Assembly: GCF_030028105.1 (NCBI RefSeq)
Contig: NC_092370.1
Coordinates: forward strand, 86,944,969 to 87,008,968
Direction of reading: 5' to 3'
DNA from: Mobula birostris
Lineage: Eukaryota
DNA: 64,000 nucleotides
In this document: in pieces, positions 1-64,000 of the stretch
How positions within the stretch are numbered: the stretch's first letter is position 1
How the letters are laid out: each line of letters begins with the position of its first letter
Notes under the pieces: model-generated
The model's database searches: none
Seen by the model: only the letters and a program-made list of their open reading frames with translations
Told to the model about the DNA's origin: nothing
Position numbers and translations under genes: made by a program

Positions 1-125
1 ATTTCAACATTTAAGACAAATTTCGATAAATATTTTCTATTGATGGGAGGGGTATGGAAGGTTATGGTCTGAGTGCAGTTTGATGGAACTAGGCAGCATT
101 GAATAGACAACTATGACTCTATAAC
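1..125 (+). mobile_element. CR1 LINE 3' end fragment
   Basis: Resembles the CR1 3' ends at 3750-3910 and 22810-22965 (tttcaacatttaaga...ggtatggaaggttatggtctg). Confidence 0.55.
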
Positions 126-934
126 TATAAGGAGGAAAACTAAAAGGACACTGAACCAAATAATGAGATATTAGTGATCAAAGCAGAGTCTGAAGAATTA
201 AGAGGATAGGACAAAGAGGGTTTTATAGTATGAACCTTAGAGCCTCGGCAGCTGAAGGGAGCAACATATAAAGTGCTGGAGGAACTCAGTAGGTTAGTTT
301 GCACCTAAGGAGAGAAATGGTTCTCAACAGCTGAAGAGCTGTCACTGGTGAGGCAATAATAATTTTGGATGTCTAGAAAGCTACCATGAAATGAATCATA
401 ACGTTAATGGAGGACCTTTGGCCCATTTCTCCCATGACAACCAAAACTGGACTATAGCTGACCACTATTTGTAATTTTAAAGGCCTCTTCTTTCAACCAA
501 ATTCCATTCTTAATTTCTTTAATCAGTACTCCAGGATTACTTTGTGAAATCATTAGCAGCTCCATTCATGCGCTGATGCAGAAATAGGAATATACAGTCA
601 AAGCTGACCTCCACTGCTGAAAACTTTGCTGACTCAATGATTATACAAAAATCAATTCTTACACATTGTTCTCACAACTACTTAAAATTAAACACATATA
701 AAAGAGGTTAAATGAAAATTTAACAATCTGTAGGTGAAGTATCTCCTCATCCTGGGGGGTGGGGGGGGTGCTTCGTATGCGCAGGTGTTGCTCCTTCAGA
801 ATAATATGAAAAATTCTATTGTTTAAAAAACTTTCTTTTACTTTCTGCACTAACTTAATCCCATGTATATATCCCAGTCAGAGGCGTAGACATATAGCAT
901 GGAAGCCCTTGGTCTACCGTGTCCTTTGGCAGGA

Positions 935-1051
935 TGGGCCTGAAACGTCAACTGTACTCTTTTACCACAGATGCTGCCTGGCCTGCTGAGTTCCTCCAGC
1001 ATTTTGTGTATGTTGCTCAGATTTCCAGCATCTGCAGATCCCCTCTTGTTT
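935..1051 (+). mobile_element. Penelope-like terminal-repeat fragment with the 3' half of the hammerhead motif
   Basis: GAAACGTC followed by agatgctgcctggcctgctgagttcctccagcattttgtgt...ccagcatctgcaga, shared with the PLE termini elsewhere in the window. Confidence 0.75.
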
Positions 1052-1457
1052 CTGTTTTAAACATTGTAATTGTGCCCACTTCTCCAAATTCCTCTGGCAG
1101 CTCGTTCTACATAACCAACACTCTCCATCTAAAGAAGCTTTCCTTCAGTTCTCTTCTAAATTTTTTCCCTTTCACATTGACAATTGTGCCCTCTAGTTTT
1201 AAACTCCCCTGCCCTGGGAAAAATATTGTGACCACTAACCCTATTCATGCTCCTCATGGATTTAAGCACCTACATAATGTCACCCCTCAGCCTCCTATAC
1301 TCCAGGGAAGTTTTTATTTCAGAGATTCCTTATTTTATTTTATGGAGTATCTTCTTACCAGTTGGTTGAGAGCATTAATTAGTGTAATAACTTTAAGCCA
1401 GAAGCAAAGATCCCTCTCTCTACATCTAACAAGTAACAATAGAATGTGAATTCTTAC

Positions 1458-1830
1458 CAAACTCTATTGTCCTGCTTGATAACACTTCAGTGCTGGACAT
1501 CTGAGGCTTTAGGTGTCCAGCTTTGTAAACCTTCGGCGTACCACTCAGATTCATTTTTCCAAGTTGTGTTACTGTGAAAATGCTCTGTTGCTTCCTCCCT
1601 TAAGTCACATGCGGTGTGGAAGTTTCAGCCCCTGTCCAGCATGCTTTGTTGTTTATCTCTTCCACGTAATTCGCAAGGGAATCTCCAAGTTCCGCAGCGC
1701 ATTAAACAGCACTATCTGTAAAGGAAGAGGAGTTTCCTTCCTCTCCAGTCATGCTTGGCTGACTGCTTTGGCACATTTCAGTAAAAGATTTTCACCCTCA
1801 TTCACTTGGAGTGGGGTTCATTTGGCTTTG
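1458..1830 (-). other. Candidate exon of an unidentified transcript
   Basis: Unique sequence bounded by acceptor tttctttttaaag and donor G|gtaaga. ATG at 1554 opens MNLSGTPKVYKAGHLKPQMSSTEVLSSRTIEF up to the donor. No recognised homology. Confidence 0.3.
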
Positions 1831-2454
1831 CTTTAAAAAGAAACATCACTTACATTTACATTTGTAGCTCTGATAAAACAATTTGGCAGTGATACTTTTG
1901 TTTAGTATTTTGACCACACATCTTGCTCATACGATTTAAAGGAACAGTCAGCTTTTTGGTGAGGAAGGACATGCACTTGTGCTTTGGGCAACCTGGGAAA
2001 GTTGCACCAATCCATCATTCCCAGACGTTTTAACCCATGAAATTATTTTAAAGCCTTAAAGTGCCTGTGGTATCTCTTCTCTTCGGTTGTCCATCAAAAT
2101 CCGATGACGACGTCCACTCCTTTAACGGTGAGATCTTTGATGACTATACAGTCCTAGCCTGGACCTATGGTATCATTGTAGCAAATATCAACAGGGCAAA
2201 ATCTCACAAGAGCAAAACTGAAGGTGTGACATAAAGGGTGTTTAGATTCAGATTCATTTATTTATCATGTGCAAATTGGAACTTGCAGTGAAATGTGTCA
2301 CTTGTGTTAACAATCAACACAGCAGCAGCCAGTCAGCAATCGAGATTGATTGGCAAGAACAAATAAAATTAAAGTAGGGGCAAGTGGAGCAGCCTTTGTT
2401 GGAGTGGACAGTGTTAGAATGGTTCTTTGAGGCTTTAGCTCTTCGATGTTTGAG

Positions 2455-3912
2455 TGAGAAAATTTGGATAACACCAAGATTGGGGGTATAGTGGACAGCG
2501 AGGAAGACTATCAGAGCTTGCAGTGGGATCTGAACCAGTTGGAAAAATGTTTCAGAAGGTGCTGTACTTCAGTAGGACCAACCAGGATGGTTCATACACA
2601 GTGAACGGTAGGGTACTGAGTAGTGCGGTGAAACAAAGGGATCTGGGAATACAGATCCATAGTTCATTGAAGATGGTGTCATAGGTAGATAGGGCCATGA
2701 AGAAAGGTCTTCATAAATCAATGCATTGGCCTTCGTAAATCAACATATTGAGTACAGGAGATGGAATGTTATGTTGAAGTTGTATATCATGTTGGTGAGT
2801 CCTAATTTGGAGTATTGTGTGCAGATTTGGTCACCTACCTCAGACATCCCACTTCTCCCGGAAGTTCCGGGAGTCTCCCGCATATTAATAGTTGGCTCCC
2901 TGATGCCCGCATATTATATACAATATCAAGGAAATCAATTTTTTTGAGAGCGAGCGAGAGAAAGCAAGAGAGAGCGCGTGCGAGAGAGAGCGAAAGCAAG
3001 CGAGTGAGAGAGCGACCATGAGAGAGAGAGAGAGCGCGAGCGAGAGCGCACCATGGCAGAGTGTTCCAAAAAATATATAAAACGTACATCACCCCAGACT
3101 ACACTAAAGTGTACCCTTGCCTAATAGGGGTCAAAATAATGACAGTGTTGCTCGCTGCGCTGTTTGCAACAGTGACTTTTCTATTGCCCATGGTGGGTTA
3201 AGACTGTAAAAGATGTGTTGAGGTGAGTTTAACAGCTGTCATTTGTTCATTAGCATAGCTAACGTTATTTAAACTAGCTGGCTAGCTGCTAAGGAGCTAC
3301 TCTGTTGCAGACATCCCATCTCTCCCGGGAGTCTCCTGCAAATTGATGGTGCTACCTCCCTGAAATGAGTTTTTGCAGGGTGGGATGTCTGCCTACCTGC
3401 AGGAAAGATGTATATAAAGTTGAAAGAGTATATAGATAAAATTTACAAGGATGTTGCCAGGACTGGAGGACTTGACTTTATCAGGAAAGACCAAACTGAT
3501 TAGGACTTTATTCCTTGGAATGTAGAAGACTGAGGGGAGATTTGATAGAGGTGCACAAAATTATGAGGGCTATAGATAGGGTAAATGCAAGCAGGCTTTT
3601 TCCACTGAGGTTGGGTGGGTCTACAACTAGAGATCATGAGTTCAGGGTGAAAGGTGAAAGGTTTAAGTGGAACATGAGGGTAAACTTCTTCACTCAGAGG
3701 GTCGTGAGAGTGTGGAACGAGCTGCCAGTGCAAGTGGTGCATGCAAGCTCAGTTTCAATGTTTAAGAGAAGTTTGGATCTGTACATAGATGGCAGGGGGA
3801 TGGAGGGCTATGGTCTAGGCGCAAGTTGATGGGAGTGGGCAGTTGAAATGTTTCGGTGTGGCCTGGATGCACCAAATGGCCTGTTTCTGTGCTGTACTTT
3901 CCTATAACTCTG
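2455..3912 (+). mobile_element. CR1 LINE 3' portion, interrupted by a MITE
   Basis: Degenerate ORF2 C-terminus (MLKLY..LVSPNLEYCVQIWSP; RRLRGDLIEVHKIM; FFTQRVVRVWNELP) plus a CR1 3' UTR. Confidence 0.9.
2841..3391. mobile_element. Non-autonomous DNA transposon (MITE), 551 bp
   Basis: 12-bp TIR cagacatcccac/gtgggatgtctg and 7-bp TSD cctacct (2834-2840, 3392-3398). It splits a CR1 and has an internal GA-rich tract at 2945-3050. Confidence 0.85.
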
Positions 3913-5185
3913 ACCTAAGGATGTGCTGGAGGCACCCTGCAAGAGTCACCACACATTCTGGTGCCAACAGAGCAGGTCCATAATGTTCATCGGGGTTATA
4001 ACAGAATGAATAGAACATTCTCTTTCGTAACAAGGCAGTGATTTGTGGTGAATTGTTGTTTTATCCAACTGCAGGGCTGAAGTCCTTCAGTGGTCAGCAC
4101 TAAGATAATTTCTTAATAGAAATTAAGAACTTGAATTTGAATTTTTTTCAAATTTATAGATGAATTAAAAACCTGAGACCCTGATGAATTGTGGTGAGGA
4201 CAGTAAAAGAGTTGAAGGAGATATTGGCACTTTAATGAAATGCATGGACAAATGACAGGTGAAATTTAAGGCTGAGAAATCTTATATTTTGGAAGGAAGA
4301 ATTGGAAGGGCATTTTAAATAAGAGGGTAAATCTGAAAGAAAGGTATAAGGTAGCTATAAAATATCTGTTACAGACAGAGAGGTTGGTTGAATTGTATAC
4401 ATAACATAGCTCATTGACAGTGGAAGGTCAGGTTGAAAAGGTGAGTAATATTGGATTTTGGATAATATCACTAATAGCAAAAAGGTACAACAGCAAGGAA
4501 GTCATAATGACCATTTATAAAACATTGCTTCAACCATAACTAGATCTTAGAAATAAAAAGGGGCCAACCACTTTGCTGGGGAACGTCTAACAAACATCCA
4601 TGCAGTCAGCAGTGTGGAACAGATTGGTCGACAAATCACAGAGTCAAATAAAAAGAATAGGTTAATAGGGGATACTTACAAAATATCTAGGAGGGCAAAG
4701 AGAAGTACAAAATAGAACTGGTGTGTAAGGTTAAAGGACCATTCAGTCCTTGAACCAATATATACCAAGCTAAAGCTAAAGAACAAGCAACAATCAACAG
4801 ATCATTATATTCTTGAGCTTTTAAATTTGTTATTAAGATATAGGCATCATTGATAAGGTCCGTTGTAATTGCTCAGCTCTTGTTATGATTGATAACGTGC
4901 GTGGGCAACTTCCTACAGCTGCAGCCCAAGAAAGTCACTCACAATGCTAAACAGAAGGCACTCCTGCTAAACCTGATGGAATGAACCTTGATTTCTGTTA
5001 TTTCAAATGTAATCCTGGGCAAAAATATTTCTTTACTGGCAATGTCAGTTTCACTGCAGATCTCTTTGAAAGTGGAAGTGAAACTCAAAACAGATCCCTA
5101 GTATCAGAATTGCAGTTGTATAACTTCTTCTAAGTAACTATTTTTTATTATGCACTTAAACTATATGTCTCCATATCCTGTAGCT

Positions 5186-5500
5186 AAACACCACTGGGGG
5201 AGCTCAGTGGGTCAGGCAGCATATGTGAAAGCAAAGGGATGGTTGACATTTCAGGATAGGACCCTGCATAGTGTAGGGAAAAGACAGCTAGTGCAGAGAA
5301 GTGAGAGGGAGCTAGTTGATGGGTGGAACCAAATAACAGATGAATGATGGGCAGTTGGAACCAGATGGGAATGGAGCAATTTAGATACAGAGGCTGCTGG
5401 GTGTTGGGTGGAATCAGATGAGGGGAAAAATACTGAGGCAAATGGGTGGAGGGAGTAAGGTAAAGGCAAAGACTGGAAGGTGATTTGTGGAACCAGATAA
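5186..5500 (-). mobile_element. Old Penelope-like terminal-repeat fragment
   Basis: Diverged match to ggaactcagcaggccaggcagcat...gacgtttc...gaccct, followed by the purine-rich tract typical of this repeat. Confidence 0.5.
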
Positions 5501-8189
5501 TACTTATTAAGTTCTTTCAGCAGTTTGGTTTTCCTCCATGTTCATATCTGTAGTCTCTTGTATCTCCTATAACCAGATCATGGATGCTATGATTAGAAAT
5601 GAGGAGAAAGGTGGTCAGTCTTTGGAATTATCTACCCCGAGAGGCTTATTATTGAGTTATTTCAAAACAAAACACAGATATTAAGTAATTCAAGGGATTT
5701 GGGAATAGTGCAGAAAGATGTGGTTGAAGATCAGACATCAGAAACAACAAAATATCTGAATTTTTCCACCACATACTTCTGATAAATATCTCGGAGAAAT
5801 TACAGAAACCAGAGTCCAAAACAACTCCCAATTATTTCTCAATTACAGCAACTGTAATTATTCATATTAGTTGTCACTACAGAAAAATAATCGTATTTTC
5901 CAAGCTAGTGAATAAGATGGGGAAGCAAGGTTTCATTCTGCAGATGGTCAGCCCAGTCAGCAAGAACAGGGTGATATCATTCAGGGGAAGGAAACTTAAA
6001 CAAGTGTTTTGTAAAATTAAATAGAAACTAAAATAGCTCAAGCTGGAAATAATGATGAGTTCAATGTAGAAACTTGTTGCAATCAATATGGGATTAACCC
6101 AGAAAAATATATTGATTTAATCAGAGATTAAGAGAACATTTTTAATTGTACTTGAAAGAAATTTCTGCACAGGACTAGAAGAAGTAACCATTTCAAAATT
6201 AATATCCACTTCTACAGGAGTATTCTAATACCTTTATCAACGTAAGATATGTTTCAGCATGTCTTACACCTTTGCTTTTTTCCTTTATTTTCACCCCAAT
6301 CTGTCATTTAGCCGTTCCTGCTGGCCACTTTAATCCTTCATTTTTGGCTGCTTGTTGGGAAATTCACACTGGTGTAATTTCAATGTAATATTGTTGTAAC
6401 AGCTCTCAAATTCAATTTTAGGAAGAGTTTTTTTTTATTAGGGTTGTATGGGAAATGAGTAAGGATCTCACTCTGTCTAAAATCAGTGGCCTTGACAGCC
6501 TCTTCTGTAAAGGATTCTTTAACAGTGCAAGATCATTTACTGTTGACTTATCCCAATTTCTGACCATACAACTCCTTTTGCTGATCACTCTAGAGCTGAC
6601 AATTAAAAGGTTGCCACTCTTTGGGTACTATGCATTCTTTCAAAATACTCACATTCCATTCTGCAATTTTAACTAAATTTCCAATCTTCCCTGTTTCTCC
6701 AAAATCCATCAAATCTTCCTGCTTTAATATTCCAAGCCCTTTTTCCCACAACTAAGGTTTTGCACCTTCACAACACTTGAACAGCCAAAAATGACATGCA
6801 AAAGTAAGCTATAGGGAAAGCTGGAAATCTGAATCAAAAACAGAAAACAAAGTAAATACTCAGTTACTCGGACAGCATGTAGAGAAAGAACAGAGTTAAT
6901 GTCTCACGATAAAAGATTCTTAGGCTAAAAACAGTTCCTGATTTTCTCTCTACAGATACCGTCAAGCCCGCTCAGGAATTCAGCTTTTTCAGCTTTCGTA
7001 TCACAGATACCATCTGTGCCACAGATGGCCACACCATCCCCTCAACACCTCCCTGCATTCTCCAGAGGACTGCCTTGACTTGCCTCTCTTATCATCTCAT
7101 GTAATGGCCTTTCTCCCCTGTAACTTTGCTTCTTGTTACCTATAATTATTCCTTCATCAATAACACTTATAACTTACAGAACATAGAACAGTACTCGTTG
7201 GAAATTGTCCTTCCACCCACAACATCTGTCCCAACCATGATGACAAATTAATCTAAACTTAACTGCCTGCACCATAAGCCATAAGAGCAAAATCCAGAGT
7301 CATTAGATTTTCGCACGGTCCAGAGGACTGGAAAATTGCAAATGTCACTCCACTCTTTAAAAAGGGAGGGAGACAGAAGAAAGGAAATCATAAGCCATTT
7401 ACCTTGACTACCCTGGATTCTGTGTAATCTTTGAATTTTGAAAGAAAGCCGCAGATAAGATTGAATCCCTACACACATTGGAAAAAGACTCTTCATCAAT
7501 AAGCTAAGTTTGGTATCAACTATAGTTTTAGCTTACTGCACATATGAGTAATATTTAAAGGTGCAAAGCAGTATAATTGTGAACACATCTAAATGAGAAC
7601 TTCCTTTGAGTGAGTTGTGATTAAAGACATGGTTATAGAGGTGAATACATGAGCAGAAATTTACAGTTACAATTAAACGCTGAAGTTTTGCAATGTCATT
7701 GAGTGCAATTGTCATACTTTGCTTGATATTTTGTGGTATTTTCTACCATATAATCTTCAGTAGATTCTATTATATTCTTGTGTTGTAATATTTGTGGTGC
7801 TCATATTTTTATTATTTAATTTATGGCATTTACTCAGTCTCAATATTTTTTTAAAATCACTTTAAAGTTGTGATGCTGTAAGAGCCTTGACCAGAATTAC
7901 TCCACTTGGGTTCAGATTGGACACAGAGAACAGGTGCAAGAAACAATCACCAAAATCACTATCACCCTTAACCACTGCTTGTTCTTGTATTACACTTCAT
8001 GAGATAATCTGCAGGCAGTAATATGCTTCTAAGCCTAAAGTGACTCCTACCAGTCCCACCTCTGTACCAATCTTTGAATGGTCCTTCTTGTTAGAATTCT
8101 TAGCCAACATTCAGTTCAGGCGAAATCATAGAGAATAAAAGCCTTTCATCTTCATAGCCTCAGGGCTTTCAGGTTGCTGGCACTTTAAA

Positions 8190-8350
8190 ACCAGTTGCTC
8201 CAGGTATTTGGGACTCAACTATGGTTGGCAGCTCATCTAGGAAAGGAAAAACTCTGATCTCAAACCTCCACTGCCTTGTGGCTATACCCATTCACGGGGA
8301 AGACTTCGGGAGTAAAACCTGAGGAAATATCCAGAGCTGGAGTCGCTAAG
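8190..8350 (+). mobile_element. Probable RTE-clade LINE 5' fragment
   Basis: tctaggaaaggaaaaactctgatctcaaacctccactgccttgtggctataccc...cttcgggagtaaaacctgagg resembles RTE 5' regions as recalled. Confidence 0.45.
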
Positions 8351-9572
8351 AATTCCAGGATGAAGAAATTTTTTGTCATTAAGGAATATCTAATCGACCA
8401 TTCCTTACTTTGAGACAGTGAGTCTAGACATCCCACCCAGGGGCGATAGAGCACAACCGTGGCTGACAAGGGAAGTCAAAACTAATATAAAAACAAAAGA
8501 GAAGGCATACAACAAAGCAAAAATTCGTGGGAAGACAGGTGAATGGGAAGCTTTTAAAATCCCACAGAGAGCAATAAAAAGAATCATTAGGAGGGAAAGG
8601 AAAAATATGAAAGCAAGCTAGCAAACAATAGTAACACTTTTTTTCAAGTGTGTAAAAATAAAAGAGAGATGAGAGTAGATATAGCATCACTAGAAAATGA
8701 GGCCAGAGAAATAATAACTAGGGACAAGAAGATGGCAGATGAACTAAATGAGTATTTTGCATCAGTCTTCACTGTAGAAGACACCAGCAGTGTGCCAGGT
8801 GCTGAAGGGTGTGTGGGAAGAGAAGTGAGTGCAGTTACTAATACAAGGGAGAAGGTGCTCAAAAAGCTGAAAGACCTAAAGGTACATAAGTCACCTGGAC
8901 CAGATGAACTGCACCCTAGGGTCTGAAAGAGGTGGTGTAGAAATTGTGGAGGCATTAGTAATGATCTTTCAAAAATCATTGGACTCTGGCAAATTGCAAA
9001 TGTCACTCCACTCTTTAAGAAAGGAAGAAGACAGCAGAGAGGAAATTATAGACCAGTTAGTCTGACCCCAGTGGGAAGATGTTGGAGTCAATTGTTAAGG
9101 ATGAGGTAATGGTGTACTTGATGACACAGGACAAGACAGGACAAAGGCAAAAACTTCAGGGAAAATCTTGCCTGACAAACCTGTTGGAATTCTTTGAGGA
9201 GATTACAAATAGAATAGATAAAGGGAACGTAGTGGATATTATAAATTTGGACTTTCAGAAGGTCTTTGACAAGGTGCCACATATGAGGCTGCTTACCATG
9301 TTAAGAACCCATACTATTACGGGAAAGTTACTGGCATGATTAGAGCGTCAGCCATTTGGTAGGAGGTGGCAAGTGGGAATAAAAAGATCCTTTTCTGGTA
9401 TGCTGCCAGTGATTAGTGAAGTTCGGCAGGGGTCAGTGTTGGGACTGCTTTTTGTGCTGTGTATCAGTGATTTAGATGATGGAATAGATTGTTTTGTTGC
9501 CAAGTTTGCAGATGATACAAAGATTGGTGGAGGAGCAGGTAGTGTTGAGGAAACAGGTAGGATGTGGAAGGA

Positions 9573-12083
9573 TGCAAACACGAGGAATTCTGCAGATGCT
9601 GGAAATTCAAGCAACACACATCATAGTTGCTGGTGAACAGGCAGCATCTCTAGGAAGAGGTACAGTCCACGTTCAGGCTGAGACCCTTTGTCAGGACTAA
9701 CTGAAGGAAGAGCTAGTAAGAGATTTGAAAGTGGGAGGGGGAGGGGGGAATCCAAAATGACAGGAGAAGACAGGAGGGGGAGGGATGGAGCCAAGAGCTG
9801 GATAGGTGATTGGCAAAAGGAATATGAGAGGATCATGGGACAGGAGGCCCAGGGAGAAGGAAAATGGAGGGGGGGATCCCAGAGGATGGGTAAGGGGCAT
9901 AGTCAGAGGGACAGAGGGAGAAAAGGAGAGTGAGAGAAAGAATGTGTGTATATAACTAAATAACAAATGGGGTACGAGGGGAGGTGGGGCATTAGCGGAA
10001 GTTAGAGAAGTCAATTGTCTCCCACACCATCACCCAATTTATCCGCTCAGGGGATCTTCCATCCACTGCTACCAACCTTATAGTTCCCACACCACGCACT
10101 TCCCATTTCTACCTCCTACCCAAGAGCCACAAACCTGCCTGTCCTGGCAGACCTATTGTCTCAGCTTGCTCCTGCCCCGCCGAACTCATTTCTGCATACC
10201 TCGACACGGTTTTATCTCCCCTTGTTCAATCCCTTCCTACCTATGTTGGTGACACTTCTCACGCCCTTAAACTTTTCGATGATTTTAAATTCCCTGGCCC
10301 CCATTGCTTTATTTTTACCATGGATGTCCAGTCCCTATATACTTCCATCCCCCATCAGGAAGGTCTCAAAGCTCTCCGCTTCTTTTTGGATTCCAGACCT
10401 AATCAGTTACCCTCTACCACCACTCTGCTCCATCTAGCGGAATTAGTCCTTACTCTTAATAATTTCTCCTTTGGCTCCTCCCACTTCCTCCAAACTAAAA
10501 GTGTAGCTATGGGCACCCGTATGGGTCCCAGCTATACCTGCCTTTTTGTTGGCTTTGTGGAACAATCTATGTTCCGTGCCTATTCTGGTATCTGCCCCCC
10601 ACTTTTCCTTCGCTACATCGACGACTGCATTGACGCTGCTTCCTGCACGCATGCTGAGCTCGTTGACTTCATTAACTTTGCCTCCAACTTTCACCTTGCC
10701 GTCAACTTTACCTGGTCCATTTCCGACACCTCCCTCCCCTTTCTAGATCGTTCTGTCTCTATCTCTGGAGACAGCTTATCTACTGATGTCTACTATAAGC
10801 CTACTGACTCTCATAGCTATCTGGACTATTCCTCTTCTCACCCTGTCTCTTGCAAAAATGCCATCCCCTTCTCGCAATTCCTCCATCTCCACCACATCTG
10901 CTCTCAGGATGAGGCTTCTCATTCCAGGACGAGGGAGGTCCTCCTTTTTTAAAGAAAGGGGCTCCCCTTCCTCCACCATCAACTCTGCTCTCAAATGCAT
11001 CTCCCCCATTTCACGCACATCTGCTCTCACTCCACTTTCCCGTCACCCCACTAGGAATAGGGTTCCCCTGGTCCTCACCTACCACCCCACCAGCCTCCGG
11101 GTCCAACATATTATTCTCCATAAATTCCGTCACCGCCAACGGGATCCCACCACTAAGCACATCTTTCCCTCGCCCCCTCTTTCTGCTGTCCGCAGGGATC
11201 GCTCTCAACATGACTCCCTTGTCCATTCATCCCCCCCATCCCTCCCCACTGATCTCCCTCCTGGCACTTATCCGTGTAAGCGGAACAAGTGCTACACATG
11301 CTCTTATACTTCCTCCCTTACCACCATTCAGGGCCCCAGACAAGTCCTTCCAGGTGAGGCGACACTTCACCTGTGAGTCGGCTGGGGTGATATACTGTGT
11401 CCGGTGCTCCCGATGTGGCCTTCTATATATTGGCGAGACCTGACACAGATTGGGAGACCACTTTGCTGAACACCTACGCTCTGTCCGTCAGAGAAAGCAG
11501 GACCTCCCAGTGGCCACACATTTTAATTCCACATCCCATTCCCATTCTGATATGTCTATCCACAGCCTCCTCTACTGTAAAGATGAAGCTACACTCAGGT
11601 TGGAGGAACAACACCTTATATTCTGTCTGGGTAGCCTCCAACCTGATGGCATGAACATTGACTTCTCTAACTTCCGCTAATGCCCCACCTCCCCCTCGTA
11701 CCCCATCCGTTATTTATTTATATACACACATTCTTTCTCTCTCTCTCCTTTTTCTCCCTCTGACCCTCTGACTATACCCCTTGCCCATCCTCTGGGTTTC
11801 CCCCCCCCCACCCACCCCGCTTTCCTTCTCCCTGGGCCTCCTGTCCCATGATCCTCTCATATCCCTTTTGCCAATCACCTGTCCAGCTCTTGGCTCCATC
11901 CCTCCCCCTCCTGTCTTCTCCTATCATTTTGAATCTCCCCTCCCCCTCCCACTTTCAAATCTCTTACTAGCTCTTCCTTCAGTTAGTCCTGACGAAGGGT
12001 CTCAGCCTGTAACGTCGACTGTACCTCTTCCTAGAGATGCTGCCTGGAATGCTGCATTCACCAGCAACTTTGATGTGTGTTGC
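9573..12083 (+). mobile_element. Penelope-like element (Neptune-type) with an inverted 5' pseudo-LTR
   Basis: RT motifs MDVQSLYTSIP, AMGTRMGPSY, LRYIDD; Cys linker CKRNKCYTC; GIY-YIG GVIYCVRCSRCGLLYIGET. 9611-10015 is an inverted copy of 11657-12083. TSD taggatgtggaagga/taggatgcagaagga (9558-9572, 12084-12098). Frameshifted. Confidence 0.95.
11985..12020 (+). ncRNA. Minimal hammerhead ribozyme motif, mutated (GAAA->GTAA)
   Basis: agtc-CTGACGA-agggtctcagcct-GTAA-cg-TC-gact within the PLE terminal repeat. Confidence 0.6.
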
Positions 12084-12952
12084 TAGGATGCAGAAGGACT
12101 TAGACAGATTAGGAGAATGGGCAAGAAAGTGGCAAATGAAATATAATGTTGGAAAATGCATGGTCATGCACTTTGGTAGAAGAAATAAAAGTACGGACTA
12201 TTTTCTAAGTGAGGAGAAAATTCAAAAATCTGAGATGCGAAAGGACTTAGAAGTCCTTGTGCAGAACACCCTACAGGTTAACTTGCAGGTTGAGTCTATG
12301 GTGAGGAAGGCAAATGCAATGGTCCCATTGATTTCAAGAGGTCTAGTATACAAGAGCAAGGATGTGATGCTGAGGCTTTATAAAGCACTAGTGAGGTGTC
12401 ATCTTGAGTATTGTGAATAGTTTTGGGCTCTTCATCTAAGAAAAGATGTGTTGGCATTGGAGAAGGTTCAGAGGAGTTTCACAAGGATGAATCTGGGAAT
12501 GAAAGGGTTATCATACGAGGAATGTTTAATAGCTCTGGGTCTGCACTCGCTGGAATTTAGGAGGATTGGGGGGTGGGGGCGGAGTTTCATTGAAAACTTT
12601 TGAATGTTGAAAGGCCTAGACAGAATAGACGTGGAAAGGATGTCCAGGACAAGAGAGCACAGCCTCAGAGTAGAGAGGTGTCCATTTAAAACAGAGATGC
12701 AGGGAAATTTCTTTAGCCAGAGGGTGGTGAATTTGCAGAATTTATTACCACAGGCAGCCATGGAGCCCAGCTTGTTGGGTGTATCTAAGACAGAGCTTGA
12801 TAGGTTCTTGATTGGACTTGGCATCAAAGGTTACGGGAAGAAGGCCAGGGAATGGGGCTGAGGAGGGGAATGGTGGTTCAGCCATGTCTGAATGGCGGAG
12901 CAGACTCGACAGGACAAATGGCCTAACTCTGCTCCTATGTGTCGTGGTCTAA

Positions 12953-13235
12953 TATCAAAAGTTCAAAGTCCAAAATTCAAAGTAAATTTATTGTCAAAGT
13001 ACATACTGTATTATGTCACCATATACAACCCTGAGATTCACTTTATTCAGGGCATTCACAGTAAATATAAGAAACACAATAGAATCAAATGAAAGGCCGC
13101 CCCCCCCGCCCCCCCAGAGGTTGGACAAACTATCATTGTGCAAAAGATTGCAAACTACAAATACAAAAAGAAAATAAATAATAATTATAATGAATAAATA
13201 TCGAGAACATGAGATGAAGAGTCCTTGAAAGTGAG
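12953..13235 (-). mobile_element. Non-LTR retroelement 3' tail (L2/Rex-like)
   Basis: Reverse strand reads aataaatttactttgaa...tttgaactttga. Similar tails at 45785-45900 (-) and 57610-57640 (+). Confidence 0.5.
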
Positions 13236-14857
13236 ATGCATCCTTGCATCTAACCAGTCAAGCCCCACATAAACCCTCATTCTACTAAACTTAGTGTATG
13301 GGCTCAGTCTGCTTATCCTCTCCTCTTAGCACAAGCTCCATCTCAAAACAATCTGATGAACTTTTGCTGCTCCCCTTTATTACACTTCCCTGGTATTTGC
13401 TTACTGTGTTGGAGCTCAGGCTAGAGTGTTTGCTTTGAGATTCTCTTGCCAAGTATGTGGATGAAATAGTTCACTCGCTGGATTGGGTTCAGTTAATTAC
13501 AACCTTAATGCTGGGGATGCTGGATTGGATGAAGATGACTGATTTGGTTTGCTGATCCTGCCAGTGATAATGGGAAGTAGTTCCCTGGTGCCTACTCTAA
13601 ATAGCCAATAGTTTTGAAGTGTACACCACTGCTGCTCAGTAGACCATGAGCTCCTTTTCCATGGGCAGCTAAAGGCTGAGCAGGTACATTGCGGGCCTTT
13701 GTTACTGGTAGTCTTTGTGAATGATGTTGCCTTTGCTTAGAACAGGCTTCCAAGTAAAGGTGAATGATCCATGTTGTCAGGGTCCTGGCATGGATCTGAA
13801 TTGTCAAAGGATCCCCATATATATAGAAAAGTGTCTTAATGTTAAGAGGATCACAACTTAAGCTCCTTCTGTTACCAGATTTGGGGAGCTGAGTTGGGTG
13901 AGGAAGACCCTCAAATAATGGAAGGGTGTATCACCCCAGAGGACTGCATGTGGCAATGGTGCTATGGTTTAAGCGATAAGCATTAACACTGTTGAATACG
14001 TTGACCAAATGTCACAAAGAATGTAAAGTGTCCTGCAAATTTTCTTCTAGATTTTATTACAATTATTATTTTTCTATATATAAATTATGTATAAATTATT
14101 TTTAAATGAAAAGATGCATCTCAATGTAAAAAGACATGGAAAACTTAAAGGTACATGAAATGTGAGAAACACAGGGTCTCCTTAACTAAAATGTCTAGTT
14201 TGATTGTTGTATAATTCCACTTTACTAATGATACTGGCTGCATAATCCCTTCAAACTGACTGCTTTGAATTCTCAGAGTTATTTCAATCTCAAAAGCTAC
14301 TTGTGAAGTAAAAAAAAACACCCTAAAAATAGCACATAGCAAAGAAAGATGAATCTCTGGAAATAGATCTTTTAAAATTGTCTGGTAAAATTACTCACAT
14401 TATCTAGAGCATAGTAGAAGAAATGAGGAGTTAGGTTGTATTAGACTCCATCTAGTGGTCCATGCTAATAAATGTGGCTCTCACCACTTAAATACAAATA
14501 ACTAGAATCAAACAGTTTGCATGTTCACAAGATAACTTGAGCTGAGAATGGACAAGAGGCACAATGTAATTCATCTATCTAGAAGGATTGTAATGATGCC
14601 CTACCCCCTCCAGTATGTGTTTTCTGAATAATTCCAAGTGTTGGTCACCATCTCCCTATTGCAATGTTCATTACAAACCAATCAATCTTTAGGTGTGAAG
14701 GCAACTTTCCATCTTATTGATGACATTTTCTGGGTGAGAAATCTGACCCTCTCCTGTCTTCAATTAAAACAAAATGCTGGGAAACTTCAGATTAGGCAGC
14801 AGGTAGAGCAAGAGGATACCTAAGGAGAAGCTAAGACCACTCAAGGATAAAGAGGGT

Positions 14858-15638
14858 AAACACGAAGAATTCTGCAGATGCTGGAAATTCAAGCAACACA
14901 TATCAAAGTTGCTGGTGAATGCAGCAGGCCAGGCAGCATCTCTAGGAAGAGGTATAGTCGACGTTTCGGGCCGAGACCCTTCATCAGGACTAACTGAAGG
15001 AAGAGCTAGTAAGAGATTTGGAAGTGGGAGGGGGAGGGATGGAGCCAAAAGCTGGACAGGTGATTGGCAAAAGGGATATGAGAGGATCGTGGGACAGGAG
15101 GCCCACGGAGAAGGAAAAGGGGGAGGGGGGGGGAACCCAGAGGATGGGCAAGGGGTATAGTCAGAGGGACAGAGGGAGAAAAAGGAGAGAGAAAGAATGT
15201 GTGTATATAAATAAATAATGGATGGGGTACGAGGGGGAGGTGGGGCAGTAGCGGAAGTTAGAGAAGTCAATGTTCATGTTGGAGGCTACCCAGACAGAAT
15301 ATAAGGTGTTGTTCCTCCAACCTGAGTGTGACTTCATCTTTACAGTAGAGGAGGCCATGGATAGACATATAAGAATGGGAATGGAATGTGGAATTAAAAT
15401 GTGTGGCCACTGGGAGATCTCTGGCCTTCTCTGGCGGACAGAGCGTAGGTGTTCAGCAGAACCATCTCCCAGTCTGCGTCGGGTCTCGCCAATATATAGA
15501 AGGCCACATCAGGAGCACTGGATGCAGTATATCACCCCAGCCGAATCACAGGTGAAGTGTCGCCTCACCTGGAAGGACTGTCTGGGGCCCTGAATGGTGG
15601 TAAGGGAGGAAGTGTAAGGGCAAGTGTAGCACTTGTTT
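14858..15638 (-). mobile_element. Penelope-like element 3' part (GIY-YIG C-terminus plus terminal repeat)
   Basis: Near-identical reverse complement of 11283-12083 plus the terminal tail. Confidence 0.92.
14955..14992 (-). ncRNA. Minimal type I hammerhead ribozyme motif with intact core
   Basis: Minus strand reads TAGTC-CTGATGA-A-GGG-tctcgg-CCC-GAAA-CG-TC^GACTA: 5-bp stem I, both conserved boxes, 3-bp stem II, palindromic ACGT stem III. Predicted cut between 14960 and 14959. Confidence 0.8.
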
Positions 15639-16635
15639 GGATGCGGAGAATGTGAGTGAGGTCCTGAATGAGTATTTTACTTCAATACTTACCAAAGAAA
15701 AGGACATGGAGGACCAGAAGATCAGTGCAGAGTGCATAAATATGTTAGGGCATTTAGAGGTTAAGGAGAAAAAGTATTGGCTCTCCTAAGGAGTATTAAG
15801 GTGAATAAGTCCCCAGAGCTTTTTGGAATTTACCGCAAGTTATTGAGGGAGGCAAGAGATGAGATTACTGGTGCCTTGACCCAGTACCTTCTTGTCCACC
15901 TAGGCACCATTGAGGTCCTGGAGGACTGGCAAGTGGCTAATGTTGAATCTCTATTTAAGAAGGGAACAGAGGAAAATCCTGGGAACTATAGACCAGTGAG
16001 TCTCACATCAGTTGAAGAGAAATTGCTGGAGAGAATTCTAGGAGATGGGGGATATATGAGCATTTGGAAACCCATGGCTTAATTAGGGAGAGCCCAGCAT
16101 GGCTTTGTGCCGGGCAAGTCGTGTCTTACTAACTTGATTCAGTTTCTGACAAGAGTGATAGATGAGGGTAGGAGCAGTGGATGCTGTCTACGTGGATTTT
16201 AGTACGGTGTTTGACAAAGCCTCTCATGGGAGGCTAAACCAGAAGATTAAGATTCATGGGGTCCATGGTGAATTAGCTGTTTGGATTCAGAACTGGCTTG
16301 CACATAGAAAACAGAGAATAGTAGGTGAAGGGATTAGTAAGTTTGCCAATGAAACCAATATTGATGGAGTTGCGAATAGTTTAGGAGACTGACAAAGAAT
16401 ACAGCCTGATATAGATCAGTTGTAGATATAGGTAGAGAAATGTCAAAAGGAGCTTACCCCAGATAAATGTGAGGTGTTGCACCCTGGTAGGGTAAATGCA
16501 AGGAGCAGTCCACAGTTAAGCACATGATCCTTAACAGTGTTGTTGAGCAGAGAGATCATGGGGTCCAAAGGTCATAGCTCCTTGAAAGTAGCTACACAGG
16601 TTGATAAGGTGGTTAAGAAGGCTTATGGAATACTT

Positions 16636-17010
16636 GCAACACACACAAAATACTGGAGAAACTCAGCAGGCCAGGCAGCACCTATGGAGAATAGTATAGT
16701 GCATGTTTTGGGCCGAGACCCTTCATCAGGACTGGAGAAAAAAAGTCAGAGTTAGAAAGTGGTAGGCTGAGGTCATTGAGGTTTAAGTAAATAGATGGTC
16801 TTCAGTCCCAAGATTAGTCTTGATCTTTCGGAGTAGTAGCTCAGACTCAAAGACAAATGGGCAACTATGCATTGTGCTGTTGAAGGGCCTCAGCCCAAAA
16901 TGTCGACTACTTATTCATTTCCATAGATGCTGCCTGGCCTGCTGGGTTCCTCCAGCATTGTGTGTGTGTTGTTCGGATTTCCAGCATCTGCAGATTTTCT
17001 CATTTGTGAT
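16636..17010. mobile_element. PLE terminal-repeat inverted pair
   Basis: 16636-16745 (-) and ~16875-17010 (+) are inverted copies, both with degenerate hammerhead motifs. Confidence 0.8.
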
Positions 17011-17239
17011 TCCTTGTGCTTGCAGGGTTCATTTCCTTTCTTTTATGTAAACATTCAAAGAAAAAGGACTTTCACCTTGGTTGCTGTTAGCAATATCATG
17101 CTTTATCTTCGATTCCTGGAGATCCCTGAGCAAATGTAGCACAGAGACACTCATTCTAACATTATTCTTCTAATGACCACAGATTTGCATTTAAATAATC
17201 AAGTTTGCTATCATGTCACTAAAGGTAAGAATGTAGGAA

Positions 17240-19613
17240 AGAGTTTGTTAGGTGTGTTCAGGAAGGTTTCTTGACACAATATGTGGATACGCCTACACGA
17301 GGAGAGGCTGTACTTGATCTGGTATTGGGAAATGAACCTGGCCAAGTGTCAGATCTCTCAGTGGGAGAGCATTTTGGAGATGGTGATCACAATTCTATCT
17401 CCTTTACCATAGCTTTGGAGAAGAATAGGAACAGACAAGTTAGGAAAGTGTTTAACTGGAGTAAGGGAAATACGATGCTATCAGGCAGGAACTTCGAAGC
17501 ATAAATTGGAAACAGATGTTCTCAGGGAAATGTATGGAAGAAATGTGGCAAATATTCAGGGGATACTTGCATGGAGTTCTGCATAGGTATGTTCCAATGA
17601 GAGAGGGAAAGGATGGTAGCGGACGGGAACTGTGGTGTACAAAGGCTGTTGTAAACCTAGTCAAGAAGAAAAGAAGAGCTTACGAAAGGTCCAAAAAACT
17701 AGGTAATGATAGATATCTAGAAGACGATAAGACTAGCAGGAAGGAGCTTAAGAATGAAATTAGGAGAGCCAGAAAGGGCCATGAGAAGGCCTTGGTGGAC
17801 ATGATTAAGGAAAACCCCAAGGCATTCTACATGTACGTGAAGAGCAAGAGGATAAGACGTGAGAGAACTAATCAAGTTTGACAGTGGAAAAGTGTGTATG
17901 GAACCAGAGGAGATAGCAGAGGTACTTAATGAGTACTTTGCTTCAGTATTCACTACGGAAAAGGATCTTGGCAATTGTAGGGATGACTTACAGCGGACTG
18001 AAAAGCTGCAGCATGTAGATATTAGGGAAGAGGATGTGCTGGAGCTTTTGTAAAGCATCAAGTTGGATAAGTCACTGGGACCGGATGAGGTGTACCCCAG
18101 GCTACTGTGGGAGGTGAGAGAAGAGATTGCTGAGCCTCTGGCGATGATCTTTGCGTCAACAATAGGGACGGGAGAGGTTCCAGAGGACTGGAGGATTGCA
18201 GATGTTATTTCTTTATTCAAGAAAGGGAGTAGAGATAGCCCATGAAATTATAGACAAGTGAGTTTTACTTCAGTGGTTGGTAAGTTAATGGAGAAGATCC
18301 TGAGAGGCAGGATTTATGAACATTTGGAGAAGCATAATATGATTAGGAATAGTCAGCATGGCTTCATCAAAGGCAGGTTGTGCCTTACCAGCCTGATTGA
18401 ATTTTTTGAGAATGTGACTAAACACATGGATGAAGGTAGAGCAGTAGATGTAGTGTATATGGATTTCAGCAAGGCATTTGATAAGGTACCCCATGCAAGG
18501 CTTATTTAGAAAGTAAGGAGGCATGGAATCCAAGGGAACATTGCTTTGTTGATCCACAGAAGGCAAAGAGTGGTTGTAGGTGGGTCATATTCTGCATGGG
18601 GGGGGGGGGGGTCGTTGACCAGTGGTGTGCCTCAGGGATGTCTTCTGGGAATGCTGCTCTTCCTGATTTTTATGACCTGGATGAGGAAGTGGAGGGATGG
18701 GTTAGTAAATTTGCTGATGACACAAAAGTTGGAGGTGTTGTGGATAGTGTGTAAGGCTGTCAGAGGTTACAACGGGACATTGATAGGATGCAAAACTGGG
18801 CTGAGAAGTGGCAGATGGAGTTCAACCCAGATAAGTGTGAAGTGGTTCATTTTGGTAGGTCAAATATGATGGCAGAATATAGTATTAATGGTAAGACCCT
18901 TGGCAGTGTGGAGGATCAAGGGATCTTGGGGTCCGAGTCCATAGGACACTCAAAGCTGCTGCGCAGGTTGACTCTGTAGTTAAGAAGGCATACGATGCAT
19001 TGCCTTTCATCAATCGTGGGATTGAGTTTAGGAGCCAAGAGGTAATATTGCAGCTATATAGGACCCTGGTCAGACCCCACTTGGAGTACTGTGCTCAGTT
19101 CTGGTCGCCTCACTATAGGAAGGATGTGGAAACCATAGAAAGGGTGCAGAGGAGATTTACAAGGATGTAGCCTGGATTGGGGAGTGTGCCTTATGAGAAT
19201 AGGTTGAGTGAACTCAGCCTATTTTCCTTGGAGTGACAGAGGATGAGAAGTGACCTGATAGAGGTATATAAGATGATGAGAGGCATTGATTATGTGGATA
19301 GTCAGAGGTTTTTTCCCAGGGCTGAATGGCTAACATGAGGGGGCACAGTTTTAAGGTGCTTGGAAGTAGGTACAGAGGAGATGTCAGGGTAAGTTTTTTT
19401 ATGCAGAGGATGGTGAGTGCATGGAAGGGGCTGCCGGCGACAGTGGTGGAGGCGGATATGATAGGGTATTTTAAGAGGCTCCTGGATAGGTACATGGAGC
19501 TTAGAAAAATAGAGGGCTATGGGTAACCCTAGGTAATTTCTAAGGTGAGGACATGCTCGGCACAGCTTTGTGGGGCGAAGGGCCTGTATTGTGCTGTAAG
19601 TTTTCTATGTTCT
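17240..19613 (+). mobile_element. CR1 LINE, ~2.4 kb of ORF2 plus 3' UTR
   Basis: TQYVDTPTRGEAVLDLVLGNEPG, ENPKAFY, LNEYFASVFT, SQHGFIKG, YMDFSKAFDKVPH, WAEKWQMEFNPDKC; tail tttctatgttct. Confidence 0.95.
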
Positions 19614-20137
19614 AAATAGTAGGCTTTACTGCCCATTGGGATTGTTCGCCATTCAGAGAGACCATAGTTACTCTGATCTTGTCTTTAACTCTACATTCCT
19701 GTCTGTTTTCTGTAACCCTCCATTCTCCTAAAGTCTAATCATGTCTCATCCATTAATGTAATGAAGAACTCAATATCTATGAATCTGAGAGCCAGAAGAT
19801 TCCAAAGATTCAACTCTCTTTAGAAAAAGAAATTCCTTCTAAGCTCATCTTAAATGGAGACTTTGCTTAAGACTATTCACCCCGACTTCTCAATTCTTCC
19901 CCCTGAAGGAAATAGCCTTTCAACATCTACTCTGATCAGCATCTGCCCAGGTTCTTATATTTCACCCACTTTCTTATTCTTCTAAACTTCAAAAGACCAT
20001 AGGTCCAACATACCCACTCATATTTGTTTGTGGCAAGTACATCTTCCCATAAACAAAGCATCCAAATCTACATTCAGTACTTCATTTGTAGTTTACAACA
20101 TTATTTATAACTACAGCAAAGCTTTCCTACACTGATG

Positions 20138-20295
20138 TCACAAACAAGAGAAATTCTGCAAATGCTGGAAATCCAAACAACACACACACAAAGCTGGAGG
20201 AACTCAGCAGGCCACTAAGTACCTATGGAAAAGAGTACGTATTGAGTCCCGATGAAGGTTCTGGGCCCGAAACGTTGACTATACTCTTTTCCACA
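20138..20295. mobile_element. Short fold-back PLE-derived insertion with a hammerhead-like motif at 20245-20280
   Basis: Inverted tail arm followed by agtc-CCGATGA-aggttctgggccc-GAAA-cg-TT-gact. Confidence 0.75.
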
Positions 20296-20804
20296 ATGCA
20301 TTCAAGATTAGAATGAGAAGGCAATGCCTGAATCCTCTAAAAAAAAATCATGAATTAGTAAAGATACCTAGAGCTGTACAGCCTACTCTAAGCAGTTCAT
20401 CTCTATTCAGATAACTTATTAATCCTATTCGTCCATTTGATACTTATTTGCTATTATAACATCCAAACAGTTTAAGTTTTCTATGTAAATATATTCTTGG
20501 AGAAAAAAAAACTTCTGGATCAATCCAAAAATTGGATAGCTTTCCATGATGTCTGCCGGATTTCCAGAGGAAAGAGGCATGGATTTCATTAAGGCAGGAT
20601 TTTTATCATCTCAGACATCCCAGTCCGTTCGAATTTCTGCCTTCTCCCTCCAATTGCAAGATAATGACTATGTAATGGATTCCTTATATTGGGAAATCCA
20701 AATTACTAGGCTACGTAATTAAAATCCAACAAGGTACCACTTTAAGAGAAACAAGACATATTACTTTTCATCAGCATACTGTAAACCGGATTTAAGGGAG
20801 GGAG

Positions 20805-22970
20805 TTTGTCAAATGCATTCAGGAAAGTTTCCTTAAACAGTACATATAAATTCCAACTAGAGAGAGGGTGAAACCACATCTCCTGTGAGGGACAGAGACA
20901 GGGCAGGTAATAAAAGTTTTTGAAGGGACACACTTTGCATCTAGTGAGCATAATGTCGTTACTTTCAAGGTAATTATAGAAAAGAATAGGTCTAGTCCTG
21001 GAGTTAAGATTCTAAATTGGAGAAAGGCCAATTTTGAAGGTATTAGAAACGATCTGGCAAATGTGGATTGGGACAGGCTGTTCTCTACCAAAGCTGTACC
21101 TAGTAAGTGGGAAGCCATCAAAAGTGAATTTTTGAGAGTACAGTCTCTATGTTCCTGCCAGAATAAAAGGCAAGGATAAGGAAACCTTCGTTTTTGAGAG
21201 GTATTAAGGCCCTGGTTAAGAAAAAGGTGATGCACAGCAGGTATAGGTAGGTGGAAACAAATGAGATCCTAAAGGAGTAGGTATAAGAAATGCAAGAGAA
21301 CATTTAAGGAGGAAATCAGAAGGGCTAAAAGAAGATATGAGACTGCTCTAGCAGACAAAGTGAAGGAGAATCCTAAGGGCTTCTACAAATATATTAAGAG
21401 CAAAAGGATAGCAGGGGACAAAATTGGTTCTCTAGAAGATCAGAATGGTAATCTATACATGGAGCTGAAAGAGACATATTAGGTGGATAAATCCCCATGA
21501 CCTGACAAGGTGTTCCCTCAGACCCTGCAGGAGGCAAGTGCAGAAAATGCCAGGGTCCTAGCAGAGATATTTAAAACATCCTTAGCCATGGGTAGGGTGC
21601 CAGAGGATTGGAGGATAGATAAATTTGTTCTCTTTTTTTCAGAAAAGCCCTAAGAATAAGCCAGGAAATTATAGGCCAGTCAGCTTGACAATATAGGTGG
21701 GAAAGCTATTGGAAAGTATTCTAAGGGATTGGATCTATAAGTATTTGGATTGACAGGGATTGATTAGGGCTAGTCAGCATGGCTTTGTACGTGGTAAGTC
21801 AGGTCTAGTCAATCTTATACAGTTTTTTAAGGTAGCTACCAGGAAAGTTGATGAAGGCAAGGCAGTGGATGTTGTCTACATGGATTTTAGCAATGCCTTT
21901 GACAAGGTCCTGTATGGGAGGTTGGTCAAGATGAGGTAATAAATTGGATTAGTCTCTGGCTTTGCAGGAGAATGGTTGTAAATGGTTGCCTCTCTGTTTG
22001 GAGGTCTGTGACTAGTGGCATTCTGCAGGGGCTAGTACTGGGTCCATTGTTGCTTGTCATCTATAGCAACTGGATGATAACGTGGTAAACTGCATCGGAA
22101 AAATTTGCAGATGACACCAAGATTTTGGGTATAGTGGACTGTGAGGAAGACTATTAAAGCTCGCAGCAGGGTCTGGATCAGCTGGAAAATGGCAGATGAA
22201 ATCAAATGCAGACAAATGTGAGGCATTGCACTTTGGGACGACAACCAGCGTAAGTCTTACATGGTCAGTGGTAAGGCACTGAGGAGTGCAGTAGAACAGA
22301 GGGATCTGGCAATACAGATCCAAAATTCCTTGGAAGTGGCATCCTTAGCCATGGGTTGAAAAGTAAGCTTTTGGCACATGGTTTAATGAAGGCCAATGTA
22401 TTGAGTAGAGTTGGGATATTATGTTGAAATTGTATACAACATTATTGAGGCCTAATTTGAAGTACTGTGTGCAGTTTTCGTCAACTGCCTACAGGAAAGG
22501 TGTAAATTTTCTTTGCTCTCTTTCAATCTTATTTACAAGGATGTTGTCAGAATTTGAGGACCTAAGTTCCAGGGAAAGATTGAGTAGGTTAAGACTTTAT
22601 TCCTGGGAATATAGAAGATGGACGGGAGATTTGATAGAGGTATACAAAATTATGAGGGTTGATAAATGCAAGCAACTTTGCCCACTGAGATTGGGTGAGA
22701 CTACAACTAGAGGTCATAAGTTAAGGGTGAAAGGTGAACAGGGTCAAAAGGGGGGCTTCTTCACTCAGAGTGCGGAATGAGCTGCCAATGCAAGTGGTGG
22801 ATGGGGGTCCAATTTCAACAATTAAGAGAAATTTGGATAGGTACAAGAATGGGATGGATATGGAGGGCTACGGTCTGGGTGCAGATAATTGACTCGAGGC
22901 AGTTTAATTGTTGGGCACAGGCTAGATGGGCTAAAGGGCTTGTTTGTGCTTTAGTGTTCTGTGACTCTGA
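20805..22970 (+). mobile_element. CR1 LINE, degenerate
   Basis: LNWRKANF, KENPKGFYKY, NYRPVSL, YMDFSNAFDKV, KFADDTK, MLKLYTTLLRPNLKYCVQF; CR1 3' UTR. Confidence 0.92.
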
Positions 22971-24194
22971 GACTCATCCCATGGTAGAAGGAACCTTGCT
23001 ATCCCATAGAGAGACAGGTATACTGCAACAGGCAGTTGAAGTTGTGGGTTAGATTGGGCCTGAACCCCACTCTTGTTAGCAGACTGTTTCCAACATTTTC
23101 TAGTCACATAAATAGGAAACAGAAACAATGCTATCAAAATCACAAGTAAATGAGTTGTTCTCCACTGATCCACATGCTCGGGAGAGCAGAATACATGTGG
23201 ATTTAATGCTAAAAGTTAAACAAGGATTGTCAGCTGCAGATTGCATGGATACAGTACAATCAATTTCAGTTTACTTCTCCAAAATACAGTATGCCTTAAC
23301 TTGCTATTCTAAAGAATTTTCAGAGTTTTTTTAAATACATGATAATGTTGGAAAAAAAAACAAGGTATTTCAGAGAAAATATCCTGTATTTTAAGCACAA
23401 GTCAGGATTTAAATACATAAATATTCAGAAAACAATCTAACCTCTGTTAAATGTTTTTAAAATAATTGTATTGGAACAAAATGAAATTATTTGAGAAAGA
23501 ATTATGCAAAAATAGTCCAAATGTCAAGCTAGAAGTTATCTAAAGCTGACTGGTATGGGAATCCTTTTGCGCAAACGTTGTAAATAGTTTTGCGTTGATA
23601 GAAATATTTCTGGAACTATGATATGCGTGCCTTTCACAAAATAGTGTTACATCTTTATGGTTACAGTGCTGTGCTGAAGTGATTGAGTTACTGGTCAGTG
23701 CACTTTTGTTCAGCCCACATACTTAGGCTGACTTCAAATACATATTTCTTTATAGTTTAGGACCAAAACATTGGTTGAATGCCTATGCATTCTAGCTGGC
23801 CAGCCTCCAGAGATCTGCCACTAATGATATACAACCAAATTTCAACTTCATGATAAAAATAAATTTTACTTATGACATTGTACCATCATTCTGAAACATA
23901 AACATTTTGTTAACTCAGTGCTGTAAGGCATCAACATTAACCACTACACAGTCAAGCATTAATCCAGTGCAATGCAATAGGTGCCAAACAGCACGCTCCT
24001 TTAGGTGCATATGCTTGTCCACGCCTCTGGTTGCATTTCAAGGATAAGACCACTTACTTTAAAGAAAAACACATACACACCTACCAAAAGATGCCACTTT
24101 ATGAACTGTTATTGACTGGATGTTGGTCAAACAAAACTTAGTATAAATAATTTGAAACTTGGTACCCCATGTTCACAGGCTTGGCTGCTGGCTG

Positions 24195-24200
24195 TTTATT
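24195..24200 (-). terminator. Candidate AATAAA polyadenylation signal for PRELID3A
   Basis: tttatt on + (AATAAA on -), about 150 nt after the stop codon. The UTR may extend further. Confidence 0.35.
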
Positions 24201-24352
24201 TTAATGACCTGAATGTTTGATACATCCAAAGTCAATTTTGCAGCTTATAATGTCTTTCCATAAAAAAGGTATGACATCTTAAAATAACACAGAACACATT
24301 ACTAAGTGAATTTCCTGAATAGAAGTCAGAGGTGTGGCACAACCAGGGGTCA

Positions 24353-24466
24353 TCAATCTTCAGCAGCTGCTACAGCTGTTGGTGACTTTACATTCTCTTG
24401 GACGGATGCTGATAGTTCTTCAGTCTCATTTGTCTTGTTTATTACCCACTCTATAGCTTTGCAGCC
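24353..24466 (-). CDS. PRELID3A: PRELI domain-containing protein 3A, exon 6 (terminal)
   Basis: tctctttcag|GCKAIEWVINKTNETEELSASVQENVKSPTAVAAAED* with tandem TGA TGA. Phase 0 matches exon 5. Confidence 0.9.
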   Translation of the reverse strand, partial: GCKAIEWVINKTNETEELSASVQENVKSPTAVAAAED

Positions 24467-25172
24467 CTGAAAGAGAACATAGATAAAGGAATTAAGCAGA
24501 AATTAAGACTAAAAGGTGCTGATAAATGAATGCAAACTTCTTCACTGCTGAGAGAATTAGTGGAATATGTTCCGTTAACTCTAAAGGGGAATATCGTAAC
24601 CTCTCTCATTTTATAAGCATGAATTACAGATCCTAAATCATACAGAGGACAATTGCCTTGTTACTCCAGGAGAAGTGAGCGAAATAATATAGATGCCTGC
24701 TTCAAAATTGCTATTTATTATGGGGAAATGTGATTATCCATTATTGGATAATTAGTTAGAGTGTGATAGAATAAGTAAATGATGCAGTTCAAAGGAATCC
24801 AAGAACATTCTAAAGCATGAAGCACCAAAAGGTTAGCATGCAGGTATAGGAACTATAAGTAAGACTAATATTTTTTACAATATTAACATGGAGTAGATTT
24901 GATACAGCTTTGCAGGGCAGTGTGTGAGACTGAAACTGAACTACTGCACATAGATTTGACTCCCTACTTAAGAAATAATACATTTTCACTGCAGGCAAGT
25001 ATATCATTCCTTAAATACAGAACAAAAACTGGTTTGAAAAGATTGATAAAAGTTGATGGATATGGTGTTGTAATTATAGTTTAGAATGGCGAGTGGTGAT
25101 CTTACTTAAATATTTAAGATTGTGAAGAGATATTTCTCCATAGATATCATCTAGGCATTCAGAATAAGGAGT

Positions 25173-25368
25173 CAAATCACAAACAAGAGAGAATCTGCTG
25201 ATGCTGGAAATCCAAGCAACACAGACAAAATGCTGCAGGAACTCAGCAGGCCAGGCAGCATCTATGGAAAAGAGTACAGCCGACGTTTCAGGCCTAGACC
25301 CTTCAGCAGGATTTTTTTCCATAGATGCTGCCTGGCCTGCTGAGTTCCTCCAGCATTTTGTATGTTGC
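25173..25368. mobile_element. ~195-bp fold-back PLE-derived insertion in PRELID3A intron 5
   Basis: Inverted arms; TSD cagaataaggagt/cagaataagaagt (25160-25172, 25369-25381); hammerhead-like CTGCTGA...GAAACGTC on the minus strand. Confidence 0.85.
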
Positions 25369-28300
25369 CAGAATAAGAAGTTTTAGGATGGATGAAGAAA
25401 AAGTTCTTCTGAGGGTCGTGAATCTCAGGTATTCTCTGTCCAGGAGAACATTAGAATCAAATGGTGACTGACAAAAGAATCAAAGGGTATGGGGAGCAAA
25501 TGGGAAAGTAATGTTGAGACTTAGGTTGGATCAGGATCAGCCATGATCTGACTGAATGAACTCCAAAGGTTGATTGACTGACCTATTCATGCTCTTGTTT
25601 TATGCAACCTTATACTGTATAATTCTGGATTCCAGAATTAGTACTGTTTCTGCTGCCTGTCCTATTCCTATTTGTTGTCTATGCACAGACTTATCAAAGA
25701 ACAACTTATAAAATTACATTTGCACTTTTTTGAAGCAAATCACTAATTTATATTCAACTTGAAAGACCAACTTTGCACGGGATAAAGAATCCACAATGGA
25801 TGTGCACAAATGAGTCAAAATGCAAGGCATCTTTCAACTAATTGTGGCCATTACACATAGAATCTGAGAGAAAGATTAACACAGATATACTTGTATTATT
25901 CTTCAATGTTTGGCTTTTCTACCAAATGATGAAGTAAGTTTTTCTCGGTAAAAAATACTCCTTAGCTACAGTACATAACAGCAGAACAGTTTCAGATTAC
26001 ATGCCTAGAATGGTCTGGAGGATACACAGGCTGGAGGAAAGATAATATAATCTGGAAAACAAAGGTTGAATTACAACAATTAAAAATAAATACAGGTCAA
26101 GTTTCACAATGAAATACCAATACACAAATGATATTTCTGTCATGCACCTGCAGAACAGAAATATTATCAAAACAAATCACTGACTAAAATTAAAAGCTAA
26201 CATCTAAAGCAATGAATAATTTCAATTTGGTTTTGTAATATTCATCTGTTGTTACTCACAAAATGTATAGAAAAGTACATTTTGGCATGCAAAACCCTTG
26301 CACAAGTATCATCCCATGGATAACTTTAAAAAATAATGGATATAAACAGTATCTATTTTCCTATAGTCACAAAACTTTATAAAACATCCTCTTCAGTAAA
26401 TACTTGGATTCCCAAAAGGAAAAACAGTAGAATATATCTGCACGTCATCAATCTCCATCTATTGCCTTAAGTTGAAGTTAAAGAACCAAAGAAGTTCATA
26501 AAGTATGCAAGTACTATGTAGGCATCACAGATAGCAAGAAAGAGGTGGGCTGCAAGAGCCCATTTCTGTCCAGTATGATTCTGCGAAATCAAGCTTTCTG
26601 TCATCTTACATGCGGGAGTCAAGGTAGGCAAAAAAGCCAAAGGGGCAGGAGTCTAAAAATTACAGCTCATCCTTCAAATTAGGAAACCAAAGAAATGAGG
26701 GTGGCAGAAACTGGAACTCGTTCGCCATGAATAATCGATGCTGAAGCCCATAGACATAATGTTTAAAGTACGCTCAAAATTCAGCTTTTCAAACTTTAGC
26801 TGTCATTAATTCAGCTTAATTAACTTTAGTTAATTTTAAATTCAAGATTGATTTTCTAAAGAGGCTATGTGGAAGATGGATGTTAACAATCACCAGTGAT
26901 TTCATTGATAAATCAGACACTATGGTCTAAACAGTCCACTCTTAATCATTTGTTCCAGAAATTCATTCAAAGTCAGATCGCATGAAACAAATGTGATTTC
27001 AGGTTTAAGGTGGCTGTCCTCTCTCTCTTTCTCGGGTTAAAAAATAACCCTCAATACTCAAAGTACACAATGCAGTTGACAGAACTCTCAAAAATCTGTA
27101 ACAATTTGTACTAAACTAAGACCTTGTTTAGTATTTTAAAGATTTTAATTTTATTTTATTTAACTTATCACTATAAAATATACCTAATGCTTCAAACAGA
27201 GCAAACAAGGTTTCTTTCATAATCATCCCTCAGGAGTGGCCACTAACAGATACCACTCAACGACCCAAAACTCTGAAATGACCCTGCTTCTCTATCAAAA
27301 TTCACCCAAGACAATGCACATCATTTTTTTAAGTACCAGAGGATAGATGCTATAATCAATGCATGTTTGGGAAAAACGCAACACATGGTGTAAAATATAT
27401 ACAGCTGAAAGATTAAACATTTGATTTTTTTAATGACAAGATAGCACACCTTTTAAATTATAGCTAGCTATAAGCATAACAAACATGCAGTCCATGCCAC
27501 TCAAACATGAGCCCATTACATGCAATAAAACATTAGACTAGCTGGGTATTTCAATAAATAGTTACCACTGGTTAATGCAAATTGCAGAAGTGTAAGCTGT
27601 TAGTTAACACTTTCAGAGTTTTGAATTATCCACTCAATAGCATCCCACCCCTAGAGCAACACAGAAAAGGCATGTCATACAGGGGCATACAAAGTCTGCA
27701 GTATTCTCACCATACAACAAAACATCTTTTTTGTATTAATAGTAGGATAAAAACTAAAATTCTTCATACAGTCCTTTAACGGCAAGTTTTATCTTCACTC
27801 AAGGTATTCAGACAATGTTTATATTCTTTATACAAAGTGTGGCCTTATGAGGGAAAGCTTTACAGATGAGGTTAACATCCACTGGAGTTTACATGAGTGA
27901 AAGAAATATTGATTAAAACATACAAGATCCTGAGAAACCTTCAGAGGATGGATATGGAGAGGATGTTACCTCTTTAGGAGAATCTGAAGTCAGAGTTACT
28001 AAAGGATCAAATATTCAAGAGATATACATAGCCATATGATTTGTTATAGAATTCCATGTATCTTTGAAACTTTTTTTCCTCAAAGGATGGTAGTACATTT
28101 AAGGCAAAGAAAGATTCTTGGCAGGCAAGGGGATTTGAAAAAAAACTACTGGGGATATGAAGGAATGCAGAGTTTAAGTTACAATCAGATTAGCCATAAT
28201 GTTATAGAATTAATTTTTTTACATGTAAAGTAATAATCATCCCTTATCCAAACAAATAAGCTGATTTGAATTCTACTCTCATTTATTCAAACATTCCAAG

Positions 28301-28719
28301 GTGGGTATCAGAATTCAATGTCAAAGGATAATAAAACAAAACTATTTACTGAATCATTAGATTAAGTTGATTCGTTAATTTAATGGTAATGATAGATTTT
28401 AGGATATTTCAATGGATTAGTCTGAGAGACAGTAACAGGTAGAGAAGAAAGTGGTTCATTTTTTAAAGCTTTAGAAGTAGTAGACATGGAAGCCAAGTAG
28501 GTCCCTCAACTTTAAGGACACACAGTAAAATTAAACCAAAATAGGTTAATGCTGATGCATAAAACTGCATAAGTTAGTAGATACAAATATACAACAGCTC
28601 AAGCATAGATAAGATAGGAATGACAGAGTAACAAAATTAGCAAGATTTAACAAGGCAGAGCTTCTTTGGTGAATTCACGAATAAATTTGAGGGCCTGAAA
28701 GCTTAAAAAGTGTAATGTA

Positions 28720-28935
28720 AACTCCAGAGGGTAGTATTGAGGAATGCTGCACTGCCTTTAGTATGAGATGTTAAAACCATTTTCTCTCTCTAAATTGATG
28801 CAAAATATTCAATAAGAGTTCTTCATGGTGTACTGGTTAAAGTAAAAAAAATCTTTATATTACTTTGCAATAGATACACCACAAAAATACTTGATTGGGC
28901 AATGCTTTAGAAATTCCAAAAGATGCGAAAGGCAC
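28720..28935 (+). mobile_element. DeuSINE-like ancient SINE remnant
   Basis: actccag...gtattgaggaatgctgcactg...atgagatgttaaa resembles the Deu-domain SINE as recalled. A related tRNA-like head lies at 46705-46750. Confidence 0.5.
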
Positions 28936-28998
28936 TGGAACAGGAAAAGTCCATTTAGTCCCTTGGGCATGTTTGGTTAAGAAAAATCTGTGAATCTA

Positions 28999-29169
<171 letters not shown>

Positions 29170-30296
29170 TCACATTTTAAAAGAGGAAGTAGGTATATTT
29201 TAAGATCGGGGAATTGAAGGATTTGGATAACTGGTACAGAAGAGATGAAGCCCAAGGCAGATCTGCCATGATTTTATTGAATGGAAGAACAGACTTGAGG
29301 TGGCTAAGTGGCCTATTCCTGTTATATATGTTATTGTATTCAAAATGGCAACATTCTCCAATCCAACAAAAGTGTTGAAAACGAGACTTTTATTGTGATG
29401 GAGAACTTTATTCCCAAATTTGATTCTACTCTGTACACAATTTCTCCCAAACAGTTACTGCTATGTTATATCGTTGTCTTTTAACCTCCTTATCAGCAGG
29501 TAGACAACGTTGCTGGCTGTGTTGATCTGAAAAATCAAAGCCCTTAACTGCTCAAATCCAAATCCACTAATTCACAAAGAAAATCTGGATTGTACACTGA
29601 TTCTAACAACCGATCTTAATTATCGGCAATTATCATGGAATAAACTGGACAGCAATTTTTAGGGTATGTGCTAGTAATTAAATATCAAATTCCAAAATTT
29701 TGGCCAGAGGTATCTTATTCTTCTAGGATATCCTGTAGTGCTGAATCACCAAGAGATTCAACTCTGAAATCTTTATAGTTATGAAGTTGTGGCAATTACC
29801 CATCAAAACCCTACTAAAAGCAACAGAAAAAGACTAGTCATTTAAGTGTCTATGATTTTTTTAAGTGCGATCACCAATAATAAATGGCAAACAATCACTT
29901 TGGTTCTAAAATTTTACAAATATGGTGACTCATTCTTTCACAAATTTCTCACACTTCTTTCAACCCATGATTTCCTTTATCTTGATTTTCTTTCTAGTGC
30001 ACAATTTAAAGCTAATAAATACTTCCTAGTTTCTGTGCCCTATGACTAAGAAATTATGCACTCAGTAAAGTTTCTTGAATCTGATTGGTTTTATGAACCT
30101 CATTGTTGCTTTTCCAAAATATCCAACAGAGGGTGCAGAACAGGATCAAGCATTTCAGGGCCGTTTTCTCTAAATTCGTTAATGTCTCTGAGCAGTTGTC
30201 AGCAGAATGAATAATGATTGCTATTTAGATGTAACTTACAAGACACTGATATTGCATGTAAAACCAAAGACATTATTAAAATCCAAACTCAACTCA

Positions 30297-30389
<93 letters not shown>

Positions 30390-30554
30390 TTAACATTATA
30401 GATTCTCAATCACAAAACCTTCATTTACTTTTAGCACCAAACGTACAGCTTGTGCACAAACAACTAAAAGTTTTGTTCAAACGTGGATACATCTGCTTCA
30501 ACTTTAAAGAATTACTGCTTTAAAAACTATCTAGTGCCAAGACTGGAGTTAATG

Positions 30555-31030
30555 TAGAACATAGAACAGTACAGCACAGGAAAGGACCTTTGGCCATGAT
30601 GTGCTGCACGAGTTAAACCAATGATTTTTACCAACCTAATCCTCCTTTTCCACACGTTGACCATATCTTTCCCTTCTCTCTATATTCATGTGTCAATCTA
30701 AAAGTCTAATAAATGCTCCTACAATATCTGCCCACACCAGCACCTCTGGCAGTGCAGTCCAGGCCCCCACCATTCTGTGTAAATAAAAAAAATTTGCCTT
30801 GCACACCTCCTTTGTACTTTCTTTAAGGATCCACACTGTCTAAAAGGAGTTAGTACCGTCTCCCCATCACTGTGTGGGTTTCCTCCCAAAGTCCAAAGAT
30901 GGACAGGTTGGTAGGTTAATTAGTCATTGTAAATTGGCTAGGGTTAAATCGGGGGTTAATGCGTAACGTAGCTTGAAGGGCCAGAAGTGCCTATTCTGCA
31001 CTGTACCTCAATGAATGAATAATAAATAAT
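30555..31030. mobile_element. CR1 3' tail (-, 30555-30822) abutting a V-SINE-like remnant (+, 30830-31030)
   Basis: tagaacatagaacagtacagcacagg tail; gtgggtttcctcccaaagtccaaagat V-domain-like core. Confidence 0.6.
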
Positions 31031-31647
31031 GTTAGGAAAAACATGTACCAGTACAGTAGCCCATTCATTATAATCCAAGGGCATTACTGCATGAACTCCT
31101 TGGGGAAGGATCCCTGGCAGAATCATCTTCAACTGTTTCATAAATAGCATTACATTACTTGAGGATGGCAATTTTCCCTGAAGATTTTACAATAACAGCT
31201 TCAGGAATAACAAGTCCAATGATATTGAAATAGTCTACAGATGGATTAAGTCAAGGCTAAGCTGAAAAAAATTACTGCTGATGCCCCCACCCTAGCAGTC
31301 ACCTGTTTACCAAACTGCCATCAGGGAGATGCCACAAGTCCATCAACACCAGGACTACATGTCATCTTTGAAGCTTCTTTTCTGTAGCCATCCTGCTTCT
31401 CAACAACTCACTCAGGTGTAATATTCTAACTGTCCCTGCACAACATCTGTTAAATGGTCCTTCCTGCTCTCCTTGTTCTGTTGATCTGTTCACATTTCTT
31501 TAAGTTTGATTGATGTCTGCCCATGTGACCATTCTGCTAATTGTTGATTGCTCATTGCTGTTTGCATTATTGTCTTGTAAAGTGTTGTTCTGTTATGGTA
31601 CTGTCTTGTGCTTTGTGCTTGGCACTGAGCCACAATCAACACTGCTA

Positions 31648-31863
<216 letters not shown>

Positions 31864-34202
31864 CTAACAAAAACATATTATAAAAGATTACCATATGAAT
31901 CAACTCACTGGGGCATTAATTGAGATTCAAGTTCTGTAAAATGTCAAATTCCCTCAATCCAGAATAAAAATGTAATAGAAGCACAGACAGCAAACAACAT
32001 TTGAATTCACACCAGACATTGCAGTCATTTTTAATACATAATAGTAAATGCAATTAAGACAATGTACATATTTTAATACAACATTGCAGCAATGACAGTT
32101 GGAGCAATCTCTGCGAACAATATTGACATTTATAATGCAAAAGAATGCTGGAAATTCTTGCTTTCAGTAGGAAGAAAAATAAAGTTAACTGAGAAACTGT
32201 TCTTTCTGTACAGATCTGCCTAACTTATCAAGAATTTCTAGAAATATGCTCTTATTTTCAGCTTCCATTGCCTGCATTTTTTAAATTGCTTCTCAACTGC
32301 CACATTTAAAATTTGTTTGAAAAGCAGGCTAGGTAGTTTTGATTTTACACCAAGCCAAAAACATTCTAATTATTTTAACTGATCTATGCTACAAGTATAG
32401 AGAAACGTTGCATTTAAGATAAAAGCCTGCAGAAAAAAAACAAAATGCCATGATAGGTGGGTTTAGTTACATGTAAGTTTATACTGAGTGTTATCAATCG
32501 CTCATCATGGAAATCTGACATTTTTGCTCAGATTTTCTTCTATCATTTTTCTCCAAGTTCTCAGCCTTTGCATCCTTTTCATCACCTCCACTGATTTCCC
32601 CTAATCTATTCTCTGGACACACCTTCAAAAAAACTCTGATAGATGAGTTAATACAACTTCCTCTTCATAATAAAATGCACAATTAATATGAGTCTAAGTG
32701 TCTTGATAGCACATCCTTTATTGAGGATCCAGAGTTATGCTAACTACTGATGTCAAGCTAACAGGTAGCTTCCCATTTTCGCTCTGCTTCCTTAAAAAGT
32801 GAGGCTGCATATATTATCCACCAATTTACAAGAAATCATTCCTGGATCTATAGAGTCCTGCAAGAAATCTCAGAGCATCCACCACCTCTGTACACATTTC
32901 TTTCAAAAGTCTGAAGTGCAAATTATCAGTTTCTTGTGACTTACCAGCTTTCAGATTTGTTATCATCTCTAGCAGTACTTCTTTCATTTTCTCATCCAAA
33001 CTGTACCCTTATTTCTTCATCACTTATAATGTTTTTTGTATTTTGTTCACCAAAGGCAAACAATAATAATACTTAATAAATTACCTGTCATTTTCTCATT
33101 TCCTGTTATAAATCCACCATCTATGTAACAGACCCCCATTTCTTGTTGCTACTGTTTTTCTTTTAACTAATACACATTTTTAACATGGATAAAGATATTC
33201 TTATTGTCTTTTTAATAAGTTTACTCTAATGTTTGATTTTCCCCTTCAACTTCATGGCCATACTTTGTCAAATTCTAAAATGTTCTCAGTCTTCAGGATT
33301 TCTACCTTTCCTGGCTACTTTAAGTCTCCAAGATCTAATACCATATTTATTTTCTCTGCAATCTGCAGATGGACCATATTTTCAAATGGAAGGAATTTTT
33401 CTTTTTACAAATGTATTATTTTGTTAAATGCAGACACAAGAAAGACTATATATGCTGGAAATCTGCAGCAACATACAAAATGCTGGAAGAACTCAGTAGG
33501 TCAGGCAGCATCTATGGAGGGAAATGGAGAGTTGATATTTTGGGTGGAGAACCATTATCAGAACATTTTTAAGTGCTAGTCACTCCTTGCCTTTTATCAT
33601 ACCCTTTAATAGTTTGCCAGTCTTTCACAGGCAACCTGTCCTAATGCCTTCATTGTTCTCTGTTCAGATTGAACAAACATTACTTCTAAAATTGATCATT
33701 TTAATTATAATTACTCACCAGGTCTAGAGCAATCCTGTCAGTCCCATTCTCCCCTGTATCCTATTTCAGATTTATTTATTACATGCACATTGACTCATAC
33801 AGTGAAATGCATAGTTTTCTCTCACATGCTTACCTACTTCACCAATTCTACTTTCGTTGATCTACAATAGGAGCAATCTACAGTAGCCAATTAACTTACC
33901 AGCATGTCTTTGTGACAAAGGAGGAAACTGAAGTGTGTGTTCACAGGGAGAACATACAAACTGTACACAGACAGCACCCAAGGTCAGAAACTATGTCATC
34001 CTCAAATGTTAAAACTAATTGAATTGACAGATCATCACTATATCAAACTTTATTGATTTTTTTTTCAGTTTAATATTTACTTCAGAAGGAGCAACTGTGC
34101 CAATTCTCCTAAAGTCTGTACATTCATATAAGTAAACATTTTGTTTTTTAAAACCTCCTATTGATTTTGGACATACAATACAAAAAAAAGGTGTCAGTAT
34201 TA

Positions 34203-34442
<240 letters not shown>

Positions 34443-35557
34443 TTACTGAGATCACCGCACAACATAAAATGATTTGGTCATAGAAGGGTTAATGGCCTCT
34501 TTTTGCATTGCATGATTCAAAGTTTAAAAAAGTTTAAATCTATCATAAAAATCAATAATATTCTAAAATGCATGAACAAGTACTTCTAATTTTTAAAAAC
34601 TCAGGGAAAAAAGATGTAAAATACACTACAGCTTAGAAATCAACTACAAAGATAGCAAGTTGTTTAACTCCAGGAGAAATTGTGATTCTCCTTTCTCTAT
34701 ACCAAAATGTATTCCTCACGAGTTCACAATCAAATCACATTTTCTCCAAACATTTCTACCAAATGAATAGACAATGTTGTGAGCCACATGACTTATTATG
34801 ACAGCACATCACAACAGGGCAAGGTCATGCAGGAATCTGAAAACTAACAAAAAAACATTGTTGGACTGGAAGTCATTATCAGTCACAAAGACAGTGCTAA
34901 TGTCTGTACCGTGCTTTGTGAGAGCTAGAACAAAGATAATGGGATTTTGGTTGAGAGCAATTTCATAGTGGCTAGGAAGTTGGACTAGTCAATTCCTAAA
35001 GTAATCATGGCATGAATGAAGAGTTCAGCATTAGATGAACTGAGAGAGGAATAGAGCCAGGTGAGATTACAGATGTTGAAGCAGGTGTTCTTGGTAATGA
35101 ACCAAATATATCCTCAAAAACACATTTTTAAGTCAAGTATAGTTCCAAACCATCCAATTCAACTAGAACACCAGGCTCCCAAGACAATTGCTTCTGTCTA
35201 CCAAATAATTATCTGCTCTTAAAGTACAAGACATATTGTTTAGTAAATACAACAGATGACCAGAGAAGTGGCAGCAGGTTCCATTTGGATGTCATCAATA
35301 AATGTGACATCATTGCTCCAAAGAGCAGTACATAAAATGAGGAAAAAGTGCTGATCTTCAGATAATGCTGTGCATCTTTTAAGTGTACTTGAGAGAGAAC
35401 TGAAACTCAATGAAATATCTGCATCTCAATATGCATTTCATGTGTCAGTCCTGAATATGAGCAGAAATCTCATGTGGAATTTGAGCTAGTAACTTTTGAA
35501 GCAAGAATAAGCCAGGGCTAAATACAAAGTGGCTGAGATTCTAAGTTTGGATAAGAG

Positions 35558-36146
35558 TGTAACTGTCTCGGAGACATGTTTCATTGCGATGTTTAGTTTA
35601 TATGTTTTTGTCATAAATTTATGACTTTTTAAAAATCTTAAAATAATGTTTGATTAAAAATTTTGTGCTTTTTATGTAAGGTGTTATTTAATGTAGAGTG
35701 TAATGGGTCACATGACCAGAGTTTACTAAGAGCATGACTGTAGCATTATGGGTCAGAACCAATATGGAAGCAGAGAAAGACACATGGCCCTAAAATAACC
35801 TTATTCTGCATGTGGTCCAAGAGGCGCACATGGTAATTGTTTTTATTTGTTTTATATTGTGTATAATGTTGTTGACCTGCCTTTATATGGACAGTGATAA
35901 GTTTTTAGTGACTTTATTTGATTTCAGCACACTTCTGTTGTGCTGACGTGTTTTGGGCCTGTTTACCGGCAGACACTAGCTTGAGAGACTTTAAAAGACT
36001 GAGATGTATGTTTCAAACTTTTTATGTCTTTTATTTTCTTGTAGTTTTCAGTGTCTGCTGAAGAAAGAGAGAGAGATATAAAAATAAATCTTCAAGGACA
36101 TCTGTATGATGCATGGCCATTATTTCATTGGACCAGTATAGTTACA
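35558..36146 (+). mobile_element. Solo LTR (589 bp) in PRELID3A intron 1
   Basis: TGTAAC...GTTACA termini, perfect 5-bp TSD aagag (35553-35557, 36147-36151), AATAAA at 36083-36088. Confidence 0.8.
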
Positions 36147-36839
36147 AAGAGGTAGATATTTTGCCTCAACTGCAGCCCAAATCTATTTTCCAAACATAAG
36201 GTTTATTATTGTAGATATTTCCCAGATGAATTAGTTGCAGCTGGGAAAGAGACACATTGCAATTAATTTGCCTTTCAAATCAAGCTGTCATTTTCCTATC
36301 ACTCCAGCTTATGACAAATTATTGTTCAGCTCTTTGTCAAGGCAGATCCTTTTATATCATGTAATACACTTTAATATATGATTAGTTTATCATATACCAT
36401 AAGGCGCAGTGAGATTCATTATCTGCATGAAGCTCAAAGAAGTCATGGCTATAATAAATGCAACAACTACAACGAGGAGCATAAAACTACAAATGGCACA
36501 AAGATTTGAGTGCAAATTAGATGTTAAACAGAAGGAAAATGGTCAGTTTTGAGGTGAACATAACTGTGGTAAAGATGAATAACGTTCGCCTCATAGCCAA
36601 AGCCTGCATACCCCGACCTACACCAGCTTAATCAGTAGGGCAAGCTATCTCTTCGACGAGTCCACAGCAAAGTAAGGGTAAGGGACAACAGGCGCTGGAA
36701 TCGGGTAGACTCAAAGCGGGTCGATTAGCCTGTGTGGAGACAGAGTATGAAAGTTGACGGTTCGGGTTGAGACCCTGCATCAGTCCTTTTGCCTCTCAAA
36801 TGCTGCCTGACACGCTCCTCTTACATCAAGGTGAGTACC

Positions 36840-37300
36840 GGACGTTTGCACCTCTGCCCGAGACCACGGCAGAATCCAGGACATCACCCTAACCCCCTCT
36901 CCCCACTTTCGGAGAGGCCGGGCCACCCCCCTCCACCTCCAGCCAGTTACTCGCGGGCCGACGGATCACCTGAACAAATGCTCCGAGCTCCAGACCCTCA
37001 TGTCGTCGTTCTGCGGCACCGGCAGCTGCAGCAGCGGCCGCTGCGTCCGCCAACAGCCCTCAGTGACCGGCCCGGTCGCCGACAGACTCGGCGGCTTCCG
37101 TGACTACAAACGGCCAGTTAACCGGCGCCGGGCTCGAGCTGCGGCTCCGCTCCGGAGGAGATGGGTTCAGCCGCTGCCATCCGTGGGAGCGAGCACCAGG
37201 GTGCGCTCCCGCCCGTCGCTCCGCCTCCAGGGCAGACGTGCATGACAACCTTTACGCGACGCCCATAGAACGTCCACTCCCTACAGTTTTCATCCACCGT
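36840..37300 (-). promoter_or_regulatory. CpG island over PRELID3A exon 1 and proximal promoter
   Basis: Dense CpG/GC sequence in an AT-rich, CpG-depleted background; GC box ccgccc near 37210. Confidence 0.8.
36970..37001 (-). CDS. PRELID3A: PRELID3A exon 1 coding part (32 nt)
   Basis: ATG..MRVWSSEHLF(S)|gtgatc, compared with vertebrate MKIWSSEHVF. The six exons total 579 nt (192 aa plus stop). Adjacency to AFG3L2 supports 3A over 3B. Confidence 0.92.
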
Positions 37301-38440
37301 TAAAGCTCTCTGCTTCTTTCTTTCAACCAGCTCCCCTCCTCGGATTAATCGTCATATTCAACCATTTCTCTTTCGACGCTTCCCATTTTCTCCAAATTAA
37401 ATGCGTAGCCAGGGGCCCTTGCTATATCTGCATTTTCGTAGGCTACGTAGAACAGTCCATGTTCCAAGCCTAAAATGTTAACGCCCCCCACCTTTTTCAG
37501 CGCTACATCAGCGCTGCTTCCTGTACCCCATGCTGAGCCCGCCTATCTCATCAATTTTACTTTGAACTTCCACCCCGCCCTCAAATTTACTTGGTCCACC
37601 TCTCACACTGCTCTCGAGCTCTCTGTCTCTGTCTCCATCTCTGGTTACAGACTTGTTTTAAAAATCTACTGACTCTCACGGCTATCTTGACTATTCCTCT
37701 TTCCCATTCCGGCACTTGAAAAAAAATGGTTCTTCCTTCTCTCAATTCCTCCGCCTCTACCGCATGTGTTCTTAGGATGAGGTTTTCCATTCCAGGACAT
37801 CCGAGGTGGCCTCTTTCTTTCAAAGGACGTGGTCTCCCTTCTACCACTGTCGATGTTGCCCTCACCCACATCTCCATTTCCGGCACATCTGCTCTCACCA
37901 CATCTTCCAGCCACCATATTAGAGATAGTTCCCCTCCCCTTTACCTACCACCCCACGAATCGACGCATCCAGTACATCATTCTTCATTATTTCCGCCAGC
38001 TCCAACAACACACCTTTCCCTTCCACCCAACCTCTCCCCCACCCCTTTCCGCAGGAATCGCTCTCTACTTTTACCTGTGACGAATGCCACACCTGTCCCT
38101 ACACCTCCTCCTTCATGACTATTCAGAGCCCCAGACAGTCCTTCCAGGTGAGCGACGCTTCACCTGTGAGTATGCCGGGGTTCCTGGTGTGTCCTCCTCT
38201 AAATCGGTGAGACCCGGTACAGATTAGGAGACCGCTTTATCCGCCGCAAAAGGCAGGAACTCCCGGTGACCATCTCCTACCTTCTTACTTCATCCCTTCA
38301 CCTGGTCTCACCTATCACCTGCCAGCTTGCACTCCTTCCCCTCCACGCATTTTCTTACTCTGGTTTCTGCCCTCTTCCTTTTCAGTCCTGATGAAGGGTT
38401 TGAAGGGTCTCAGTCCGAAACGTCGGCTGTTCATTCTCCC
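37301..38440 (+). mobile_element. Degenerate Penelope-like element
   Basis: Colinear with the 10370-12020 PLE (NFHPALKFTWS, DSHGYLDYSS, cagtccttccaggtgag, terminal repeat). Confidence 0.85.
38383..38429 (+). ncRNA. Hammerhead ribozyme motif with intact boxes and an enlarged stem II region
   Basis: cagtc-CTGATGA-agggtttgaagggtctcagtcc-GAAA-cg-TC-ggctg, with a local tgaagggt duplication. Confidence 0.6.
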
Positions 38441-38459
38441 GACAAATAGTCCCACTCAC

Positions 38460-38560
38460 TGGTAGGTCCGTCAGCCGCATTGTCCCGCCCACAATTTCCC
38501 CTGCTCAGCCAATCGTCTCGTTCCCATAGTCCCGCCCACAGACTTGCCCAGTTTAAAGAC
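38460..38560. promoter_or_regulatory. Promoter-like motif cluster (two GC boxes, one CCAAT)
   Basis: gtcccgcccaca twice (~38483, ~38529) flanking agccaatc (~38508), between two PLE remnants. Confidence 0.5.
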
Positions 38561-38574
38561 ATCCGTGTACGTAC

Positions 38575-39115
38575 CTCCAGGCGGAATATGAGGTGTTGCT
38601 CCTCCAACCCGAATTTGGCCTCACTATGGCAGTAGGGAAGACTATGTACATTTTAAATTTTACTCCCCCTCTCTTTCCATTTTAATTTCTGGTCACCCTC
38701 GCACCCTTCTCTCTATTCATTACCATTCCTCATCATCTTCTCTGATTTCCCTCCACCTTCCCTTTCTTCCATGGTCCACTGTCCTTTCCTATTAGATTCC
38801 TTCTTATTTAACCCTCTACCTCTCTCACCTATCCCCTCTCAGTTTCTTACTTCATTTCCCATCCCCGACCCGTTCACCCTCCCACTTCATCCCCACCCGC
38901 GTTCTCCCTCAGCTGGTCTCACCTATCACCTGCCAGCCTGTACTCCTCTCCCAACCCCACCTTCATATTATGACATCTGTTTTCTTCCATACCAGCCTTG
39001 ATGAAGGGGCTCGGCCAGAAACGTAGATTGTTTATTCCCCTCCATAGATGTTCCATGACTTGCTGAGCTCCCCTGGCATTTTGTGTGTTGCTTAAAATTT
39101 CCAGCATCTGTAGGA
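38575..39115. mobile_element. PLE remnants (short minus piece, then a plus terminal repeat with a hammerhead-like motif at 38993-39030)
   Basis: gaatatgaggtgttgcctcctccaacc; cagcc-TTGATGA-aggggctcggcca-GAAA-cg-TA-gattg; tail ttccagcatctgtagga. Confidence 0.75.
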
Positions 39116-39129
39116 TCTACTGAGTTAAC

Positions 39130-39290
39130 TCTTTTCTCGAGCCGTGGACTCGCACCGAGCCCATCAGCGCGCACCCAAGCCGCTTCGCCACGGCTACGAG
39201 CGCGCATTCTTCCCCCACCCCCACCCCAGCGCATGTTCGCGCCACGCCCAGCCCCGCCTCCGTCTTCGTCCCTAGTGACGGTGGTCAGTG
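39130..39290. promoter_or_regulatory. Small CpG-rich island
   Basis: Many CpGs, gcgcgc/gcgcatg motifs and ccccgcc in unique sequence. Confidence 0.5.
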
Positions 39291-42200
39291 ACATCTTTCA
39301 ATTCTCCATCCCGACTATTGCAGTCCTTGGAATTGTTTCAGTTACAGGCAGCCACTAATATTTATGGCATAGGAATACCGGACGGTTTAAGCAGCATCTG
39401 AACTGACAACACTTGAGTTAATGTTTTATTTCGATGACTGTTCATCTGATTTCAACAGATCCTACTCAGAGCATCCAGCGTTTTAAATTGAGATTACTAG
39501 TGTTGTTTAAACACCCCTCCCCGGAGAAACTCAGCGACTCAGGCAGCATCTGTAAAGGCGGAAGGAGGGTCCCGGCTGAGTTACTCCAGCAGTTCGATTT
39601 TTTTCGCTCCAGGTTAAAGTATCTGCTCCCTCTTGTGTCTCAGTATTGTTCTGACAGTTCCTGTGAAAGGCAAAGAAGTGATACATACAAGTTCCCTTGC
39701 ACAACACACGAGGAAACTCTTATCAAATAAATTTTGAAACTTAAAAAGACAGCCTATTTCTGAACTCAGTAAACATCCATTATTTCAGATTTTTGTCAAT
39801 TTGTCTTTGATCAGTTTAGATCTGCTTATTTCAAATAATCCTATTATGTTACTGATGAGGAAGAAGTCTTCGCCCAGACGACTAACCCCAAAATTAGTAA
39901 ATTAAAAATCTTACAAGCAGAAAAGTATAATGAAGGTCAGTGTTTGTTGGATTAACGTTAATTAGACGCTCCAAGAACAGGTCCCATCTGAAAAGTTAAC
40001 CGATATTTCGGATCTGGTGTTGATAAATTTGTACAGTTCTTTTTAAATGTTTTGATGTTTATTGCTGCACTGTTTTATGATTTTGTTTATCTTCAATCTG
40101 TATTATCTAGTCTGATGGATAGCCATCCAAAAAAAATTATTAATATGTGGGACTCCGGCGAGAGTTTCTGCTAAATAACCCACAGCGCTTTGTTGTTAGC
40201 AGCGCTGGTTAAAGACCTTAAAAACTCCCTTTCGCAATTAGAAAAATCCCACTCAACTTTGGTATTCCGCGAGAGCAATTCATTTGCCATTCCCAAGGAA
40301 TCCACAAACTAAGAGAGAAAGTCGGTTCATTTATCATGTATTTTGCAATATCCAAAAATGATTAAACCATATTTACTCGAATTTAGATGCGTTTGTAATC
40401 TGCCTCACCTTTTATCTCATTCCATACTATTTCAGCGTCACGTCGACAGTTTTGCTTAGTCTGATCACGTGCAGTGAATGACTATTGGCAATGGCCACTA
40501 AAATACTTGGTAGTTAGGCAAGTAGGATTCTAGGTCGAAAATAGAAAGGAAAGTTATAACAATAACGAAAACCAGTACAAAAAAACAAAAATAGAAATAT
40601 TTGCAAATACGGAAAAGCAAAGTGGCGAGAAAGCCCATGTCAAGGTTTGGGCTTGAGTCAAAGTTACTTTCTTGAGTTGGGACTGGGGTTTATGATGAAT
40701 CAATTGTGCAGGGTGAGAGGTGCGTCATGGCGCAAGACGCATTAATATCGGTATCAATAAGCAGTTCCGGTGATTACGCGGGTTGAAAGTGCACTAAGAC
40801 TAGTTGGAGGCTCTGCTAAAATTCTTGCAGCTTTACGCTTAAAATGTTAAAATAAATTAAAAGGTCACCAGTAAGAAGACAAAATTACGCTTAGCCGTCT
40901 CCTGATCTGTTATTTTAAAATAGCAGCAGACGGCTGAGCGTGGCAAGAGTGAGAGTTTCAACAACACTCGCCGCCGAGAGCAGTCCGTTATATGTTTACT
41001 GACATAAGAACGTTAGTAATAAGGTACAGTCGTTCATCTATCGCTATCATTCACACAGACACGTCAACTCTCACCTCTCCTAATATTGGCATATCTGTGC
41101 ACTTGTAATGCTACTGTGACACTGTAATTTCCTTTGGGATCAATTAAGTATCTATCTATCTACCTACCGTTTAGGAAGATAGCATGCTTTATCCCCGTCG
41201 TAATTTGTAACTGTGATTTTCCTTTCTTTTGTCTACCTGGTAAAACAGTTTTGTGTGATTTCAGCTGTTTTTCTGATAGGAGTCAAAAATTGTTTTAAAC
41301 AAATTTATAACCCCAAGAAGATGTTTCTTATTCATCCATGAAGGGTTTGTTTGCATTCTAATTTCAAATATTCCCACATCTGATCAGCTGATATATTTCC
41401 TAGCATTTCCAACCAGATAAGCTAAACCAAATCATTTTATTTTAGTCTGAACTTTGTGTTATTATTCTTATATCAAACCCAATAAGGCACTTATCATTAT
41501 TTTTCAAGTTTTCTTAATCTTTTGTACATAATTATATTTCCAACTTTGAAACTAGTGTTTCATTCCATTAGTTTCAAGATAATGATAGAGAAGGATAGGT
41601 CTGGTCCTCGGTTTGAGATTCTAAATAGGTGAAAGGCCAATTTTGATGGCATCAGAAAGGATCTGGCAAGTGTGTTTTGGGATAGGTTGTCTCCTGACAA
41701 AGTGATGCTTAGAAGTGAGCGGCATTCAAAGGTGATGTTGAAGTAGTGAGAGAACAGAATTTGTATGTTCCTGTAGAATATAAGGCAAGGCTAACAGGTT
41801 TAGGAGACCTTGGTTTTCTGGAGTTATTGAGGTTATAAAGAAACAAAGGTGCACAGTAAGTACAGGCAGCAGAGAACAACTGCGGTGCTTGAAGAGTGTA
41901 AGAGCTGTGTGTGCGTACATAAGGGGGAAATCAGGAGGACTAAAAGAAGGCATGAAATTGTTCTGGCAGACAAGGTGTAGGAGAATCTTAAGGGTTTCTA
42001 CGGATATTTTAAGAGCAAAGGGATAATAAGGAATTATAAGGAATATTCCAATTGAAGATCAGCATGGTCATCTACTGTATGCACGGAGCAGAGAACTGAG
42101 ACAAAACACTAACATAGAAACATAGAATACCTACAGCACAATACAGGCCCTTCAGCTCACAAAGCTGTGTTGAACATGTCCTTACCTTAGAACTACATAG

Positions 42201-42709
42201 GTTTATGTCACAATGATGGGGGTATTGGGAGCAAGGGTGGACCCAAATGCAAGACACATCTTGTGAGGTTACTTAGATTTAGTTTATTGCTTGATACCAG
42301 GAGAGCAAGGCAGGAGCAGGAAATAGCGAACTGGACAAGGACTTAGGACTATGACTAGGCTGGGAATAAGGGTCCGGACTTGGGCTCGGAATCGGATCCC
42401 AGAACTAGAGGAGACATGAAGAGGCTAGGGTATGGACTCCGAGCCAGAGACTGGGCAAGGACCCAGTACCTGGGTCTTGCCTCCGGCTTGGACCCCAGAA
42501 CCAGGCATGGACATGACATGGGCTAGGGAGAGGAGGAACATAGGAACACAGAGCCTCGGTCTCGGGAGAGCAAGTACATGGAACCATGGACACATACACA
42601 GAACACAGAGTCGGGACCCCTCCTTGGGTACAGGACATAGGGCCGGGACTCACACATAGAACAGAGAGCCGGGACCCCTCCTTGGGTACAGGACATAGGG
42701 CTGGGACTC

Positions 42710-43000
42710 ATGACCCTCAGCGGGGCAACGGCAAGATGGCCTGACTTACCCCACGGAGGCAAGGACAAGACAAGACAAAACATGACCCCCTGCGGAGCAA
42801 CGGCAAGATGGCCTGACCTACCCCATGGAGGCGAGGACAAGGCAAGACAAGATATGACTCCCCGCGGGGCAACGGCAAGACGGCCTGACTTACCCCACGG
42901 AGGCAAGGACCAGACAAGACAAAACATGACCCCCTGCGGAGCAACGGCAAGATGGCCTGACTTACCCCACGGAGGCGAGGACAAGACAAGACAAGACAAG
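42710..43000. repeat. 72-bp tandem repeat x4 (alternating dimer)
   Basis: atgacccc..gcaacggcaagatggcctgacttaccccacggaggc.aggacaagacaagac; reads as a 24-aa repeat MTPCGATARWPDLPHGGKDKTRQN. Confidence 0.9.
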
Positions 43001-43145
43001 ACCAACACGAATGAACACCAGACAGTACCTATCTAGCACCAGCGATGGAACTAGACCGAAGTGCAGGAGGGGGCTGCAGATGAGGGCTAGAGGCAAGAGG
43101 GGCAGAGGAGGGATTCAGACAAGGGGGTAGGACAGGAATCACAGA

Positions 43146-43656
43146 CCGCCAGGGCCAGGACTTGACTTGGTGCTTGAATGCCACTAGGGACAGGACTTGA
43201 CTTGGTGCTAGAATGCCGGCAGGGCGAGGACTTGACTTGGTGCTTGAATGCTGCCAGGGCCAGGACTTGACTTGGTGCTTGAATGCCACTAGGGACAGGA
43301 CTTGACTTGGTGCTAGAATGCCGCCAAGGCGAGGACTTGACTTGGTGCTTGAATGCTGCCAGGGCCAGGACTTGGTGCTTGAATGCCGCCAGGGCCAGGA
43401 CTTGACTTGGTGCTTGAATGCCGCCAGGACCAGGACTTGACTTGGTGCTAGGATGCCGCCAGGGACAGGACTTGACTTGGTGCTTGAATGCCGCCAGGAC
43501 CAGGACTTGACTTGGTGCTTGAATACCGCCGGAGCCAGGACTTGACTTGGTGCTTGAATGCCGCCAGAGACAGGACTTGACTTGGAACTTGAATGCCCCC
43601 GGATCCAGTACTTGACTTGGTACTTGAATGCCCCCAGAGCCAGGACTTGACTTGGA
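43146..43656. repeat. 35-bp minisatellite, ~15 copies
   Basis: Unit gccgccagggccaggacttgacttggtgcttgaat; period 35, with one 30-bp unit. Confidence 0.95.
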
Positions 43657-44557
43657 GCCTCTGGGTAGTGGCGAGCTCTCGACTCGGCCCAGAAACAGTA
43701 GACAGCAGTTCTTGATTCCCTCCGGCGGGTTAACTGACGGACCCACCTCGGTGAGGAAACTTTGCAGGCTCGCTTTGGCGAGGTAACTGGACAGGGTTGC
43801 TCCGGTGAGGAAAAGGCGAATTACCGGCACTCGCTTCGGCAGAGACTAGGCTTGCTCTGGCCAGATGACATCGGCACACCGTACCTTAGATGACTTTGCA
43901 GACGCTCCCGCGCCGAACGGCTGAAAGCTGGAGACTATAAACTATCGGTTCAGCCGAGCGTTAATTGCCTCTAATCACCAAAGTCGAGGGACACGGGAAA
44001 ACAGGGAATCAACAGTCCGGATCATAACATAAACAAGGAAATTTAAAGGGACCCCGATCTGGACCATGACAGTTTACCCTTAGCCTTCTATTTTTCTAAG
44101 CTCCATGTACCTATCCAAGAGTCTCTTAAAAGACCCTATCATTTCCGCCTCTACCACCGCCACCGGCAGCCCATTCCACGTATTCACCACTCTCTGTGTA
44201 AAAAACTGACCCCTGACATTTCCTCTGTACCTACCTCCAAGCAACTTAAAACTGTGCCCGCTCGTGCTAGCCATTTCAGCCCTGGGAAAAAGCCTCTGAC
44301 TATCAACACAATCAATGCCTCTCATTATCTTGTACACTTCTATCAGGTCATATCTCATCCTCCGTCGCTCCAAGGAGAAAAGGCCAAGTTCACTCAACCT
44401 ATTCTCATAAGGTATGCTCCCCAATCCAGGCAACATCCTTGTAAATCTCCTCTGCACCCTTTCTATAGCTTCCACATCCCTCCTGTAGTGAGGTGACCAG
44501 AATTGAGCACAGTACTCCAAGTGGGGTCTGACCAGGGTCCTATATAACTGTAATATT

Positions 44558-45191
44558 AATATAATGTCTGTTGTTTGTCAAGTAGGGTGCCATGCACAAT
44601 CCTGATTTGATGGAGACGGACGTGAGAGCACGGAAGAACATCTGGAGAAACTTCTGAAATGCCCACTTCGCTGCTGCTGCTACTGTGTGGTCCGGAATCT
44701 CTGGAGGAGAAGGCCCCGAGTCCTCGGCTTTGCTTGTTGCTCGGCAGCCGGGGCGGGTTCGAAGCGCTCGGCAGAGGATGGTGCTCGGAGAGGCTAAATC
44801 GGAGGGGCTGGTCAGAGGCTTGAAGTTTTCAGACAGACTCAGAGTCGGCTGCGGTCAGGTGCTTCCGATGCATTGGCAAGTTGTTGGTGCTTGGAGGTTC
44901 ATGGCAGGGAGAGTCTCTCCCTTCTGCTGCCTGCGTTAGATGATGAGTCGATTGGGACTTTGAGACTTTTTTTTACCGTGCCCATGGTCTGCTCTTTATC
45001 AAGCTCTTTATCAAATTATGGTATTGCTTTGTATTGTTGTAACTATATGTTATAATTATGTGATTTCGTCAGTTTTAGTCTTGGTTTGCCCTTTTTTTGT
45101 GATGTCATTCTGGAGGAAAATTGTATCGTTTTTTAATGCATGCATTTCTAAATGACAATAAACGAGGACTGGGTATCCTCGTAATCTAATC
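44558..45191 (+). mobile_element. ~630-bp non-coding SINE-like non-LTR insertion
   Basis: TSD taatatt (44551-44557, 45192-45198); 3' end aataaa-cgaggac..gtatcctcg hairpin followed by (taatc)n. Confidence 0.7.
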
Positions 45192-47057
45192 TAATATTTC
45201 CTCTTGGCTCAAATTCAATCCCACGGTTGATGAAGGCCAATGCACTGTATCCCTTCTTAACCACCGAGTCAACCTGCGCAGCAGCTTTGAGTGTCCTATG
45301 AACTCGGACCCCAGTAGTGAGGTCATGGACCATATTCAGATTACAGATTTCCTCTTGCTGTCTTGAGGAAAATTAGAATGGATAAGTCCCCAGTGCCTGA
45401 TAAAGTGTTCCCCGGGACTTTCTGGCAGGCTAGTGCAGGAATTTCAACAGTTCGGGCAAAGGTACTTAAAACGTCCTCAGCCATGGGGAGGTGCAACAGA
45501 ACTAAACAATAGCTAATGTTGTTCCATTGTAACATTGATAATAATGTGATAAACTCTAGATCAGCAAATTTGCAGATGACATCAAAATTGGGGGTGTAAT
45601 GGACAGCGAGATAGGCAATCAAAACTTGCAGCTGGATCTGGACCAGCTGGAAAAATGGGCTGAAAAATGGCAGATGTAATTTAATTCAAATAAGTATGAG
45701 GTGTTGCACTTTGGGAGGACAACCACTTTGGCAGTGGTTATGACTATAATTTATAGAGTTCTTATTTTATATCATTATGTTACCAAAGTTCAAAGTACAT
45801 TTGTAATCAAAGTATATATACATTATACAGCCTTGAGATTCATCTAGCAGACAGCCACAAAACAAAGAAACCCAAAGGAACCGATAGGAAAAAGAACACC
45901 TCAATAGACAATGAAATTAGATATCATAAATGGAATTACTTTTCCTTGAAAGTCACGAACATCTGGAATAAGTTGCCGACAGGTACGAATTCACTGTACG
46001 TGTTGGAGTAGGAGATAGATTTATTTCTGCAAGTGGAAGGAATCACAAGTTAGATGGTGTAATGCTTCCAGCATTATGAATTCAATGAAGTTACTTATCA
46101 TAGTTGACACATTTATTTTAGTTAATTCTCCCAATGATATGACCCCCCCTGGGCTTGTAGACTATTCAATCCCAAGCACAATCCAATCCTCTAAATTTAA
46201 AAATTTCATACAGTAATTCTAATAATTCAAATAAGACCTTTGGTGGATCAATATTTTTATTCTACTGTCATCCTTTTGGCTTTATACCATAATTTTGATT
46301 GTTCAATCTCTCCTGCATTCCAACACATATCAGAGCTTTACCTGTGCCTCCCCTCCCACTCTTCTCTATATCTCTATATCTAACTTTTTCCACTTCCAAC
46401 ATGAGGCCTGAGATGCTAATTCCAATTTTCTCTCCATAGATGCTGTCTAAGTTGTTGAGTATTTATAGCACATTCTGTCTTTATTTACTAAATTGATCTC
46501 AGGTTTTATTTTGTTTGCTTTTAGGGATTGCACAATCGCAGGGTGGTCTAATAGCTGCAGTGATATGAATTGATTCATTAAGAGAGCACATGAGCAGTGG
46601 ACTAGTGAGATGATTTTTCATTGTACTTTTTTGGATCTTGCTGTAACATTGGCCTGGTACTGGATAGGCTTGATCAGTGTCAACCATAGCTATTTTCGCA
46701 GAACTCTCACATCAGGGTCAGAAGGTTGTGGATTCAAGTCCCACTCCAGGGATGGAAGTAGAATAAATGAGGTTGGCAGCAAAGTACAGAATGAAATGAG
46801 GTATAAAAAGAAGCTCCAATCCACCCCACCAAATAGACAGAAAGCATCCTATGAGACTATTTTTTGTATAAATGCAAGTCCTTTTTGTCAGAGATACATG
46901 CAACACGCATAGAATGCTGCAGGAGGTTAGCAGGTCAGGTAGCATCTATGGAGGGACGTAAACTGAACGTTTTCGGTCGAGAACCTTTTACCAGGACTGA
47001 AAAGGATGGGGGCAGAAGCCCCAATAACAAGGTGGAGAGAGAAGGAGGTAAGGTGCC

Positions 47058-47995
47058 CTATTTCTCACAATACACCAAGTGCGGTCTGACTATTGGCTTA
47101 TGAAGCCTCAGCATCATATCCTTGCTTTTGTATTCTAGTCCTCTCGAAATGAATGTTAACATTGCATTAGCCTTCCTTACCGCTGACTCAATCTGCAAGT
47201 TAACCTTTAGGGAATCCTGCACAAGAACTCCCAAGTCCCTTTGCATCTCATAGTTTTGAATTTTCTCCCCATTTTGAATAGTCCACACTTTTACTCCTTC
47301 TACCAAAGTGCATCACCATGCACTTCCCTCAACATTATTCCATCTGCCACTTCTTTGTCCATTCTTCCAATTTGTCTCAGTCCGTCTGCAGACACCCTGC
47401 TTCTTCAACACCACCTGCCCTTCCACCTATCTTTGTATCGTCTGCAAACTTGGTCACAAATCCATCAATTGCTTCTTCGATATCATTGACATAACGTGAG
47501 AAGAAGCAGTCCCTACACTGACCCCGATGGCACACCACTAATCACTAGCAGCCACCCAGTAAAGACCCCTTTATTCTTACCATTGGCCTCCTGCCATTCG
47601 GTCAATCTCTTTCCATGCTAGTATCTTTACCTGGCTAGCTGGTGGCGTAGTGGCATCAGCACTGGACTTCGGGGCGAGAGGTCCCTAGTTCTCCATCCGT
47701 GCCTGGGTTGAGTGTCAAGCTAATAACGCGACCTCATAAAAAAAACCTGAAGAGGGATGGGCTCCACCAGGTTTCAGATGCCCAAGACACACCGTACGAT
47801 GAACATACCATGATGGTGCCCCAACAACTCCACCAGGAGTTAAGGGCACACACACACACATCTTTACTTTAATACCATGGGCTCTTATCTTTTTAAGCAG
47901 TCTCATATGAGACACCTTGTCAAAGGCCTTCTAAAAATCCAAATAAACAACATCCACAGAGTCTCTGTTCTGCCTGTTATTTCTTCAAAGATCAT
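47058..47995 (-). mobile_element. CR1 fragment
   Basis: EMQRDLGVLVQDSLKVNLQ...RGLEYKSKD; DF.KAFDKVSH. Confidence 0.88.
47631..47859 (+). mobile_element. tRNA-derived SINE with (CA)n tail inserted in CR1
   Basis: A-box tggcgtagtgg, (CA)n tail, TSD atctttac (47623-47630, 47860-47867). Confidence 0.8.
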
Positions 47996-48589
47996 TTCAT
48001 TAACATTGTCTCCTGCCCTGCAGTGAAGTTCCTATCCTCTATCCAATTTTTGGGATGCTTTATCTTTATTCTTTCTCCTCACTTTCTGTATTTTAATATT
48101 GTGCCTATCTGCATCTACGTTTCTGTTTTTCACTTACTCAAATTGACCTTTTTGCCTCATAGTTCATCACTATGTTAGCTAAACCTTCATTCTGAGTCTA
48201 ATAAGTTACTTGGCGGCTCAGGTAAAATTGAATCCTAGCACCATTTAACAAAGTAGTGATACAAGGAAACACAGGTACAGGGATGTCAAGACTACTTTTT
48301 TATATATGCAAGGATTAACACCGGGATTAAAAAAAACTCCTGAGAAACTCAGGTAATGATATGTTAGTAATTTGACTTCCATAGAACACAATGCTAAAAG
48401 TCAGTATTTGACCATTATCTATCATTTTTGAAATTTCCATCTTAATGAAAGCATTTATGGTTATTTCATATAAATGTCAATCATTATTTTTAAAGCTGCT
48501 TCATATACTTCTGTAGTTTTGATGAAACATTTATTTGAAATATTAATCTAAATGGAAACGAGAGCTAAAACAGACCAACACAAGATTCA

Positions 48590-48755
48590 TGTCACATTAG
48601 CGCAGTGGTTAGCGAGATGCAATTACGGCTCAGGGCGTTGGAGTTCAATTCCAACGTCATCCGTAAGGAGTCTGTTTGTCCTCTCCATTGAATGCATGGG
48701 TTTCTTCGGGTGCTGCAGTCTCCTCCTACAGTCCAAAGATCTATTGGTTAATTTC
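48590..48755 (+). mobile_element. V-SINE (HE1-like) remnant
   Basis: tagcgcagtggttagc A-box, ggagttcaattcc B-box, gggtttcttcgggtgctgcagtctcctcctacagtccaaaga V-domain-like core. Confidence 0.7.
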
Positions 48756-50257
48756 AAAGTACCTGTTAGTAACTTGCTGAGAGTATTTTGCCCCACTTAC
48801 ACTATACGTGCAAACTTTATTGAAGAAGTGGGCTTGTTTTCAGTTGAAAAATGAGAAAATCTGCAGATGCTGGAAATACAAGCAACACACACAAACTGCT
48901 GGAGGAACACAGCAGGCCAGGCAGCATCTATGGAAAAGAGTACAATTGGCGTTTCGGACCGAGTCCCTTCAGCAGGATTGGAGAAAAAGCTGAGGAGTAG
49001 AGTTAAAAAGTGGGGGGAGCGGTAGACAAGGGAAACAAAAGGTGATATATGAAACCTGAAGGGGGAGCAATGAAGTAAAGAGCTTGGAAATTGGTGAAAG
49101 AGATACAAGGCTGGAGAAGGGAGAGTATGATAGAAGAGGACAGAAGGCCATGGGAGAAAGTGGGGGGGGGGAGCACCAGAGGGAGGGAATTGGAGTGCAA
49201 GGAGATAAGGTGAGAGAGGGAAAAGGGAATGGGGAAAGGTGAAGGTCACTACCAGAAGTTCGAGAAATCAATGTTCATGCCATCAGGTTGGAGGCTACCC
49301 AGACGGAATATAAGGTGTTATTATTCCACCCTAAGTGTAGCCTCATCACGACAGTGGAGACGGCCATGGATAGACATGGAAAGTGGAATTAAAATTGGTG
49401 GTCACTGGGAGATATCACTTTTTCTGGCAGACAGAGTGTAGGTGCTTGGCGAAGCAGTCTCCCATCTATGGCGGGTCTCACTGATATACAGGAGGCCACA
49501 CTGGGAGCACCAAACACAGTATATGGCCCCAACAGTCTCATAGGTTAAGTGTCGCCTCACCTGAAAGGACTGTTTGGACCTGGACTATACCTCCTCCCAC
49601 CCTGTTACTTGTAAAAACGCCATCCCCTTCCCTGAATTCCTCAGTCTCCGCCGTATTTGCTGTCAGGATGAGGCTTTTCATTCCATATCGAAGATGTCCT
49701 ACTTTTTCAAAGAGAGGGGTTTCCTCTTCCTCCACCATCAATGCTGCCCTCAATCACACCTCTTCCATTTCACACACGTCTGCTCTTACCCCATCCTCTC
49801 ACCACCCTACTAGGGATAGGGTTCCTCTTGTCCTCACCTACCACACCAGCCTTTGTGTCCAGCACATAATTCTCCTCAGCTTCCACCATCTCCAACAGGA
49901 TCCCACCACGAAGTACATCTCACCCCCCCCCCAGCCCCCCCCCACACACACACACAGCCTTTCTGCTTTCCACAGGAACGCTCCCTTCGTGACTCCCTTG
50001 TCCATTTGTTCCCCTCCCCCCACTGATCTCCCTCCTGGCACTTATCCTTGCAAACGGAACAAGTGCTACACCTGCCCAACACCTCCTCCTCACTACCATT
50101 CAGGGCCATTAACAGTTCTTCCAGGTGAGGCGACACTTCACCTGCGAGTCTGTTGGGGTCATATACTGTGTCCGGTGCTCCTGGTGTGACCTCCTGCATA
50201 TTGGTCAGATCCGACGTAGATTTGGAGATCGCTTCGCCGAGCACATCTCCCAGTGGC

Positions 50258-50447
50258 TGTTGTGTTCTTATATTTATACGTACCGTGGGTTAACAATAAA
50301 GAATCATATTCTGAAAGAATTAGAACTTTTATTTACAGCAACAAAGCCAAACCACGTTTTTACCAAGCCACGTTCCAGATCATTCTATCATTTCTGCGCA
50401 TGCTCAGAACCCTTTCCAATCACGTTCTTACACGTGATATCACCACA
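50258..50447 (-). repeat. 3' LTR, preceded by the polypurine tract AAGGAAAGGAAGA (50448-50460)
   Basis: Direct repeat of 52400-52590. Confidence 0.95.
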
Positions 50448-50734
50448 TCTTCCTTTCCTTAAAAACAAAAACAATTAGCCACATTAACCAGAACAAACGC
50501 ATAATTTAACATGTTTTTATCAGTCTCTCTGGGGTTTACGAACACGAGGAGACCTTCTAAGTGGTTCACACAGTCCTTGTGTTTTGTTGTTTTTCCATGT
50601 TTTGTCTGGTTTGCATCAGTTAACTAAAACTCTGAAGTTGGCTCTTTCTTAAGGTCTTTGCGATTTCTTCTTAACACTGCTCTTTCTTCTGTTTGGACCA
50701 TGTATGACCTGCGTTGTACTTCTTCAAGTACTGT

Positions 50735-51135
50735 AGCTTTCTTAATTCCTTCCACTTCCACTTGTAATGAAATACGAATCTTCTTTTCTTCATCTAATTT
50801 ATCCATTCACTGTGTAATCTCTTTTTTATGCTGAGACTTCATCATTTCAATAACACTTCTCAATTCCTTCACTTGTGCTTTCACTTCTTCAATTGGATCC
50901 TGATTCTTGTCATTCTTTGGCTTCAGATCAGTATTGTACTGTACTGGCAAGTTTGGCCTCTGTCCTCCTGCAGAGGTGAGATTGTGATGGAATGCATGGC
51001 CCATTGATGCATGTGCATTACTTCCAGAGGGCAAAATTGCAACTCCTGGTTGTGGTGGCAATGCTTTGTCAGATGCTGGTAACAAAAGGATGGGTCTGGG
51101 AGCTTTCTTTATGACTTCTAGCCATTCTATTCTGT
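50735..51135 (-). pseudogene. SH3KBP1: Captured intronless fragment of SH3KBP1 (CIN85) C-terminus including the coiled coil
   Basis: SDKALPPQPG...GQRPNLP..NTDLKPK...[52 protein letters not shown] versus recalled human SDNKASLPPKPG...[53 protein letters not shown]. One in-frame TGA at 50807-50809. Confidence 0.88.
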
Positions 51136-52386
51136 CACCGTATTCTGACTCTGTGTCACTGTCCAGGACTAAGACTCTTTTCACCAAATTCAGTCTCTCA
51201 CAGACAGATAGACCCAGTATTGACTGTACATTCTTTGGCACCACCACAAATGAAAGCATGTGCACAATATTTTTGTGTGATACTTTTACCACACATGTTC
51301 CTTTAACTGGAATGTCTGCACCTGAATACCCAGTCACTTTTACATTTGTCTTATATAACTTTGGTCTTGGCTTTAATACATTAAACTCAGATTCTGCAAG
51401 AATATTTACTTGTGCTTCAGTACCAAGCACAAACAGAATATTGTTTTGCTTCACTTGCAATGGAATAGTCCAGTCATTCTTACTTTGTTTTCACAGAGCA
51501 TATCTATATAAAACTCCTCAAGTTCATTTTCAAGCACTGAATTTACTTGTTTTATTTTCATTCTACTTCTGCAACAGAGTGAAAAATTATTACTGTTACC
51601 GCAGTTGCTGCAGATTTTCCCATATGCTGGACACTGTTTAGGTCGATGCTGCCCACAGCGATCACATAGCTTAATTCTCTCAGATGACATCTTGCTCTCT
51701 GTCGGTTTTGTTGTCGTATTATTATTTATTCTAATATGTTTGCACTTTTTCACAGTGCAGCTCTGAATGAAAAGCTCTTTAGCCCGTGACATCATGGTTT
51801 CTGAAGCTTTGCAAAGCATCAAAGCTTTTGCTGTCTAAATCTTGTTCTCTTAACAGTCTTTCTCTCACACCATTATCCCAAATGTCACAAACAACTCTGT
51901 CTTTAGTGAGAGAGTCTGTCAGTTCTGCAAACTCGCATGATTTACTCCTGTGTCTCAACTCCATATTGATCAATTGTTTCAGCAGCTCTCTACGCACGTG
52001 TAAAAAATTTATGCCTTCCATACGTCACATTATGCTTCGGTATGCTTTAAATTTGTCCATTATCGATCCAATTTCAAATTACCTCCATCTTCAAAAATAA
52101 AGTGATTATATACCTCAATTGCGTCATCACTATTATGTGGAGTAGAAGCGCAGCTTTTGTTTTTTCCGGTTTTCTATCAGCTTCGATCGCCGATAAATAT
52201 ATTTCAAAACACTGCTTGAATTTTCTCCAGTTCTCAGCTACATTCCCAATCAGCTGAAGTGTCAGTGGAGGTTGCAAGCCTTCCATTTTTAAAACTGTTA
52301 GCGAACACCAGAACAGTTTGAACTCTTTTTTTCTTCGATTATCTTCGCTTCTCCCATGTTAGTGAACATATTATTCTTCCAGACCG

Positions 52387-52399
52387 ACTTCTGACACCA
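52387..52399 (-). other. Primer-binding site, tRNA-Leu type
   Basis: TGGTGTCAGAAGT immediately inside the 5' LTR, complementary to the tRNA-Leu 3' end ACTTCTGACACCA. Confidence 0.85.
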
Positions 52400-52590
52400 T
52401 GTTGTGTTCTTAATATTTATACGTACCATGGGTTAACAATAAGGAATCATATTCTGGAAGAATTAGAACTTTTATTTACAGCAACAAAACAAAACCACGT
52501 TTTTACCAAGCCATGTTCCAGATCATTCTATCATTTCTGCGCATTCTTAGAGCTCTCTCCAATCACGTTCTTACACGTGATATCACCACA
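52400..52590 (-). repeat. 5' LTR
   Basis: Direct repeat of 50258-50447, adjacent to the PBS. Confidence 0.95.
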
Positions 52591-53379
52591 GTGGCCACTC
52601 AATTTAATTCCACTTCCCATTTCCATTCCTCCTCCACTGTCGTGATGAGGCCACACTTAGGTTGGAGTAACAACACCTTGAATTCCATCTGGGTAGCCTC
52701 CAACCTGATGGGATGAACATGATTTCTTGAACTTCCGGTAATGACCACCCCTCCTTCACCTTTCCCCATCTCCTTTTCCCTCACTCACCTTATCTCCTTG
52801 CCCTGCCATTGCCTCTTCTGGTGCTCCTCCCCCTCTTCTTTCTTCCATGGCTTTCTGTCCTCTTCTATCAGATTTCCCCTTTCTCTTTCACCAATCAACT
52901 TCCCAGCTCTTTACTTCATCCCTCCCCCATCTTTTAAATCTGCTCAACTACTTTTCTCCAGTCCTGCCGAAGGGTCTCGGTCCAAAACGTCGACCATACT
53001 TTTTTTTCCCATAGATGCTGCCTAGCCTGCTGAGTTCCTCCAGCAGTTTGTGTGTTTTGCTTTGATTTCAGTTGAGCCTAATTTGTCTCGCAGATTCCAA
53101 ACATATTTGAAATTAAATCCATTCTAGGGGGGGTTGAGTTGCATTTTTAAATGAGTCTACAGTTTGGTTCACCTTTTGCAATGAAAATACAATTGCTACA
53201 GCTCGGAAGTGAGAGTGGAGGAGGTTATGGCACTTCACCATATGCTGGCAGATTTATGAACTCAAAGGAATCGAGCAAATAAATGACGACGAAAAGAAGC
53301 GTGAAAAACATGCAAAGACAACATGATGGGCACAGAAGGCAGCAGCGGCACAGGCAGAACAAAAGCAAGAACATGGTGA

Positions 53380-53870
53380 ACCATCCGGAGGAGTCAGATA
53401 AACTTCACCCGGTGTTTTGTTGGTCAGTGACGTCACCGAGCCTGGGTGACGCCATCATAGGCGGGGCAACTACGTGACGTCAGGCGCCAGCGCGAGAGGG
53501 TCTTGATGACAGCTGCGATGCAATGAATCGAGACGTTGTGGCCATGTCCACGGTTCAGTCTGATTTTGGCCACCGTAACTGATTGTCCTCGGTAGTTCAG
53601 AGCGAAAGGAGTTATGGCGCATCGTTATTTCCTGGTAGCCCGTTGCTGTCGGAGATTGTGCATGAGCCTGGGCCCTCAGCACTTCAGGCCAGCCTGGAGA
53701 CCGGTAAGTGATGGACTTACCGCAGTGTCCGTAGCTCAGCCGGCCGGCTGGCTCGCTGCCCTGCGCCTCACTCCTTCCCCGTTCCTTCCACCTTACCTCG
53801 ACCTCCTCAGGTTAGCGCCCCTTCTCAATGTGACTCAGGCGGGTCCCGGTGGAGTTTAGGCCTCTGCACT
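53380..53870 (+). promoter_or_regulatory. AFG3L2 CpG-island promoter with two CRE palindromes and a GC box
   Basis: TGACGTCA at 53428-53435 and 53475-53482, half-site TGACG near 53447, ggcgggg near 53460. Confidence 0.75.
53614..53703 (+). CDS. AFG3L2: AFG3-like protein 2 (m-AAA protease), exon 1, mitochondrial targeting peptide
   Basis: MAHRYFLVARCCRRLCMSLGPQHFRPAWRP|gtaagt. The MAHR start is typical of vertebrate AFG3L2, the peptide is Arg-rich and acid-free, and it sits in a CpG island head-to-head with PRELID3A. Confidence 0.85.
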
Positions 53871-54344
53871 TGGTTAGTGACGTTGGTGTATTGTATAACA
53901 TCCCAGTCAGCAACTTAGTAGATGGTGGATCTGATGCATGGACTTCAGGTTGTCTGTTTTGTTCGTGCTTTGCGTGATTGTGGGCTAGGGACCGACAGGA
54001 GTCAGTAGGAATATTGCAAGTTTCAAAGTTGTTTTGAGAACATCCTTGAGTCTTTTTCTCTGCCTTCTGGATGACCTATTCTGTGGGAGTTTGGAATAAT
54101 TTCTGTTTCAGAAGTCTGGTGTCAGGATTGTGAATGACAGAGTCTGAGCAGCGGTGCCACCTTGATCTAACTAGGGTCTCAGTCTTGAGCGTTTAGTCCT
54201 GAGAGAGGATGCTGATGTTGGAGAAGGAAATTCTGTGGAGGGGTCAGTGTAGTTTATTGTTACAGGCTGCAGATAGGTTGCAAACAAGGAAGGGGAATCA
54301 GTTGTCAGTTACAAATGATAGACTGTTCCTGTGCTGTGTGGTGA

Positions 54345-54475
54345 AACAACACACATCAAAGTTGCTGGTGAATGCAGTAGGCCAGGCAGCATCTCTAGGA
54401 AGAGGTACAGTCAACGTTTCAGGCTGAGACCCTTTGTCAGGACTAACTGAAGGAAGAGTTAGTAAGAGATTTAAA
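54345..54475 (-). mobile_element. PLE terminal-repeat fragment with a mutated hammerhead motif
   Basis: Same subfamily as 9611-9730; minus strand CTGACAA...GAAA-cg-TT. Confidence 0.8.
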
Positions 54476-55207
54476 ACCTGGTTGGAGTAGTTCCAAAGTA
54501 GTAACAAAAAACAAAGATCAGGAATAATCACTTGTTCCCTCAAGCTTACATAACTGATCTACCCCAGCTAGCTTCTGCTCTTCTTTGTTAGTTCCCCATA
54601 GCTCACTATTGTGTAATTTTCCAAAAATTGATCATATTCCTATTTAAATGCCTCAAATGATTTAACCATCTCAATCCTCTTCCAGAGGTTTACTACTCTT
54701 TGCAAGATGTTCCTGCACACCTCTGTTTTAAATAACCACCCACTCACTTATCTTGTTACAGCTGTAAGACTTTGATCAGGACAAGCAGATTTTCTGGAGT
54801 ATTGTTTGTTTTTCTATTTATTACCCCTGCACTTTTTTCTTATTCAATTTTTCAGATGTTACATAATATTATAAATTTCCCAATTAACCCAGTACGTTTA
54901 ATTTTAAATGAGTTGGGAAATGGAGCCCTGGTCATTTTAAAGGGAGCTTGGGAAAGTGGTTCCTGGTAAGTCAAAAATGAGTGTTAGAGCTGGGGCCATG
55001 GTGATTTGAAAGAGAGTGAAGGAAACATCACCTGCTGATTCATGTGATAAACCACTAGGATTCTCAGATGGTTGATAAGCTAATCGTCAGAATATTCTGC
55101 ATGAACCCTTGCTTGGGAGTCTGCCAATATGGAAACATCTCTACATCTACTTTGTAGGATTTTCTATACACTCCAAAGAATATGGGTCTAACTTAATTAC
55201 TACACGT

Positions 55208-55765
55208 AGGCACCACTGTTGTGTGCTGGGGCAGCAGGCTGAGGGTAGCAGACACCAACAGAATCAACAAACTCATTCGTAAGGCCAGTGATGTTGTGGG
55301 GATGGAACTGGACTCCCTGACGGTGGTGTCTGAAAAGAGGATGCTGTCTAAGTTGCATGCCATCTTGGTCAGTGTCTCCCATCCACTACATAATGTACTG
55401 GGTGGGCACAGGAGTACATTCAGCCAGAGACTCATTCCTCCGAGATGCAGCACAGAGCGTCATAGGAAGTCATTCCTGCCTGTGGCCATCAAACTTTACA
55501 ACTCTTCCCTTGGAGGGTCAGACACCCTGAGCCGATAGGCTGGTCCAGGACTTCCTTCATAATTTACTGGCATAAATTACATATTACTATTTAACTATTT
55601 ATTACTATTTTTCTTTTACTATTCTATTACGATTTATTATTTCCATGACTATTACTATTTACTAATAGTGTTACTATTATTATTTCTATTACTATTTATT
55701 ATTTATGGTGCAACTGTAACGAAAACCAATTTCCCCCGGGATCAATGAAGTATGACTATGACTAT
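55208..55765 (+). mobile_element. Rex1/Babar-clade LINE 3' end
   Basis: CWGS..DTNRINKLIRKAS...SHPLH...PRCSTERHRKSFLPVAIKLYN; AT-rich UTR; tail aatttcccccgggatcaatgaagtatgactatgac. Confidence 0.85.
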
Positions 55766-56310
55766 TCTGGAGTTCAGAGTTAATTCTGGCGTTGTTCTTT
55801 AAGGAGTCTGTACATCCTCCACCTGTAATGCATGGGTTTTTCCAATGTGCTTCGGTTTCCTCCCACAGTTCAAAGACTACCAGAAGGCTACTTGAACATA
55901 GAATATAGAATAGTATAGCACAGTACAGGCCCTTCGGCCCACAATGTTATGCCGACCCTCAAACCCTGCCTCCCATATAAGCCCCTACCTTAAATTCCTC
56001 CATATACTTGTCTAGTAGTCTCTTAAATTTCACTTGTGTATCTGCCTCTACCACTGATTCAGGCAGTGCATTCCATGTACCAACCACTCTCTGAGTAAAA
56101 AACCTTCCTCTAATATCCCCCTTGAACTTCCCACCCCTCACCTTAAAGCCATGTCCTCTTGTATTGAGCAGTGGTGCCCTGGGGAAGAGGCGCTGGCTAT
56201 CCACTCTATCTATTCCTCTACATGGTCATTGTAAATTGTCCTGTGATTAGGTTAGGCAGTTTTGGGATGATGTGGCCAGAAGGGCCAACTCCACAGTGTA
56301 TTGCTAAATA
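55766..56310. mobile_element. V-SINE (+) split by a CR1 3' end (-, ~55895-56220)
   Basis: cggtttcctcccacagttcaaaga core; the CR1 piece is nearly identical to 61061-61390. Confidence 0.8.
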
Positions 56311-57709
56311 AATGACACGACAACCCTCTTATCCACGAATTAGCTCAGTGAATTTCTTTTTCGACTATCTCCAATACCAGTATGTCATTTCTTAATTGAG
56401 TTGTGCAAGACTCTGCGCAGTACTCCTATGTCCTTGCTGGTACCCTAGTACAATTGTAAAAACACCTCCATATTTTTGAATACTAACCTTCTTTCAATAA
56501 AGGCTAACATGTCATTTGTCTTCCTAACTGCTTGCTGTGCCTGATTGCAAATGGATTCCTGCACAGAAATACCTAGAACCCTCAGTACTTCACACATCTA
56601 CAATCTTTCTCCATTAGGAGAATTACCTGCCTTAAGATTCCACTTGCCGATGTGCATAACCTTACAATTTCTTTGTCAAGTTTTTGTCCATTCATTCACC
56701 CTTCATGGTAGAAGCATACAGCTGTATAAATATTATTTACTGAGGAGCTGATGTAAACGTAAATGTGCCGGATCAAATAACGATGGCACAAAAAGATTGT
56801 TACTCATTTTTTCACCCATTTATTTCCTCGAGCTCAGCCGGTGAGTGAACTTGGACCCGACATCAGAGAGAGAAGTGTTCTCATCTCTCCGGCAGTTCAA
56901 CAAGTTCACTGCCTGATGTCAGAATTGTTAGAAGTTATAAGGCCACCAATACAAAAGAACAATCAGTTTGATAACCGTTCCAGTCAAGTCAATGGACTAT
57001 TGATACAAAAGAACAATCAGTTTGATAGACAGTCCAGCCACCTTAATTAAAGAAATCTTGTCTAATTTCCATCAGGTACTGCCGTTTGTCAAAATCAAAA
57101 GGTTTGAAAAGCCAGTAGACATCTTATGTGGATCTGGGTGAACGTTAATCCTTATCTTGCTCCAAAGAAAGCAGCTGTGAGACATTATTCAATCACACTG
57201 CAGTCACAGACATAGTCAGTACTTAACCCATTGTTTACAGGAATCTGAGAATCCCCCATTTCCTTAAACTTTATCACTGATGATGTGTTTTACGGCGAAG
57301 AAAATGAGAGAGCAGATGAATTTGTAAGGATGGTGCTTGAATGTTTTGAGAAGGAACTTGAGGTGGATGACAGATTATTTGAGAATTTGTCAACTAGTTC
57401 TCAGCTCAAAAAAAGTGAAGCCAAGGTTTTAAGAAGAATTAAATTGCACACAGGATAAGCTTTTGGGCGATGAGAGGGGATAGTTTCTTAGGTGAAGTTT
57501 AGCTTGGTGGCTAAGGTGAATTGAAGCGTGCTATAGAGATTGCTCAATGCTACAAGAGGAGGTCATCTGAAAAAAGAACTTTGGTATTCCAGAATGACTT
57601 TTATGTACTTTGATAATAAATTTATTTTGAACTTTGATTTGTTCAGCAGAATCTAGGGTCTGATAGTGTTTAATATGGTTTGGTCAAATGCCAAAGTAGT
57701 TCAAATCTG

Positions 57710-58901
57710 CGGTGCTTCGTGAAAGTATTCAGCCCCCACAACTATTTTCGCATTTTACTGTCTTCTAAATTTAAAAAATATTGAGGTAGCATTCTACAAA
57801 ACATTGTGTATCATGTCAAATAAAAAAAATTCCAAAATCTGTCAACAATTAACTGAAAATTAAAAGCCTAAATTGTGAGGCTGAAACAGAATTCATCCCC
57901 TTTGTAATGACTATGCTGGTGTAATGCAGGTTAATTAAACCCGAAAGATGTAATGTTAGTAAGCTCCACCTGTGGAGGGATGAAAATGAGGTTTATTGAA
58001 TTAAAAAAGAATTGGGGAGAAAAAAAGCTTTGCGAGAAGGAGGCGTGGCTGACGCAGTACGGGAAAGTGAGAGAAACGCTGCAAACTATTAGAAACCAAA
58101 GATATAAACTGTTAAAAGTGGAATTAGTAGTGAGTATCTCTACCTTACTTGAAAAACTCAGGGTGAAAACCCTGGAGGAGAGATGATAGCGATAAAAGAT
58201 CTGTTGAAGCTACAGCTATAACAAGCAGCAGCGGTAATGAGACAATATTGGCAGAGCCAAGTGTCCAAGATCTTTACTGTGTAACTGGGAAGTTGAATGC
58301 TGTTAAATACAGAGATGCTGGATAAAAACTTGCTAGTTCTGCCTGAAAGTTTAAACTGGGGAGGAAGTTTGCCTTTCAGCAGGATAACAACCCAAAGCAC
58401 ACTGCCAAAGCAACCATGTGGTGGCTTCAAATGAAGAAAATTAATGTCCTTGAGTGTCCCAGTCAGAGTTGTGACCTTAACCCAATTGAACATCTCTGGC
58501 AAGACCTCAAGATTGCTGTTCACTGCCTCTCCCCAACTAACCTGGCACAGCTAGAGCATCTGCAAAGAGGAATAGGCAAATCTTGCTCCATCATGTTGTA
58601 CAAAGCCAATGGAGACTTATCCAAAAAGACTACTGGCTGTAAGAGCTGTGAGAGGTGGTTCAACTAAGTACTGAGCAAAGTGGAGGCGGGGGGTGAATAC
58701 TTTTGAACTGCTGACATCACCATTTTTGGATTTTTACTTTCTCCTGCTTTACAATTTTCCCTGTTTTTTGGGTTCTACTGTGAGAAAAGGAACATGTGAT
58801 TCACAAATAAAAGTTCTCAGTTAAATTGATCAAAATCCCTGTTTGTAGTACTCATTGATGAGAACAACGGGTTGGGGGCTGAATACTTTTTCAAGGTGTT
58901 G
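57710..58901 (+). mobile_element. Tc1/mariner DNA transposon, internally deleted
   Basis: TIRs cggtgcttcgtgaaagtattcagcccc / ggggctgaatactttttcaaggtgttg-ta; transposase motif [18 protein letters not shown]. Confidence 0.9.
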
Positions 58902-59937
58902 TATATCTCCAGTGGGGCAGCAAAAACTAAAGGCTCATAAAGCACAACTAGTATAAGTGGAAATAGGGTTTACTGAGAACAGAAGCAGACTGCGACTTGC
59001 TGGAGTTTTGATAAAAATTAATGGCCTGATGTTAGGAGTTTGAAAATGGAGTTATAAGCAATTTGGGAGAGCTTTTTAATAAGAGCACTTAGAACAAGTA
59101 GAAGGGTGAAAGGGATTTAAGTGTAGATGTTGTTGGATTCTGGCGCTTAAATCTAAAATTCTTTTAGAAGTCAGGAACAAGGCATAAAACTTGTTGCTTC
59201 ACGAGCTTTTTATTAGAATTGTTAGAACAAAAAGAACAGGGGCGGAACAGTGATGGGTGGAGGGTTCTTACTACTTGAAAAAGAGAAGATCTAAAGCGTT
59301 CACCAACAATTTTTATGTGTGTTGCATGAGGATCTAAAGATGGTGTCTAGCATAAAACAGCTACTTTCAAACTCAAAACATGAAGAAAATTCCATAGTTT
59401 AGGTATTATCTCATTGAATTATGCTTATTTAATACTATGGTAAAATTAACCAATGAGAAAATATTAGCCACTTAATGAAAGAACAAACCCTCCATTTGAA
59501 AAAGGCTACTTAAAATAGAAGCAGATAATTGATTGCTAAACTGCAAAGAAAATGACAATTAAAATTAAACAGTTGGATCCAACAAACCCCCCTTTGATCC
59601 TAAATCACAAGTTAGAATCATTACATCTGAAAATTCAGTGGTAGAAAAACTGCTATCTAGGTTATGTATAAAATAATTTTTAATAAACTACTTGGGTTAT
59701 GAAATATCAAAGGGCACATACTCCAAAGTATTCATAAGATTATTGCTAGGCAGATTAGTGGGCACACTTGCGTAAGTTTGAAGTATTCTGGTAAGGATCA
59801 CCTTTAAGCAAGTAAAAAAAGTTGTAAATTATAAGGCATATTAGTATGAATATTATGACTTGTAATATTGAGTAACCCCAGCTTCCAAGACTTAATGAAT
59901 ACAAGGAAATCCCATACATCTGATTGATGCATTTTAG

Positions 59938-59990
59938 TTGTTTCCTTACGATATGACCAGCCAAATTAGTTATATCTTCAGACTTGTCAG
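59938..59990 (+). CDS. Possible small AFG3L2 exon (53 nt)
   Basis: ctgat..ttttag|LFPYDMTSQISYIFRLV(R)|gtaagt. Open in the phase left by exon 1, but homology is not recognisable. Confidence 0.3.
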
Positions 59991-60755
59991 GTAAGTACAA
60001 CACTCTTGTCTACAACAGCATATGTTCTCGCCCCTTACCTGCTATGAGAAGATCTATTGCCATATGAGTTTGAAGAACCATCTTGTGTATGGTAATCATT
60101 TGATGGTATATTTCCCAAGGTTTCAGCAGTGTCATTGTTTACCCTTTCTGAGGCTGCAGCAACATTTTTAATCTTTCTTGTACTTCTTGCAACTCCATAA
60201 AATGAGAATAGGATGCAAAACTAACTCTTGCAATGTCTCATTTACTTCCACACTTGGGAGGTAAAGGTATGGTGTGTGTATGTGTCTTGTGGCAGGAAAA
60301 ACATACCCTAAATAACAAGATCTTAACCAAGTACATGGAAGGGAGCTGTAGATTCTTTTTGCACATAGGGTATGTATTGGTCCATGAACTTAGACCATTT
60401 CTTATTACTTGATAGGAACTTTATTGAAGTGTAATATTTCTGATCGTCAATAATACAAGTATACATTAAGAGTCAGATCAACTGGCACACTATGAGTAGG
60501 GAAAAGTGGCTAAAATCTAACAACAAATAATATTAAAGTAAACTTCATAACGTCCAGTCATTGTTGACTTGTTTGAAGTCTTGTGGCTTGTTAGTGATTT
60601 ACTCACTGGAGTCCAGCAATATAGGCAGTGTGACCAAGAGGTTAGCACAGTAACCACAGCGTTTGTCGGATACCACTTTAGCTCACTTGCAGTGGTTGGC
60701 CTGTATCCACTTCTTTTACCATGCTCTTTCACGGCCGTGTTGATAATTAACAGCA

Positions 60756-60884
60756 AACATGAGAAAATCTGCAGATGGACTCATCAGTCCTGTGAGGGAT
60801 CTCTGCCCGAAACATCGACTATTTATTCTCTTCTATCGAAGCTGCTCGGCCTGCTAAGTTCCTCCAGGAATTTGTGTGTGTTGC
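60756..60884. mobile_element. ~130-bp fold-back PLE-derived mini element
   Basis: Inverted tail, degenerate hammerhead, ends tgtgttgc; TSD ttgataattaacagca/ttggtaattagcagca (60740-60755, 60887-60902). Confidence 0.8.
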
Positions 60885-61060
60885 CATTGGTAATTAGCAG
60901 CACTTGATAAGGATCTTCCTATCCAGCTCCCTGTGATTCCTTATGCAGTTTCTTTCCAAGTGGCAGAACCCTGTTGAGAAGTAAACTATACAGCTCGAGT
61001 TAATTTAACACAATAGTTAACTGAACCGTCTGCCGTAATCTGTATATCAGCCTTTCGGAG

Positions 61061-63302
61061 ATAGAACATAGAATGTAGAATAGTACAGCACAGTACTGGT
61101 CCTTTGGCCCACAATGTTGTGCCGACCCTCAAACCCTGCCTCCCATATAAGCCCCCGCCTTAAATTCCTCTATATATCTGTCTAGTAGTCTCTTAAACTT
61201 CACTAGTGTATCTGCCTCCACCACTGACCCAGGCAGTGCATTCCACGCACCAACCACTCTCTGAGTAAAAAACCTTCCTCTAATATCCCCCTTGAACTTC
61301 CCACCCCTTACTTTAAAGCCATGTTCTCTAGTACTGAGCAGTGGTGCCCTGGGGAAGAGGCACTGGCTATCCACTCTATCTATTCCTCTTATTATCCTGT
61401 TATCCTGTACACCTCTATCATGTCTCCTCTCATCCTTCTTCTCTCCAAAGAGTAAAGCCCTATCTCCCTTAATCTCTGATCATAATACATACTTTCTAAA
61501 CCAGGCAGCATCCTGGTAAATCTCCTCTGTACCCTTTCCAATGCTTCCATATCCTTCCTATAGTGAGGTGATCAGAACTGGGCACAGTACTCCAAATGTG
61601 GCCTAACCAGAGTTTTATAGAGCTGCATCATTACATCGCGACTCTTAAACTCTATCCCTCAACTTATGAAAGTTAACACCCCATAAGCTTTCTTAACTAC
61701 CCTATCCACCTGTGAGGCAACTTTCAGGGATCTGTGGACATGTACCCTGAGATCCCTCTGCTCCTCCACACTAGCAAGTATCCTGCCATTTACTTTGTAC
61801 TCTGCCTTGGAGTTTGTCCTTCCAAAGTGTACCACCTCACACTTCTCTGGGTTGAACTCCATCTGACAATTCTCAGCTCACTCCTGCATCCTATCAATGT
61901 CTCTCTGGAATCTTTGACAATCCTCTACACTATCTACAACACCACCAACCTTTGTGTTGTCTGCAAACTTGCCATCCCACCCTTCTACCCCCACATCCAG
62001 GTCATTAATAAAAATCACGAAAAGTAGTGGTCCCAGAACAGATCCTTGTGGGACACCACTAGTCACAATCCTCCAATCTGAATGTACTCCCTCCACCACC
62101 ACCCTCTGCCTTCTGCAAGCAAGCCAATTCTGAATCCACCTGGCCAAACTTCCCTGGATCCCATGCCTTCTTACTTTCTGAATAAGCCTACTGTGTGGAA
62201 CCTTGTCAAATGCCTTACTAAAATCCATATAGATCACATCCACTGCACTACCCTCACCTATATGCCTGGTCACCTCCTCAAAGAACTCTATCAGGCTTGT
62301 TAGACACGATCTGCCCTTCACAAAGGGCTGACTGTCCCTGATCAGACCATGATTCTCTAAATGCCTATAGATCCTATCTCTAAGAATCTTTCCCAACAGC
62401 TTTCCCACCACAGATGTAAGGCTCACTGGTTTATAATTACCCGGACTATCCCTACTACCTTTTCTGAACAAGGGGACAACATTCGCCTCCCTCCGATCCT
62501 CTGGTACCATTCCCGTGGACAACGAGGACATAAAGATCCTAGCCAGAAGCTCAGCAATCTCTTCTCTCGCCTTATGGAGCAGCCTGGGGAATATTCTGTC
62601 AGGCCCCGGGGACTTGTCTGTCCAAATGTATTTTAACAACTTCAACACCTCCTGTCCCTTAATATCAACATGCTCCAAAACATCAACCTCACTCATATTG
62701 TCCTCACCATCATCAAGTTCCCTCTCATTGGTGAATACTGAAGAGAAGTATTCATTGAGGACCTCGCGCACTTCCACAGCCTCCAGGCACATCTTCCCAC
62801 CTTTATCTCTAATCGGTCCTACCTTCACTCCTGTCATCCTTTTTATCTTCACATAATTGAAGAATGCCTTGGGGTTTTCCTTTACCCTACTCACCAAGGC
62901 CTTCTCATGCCCCCTTCTTGCTTTTCTCAGCCCCTTCTTAAGCTCCTTTCTTGCTTCCCTATATTCCTCAATAGACCCATCTGATCCTTGCTTCCTAAAC
63001 CTCATGTATGCTGCCTTCTTCCACCTGACTAGATTTTCCACCTCACTTGTCACCCATGGTTCCTTCACCCTACCATTCTTTATCTTCCTCACTGGGACAA
63101 ATTTATCCCTAACATCCCGCAAGAGATCTCTAAACATCGACCACATGTCCATAGTACATTTCCCTGCAAAAACATCATCCCAATTCACATCCGCAAGTTC
63201 TAGCCTTATAGCCTCATAATTTGCCTTTCCCCAATTAAAAATTTTCCTGTGCTCTCTGATTCTATCCTTTTCCATGATAATGCTAAAGGCCAGGGAGCGA
63301 TC
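61061..63302 (-). mobile_element. Relatively young CR1 LINE (long RT-containing ORF2 remnant)
   Basis: PWVTSEV, ENPKAFF, KSPGPD, NYKPVSLTS, YMDFSKAFDKVPH, GVPQGSVLGPLLF. Catalytic FADD is mutated to FADN; 5'-truncated. Confidence 0.96.
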
Positions 63303-63359
63303 AAGGGCTCCCGGCAGTGGTGTAGGATGTCCTGTTACTAAATCAAATGGACTTGGTTT

Positions 63360-64000
63360 AGTTTTTTTAAAATACAAATTTTTATTATTATTTATTCTTA
63401 TTTTACAAAGCAGCACAGCATATCACAGAGCAGATACAGTACAGCATATTTACACAGCCATCTCATAACAGGAAAACAAATAAAACTTAGAGACAGAAAG
63501 AAGTTCTAATTTAAGTTTAAATTAACATGCAACCTAAATTGATCCCACACGTCTTGCACTTTTCCCTCACTGTTAATTCCTCCCAGCATGTGTTCATATA
63601 ATGAAATCTTAATCATTTCCTCAGTCCATTCCTTTACAGTGGGACATCTGGGTTTTTTCCAGTTTTGCAATATAATTTTTGCAACTGTGATGAGACCCAC
63701 CTTTAAAATAGTAAATTTGTCATTGTTTACATAAGGTATCATTGTCCTATCGCCCAGGAGACAAAGCCGTGGGCACAAGGGCAGTGTGGAACCCGACCAA
63801 TTCCCCAACAGATCAGGAACTTTACACCAAAATGGAAGAACCATGGAACACTCCCAAATCGTGAAAATACGTGCCCACCTCATTTTTACATTTCCAGCAT
63901 AAGTTATTATCAATAATCCCCGTTTTGTACAGTCTAGTTGGTGTCCAATAATATCTGTGTACTATCTTATACTGAATAAATTTCCCTCTCATTTCCCTAA
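63360..64000 (-). mobile_element. L1-clade LINE 3' end
   Basis: ORF2 C-terminus PFW...PLCPRLCLLG...AKIILQNWKKPRCPTVKEW, followed by AATAAA and an A-rich tail on the minus strand. Confidence 0.8.

Follow-up and report, generated by a model that had tools for sequence, protein, structure and literature searches.

A predicted minimal hammerhead motif near the tail of a Penelope-like element, and its decayed copies, in 64 kb of Mobula birostris DNA

Are hammerhead motifs that recur through a stretch of genomic DNA working self-cleaving RNAs, or leftovers of the element that carries them? The question is raised by a short minus-strand motif in the window, as the whole 64-kb stretch of Mobula birostris DNA analysed here is called, for which an earlier note had described stems I and II, a palindromic ACGU and many further copies. 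That fishes have Xena, Poseidon and Neptune elements paired with minimal hammerhead ribozymes (min-HHRs) has been in print since 2014 (PMC4209133). The min-HHRs of Penelope-like elements (PLEs) are reported to have no activity as monomers and low activity as dimers (Cervera & De la Pena 2014, PMC4209133), and the motif of an anole element to cut only with the element's protein, uncut RNA being the main template (Frangieh et al. 2024, PMC11167929).

The motif and its host element

The features on which the argument turns are the following.

14955-14992, minus strand: predicted minimal type I hammerhead motif with 12 of 12 core bases, intact stems I and II and a palindromic ACGU
14858-15637, minus strand: 5'-truncated Neptune-type Penelope-like copy holding the motif, with a Zn-linker/GIY-YIG end, pyrimidine-rich 3' UTR, hammerhead, stem-loop and ~33-nt tail
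14858-14891, minus strand: optional 'tail' extension, its ends read by eye (tail as defined in PMC8557442 and PMC11167929)
14990-15016, minus strand: pyrimidine tract that runs up to an AG in the 5' arm of stem I and resembles a splice acceptor, by sequence and by loose-end consensus
9996-11681, plus strand: frameshifted, 5'-truncated ORF with Penelope-type reverse transcriptase (RT; PF00078), Cx4CxxC linker and GIY-YIG endonuclease (EN)
9576-12086: double-armed insertion, made of an inverted tailed arm (10015-9576) and a forward tail-less arm reaching 12086

The minus-strand motif reads exactly as the earlier note had written it. Stem I has five pairs (5' arm 14992-14988, 3' arm 14959-14955); the CUGAUGA box (14987-14981) is followed by one bulged A; stem II consists of three G-C pairs and one U-G with a 4-nt loop; and the GAAA box (14967-14964) is followed by CG and then UC. 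The palindromic ACGU (14964-14961) stands in place of helix III, and on a reading of the sequence the cut is predicted after GUC, at 14960/14959. A self-built min-HHR descriptor gave two matches in the 64-kb window (14987 on the minus and 38388 on the plus strand), as against a mean of 0.05 and a maximum of one in 100 block shuffles of the window, so the motif is not a chance product. Rfam found no hammerhead family in the window at E<=1. The loose pattern CTGATGAN{8,25}GAAA is not by itself above chance in the window (3 matches, 1.42 expected). An Rfam match to Plastid-psbJ-4 (25237-25350), under the gathering score, was rejected as an artefact, being the inverted repeat of a double-armed insertion.

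The Rfam result, the loose pattern and the lack of a covariation signal (below) are what would be expected if the end of a repeat merely resembled the hammerhead consensus by chance. Against this stand the descriptor counts, and also the position in the 3' pseudo-LTR (pLTR), the bulge after A9, the G10.1-C11.1 pair and the 15.2-16.2 palindrome, all of which fit the published PLE consensus. Position and consensus together effectively refute chance resemblance, whose probability we put at next to nothing.

The likeness to the min-HHRs of metazoan PLEs, as given in PMC4209133, extends to the type I topology, to CUGANGA with one unpaired base, to the palindrome instead of stem III, to the short stem I, to the pLTR location and to the occurrence of copies that are mostly single, variable and dispersed. 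A coral Neptune entry in Fig. S3 of that work agrees in its core boxes and its CG palindrome, whereas the stem II of Schistosoma families has 7-8 bp, compared with 4 bp here (PMC4209133). Cartilaginous fish are absent from Table S1 and from the portion of the Fig. S3 list available to us (PMC4209133). In the literature searched there was no paper on PLE hammerheads in sharks or rays specifically; the supplements of bioRxiv 2026.07.22.740005 or Lunse et al. (RNA Biol) itself may list such families.

The identity of the host was read from the ORF at 9996-11681. Its match to PF00078 is weak (E 1e-4, below the curated cut-off) and the EN fragments of the ORF gave no Pfam match themselves. A search for longer proteins returned 560 matches among 2888 candidates, the best one, from the bamboo shark Chiloscyllium punctatum, with 71% identity, which fits a genome of a cartilaginous fish; homologues of ~890 aa align through RT, linker and EN in three frames. 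A GIY-YIG-like motif is present in 52 of the 63 listed homologues of at least 800 aa, all 52 with an upstream Cx2-5CxxC; the window ORF reads CKRNKCYTC at the linker, then VIY...YIGET. A Cx2-5CxxC linker between RT and EN marks Neptune and Nematis elements, according to Craig et al. (PMC8557442). By its linker, the host is thus read as a Neptune-type PLE, with the reservation that this mark is common to Nematis. Residues 1-330 of the homologues have no match in the window. On the sense strand of the element, two splice-donor-like sites (11348-11356 and 11370-11378) lie in the endonuclease coding part.

The motif belongs to the 3' pLTR, where ~300 nt separate it from the endonuclease stop on its 5' side and ~100 nt from the tailed 3' end. 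With an RT, a Zn-linker and a GIY-YIG endonuclease in its host and a fit to the published min-HHR consensus, the earlier reading as a minimal type I hammerhead in a Penelope terminal repeat holds, and 14955-14992 is confirmed as a genuine minimal hammerhead sequence near the tail of a Penelope-like element, its activity being a matter of prediction.

Copies in the window and the decay of the core

Copies were collected by blastn and by an nhmmer profile made from six copies in the window, which yielded 19 copies of the hammerhead region and five pieces that retain nothing but sequence 3' of the ribozyme, 24 segments in all. PLE-derived DNA amounts to ~8.5 kb, or 13% of the window, with intervals set by hand. 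Besides the motif at 14955-14992, the hammerhead copies are as follows.

935-954, plus strand: truncated inside stem II, no CUGANGA box
5240-5277, minus strand: old, heavily decayed
9663-9699, minus strand: G8A, one A deleted, C17G
11984-12021, plus strand: A13U
16697-16734, minus strand: G12A, C17G
16872-16909, plus strand: A6U, G12A
20244-20281, plus strand: U4C; inverted partner arm 20238-20143
25277-25313, minus strand: A6C; in double-armed insertion 25182-25374
33529-33566, minus strand: G8A, G12A
36751-36788, minus strand: A9C, A15.1C
38383-38429, plus strand: the other copy whose core is intact; stem II lengthened by a local duplication of 9 nt
38993-39030, plus strand: C3U, stems damaged
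46395-46480, plus strand: old remnant, 3' half of motif and downstream region
46961-46999, minus strand: A6G and further lesions, their count depending on the alignment
48943-48980, minus strand: A6C, U16.1C; terminates a longer inverted PLE fragment (48850-50244)
52959-52996, plus strand: A6C, G12A
54408-54445, minus strand: G8A
60785-60821, plus strand: A6U, 1-nt deletion; inverted tail fragment before the copy and 16-bp flanking duplication

The 15 further sites that had been listed are indeed all homologous copies, and three more (5277 minus, 33566 minus and ~46405 plus) were absent from that list. As intact hammerheads the listed sites do not stand; the one near 940, for example, is the copy cut inside stem II. 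All 12 core positions are intact in two of the 19 copies (14955 and 38383), two are truncated, and the other 15 carry one to four core lesions, with G8A or G12A in seven of these 15 damaged whole-core copies. These two positions are CpG-prone, since G12 has C11.1 in front of it and G8 has N7, where C makes up 58-83% of contig depth. The motif holds five CpG-prone sites, G8 and G12 being two of them, and the CpG observed/expected ratio of the window is 0.33.

The majority letter over the 17 whole-core copies is canonical at 12 of 12 core positions (CUGANGA, GAAA, U16.1, H17). The bulged A after A9 is found in 15 of 17, G as first stem II base in all 17, and each letter of the CG of the 15.2-16.2 palindrome in 14 of 17. 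Within subfamilies the core decays neutrally, as fast as the downstream flank: non-CpG mismatch in core and flank is 2.9% and 2.5% in subfamily Y (4 copies), 9.5% and 8.4% in subfamily M (7 copies) and 14.8% and 21% in subfamily O (6 copies), none of these differences being significant, and CpG-prone sites differ in 17-32% of cells. Pooled over subfamilies, 10.5% of non-CpG core and 20.1% of flank differ (p=0.005, for copies that are not independent). The copies at 14955 and 11985, although 'young', are still 44 substitutions and 7 gaps apart in 803 columns.

Conservation between subfamilies was read from sequencing contigs. Contigs from four of 24 listed runs were matched to 14800-15700 at 80% likeness (6,846-75,121 contigs per run); the 24 runs are available as contigs only, 20 of them guessed to be RNA and four of unknown kind. 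In all four runs the two largest piles of loose ends listed coincide with the edges of the motif, at 14956 and 14991 or a neighbouring position (1399 and 980 contigs in run X21; 1244 and 926 in X22). Loose ends piled at both edges indicate that other subfamilies share a 36-nt module and diverge on both sides of it, although those at 14956 are partly an indel effect, as the downstream flank is still homologous. Among the variants listed (40 of 157), two lie inside the motif, at N7 and at the outer base of stem I, and none at core bases. No other island is as well conserved between subfamilies as the 36-nt module, from which it follows that selection acted in master elements. The earlier note had made the conservation of the CUGANGA and GAAA boxes over their flanks one test of the hammerhead reading; with a canonical majority throughout and a module that outlasts its flanks between families, this conservation is found. 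The depth of the motif relative to the downstream bin, lower in X1/X2 (~0.5) than in X21/X22 (1.4, 0.9), was rejected as evidence of cleavage, because the organisms differ, the runs consist of contigs only and their RNA status is guessed. No position with many contig starts or ends was listed in the four runs, a feature that contigs could not reveal in any case.

Could the dispersed copies nevertheless form a dense layer of active ribozymes, cutting host pre-mRNAs or read-through transcripts in cis or as trans-dimers? Their sheer number would favour this, with 19 copies in 64 kb and thousands to tens of thousands of matching contigs per run. Two cores are intact, two single-lesion copies carry variants with low activity elsewhere (U4C at 20244 and A6C at 25313; PMC3088659), and an intact core can in principle cut the site of another copy in a double hammerhead (PMC4209133). 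But 17 of the 19 copies are damaged or truncated, their cores are neutral within subfamilies, and published PLE monomers are inactive and dimers slow in vitro (PMC4209133). The 17 whole-core copies favour neither strand (8 plus, 9 minus). The two copies closest to 14955 on its own strand, at distances of 1.7 kb and 5.3 kb, are both damaged, and the window holds no tandem same-strand pair of intact motifs. Such a layer is very unlikely, and the claim that the repeat spreads self-cleaving motifs very densely was overstated, given the lesions and the lack of an intact same-strand partner near 14955. On sequence grounds, nearly all window copies are best described as decayed leftovers and not working self-cutting RNAs. 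Nineteen copies per 64 kb also look denser than the 4,000-9,000 per genome published (PMC4209133), but the latter are descriptor hits while the former include broken copies. A metagenome scan with the 19-nt downstream motif found 114 loci, none of which held the element beyond the motif (three weak matches, motif only).

Ends of the inserted copies

The 33-nt tail terminates eight of the 24 segments and seven stop just before it, as judged by eye. Comparable ends are known from Poseidon PAc of Anolis carolinensis, which likewise has its HHR near the 3' end and two 3' ends 30-40 nt apart, its tail lying between two RT start sites (PMC11167929). PAc differs in belonging to the Penelope/Poseidon clade, with an ORF that starts inside the HHR, whereas the window element is Neptune-type with its ORF start outside the window; and protein-assisted cleavage, shown for PAc (PMC11167929), is a conjecture for the window motif. 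In the window, the region 3' of the ribozyme (14892-14945, minus strand) folds into a long hairpin with the tail-less end within its 3' side (z -0.8, not significant), and this hairpin may be an RT-start structure.

Double-armed insertions are a recurrent form. The one at 9576-12086 sits inside a CR1-like LINE and is flanked by a 15-17 bp duplication, whose copies (9556-9572 and 12082-12098) have TG and CA, respectively, at one dinucleotide; this is the pattern that one CpG decaying on opposite strands would leave, and it supports a single old double-armed insertion. Miniature versions occur at 25182-25374 (13-bp flanking duplication) and at 60785 (16-bp), and inverted 5'-truncated arms at 9576-12086, 25182-25374 and 20143-20295. 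Between the outward-facing PLE ends 16628-16764 (minus strand) and 16870-17006 (plus strand) lie ~100 bp of unrelated DNA (16765-16868), which could be captured filler or a gap between two separate insertions; no flanking duplication was found around these ends (16628-17006), nor for the copy at 14858-15637.

With regard to the template, the cleavage site is present uncut in each of the 17 whole-core copies, none of which begins precisely at the cut. Four tail-only pieces start a few to ~10 nt past the cut, none exactly there, so that no cleavage-made 5' end was found. Whole copies that hold the uncut site are what reverse transcription of uncut RNA would produce (PMC11167929).

Short copies make up 15 of the 24 segments, and six of these have their 5' boundary at the 5' arm of stem I (16872, 20244, 25313, 33566, 36788 and 60785), within ~7 nt of its AG as judged by eye (post hoc scan p=0.01). 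Such copies might be thought to represent a non-autonomous retrozyme or SINE in its own right, with circular RNA as its means of spread, the more so because non-LTR retrozymes originate from the pLTRs of PLEs and are reported from a chondrichthyan (bioRxiv 2026.07.22.740005). The type I HHR and the relation to PLE pLTRs are indeed held in common with non-LTR retrozymes (PMC7229834, bioRxiv 2026.07.22.740005). By definition, however, a retrozyme needs tandem units each with an HHR, and the motif lies in none of the 15 arrays that Tandem Repeats Finder reports in the window. Unlike non-LTR retrozymes, the window copies are truncated PLE ends without tandem arrays (PMC7229834, bioRxiv 2026.07.22.740005), and the short ones resemble truncated PLEs in their scattered 5' ends, PLE tails and inverted arms. 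A separate retrozyme or SINE is considered highly improbable. A full-length tandem copy with two direct pLTRs is likewise missing from the window, all of whose PLE copies are 5'-truncated, a statement that concerns these copies and not the family.

Other repeats were noted in passing. Several PLE copies are inserted into CR1-like LINE fragments, which lie near 9400-9575, 12087-12420, 15640-16600, 17465-18930, 20819-21920, 22409-22780 and 44080-44577; a further CR1-like LINE (61878-63422, minus strand) has a 514-aa ORF with RVT_1 (E 8e-22). Three adjacent GC-rich tandem arrays at 42588-43655 (periods 58, 72 and 35 bp, the last with 14.7 copies), with long repetitive open frames, are perhaps the end of an LTR-type element. 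By eye, frames at 50807-51834 (minus strand) look like a Gypsy-like gag zinc-knuckle and protease (Pfam gave no match for 50810-51490), and a 151-aa frame at 63506-63961 (minus strand) presumably resembles the C-terminus of an L1/Tx1-type ORF2.

Splicing, cleavage and the role of the module

The acceptor-like AG of the tract at 14990-15016 is also part of stem I. The same arrangement, a pyrimidine tract and AG at the 5' arm of helix I that forms an intron end, is known from Drosophila virilis Penelope (PMC4209133, PMC2377424); splicing has been shown there, whereas for the window there is a resemblance in sequence and no donor has been identified. In the 11 of 17 copies that have the upstream flank, its pyrimidine fraction is 0.72-0.88, and ~1.3% of AGs in the window reach 0.8, but the entire 3' UTR is pyrimidine-rich. 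YTRAY occurs in only three of the 11 copies with a pyrimidine-rich upstream region. A branch-point heptamer that is perfect in the 54410 copy was discarded as not general, two runs having mostly another letter at 15006. No minus-strand GT..AG joint was present among the 15 joints listed, out of 447 in the four runs. For the six copies with a 5' end at stem I, the preceding DNA has a pyrimidine fraction of at most 0.40, and no first exon shared by them was found.

Position A6 is changed in six of 17 copies, three times to C (p ~0.009 after x9 correction, for copies that are not independent). A6C is common to the copies at 25306, 48972 and 52967, two of which share further changes, and this suggests that the A6C copies with shared changes form a subfamily. 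The changes at A6 further suggest that some sub-lineages spread with a weakened core. Splice site and core could conceivably be connected: on the pattern of Drosophila Penelope, the 5' arm of stem I would also serve an intron in the pLTR as its 3' splice site, and splicing would switch the ribozyme, intron-retaining RNA being left uncut and copied and spliced RNA being translated; the junction would be a hot spot for RT stops or template switches, and the A6C sub-lineage may have multiplied in spite of a weakened core. This scheme is speculative, and we think it probably wrong.

Several of the folding results count against the catalytic reading. Helix I and II pairs are formed in 77% of cells over 16 decayed copies, above all slid controls. 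Covariation over 16 window copies (those at 38383, 940 and 46405 being left out) is not above shuffles, of which 93, 98, 332, 114 and 92 of 500 reach the five observed measures. The 14955 motif folds no better than its shuffles (z -1.11), and in the predicted minimum-energy fold with flanks CUGAUGA is buried under the upstream pyrimidine tract. In the nearest-neighbour model the hammerhead-type dimer has -17.3 kcal/mol, as against -22.8 for two monomers (2 x -11.4) and -31.1 for the cofold minimum.

An alternative is that the module is maintained for something other than catalysis, for instance as a structured RNA to which the PLE protein binds or as a splice or promoter signal, cleavage being vestigial or dispensable and cores of the A6C kind multiplying freely. 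The A6 changes and the two A6C copies with further changes in common would agree with this, as would a hammerhead dimer fold that is not favoured. From published work it can be added that insertion in vitro was unaffected by core mutations in the anole motif, for which RNA-seq gave no reads ending at the cut (PMC11167929), and that Naiad elements thrive without an HHR (PMC8557442). On the other hand, the canonical majority at 12 positions, and the same core in PLEs from corals to frogs, would be needless for a purely structural role; a natural A6C hammerhead still cleaves, if slowly (PMC3088659), and the anole motif cleaves with protein and is rescued by C3G/G8C (PMC11167929). A module that is non-catalytic, or whose cleavage is dispensable, is regarded as unlikely.

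The reading that we prefer, and hold to be probable, is that the motif is the min-HHR of an abundant Neptune-type PLE family, functional in master elements and unselected in the dispersed copies, with its density as a by-product. By analogy with published PLE work, tandem transcripts of a few masters would bring two motifs together through their ACGU palindromes, pairing and cutting would probably be assisted by the element's protein, and a slow cut after GUC would trim or circularise the multimeric RNA. Reverse transcription would begin on RNA that is still uncut, 70-100 nt to the 3' side of the cut site, and as a result almost every insertion, however short, would carry the motif. Its density would then reflect hitch-hiking within ~100 nt of the RT start, together with copy number, and not a genome-wide layer of active ribozymes. 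Once inserted, the motif would be unselected and break fast at its CpG-prone sites; the copy at 14955 would have kept its intact core by chance, with no intact same-strand partner nearby.

Altogether, the window extends the 2014 result on PLE hammerheads to another cartilaginous-fish genome, and it puts right the notion that live ribozymes form a dense layer, about one in 10 copies having a full core. A family that is very abundant and split into subfamilies is good material for the question of what PLE hammerheads do. Routes to that role are offered by the canonical and A6C subfamily masters and by the overlap of intron and ribozyme; if the scheme that joins splicing and cleavage were true, the A6C sub-lineage would be a natural test of whether cleavage matters for the spread of PLEs.

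What the first reader, a model, noticed from the sequence alone, without database searches (positions are those of the whole stretch)
50258..52590. Gypsy LTR element that swapped its pol core for a host SH3KBP1/CIN85 fragment, in frame at both junctions
Seen: LTR-PBS-gag-Zn knuckles-protease, then ~130 codons of non-transposon sequence, then integrase tail-PPT-LTR. One frame runs 51460->50624 with a single TGA (50807-50809, where Leu is expected). Established from recalled sequence: the insert matches the SH3KBP1 Pro/Ser-rich end and oligomerising coiled coil, better than CD2AP. Inference: it was captured from spliced mRNA by RT template switching. The host region is split by introns as I recall, yet is contiguous here, and AAGAAAGCT (KKA) is plausible microhomology at the 3' junction. 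Frame preservation at both junctions (1/9 by chance) hints at a once-translated Gag-PR-CIN85 coiled-coil fusion, resembling retroviral oncogene transduction. All cis signals for mobilisation in trans remain. This copy is decayed (gag frameshifts, protease lacks its catalytic Asp).
Basis: partly seen in the sequence, partly recalled or inferred. Interest (0 to 1): 0.9.

Follow-up and report, generated by a model that had tools for sequence, protein, structure and literature searches.

The report
Ray retrotransposon shuffling captured host mRNAs
This is a dead copy of a jumping-gene family in a ray that replaced its own copying enzymes with spliced pieces of host messages (SH3KBP1 here; RABEP1 and SLU7 in sister copies), spread widely with that cargo and almost always kept it in reading frame, which shows gene capture and exon shuffling by a vertebrate transposon unusually clearly.

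Summary
Confirmed and extended. Window 50258-52590 (-) is a Ty3/Gypsy element whose RT-RNase H-integrase core is replaced by 384 nt of spliced SH3KBP1 mRNA (four exons, three introns precisely gone, 96.6% identical to the host gene). Corrections: the host piece starts at 51119; the join at 51135 is a later 150-nt deletion; the 3' microhomology is AGAAAGC. It is no one-off: 127 of 164 loci examined (top hits, not a random sample) carry host pieces. Sister subfamilies carry spliced RABEP1 and SLU7 pieces, up to all three behind gag; the same junctions occur in annotated Hemitrygon and Hypanus proteins. All 12 junction classes seen in 5 or more loci are in frame (null 0.38-0.47 each; single-copy junctions 21 of 41). 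Gag shows purifying selection; the host residues do not clearly (p=0.052). Best reading: pol-less elements mobilised in trans that kept a translatable gag and an open frame, with host pieces mostly passengers; an oncogene-like function is unsupported. The mechanism is known (Tan 2016; maize Bs1); scale and frame-keeping are new. This scan noted the family twice before on other genomes.

The parts
52591..52595 (-). target-site duplication GCCAC, 5' side
52400..52590 (-). 5' LTR (191 nt, TG...CA)
   Evidence: LTR pair K2P 0.061
52387..52399 (-). primer-binding site, 13 nt complementary to the 3' end (with CCA) of an intron-containing tRNA of this genome; the name tRNA-Leu(CAA) is recalled
   Evidence: Rfam tRNA at 2 of 3 loci tested; ARAGORN found none
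51490..52286 (-). gag, broken by frameshifts and stops in this copy; Cys/His knuckle region about 51666-51571
   Evidence: blastx against full Gypsy polyprotein P0032
51138..51489 (-). aspartic protease and linker; catalytic motif (51424-51416) broken in this copy
   Evidence: (Pfam gag-asp_proteas E 0.042, below cut-off)
51134..51137 (-).
   Evidence: deleted form 23 loci, undeleted form 12 loci
51120..51133 (-). remnant of the start of reverse transcriptase
51104..51119 (-). pol-to-SH3KBP1 switch zone; exact core GTCATAAA (51115-51108) shared by most parental copies and the host
51077..51119 (-). SH3KBP1 exon piece 1 (host exon ends G000:C7:81005355)
   Evidence: 95% identity
50826..51076 (-). 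SH3KBP1 exon 2 of the insert, whole (C7:81009576-81009826): Pro/Ser-rich region and start of the coiled coil
   Evidence: 97% identity
50762..50825 (-). SH3KBP1 exon 3 of the insert, whole (C7:81010922-81010985); TGA at 50809-50807 in this copy
50736..50761 (-). start of the last SH3KBP1 coding exon (from C7:81012997), ending four sense codons before the host stop; 50742-50736 is the AGAAAGC microhomology with integrase
50516..50735 (-). integrase C-terminal tail; stop at 50626-50624 in this copy
50448..50460 (-). polypurine tract
50258..50447 (-). 3' LTR (190 nt)
50253..50257 (-). target-site duplication GCCAC, 3' side

Best explanation
A decayed copy of a pol-less Ty3/Gypsy subfamily. Shown: the RT-RNase H-integrase core (about residues 453-1209 of the closest full polyprotein) is replaced by spliced SH3KBP1 mRNA at microhomologies; the chimera was copied to many sites; sister lineages took up RABEP1 and SLU7 mRNA pieces and recombined them with the SH3KBP1 coiled coil into Gag-(PR)-RABEP1-SH3KBP1(-SLU7) frames. 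Inferred: host mRNA was co-packaged in particles of the intact parent, reverse transcriptase switched onto it and back, and the chimeric RNA (LTRs, PBS, PPT kept) was thereafter copied by the parent's enzymes in trans, recombining with helper and sister RNAs. Inferred and least secure: amplification favoured masters that still translated Gag and kept the frame open to near the 3' end (Gag supply or packaging in cis, RNA stability against decay at premature stops), so the host pieces were filtered mainly as open-frame filler, not for their own function.
For: Exact exon joins for three genes: 3+1+2 introns removed. Microhomologies of 4-8 exact bases at the capture and shuffling points. Full-length parent with PR-RT-RH-IN in the same genome, about 4.4 kb. 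127 of 164 distinct loci carry host pieces; first-look candidates 445, 227 and 90 for the three inserts. Perfect 5-bp TSDs, all different, at 16 of 32 loci with both ends. L232 holds a chimeric piece switched into a parental RT and back. Frame: 12 of 12 junction classes in 5 or more loci, 15 of 17 classes in 2 or more, against 21 of 41 single-copy junctions and a null of 0.38-0.47. Gag: shared class-specific N:S 11:11 vs singletons 269:60 in the three-gene class (p=0.0012) and 15:11 vs 255:66 in the SH3KBP1 class (p=0.024); 8 gag-removing deletions, all single-copy; none of 30 loci with the three-gene-type gag showed RT (29 continue into RABEP1, 1 is cut off). The one common frameshift lies 6 codons before the 3' junction and ends the frame only 30-50 codons later.
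Against: Shared small frameshifts exist: 1-nt deletion in 17 of 93 SH3KBP1 loci, 1-nt insertion in 7 (A run), 5-nt deletion in 3-4, a 4-nt deletion just behind gag in 7 loci; two rarer junction classes (4 and 2 loci) are out of frame. The gag signal is absent in the RABEP1+SH3KBP1 class (6:5 vs 191:83, p=0.32) and could be inherited from unsampled autonomous helpers, since gag is far more diverse than the insert in the same copies (pS 0.22 vs 0.05-0.06). Pooled host segments show a borderline signal (11:8 vs 398:113, p=0.052), which a pure filler should not. In yeast Ty1 defective elements are mobilised in trans as efficiently as competent ones (PMC3945221, passage). Loci are top hits to six queries, not a random sample.
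Confidence: 0.6

Rival explanations
1. The host coiled coils were co-opted by the element: Gag fused to RABEP1/SH3KBP1 helices (and a Lys-rich SLU7 stretch) oligomerised, localised or entered helper particles better, giving the pol-less RNAs an advantage.
For: Two of three captures are coiled coils of endocytic adaptors; derived subfamilies drop the SH3KBP1 proline-rich part and keep only the coiled coil; the RABEP1-SH3KBP1 fusion folds as one helix, residues 2-135, in a single-sequence model; the three-gene class mostly lost protease, leaving Gag joined directly to the helix (27 of 31 loci); pooled shared host changes lean synonymous (p=0.052; SH3KBP1 coiled coil in the three-gene class 1:3 vs 95:26, p=0.039, one of ten tests).
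Against: pN/pS of host segments is near neutral expectation; SLU7 shared changes are mostly replacements (9 of 13); non-CpG test against the host gene p=0.18; a long helix is expected from the parts alone; no protein evidence.
Confidence: 0.2
2. Wholly neutral: captures and shuffles are accidents at microhomologies, in-frame joins reflect codon-structured microhomology and luck of a few founders, and amplification depends only on LTRs, PBS, PPT and small size.
For: Microhomology alone lifts the in-frame chance to 0.38-0.47; single-copy junctions are 51% in frame; a frameshifted variant reached 17 loci; Ty1 shows no cis preference.
Against: 0.47^12 is about 1e-4 (my arithmetic); Fisher 14/2 vs 21/20 p=0.015; gag purifying signal in two pol-less classes; no shared gag deletion whereas pol deletions are shared by dozens.
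Confidence: 0.15
3. One reading: an oncogene-like transduction whose Gag-PR-CIN85 fusion acted on host signalling (for example as a dominant negative of CIN85 oligomers), or a copy domesticated by the host.
For: In-frame fusion; an uninterrupted 321-aa chimeric protein is annotated in Hemitrygon akajei under three RefSeq accessions; one contig of a run guessed to be RNA bridges protease and SH3KBP1 (X17, record 20).
Against: This copy is broken; no SH3 domains; no selection on the CIN85 residues; the parent has no room for an env gene; RNA status of the runs is a guess and repeats are transcribed passively in introns.
Confidence: 0.05

Closest known systems
LTR-mediated retrocopies of animals (Tan et al. 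2016, PMC5131818; read: abstract, section 3 part 1, sections 6, 8, 9)
   Same: Partial spliced mRNA replaces part of the internal ORF, microsimilarity at switch points, both LTRs kept, several parental genes in one locus, further copying as a non-autonomous element; seen there in fly, mosquito, zebrafish, chicken, mouse, human.
   Different: There 1-10 retrocopies per species with few insertion sites; here whole subfamilies with tens of loci examined and hundreds of candidates, serial reshuffling among three genes, fusion in frame with gag at nearly every amplified junction, and purifying selection on gag.
Maize Bs1 (as described in PMC5131818 section 9 and PMC13317346 passages; original papers not read)
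   Same: LTR element carrying exonic pieces of three host genes joined behind its own sequence into a chimeric ORF.
   Different: Bs1 has one to five copies per species, one of its three pieces is out of frame, and it is reported transcribed and translated; the ray family is high-copy, all three pieces are in frame, and no function is shown.
FAM8A1 retrocopy in a human endogenous retrovirus (named in PMC5131818 section 6; original not read) and acutely transforming retroviruses with gag-onc fusions (recalled)
   Same: Host mRNA taken up by template switching, loss of pol, dependence on a helper.
   Different: Here the vehicle is an env-less Ty3/Gypsy retrotransposon and there is no sign of selection on the captured protein.
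Single-ORF Ty3/Gypsy elements of fishes and amphibians annotated 'K02A2.6-like' (P0032-P0040)
   Same: Gag-PR-RT-RNase H-integrase in one frame, about 60% identical in PR-linker; junction positions map on them.
   Different: They are intact and carry no host sequence.

Membership tests
Ty3/Gypsy LTR retrotransposon | paired LTRs with TG...CA ends and short target-site duplication | tested here: met
Ty3/Gypsy LTR retrotransposon | tRNA primer-binding site and polypurine tract | tested here: met
Ty3/Gypsy LTR retrotransposon | pol order PR-RT-RNase H-integrase | tested here: met
   in parental copies of the same genome, collinear with P0032; the window copy keeps only PR, the RT start and the integrase tail
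autonomous Ty3/Gypsy element | own RT, RNase H and integrase core | tested here: not met
   absent from the window copy; it is a non-autonomous derivative
LTR-mediated retrocopy (Tan 2016) | partial mRNA without introns replacing internal ORF | tested here: met
LTR-mediated retrocopy (Tan 2016) | microsimilarity at switch points | tested here: met
LTR-mediated retrocopy (Tan 2016) | further copying as a non-autonomous element | tested here: met
LTR-mediated retrocopy (Tan 2016) | transcription from the LTR across the switch point | tested here: inconclusive
   contigs of runs only guessed to be RNA; one bridges the long-form junction; strand, start and level cannot be read
transducing (oncogene-bearing) retrovirus | env-bearing, infectious parent | tested here: not met
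   parent pol ends about 60 nt before the 3' LTR in a 4.4-kb element
transducing (oncogene-bearing) retrovirus | captured protein active and selected | tested here: inconclusive
   near-neutral pN/pS, pooled p=0.052; activity not testable
functional SH3KBP1/CIN85 paralogue | three SH3 domains and an intact frame | tested here: not met
   only host residues 540-667 present, with a stop

The most novel reading that the evidence does not exclude
A vertebrate retrotransposon lineage that gave up pol and evolved, by repeated capture and shuffling of host mRNAs, a Gag extended by host coiled coils (RABEP1, SH3KBP1) and a basic SLU7 stretch, which helped it parasitise its helper: host domains recruited for the benefit of the selfish element, the reverse of transposon domestication, over tens of millions of years of ray evolution.
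Probability: 0.2. Interest if true: 0.85.

Novelty: new variant of a known kind. Interest (0 to 1): 0.62.

Why it matters
It offers a fossil series of gene capture in a vertebrate: parent, first captures, recombinants and deletion derivatives all survive in one genome, with many dated copies. That makes two open questions countable: whether non-autonomous LTR elements need a translatable gag and open frame in cis, and whether captured host domains ever serve the element. It also matters for annotation: such copies are already filed as genes in RefSeq (a 'rab GTPase-binding effector protein 1-like' and 'uncharacterized' proteins of Hemitrygon and Hypanus) and will inflate SH3KBP1, RABEP1 and SLU7 family counts and read mapping in rays.

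Tried and rejected
CD2AP as source: none named among 29 hits, and the genome's own SH3KBP1 exons match at 95-100%. DNA-level capture of a genomic piece: rejected, introns absent. Segment normal for the family: rejected, 36 of 164 loci carry RT/integrase core instead. Segmental duplication as source of the copies: rejected by differing flanks and TSDs. A pattern search for the parental 5' junction found nothing (wrong guess of the next codon); the parent was found through the integrase tail. Search for a fourth captured gene: none among 60 loci from two further queries; inserts seen there were unrelated repeats; not exhaustive. Selection on host residues: not significant. ARAGORN missed the priming tRNA. 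The fold is single-sequence and says nothing on function. No complex was predicted. Literature: ten searches, pairing SH3KBP1, Rabaptin, stingray or Mobula with retrotransposon terms, showed no description of this family in the listings; subscription journals, Repbase and Dfam were not searchable, and supplements were not read.

Full report
Observation. On the minus strand, 52590-50258 holds a 191-nt and a 190-nt LTR, 94% alike, flanked by the 5-bp duplication GCCAC; the flanks joined over one GCCAC match uninterrupted copies of an older repeat elsewhere in the window. Behind the 5' LTR lies a 13-nt primer site complementary to the 3' end of an intron-containing tRNA of the genome (2 of 3 loci tested gave an Rfam tRNA), before the 3' LTR a purine tract. 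Against the closest full polyprotein found (P0032, 1285 aa; Pfam PR, RT, RNase H, integrase) the element has gag, protease, a few RT residues and the integrase tail, and lacks about residues 453-1209. The frame 51460-50624 has one TGA. Gag is frameshifted and the protease motif is broken here but reads DTG in 29 of 43 SH3KBP1-class loci.

The insert. It hits the solved SH3KBP1 coiled coil and ray SH3KBP1 proteins: Mobula hypostoma 94%, Pristis 91%, Hemitrygon 90%. The genome's own gene lies on C7; its last 117 residues compared equal those of Mobula hypostoma, so the genome is Mobula-like (inference). The insert, 51119-50736, is four exons joined exactly where GT-AG introns of 4220, 1095 and 2011 bp lie, 96.6% identical to the spliced sequence, ending four sense codons before the host stop. 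Capture from spliced mRNA is therefore shown.

Junctions. Parental copies with full pol exist in the genome (about 4.4 kb). At the 3' switch parent and host share AGAAAGC. At the 5' switch most parents and the host share GTCATAAA within a 16-nt stretch matching at 13 places (14 with the Glu-coding form kept in L071). A longer capture, starting about 15 codons earlier, survives in L047, L071 and L232; the likely order (inference) is long capture, recombination with the parent, then the deletion.

The family. The insert query gave 445 first-look candidates; all 40 scored matched nearly full length (the window copy itself and 39 others at 93-96%). Searching by the integrase tail exposed a second cargo, the N-terminal coiled coil of RABEP1 (Pfam Rabaptin E 1e-44; 227 candidates; two exons, 9036-bp intron removed), then elements in which the SH3KBP1 coiled coil is recombined into or behind the RABEP1 piece, then a third cargo, SLU7 (90 candidates; three exons, two introns removed). 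Of 164 distinct loci examined, 45 carry SH3KBP1 only, 11 RABEP1 only, 22 both, 49 also SLU7, 36 have RT/integrase core, 1 is unassigned. These are top hits of six queries, so proportions are not genome-wide, and candidates are not copy numbers. Of 32 loci with both ends, 16 have a perfect 5-bp TSD, all different; LTR pairs differ by K2P 0.039-0.134, class medians 0.09-0.12, this copy 0.061. Annotated proteins show the same junctions in other rays: Hemitrygon akajei P0006 (undeleted SH3KBP1 form) and P0023 (RABEP1-SH3KBP1-RABEP1), Hypanus sabinus P0086 (PR-RABEP1-SH3KBP1). The masters thus probably predate the split of stingrays and devil rays (recalled as roughly 70-90 million years; horizontal transfer not excluded).

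Reading frame. Junction classes were defined by identical offsets. All 12 classes present in 5 or more loci are in frame; of 17 classes in 2 or more loci with a defined frame 15 are (the exceptions: a 44-nt deletion in 4 loci, mostly behind the stop of the three-gene class, and a 2-nt variant in 2 loci); single-copy junctions are in frame in 21 of 41, a count that includes a few doubly counted or compound joins. Microhomology alone gives 0.38-0.47 (exact 4-8-mers) or 0.38-0.43 (imperfect matches). Private gaps of 4 nt or more are multiples of three in 56 of 162. Against strictness: a 1-nt deletion six codons before the 3' junction is shared by 17 of 93 loci, and three smaller slips in repeats by 3-7 loci; the common one closes the frame 30-50 codons later, and the SLU7 class has lost most of the integrase tail, so the tail itself is not what is kept.

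Selection on residues. With a neutral baseline from the observed mutation spectrum (gag 0.65, SH3KBP1 coiled coil 0.57, proline-rich 0.73, RABEP1 0.64, SLU7 0.66), gag runs at 0.39-0.51 within chimeric classes, host segments at 0.59-0.69, 1.06, 0.52-1.16 and 0.62. Shared class-specific versus singleton changes in gag: three-gene class 11:11 vs 269:60 (p=0.0012), SH3KBP1 class 15:11 vs 255:66 (p=0.024), two-gene class not significant. Host segments pooled: 11:8 vs 398:113, p=0.052; against the host gene, non-CpG p=0.18. All 8 deletions removing 150 nt or more of gag are single-copy, and none of the 30 best loci for the three-gene-type gag showed RT. Gag is much more diverse than the insert in the same copies, so part of its signal may come from recombination with helpers.

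Expression. Three runs guessed to be RNA and one of unknown kind were laid: element-derived contigs occur in all, far shallower than the host gene's in X15 and X17; one X17 contig bridges protease and the long SH3KBP1 form. This does not show transcription from an LTR, nor translation.

Mechanism. Shown: spliced capture, microhomologies, loss of pol, dispersed copies, shuffling among three genes. Inferred: co-packaging and template switching (L232 looks like an intermediate), mobilisation by the parent's enzymes. Most likely reason for frame-keeping (0.6): a translatable gag and an open frame to near the 3' end were needed in cis; a passage on Ty1 says some translation may be needed for RNA stability but also that Ty1 shows no cis preference (PMC3945221, passages). 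Rivals: functional coiled-coil cargo (0.2), neutrality (0.15), host-directed or domesticated fusion (0.05). The single-sequence fold gives one helix over the RABEP1-SH3KBP1 join, expected under all readings.

Comparison and verdict. It works like, and by the tested features is, an LTR-mediated retrocopy in the sense of Tan et al. 2016, with maize Bs1 as the three-gene precedent. It is not a transducing retrovirus (no env) and not a functional SH3KBP1 paralogue. Ten literature searches showed no description of this family (see Tried and rejected). Two earlier notes of this scan on other genomes describe the same family; I read them after reaching these results, and they are not independent support. 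New variant of a known kind; interest 0.62.

Noticed in passing
L232 (G000:C6:3332289-3335457), oriented positions about 2220-2750: A parental element whose RT is interrupted by a piece of chimeric element (linker, SH3KBP1, integrase tail, PPT) flanked by a repeated LTR-start-like motif: looks like an out-and-back template switch between co-packaged parent and chimera RNAs.
   Followed up: partly
L047, L071, L232 (and recombinant L019): A longer SH3KBP1 capture starting about 15 codons earlier and keeping the Glu of KVKEVIKK seen in Hemitrygon and Pristis (this genome's gene has Asp); probably the original 5' junction.
   Followed up: yes
G000:C8:121974739 (SLU7 locus, L175): The second SLU7 intron removed in the capture has a GC-AG donor.
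   Followed up: no
RefSeq XP_072880776.1, XP_072897951-3.1 (Hemitrygon akajei), XP_059819315.1 (Hypanus sabinus): Annotated proteins that are copies of these chimeric retroelements; one is named after RABEP1.
   Followed up: partly
three-gene class, e.g. L146 about 1740-1850: The 3' end carries a duplicated ~200-nt block with a second PPT-like stretch behind the new stop codon (34 loci).
   Followed up: no
window 49237-50257 and 52591-53069: The element sits in an older dispersed repeat with further copies at about 10821-12084, 14884-15637 and 48873-49418.
   Followed up: partly
window 61881-63422 (-), 9996-10949 (+), 17416-19499: Reverse-transcriptase frames of other, probably non-LTR, retroelements (Pfam RVT_1 E 8e-22 and 1e-4; 17416-19499 resembles 61168-63274).
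   Followed up: no
window 42588-43655: GC-rich cluster of tandem arrays (58-, 72- and 35-nt units; 14.7 copies of the 35-mer) with long stop-free frames and no Pfam match above cut-off.
   Followed up: no
P0087 (703 aa, unnamed) and P0102 (Carcharodon XP_041035956.1): Rabaptin-like proteins with unrelated ends (an RT-like tail by eye in P0087; an Ig-like membrane-protein start in P0102), probably gene-model fusions.
   Followed up: no
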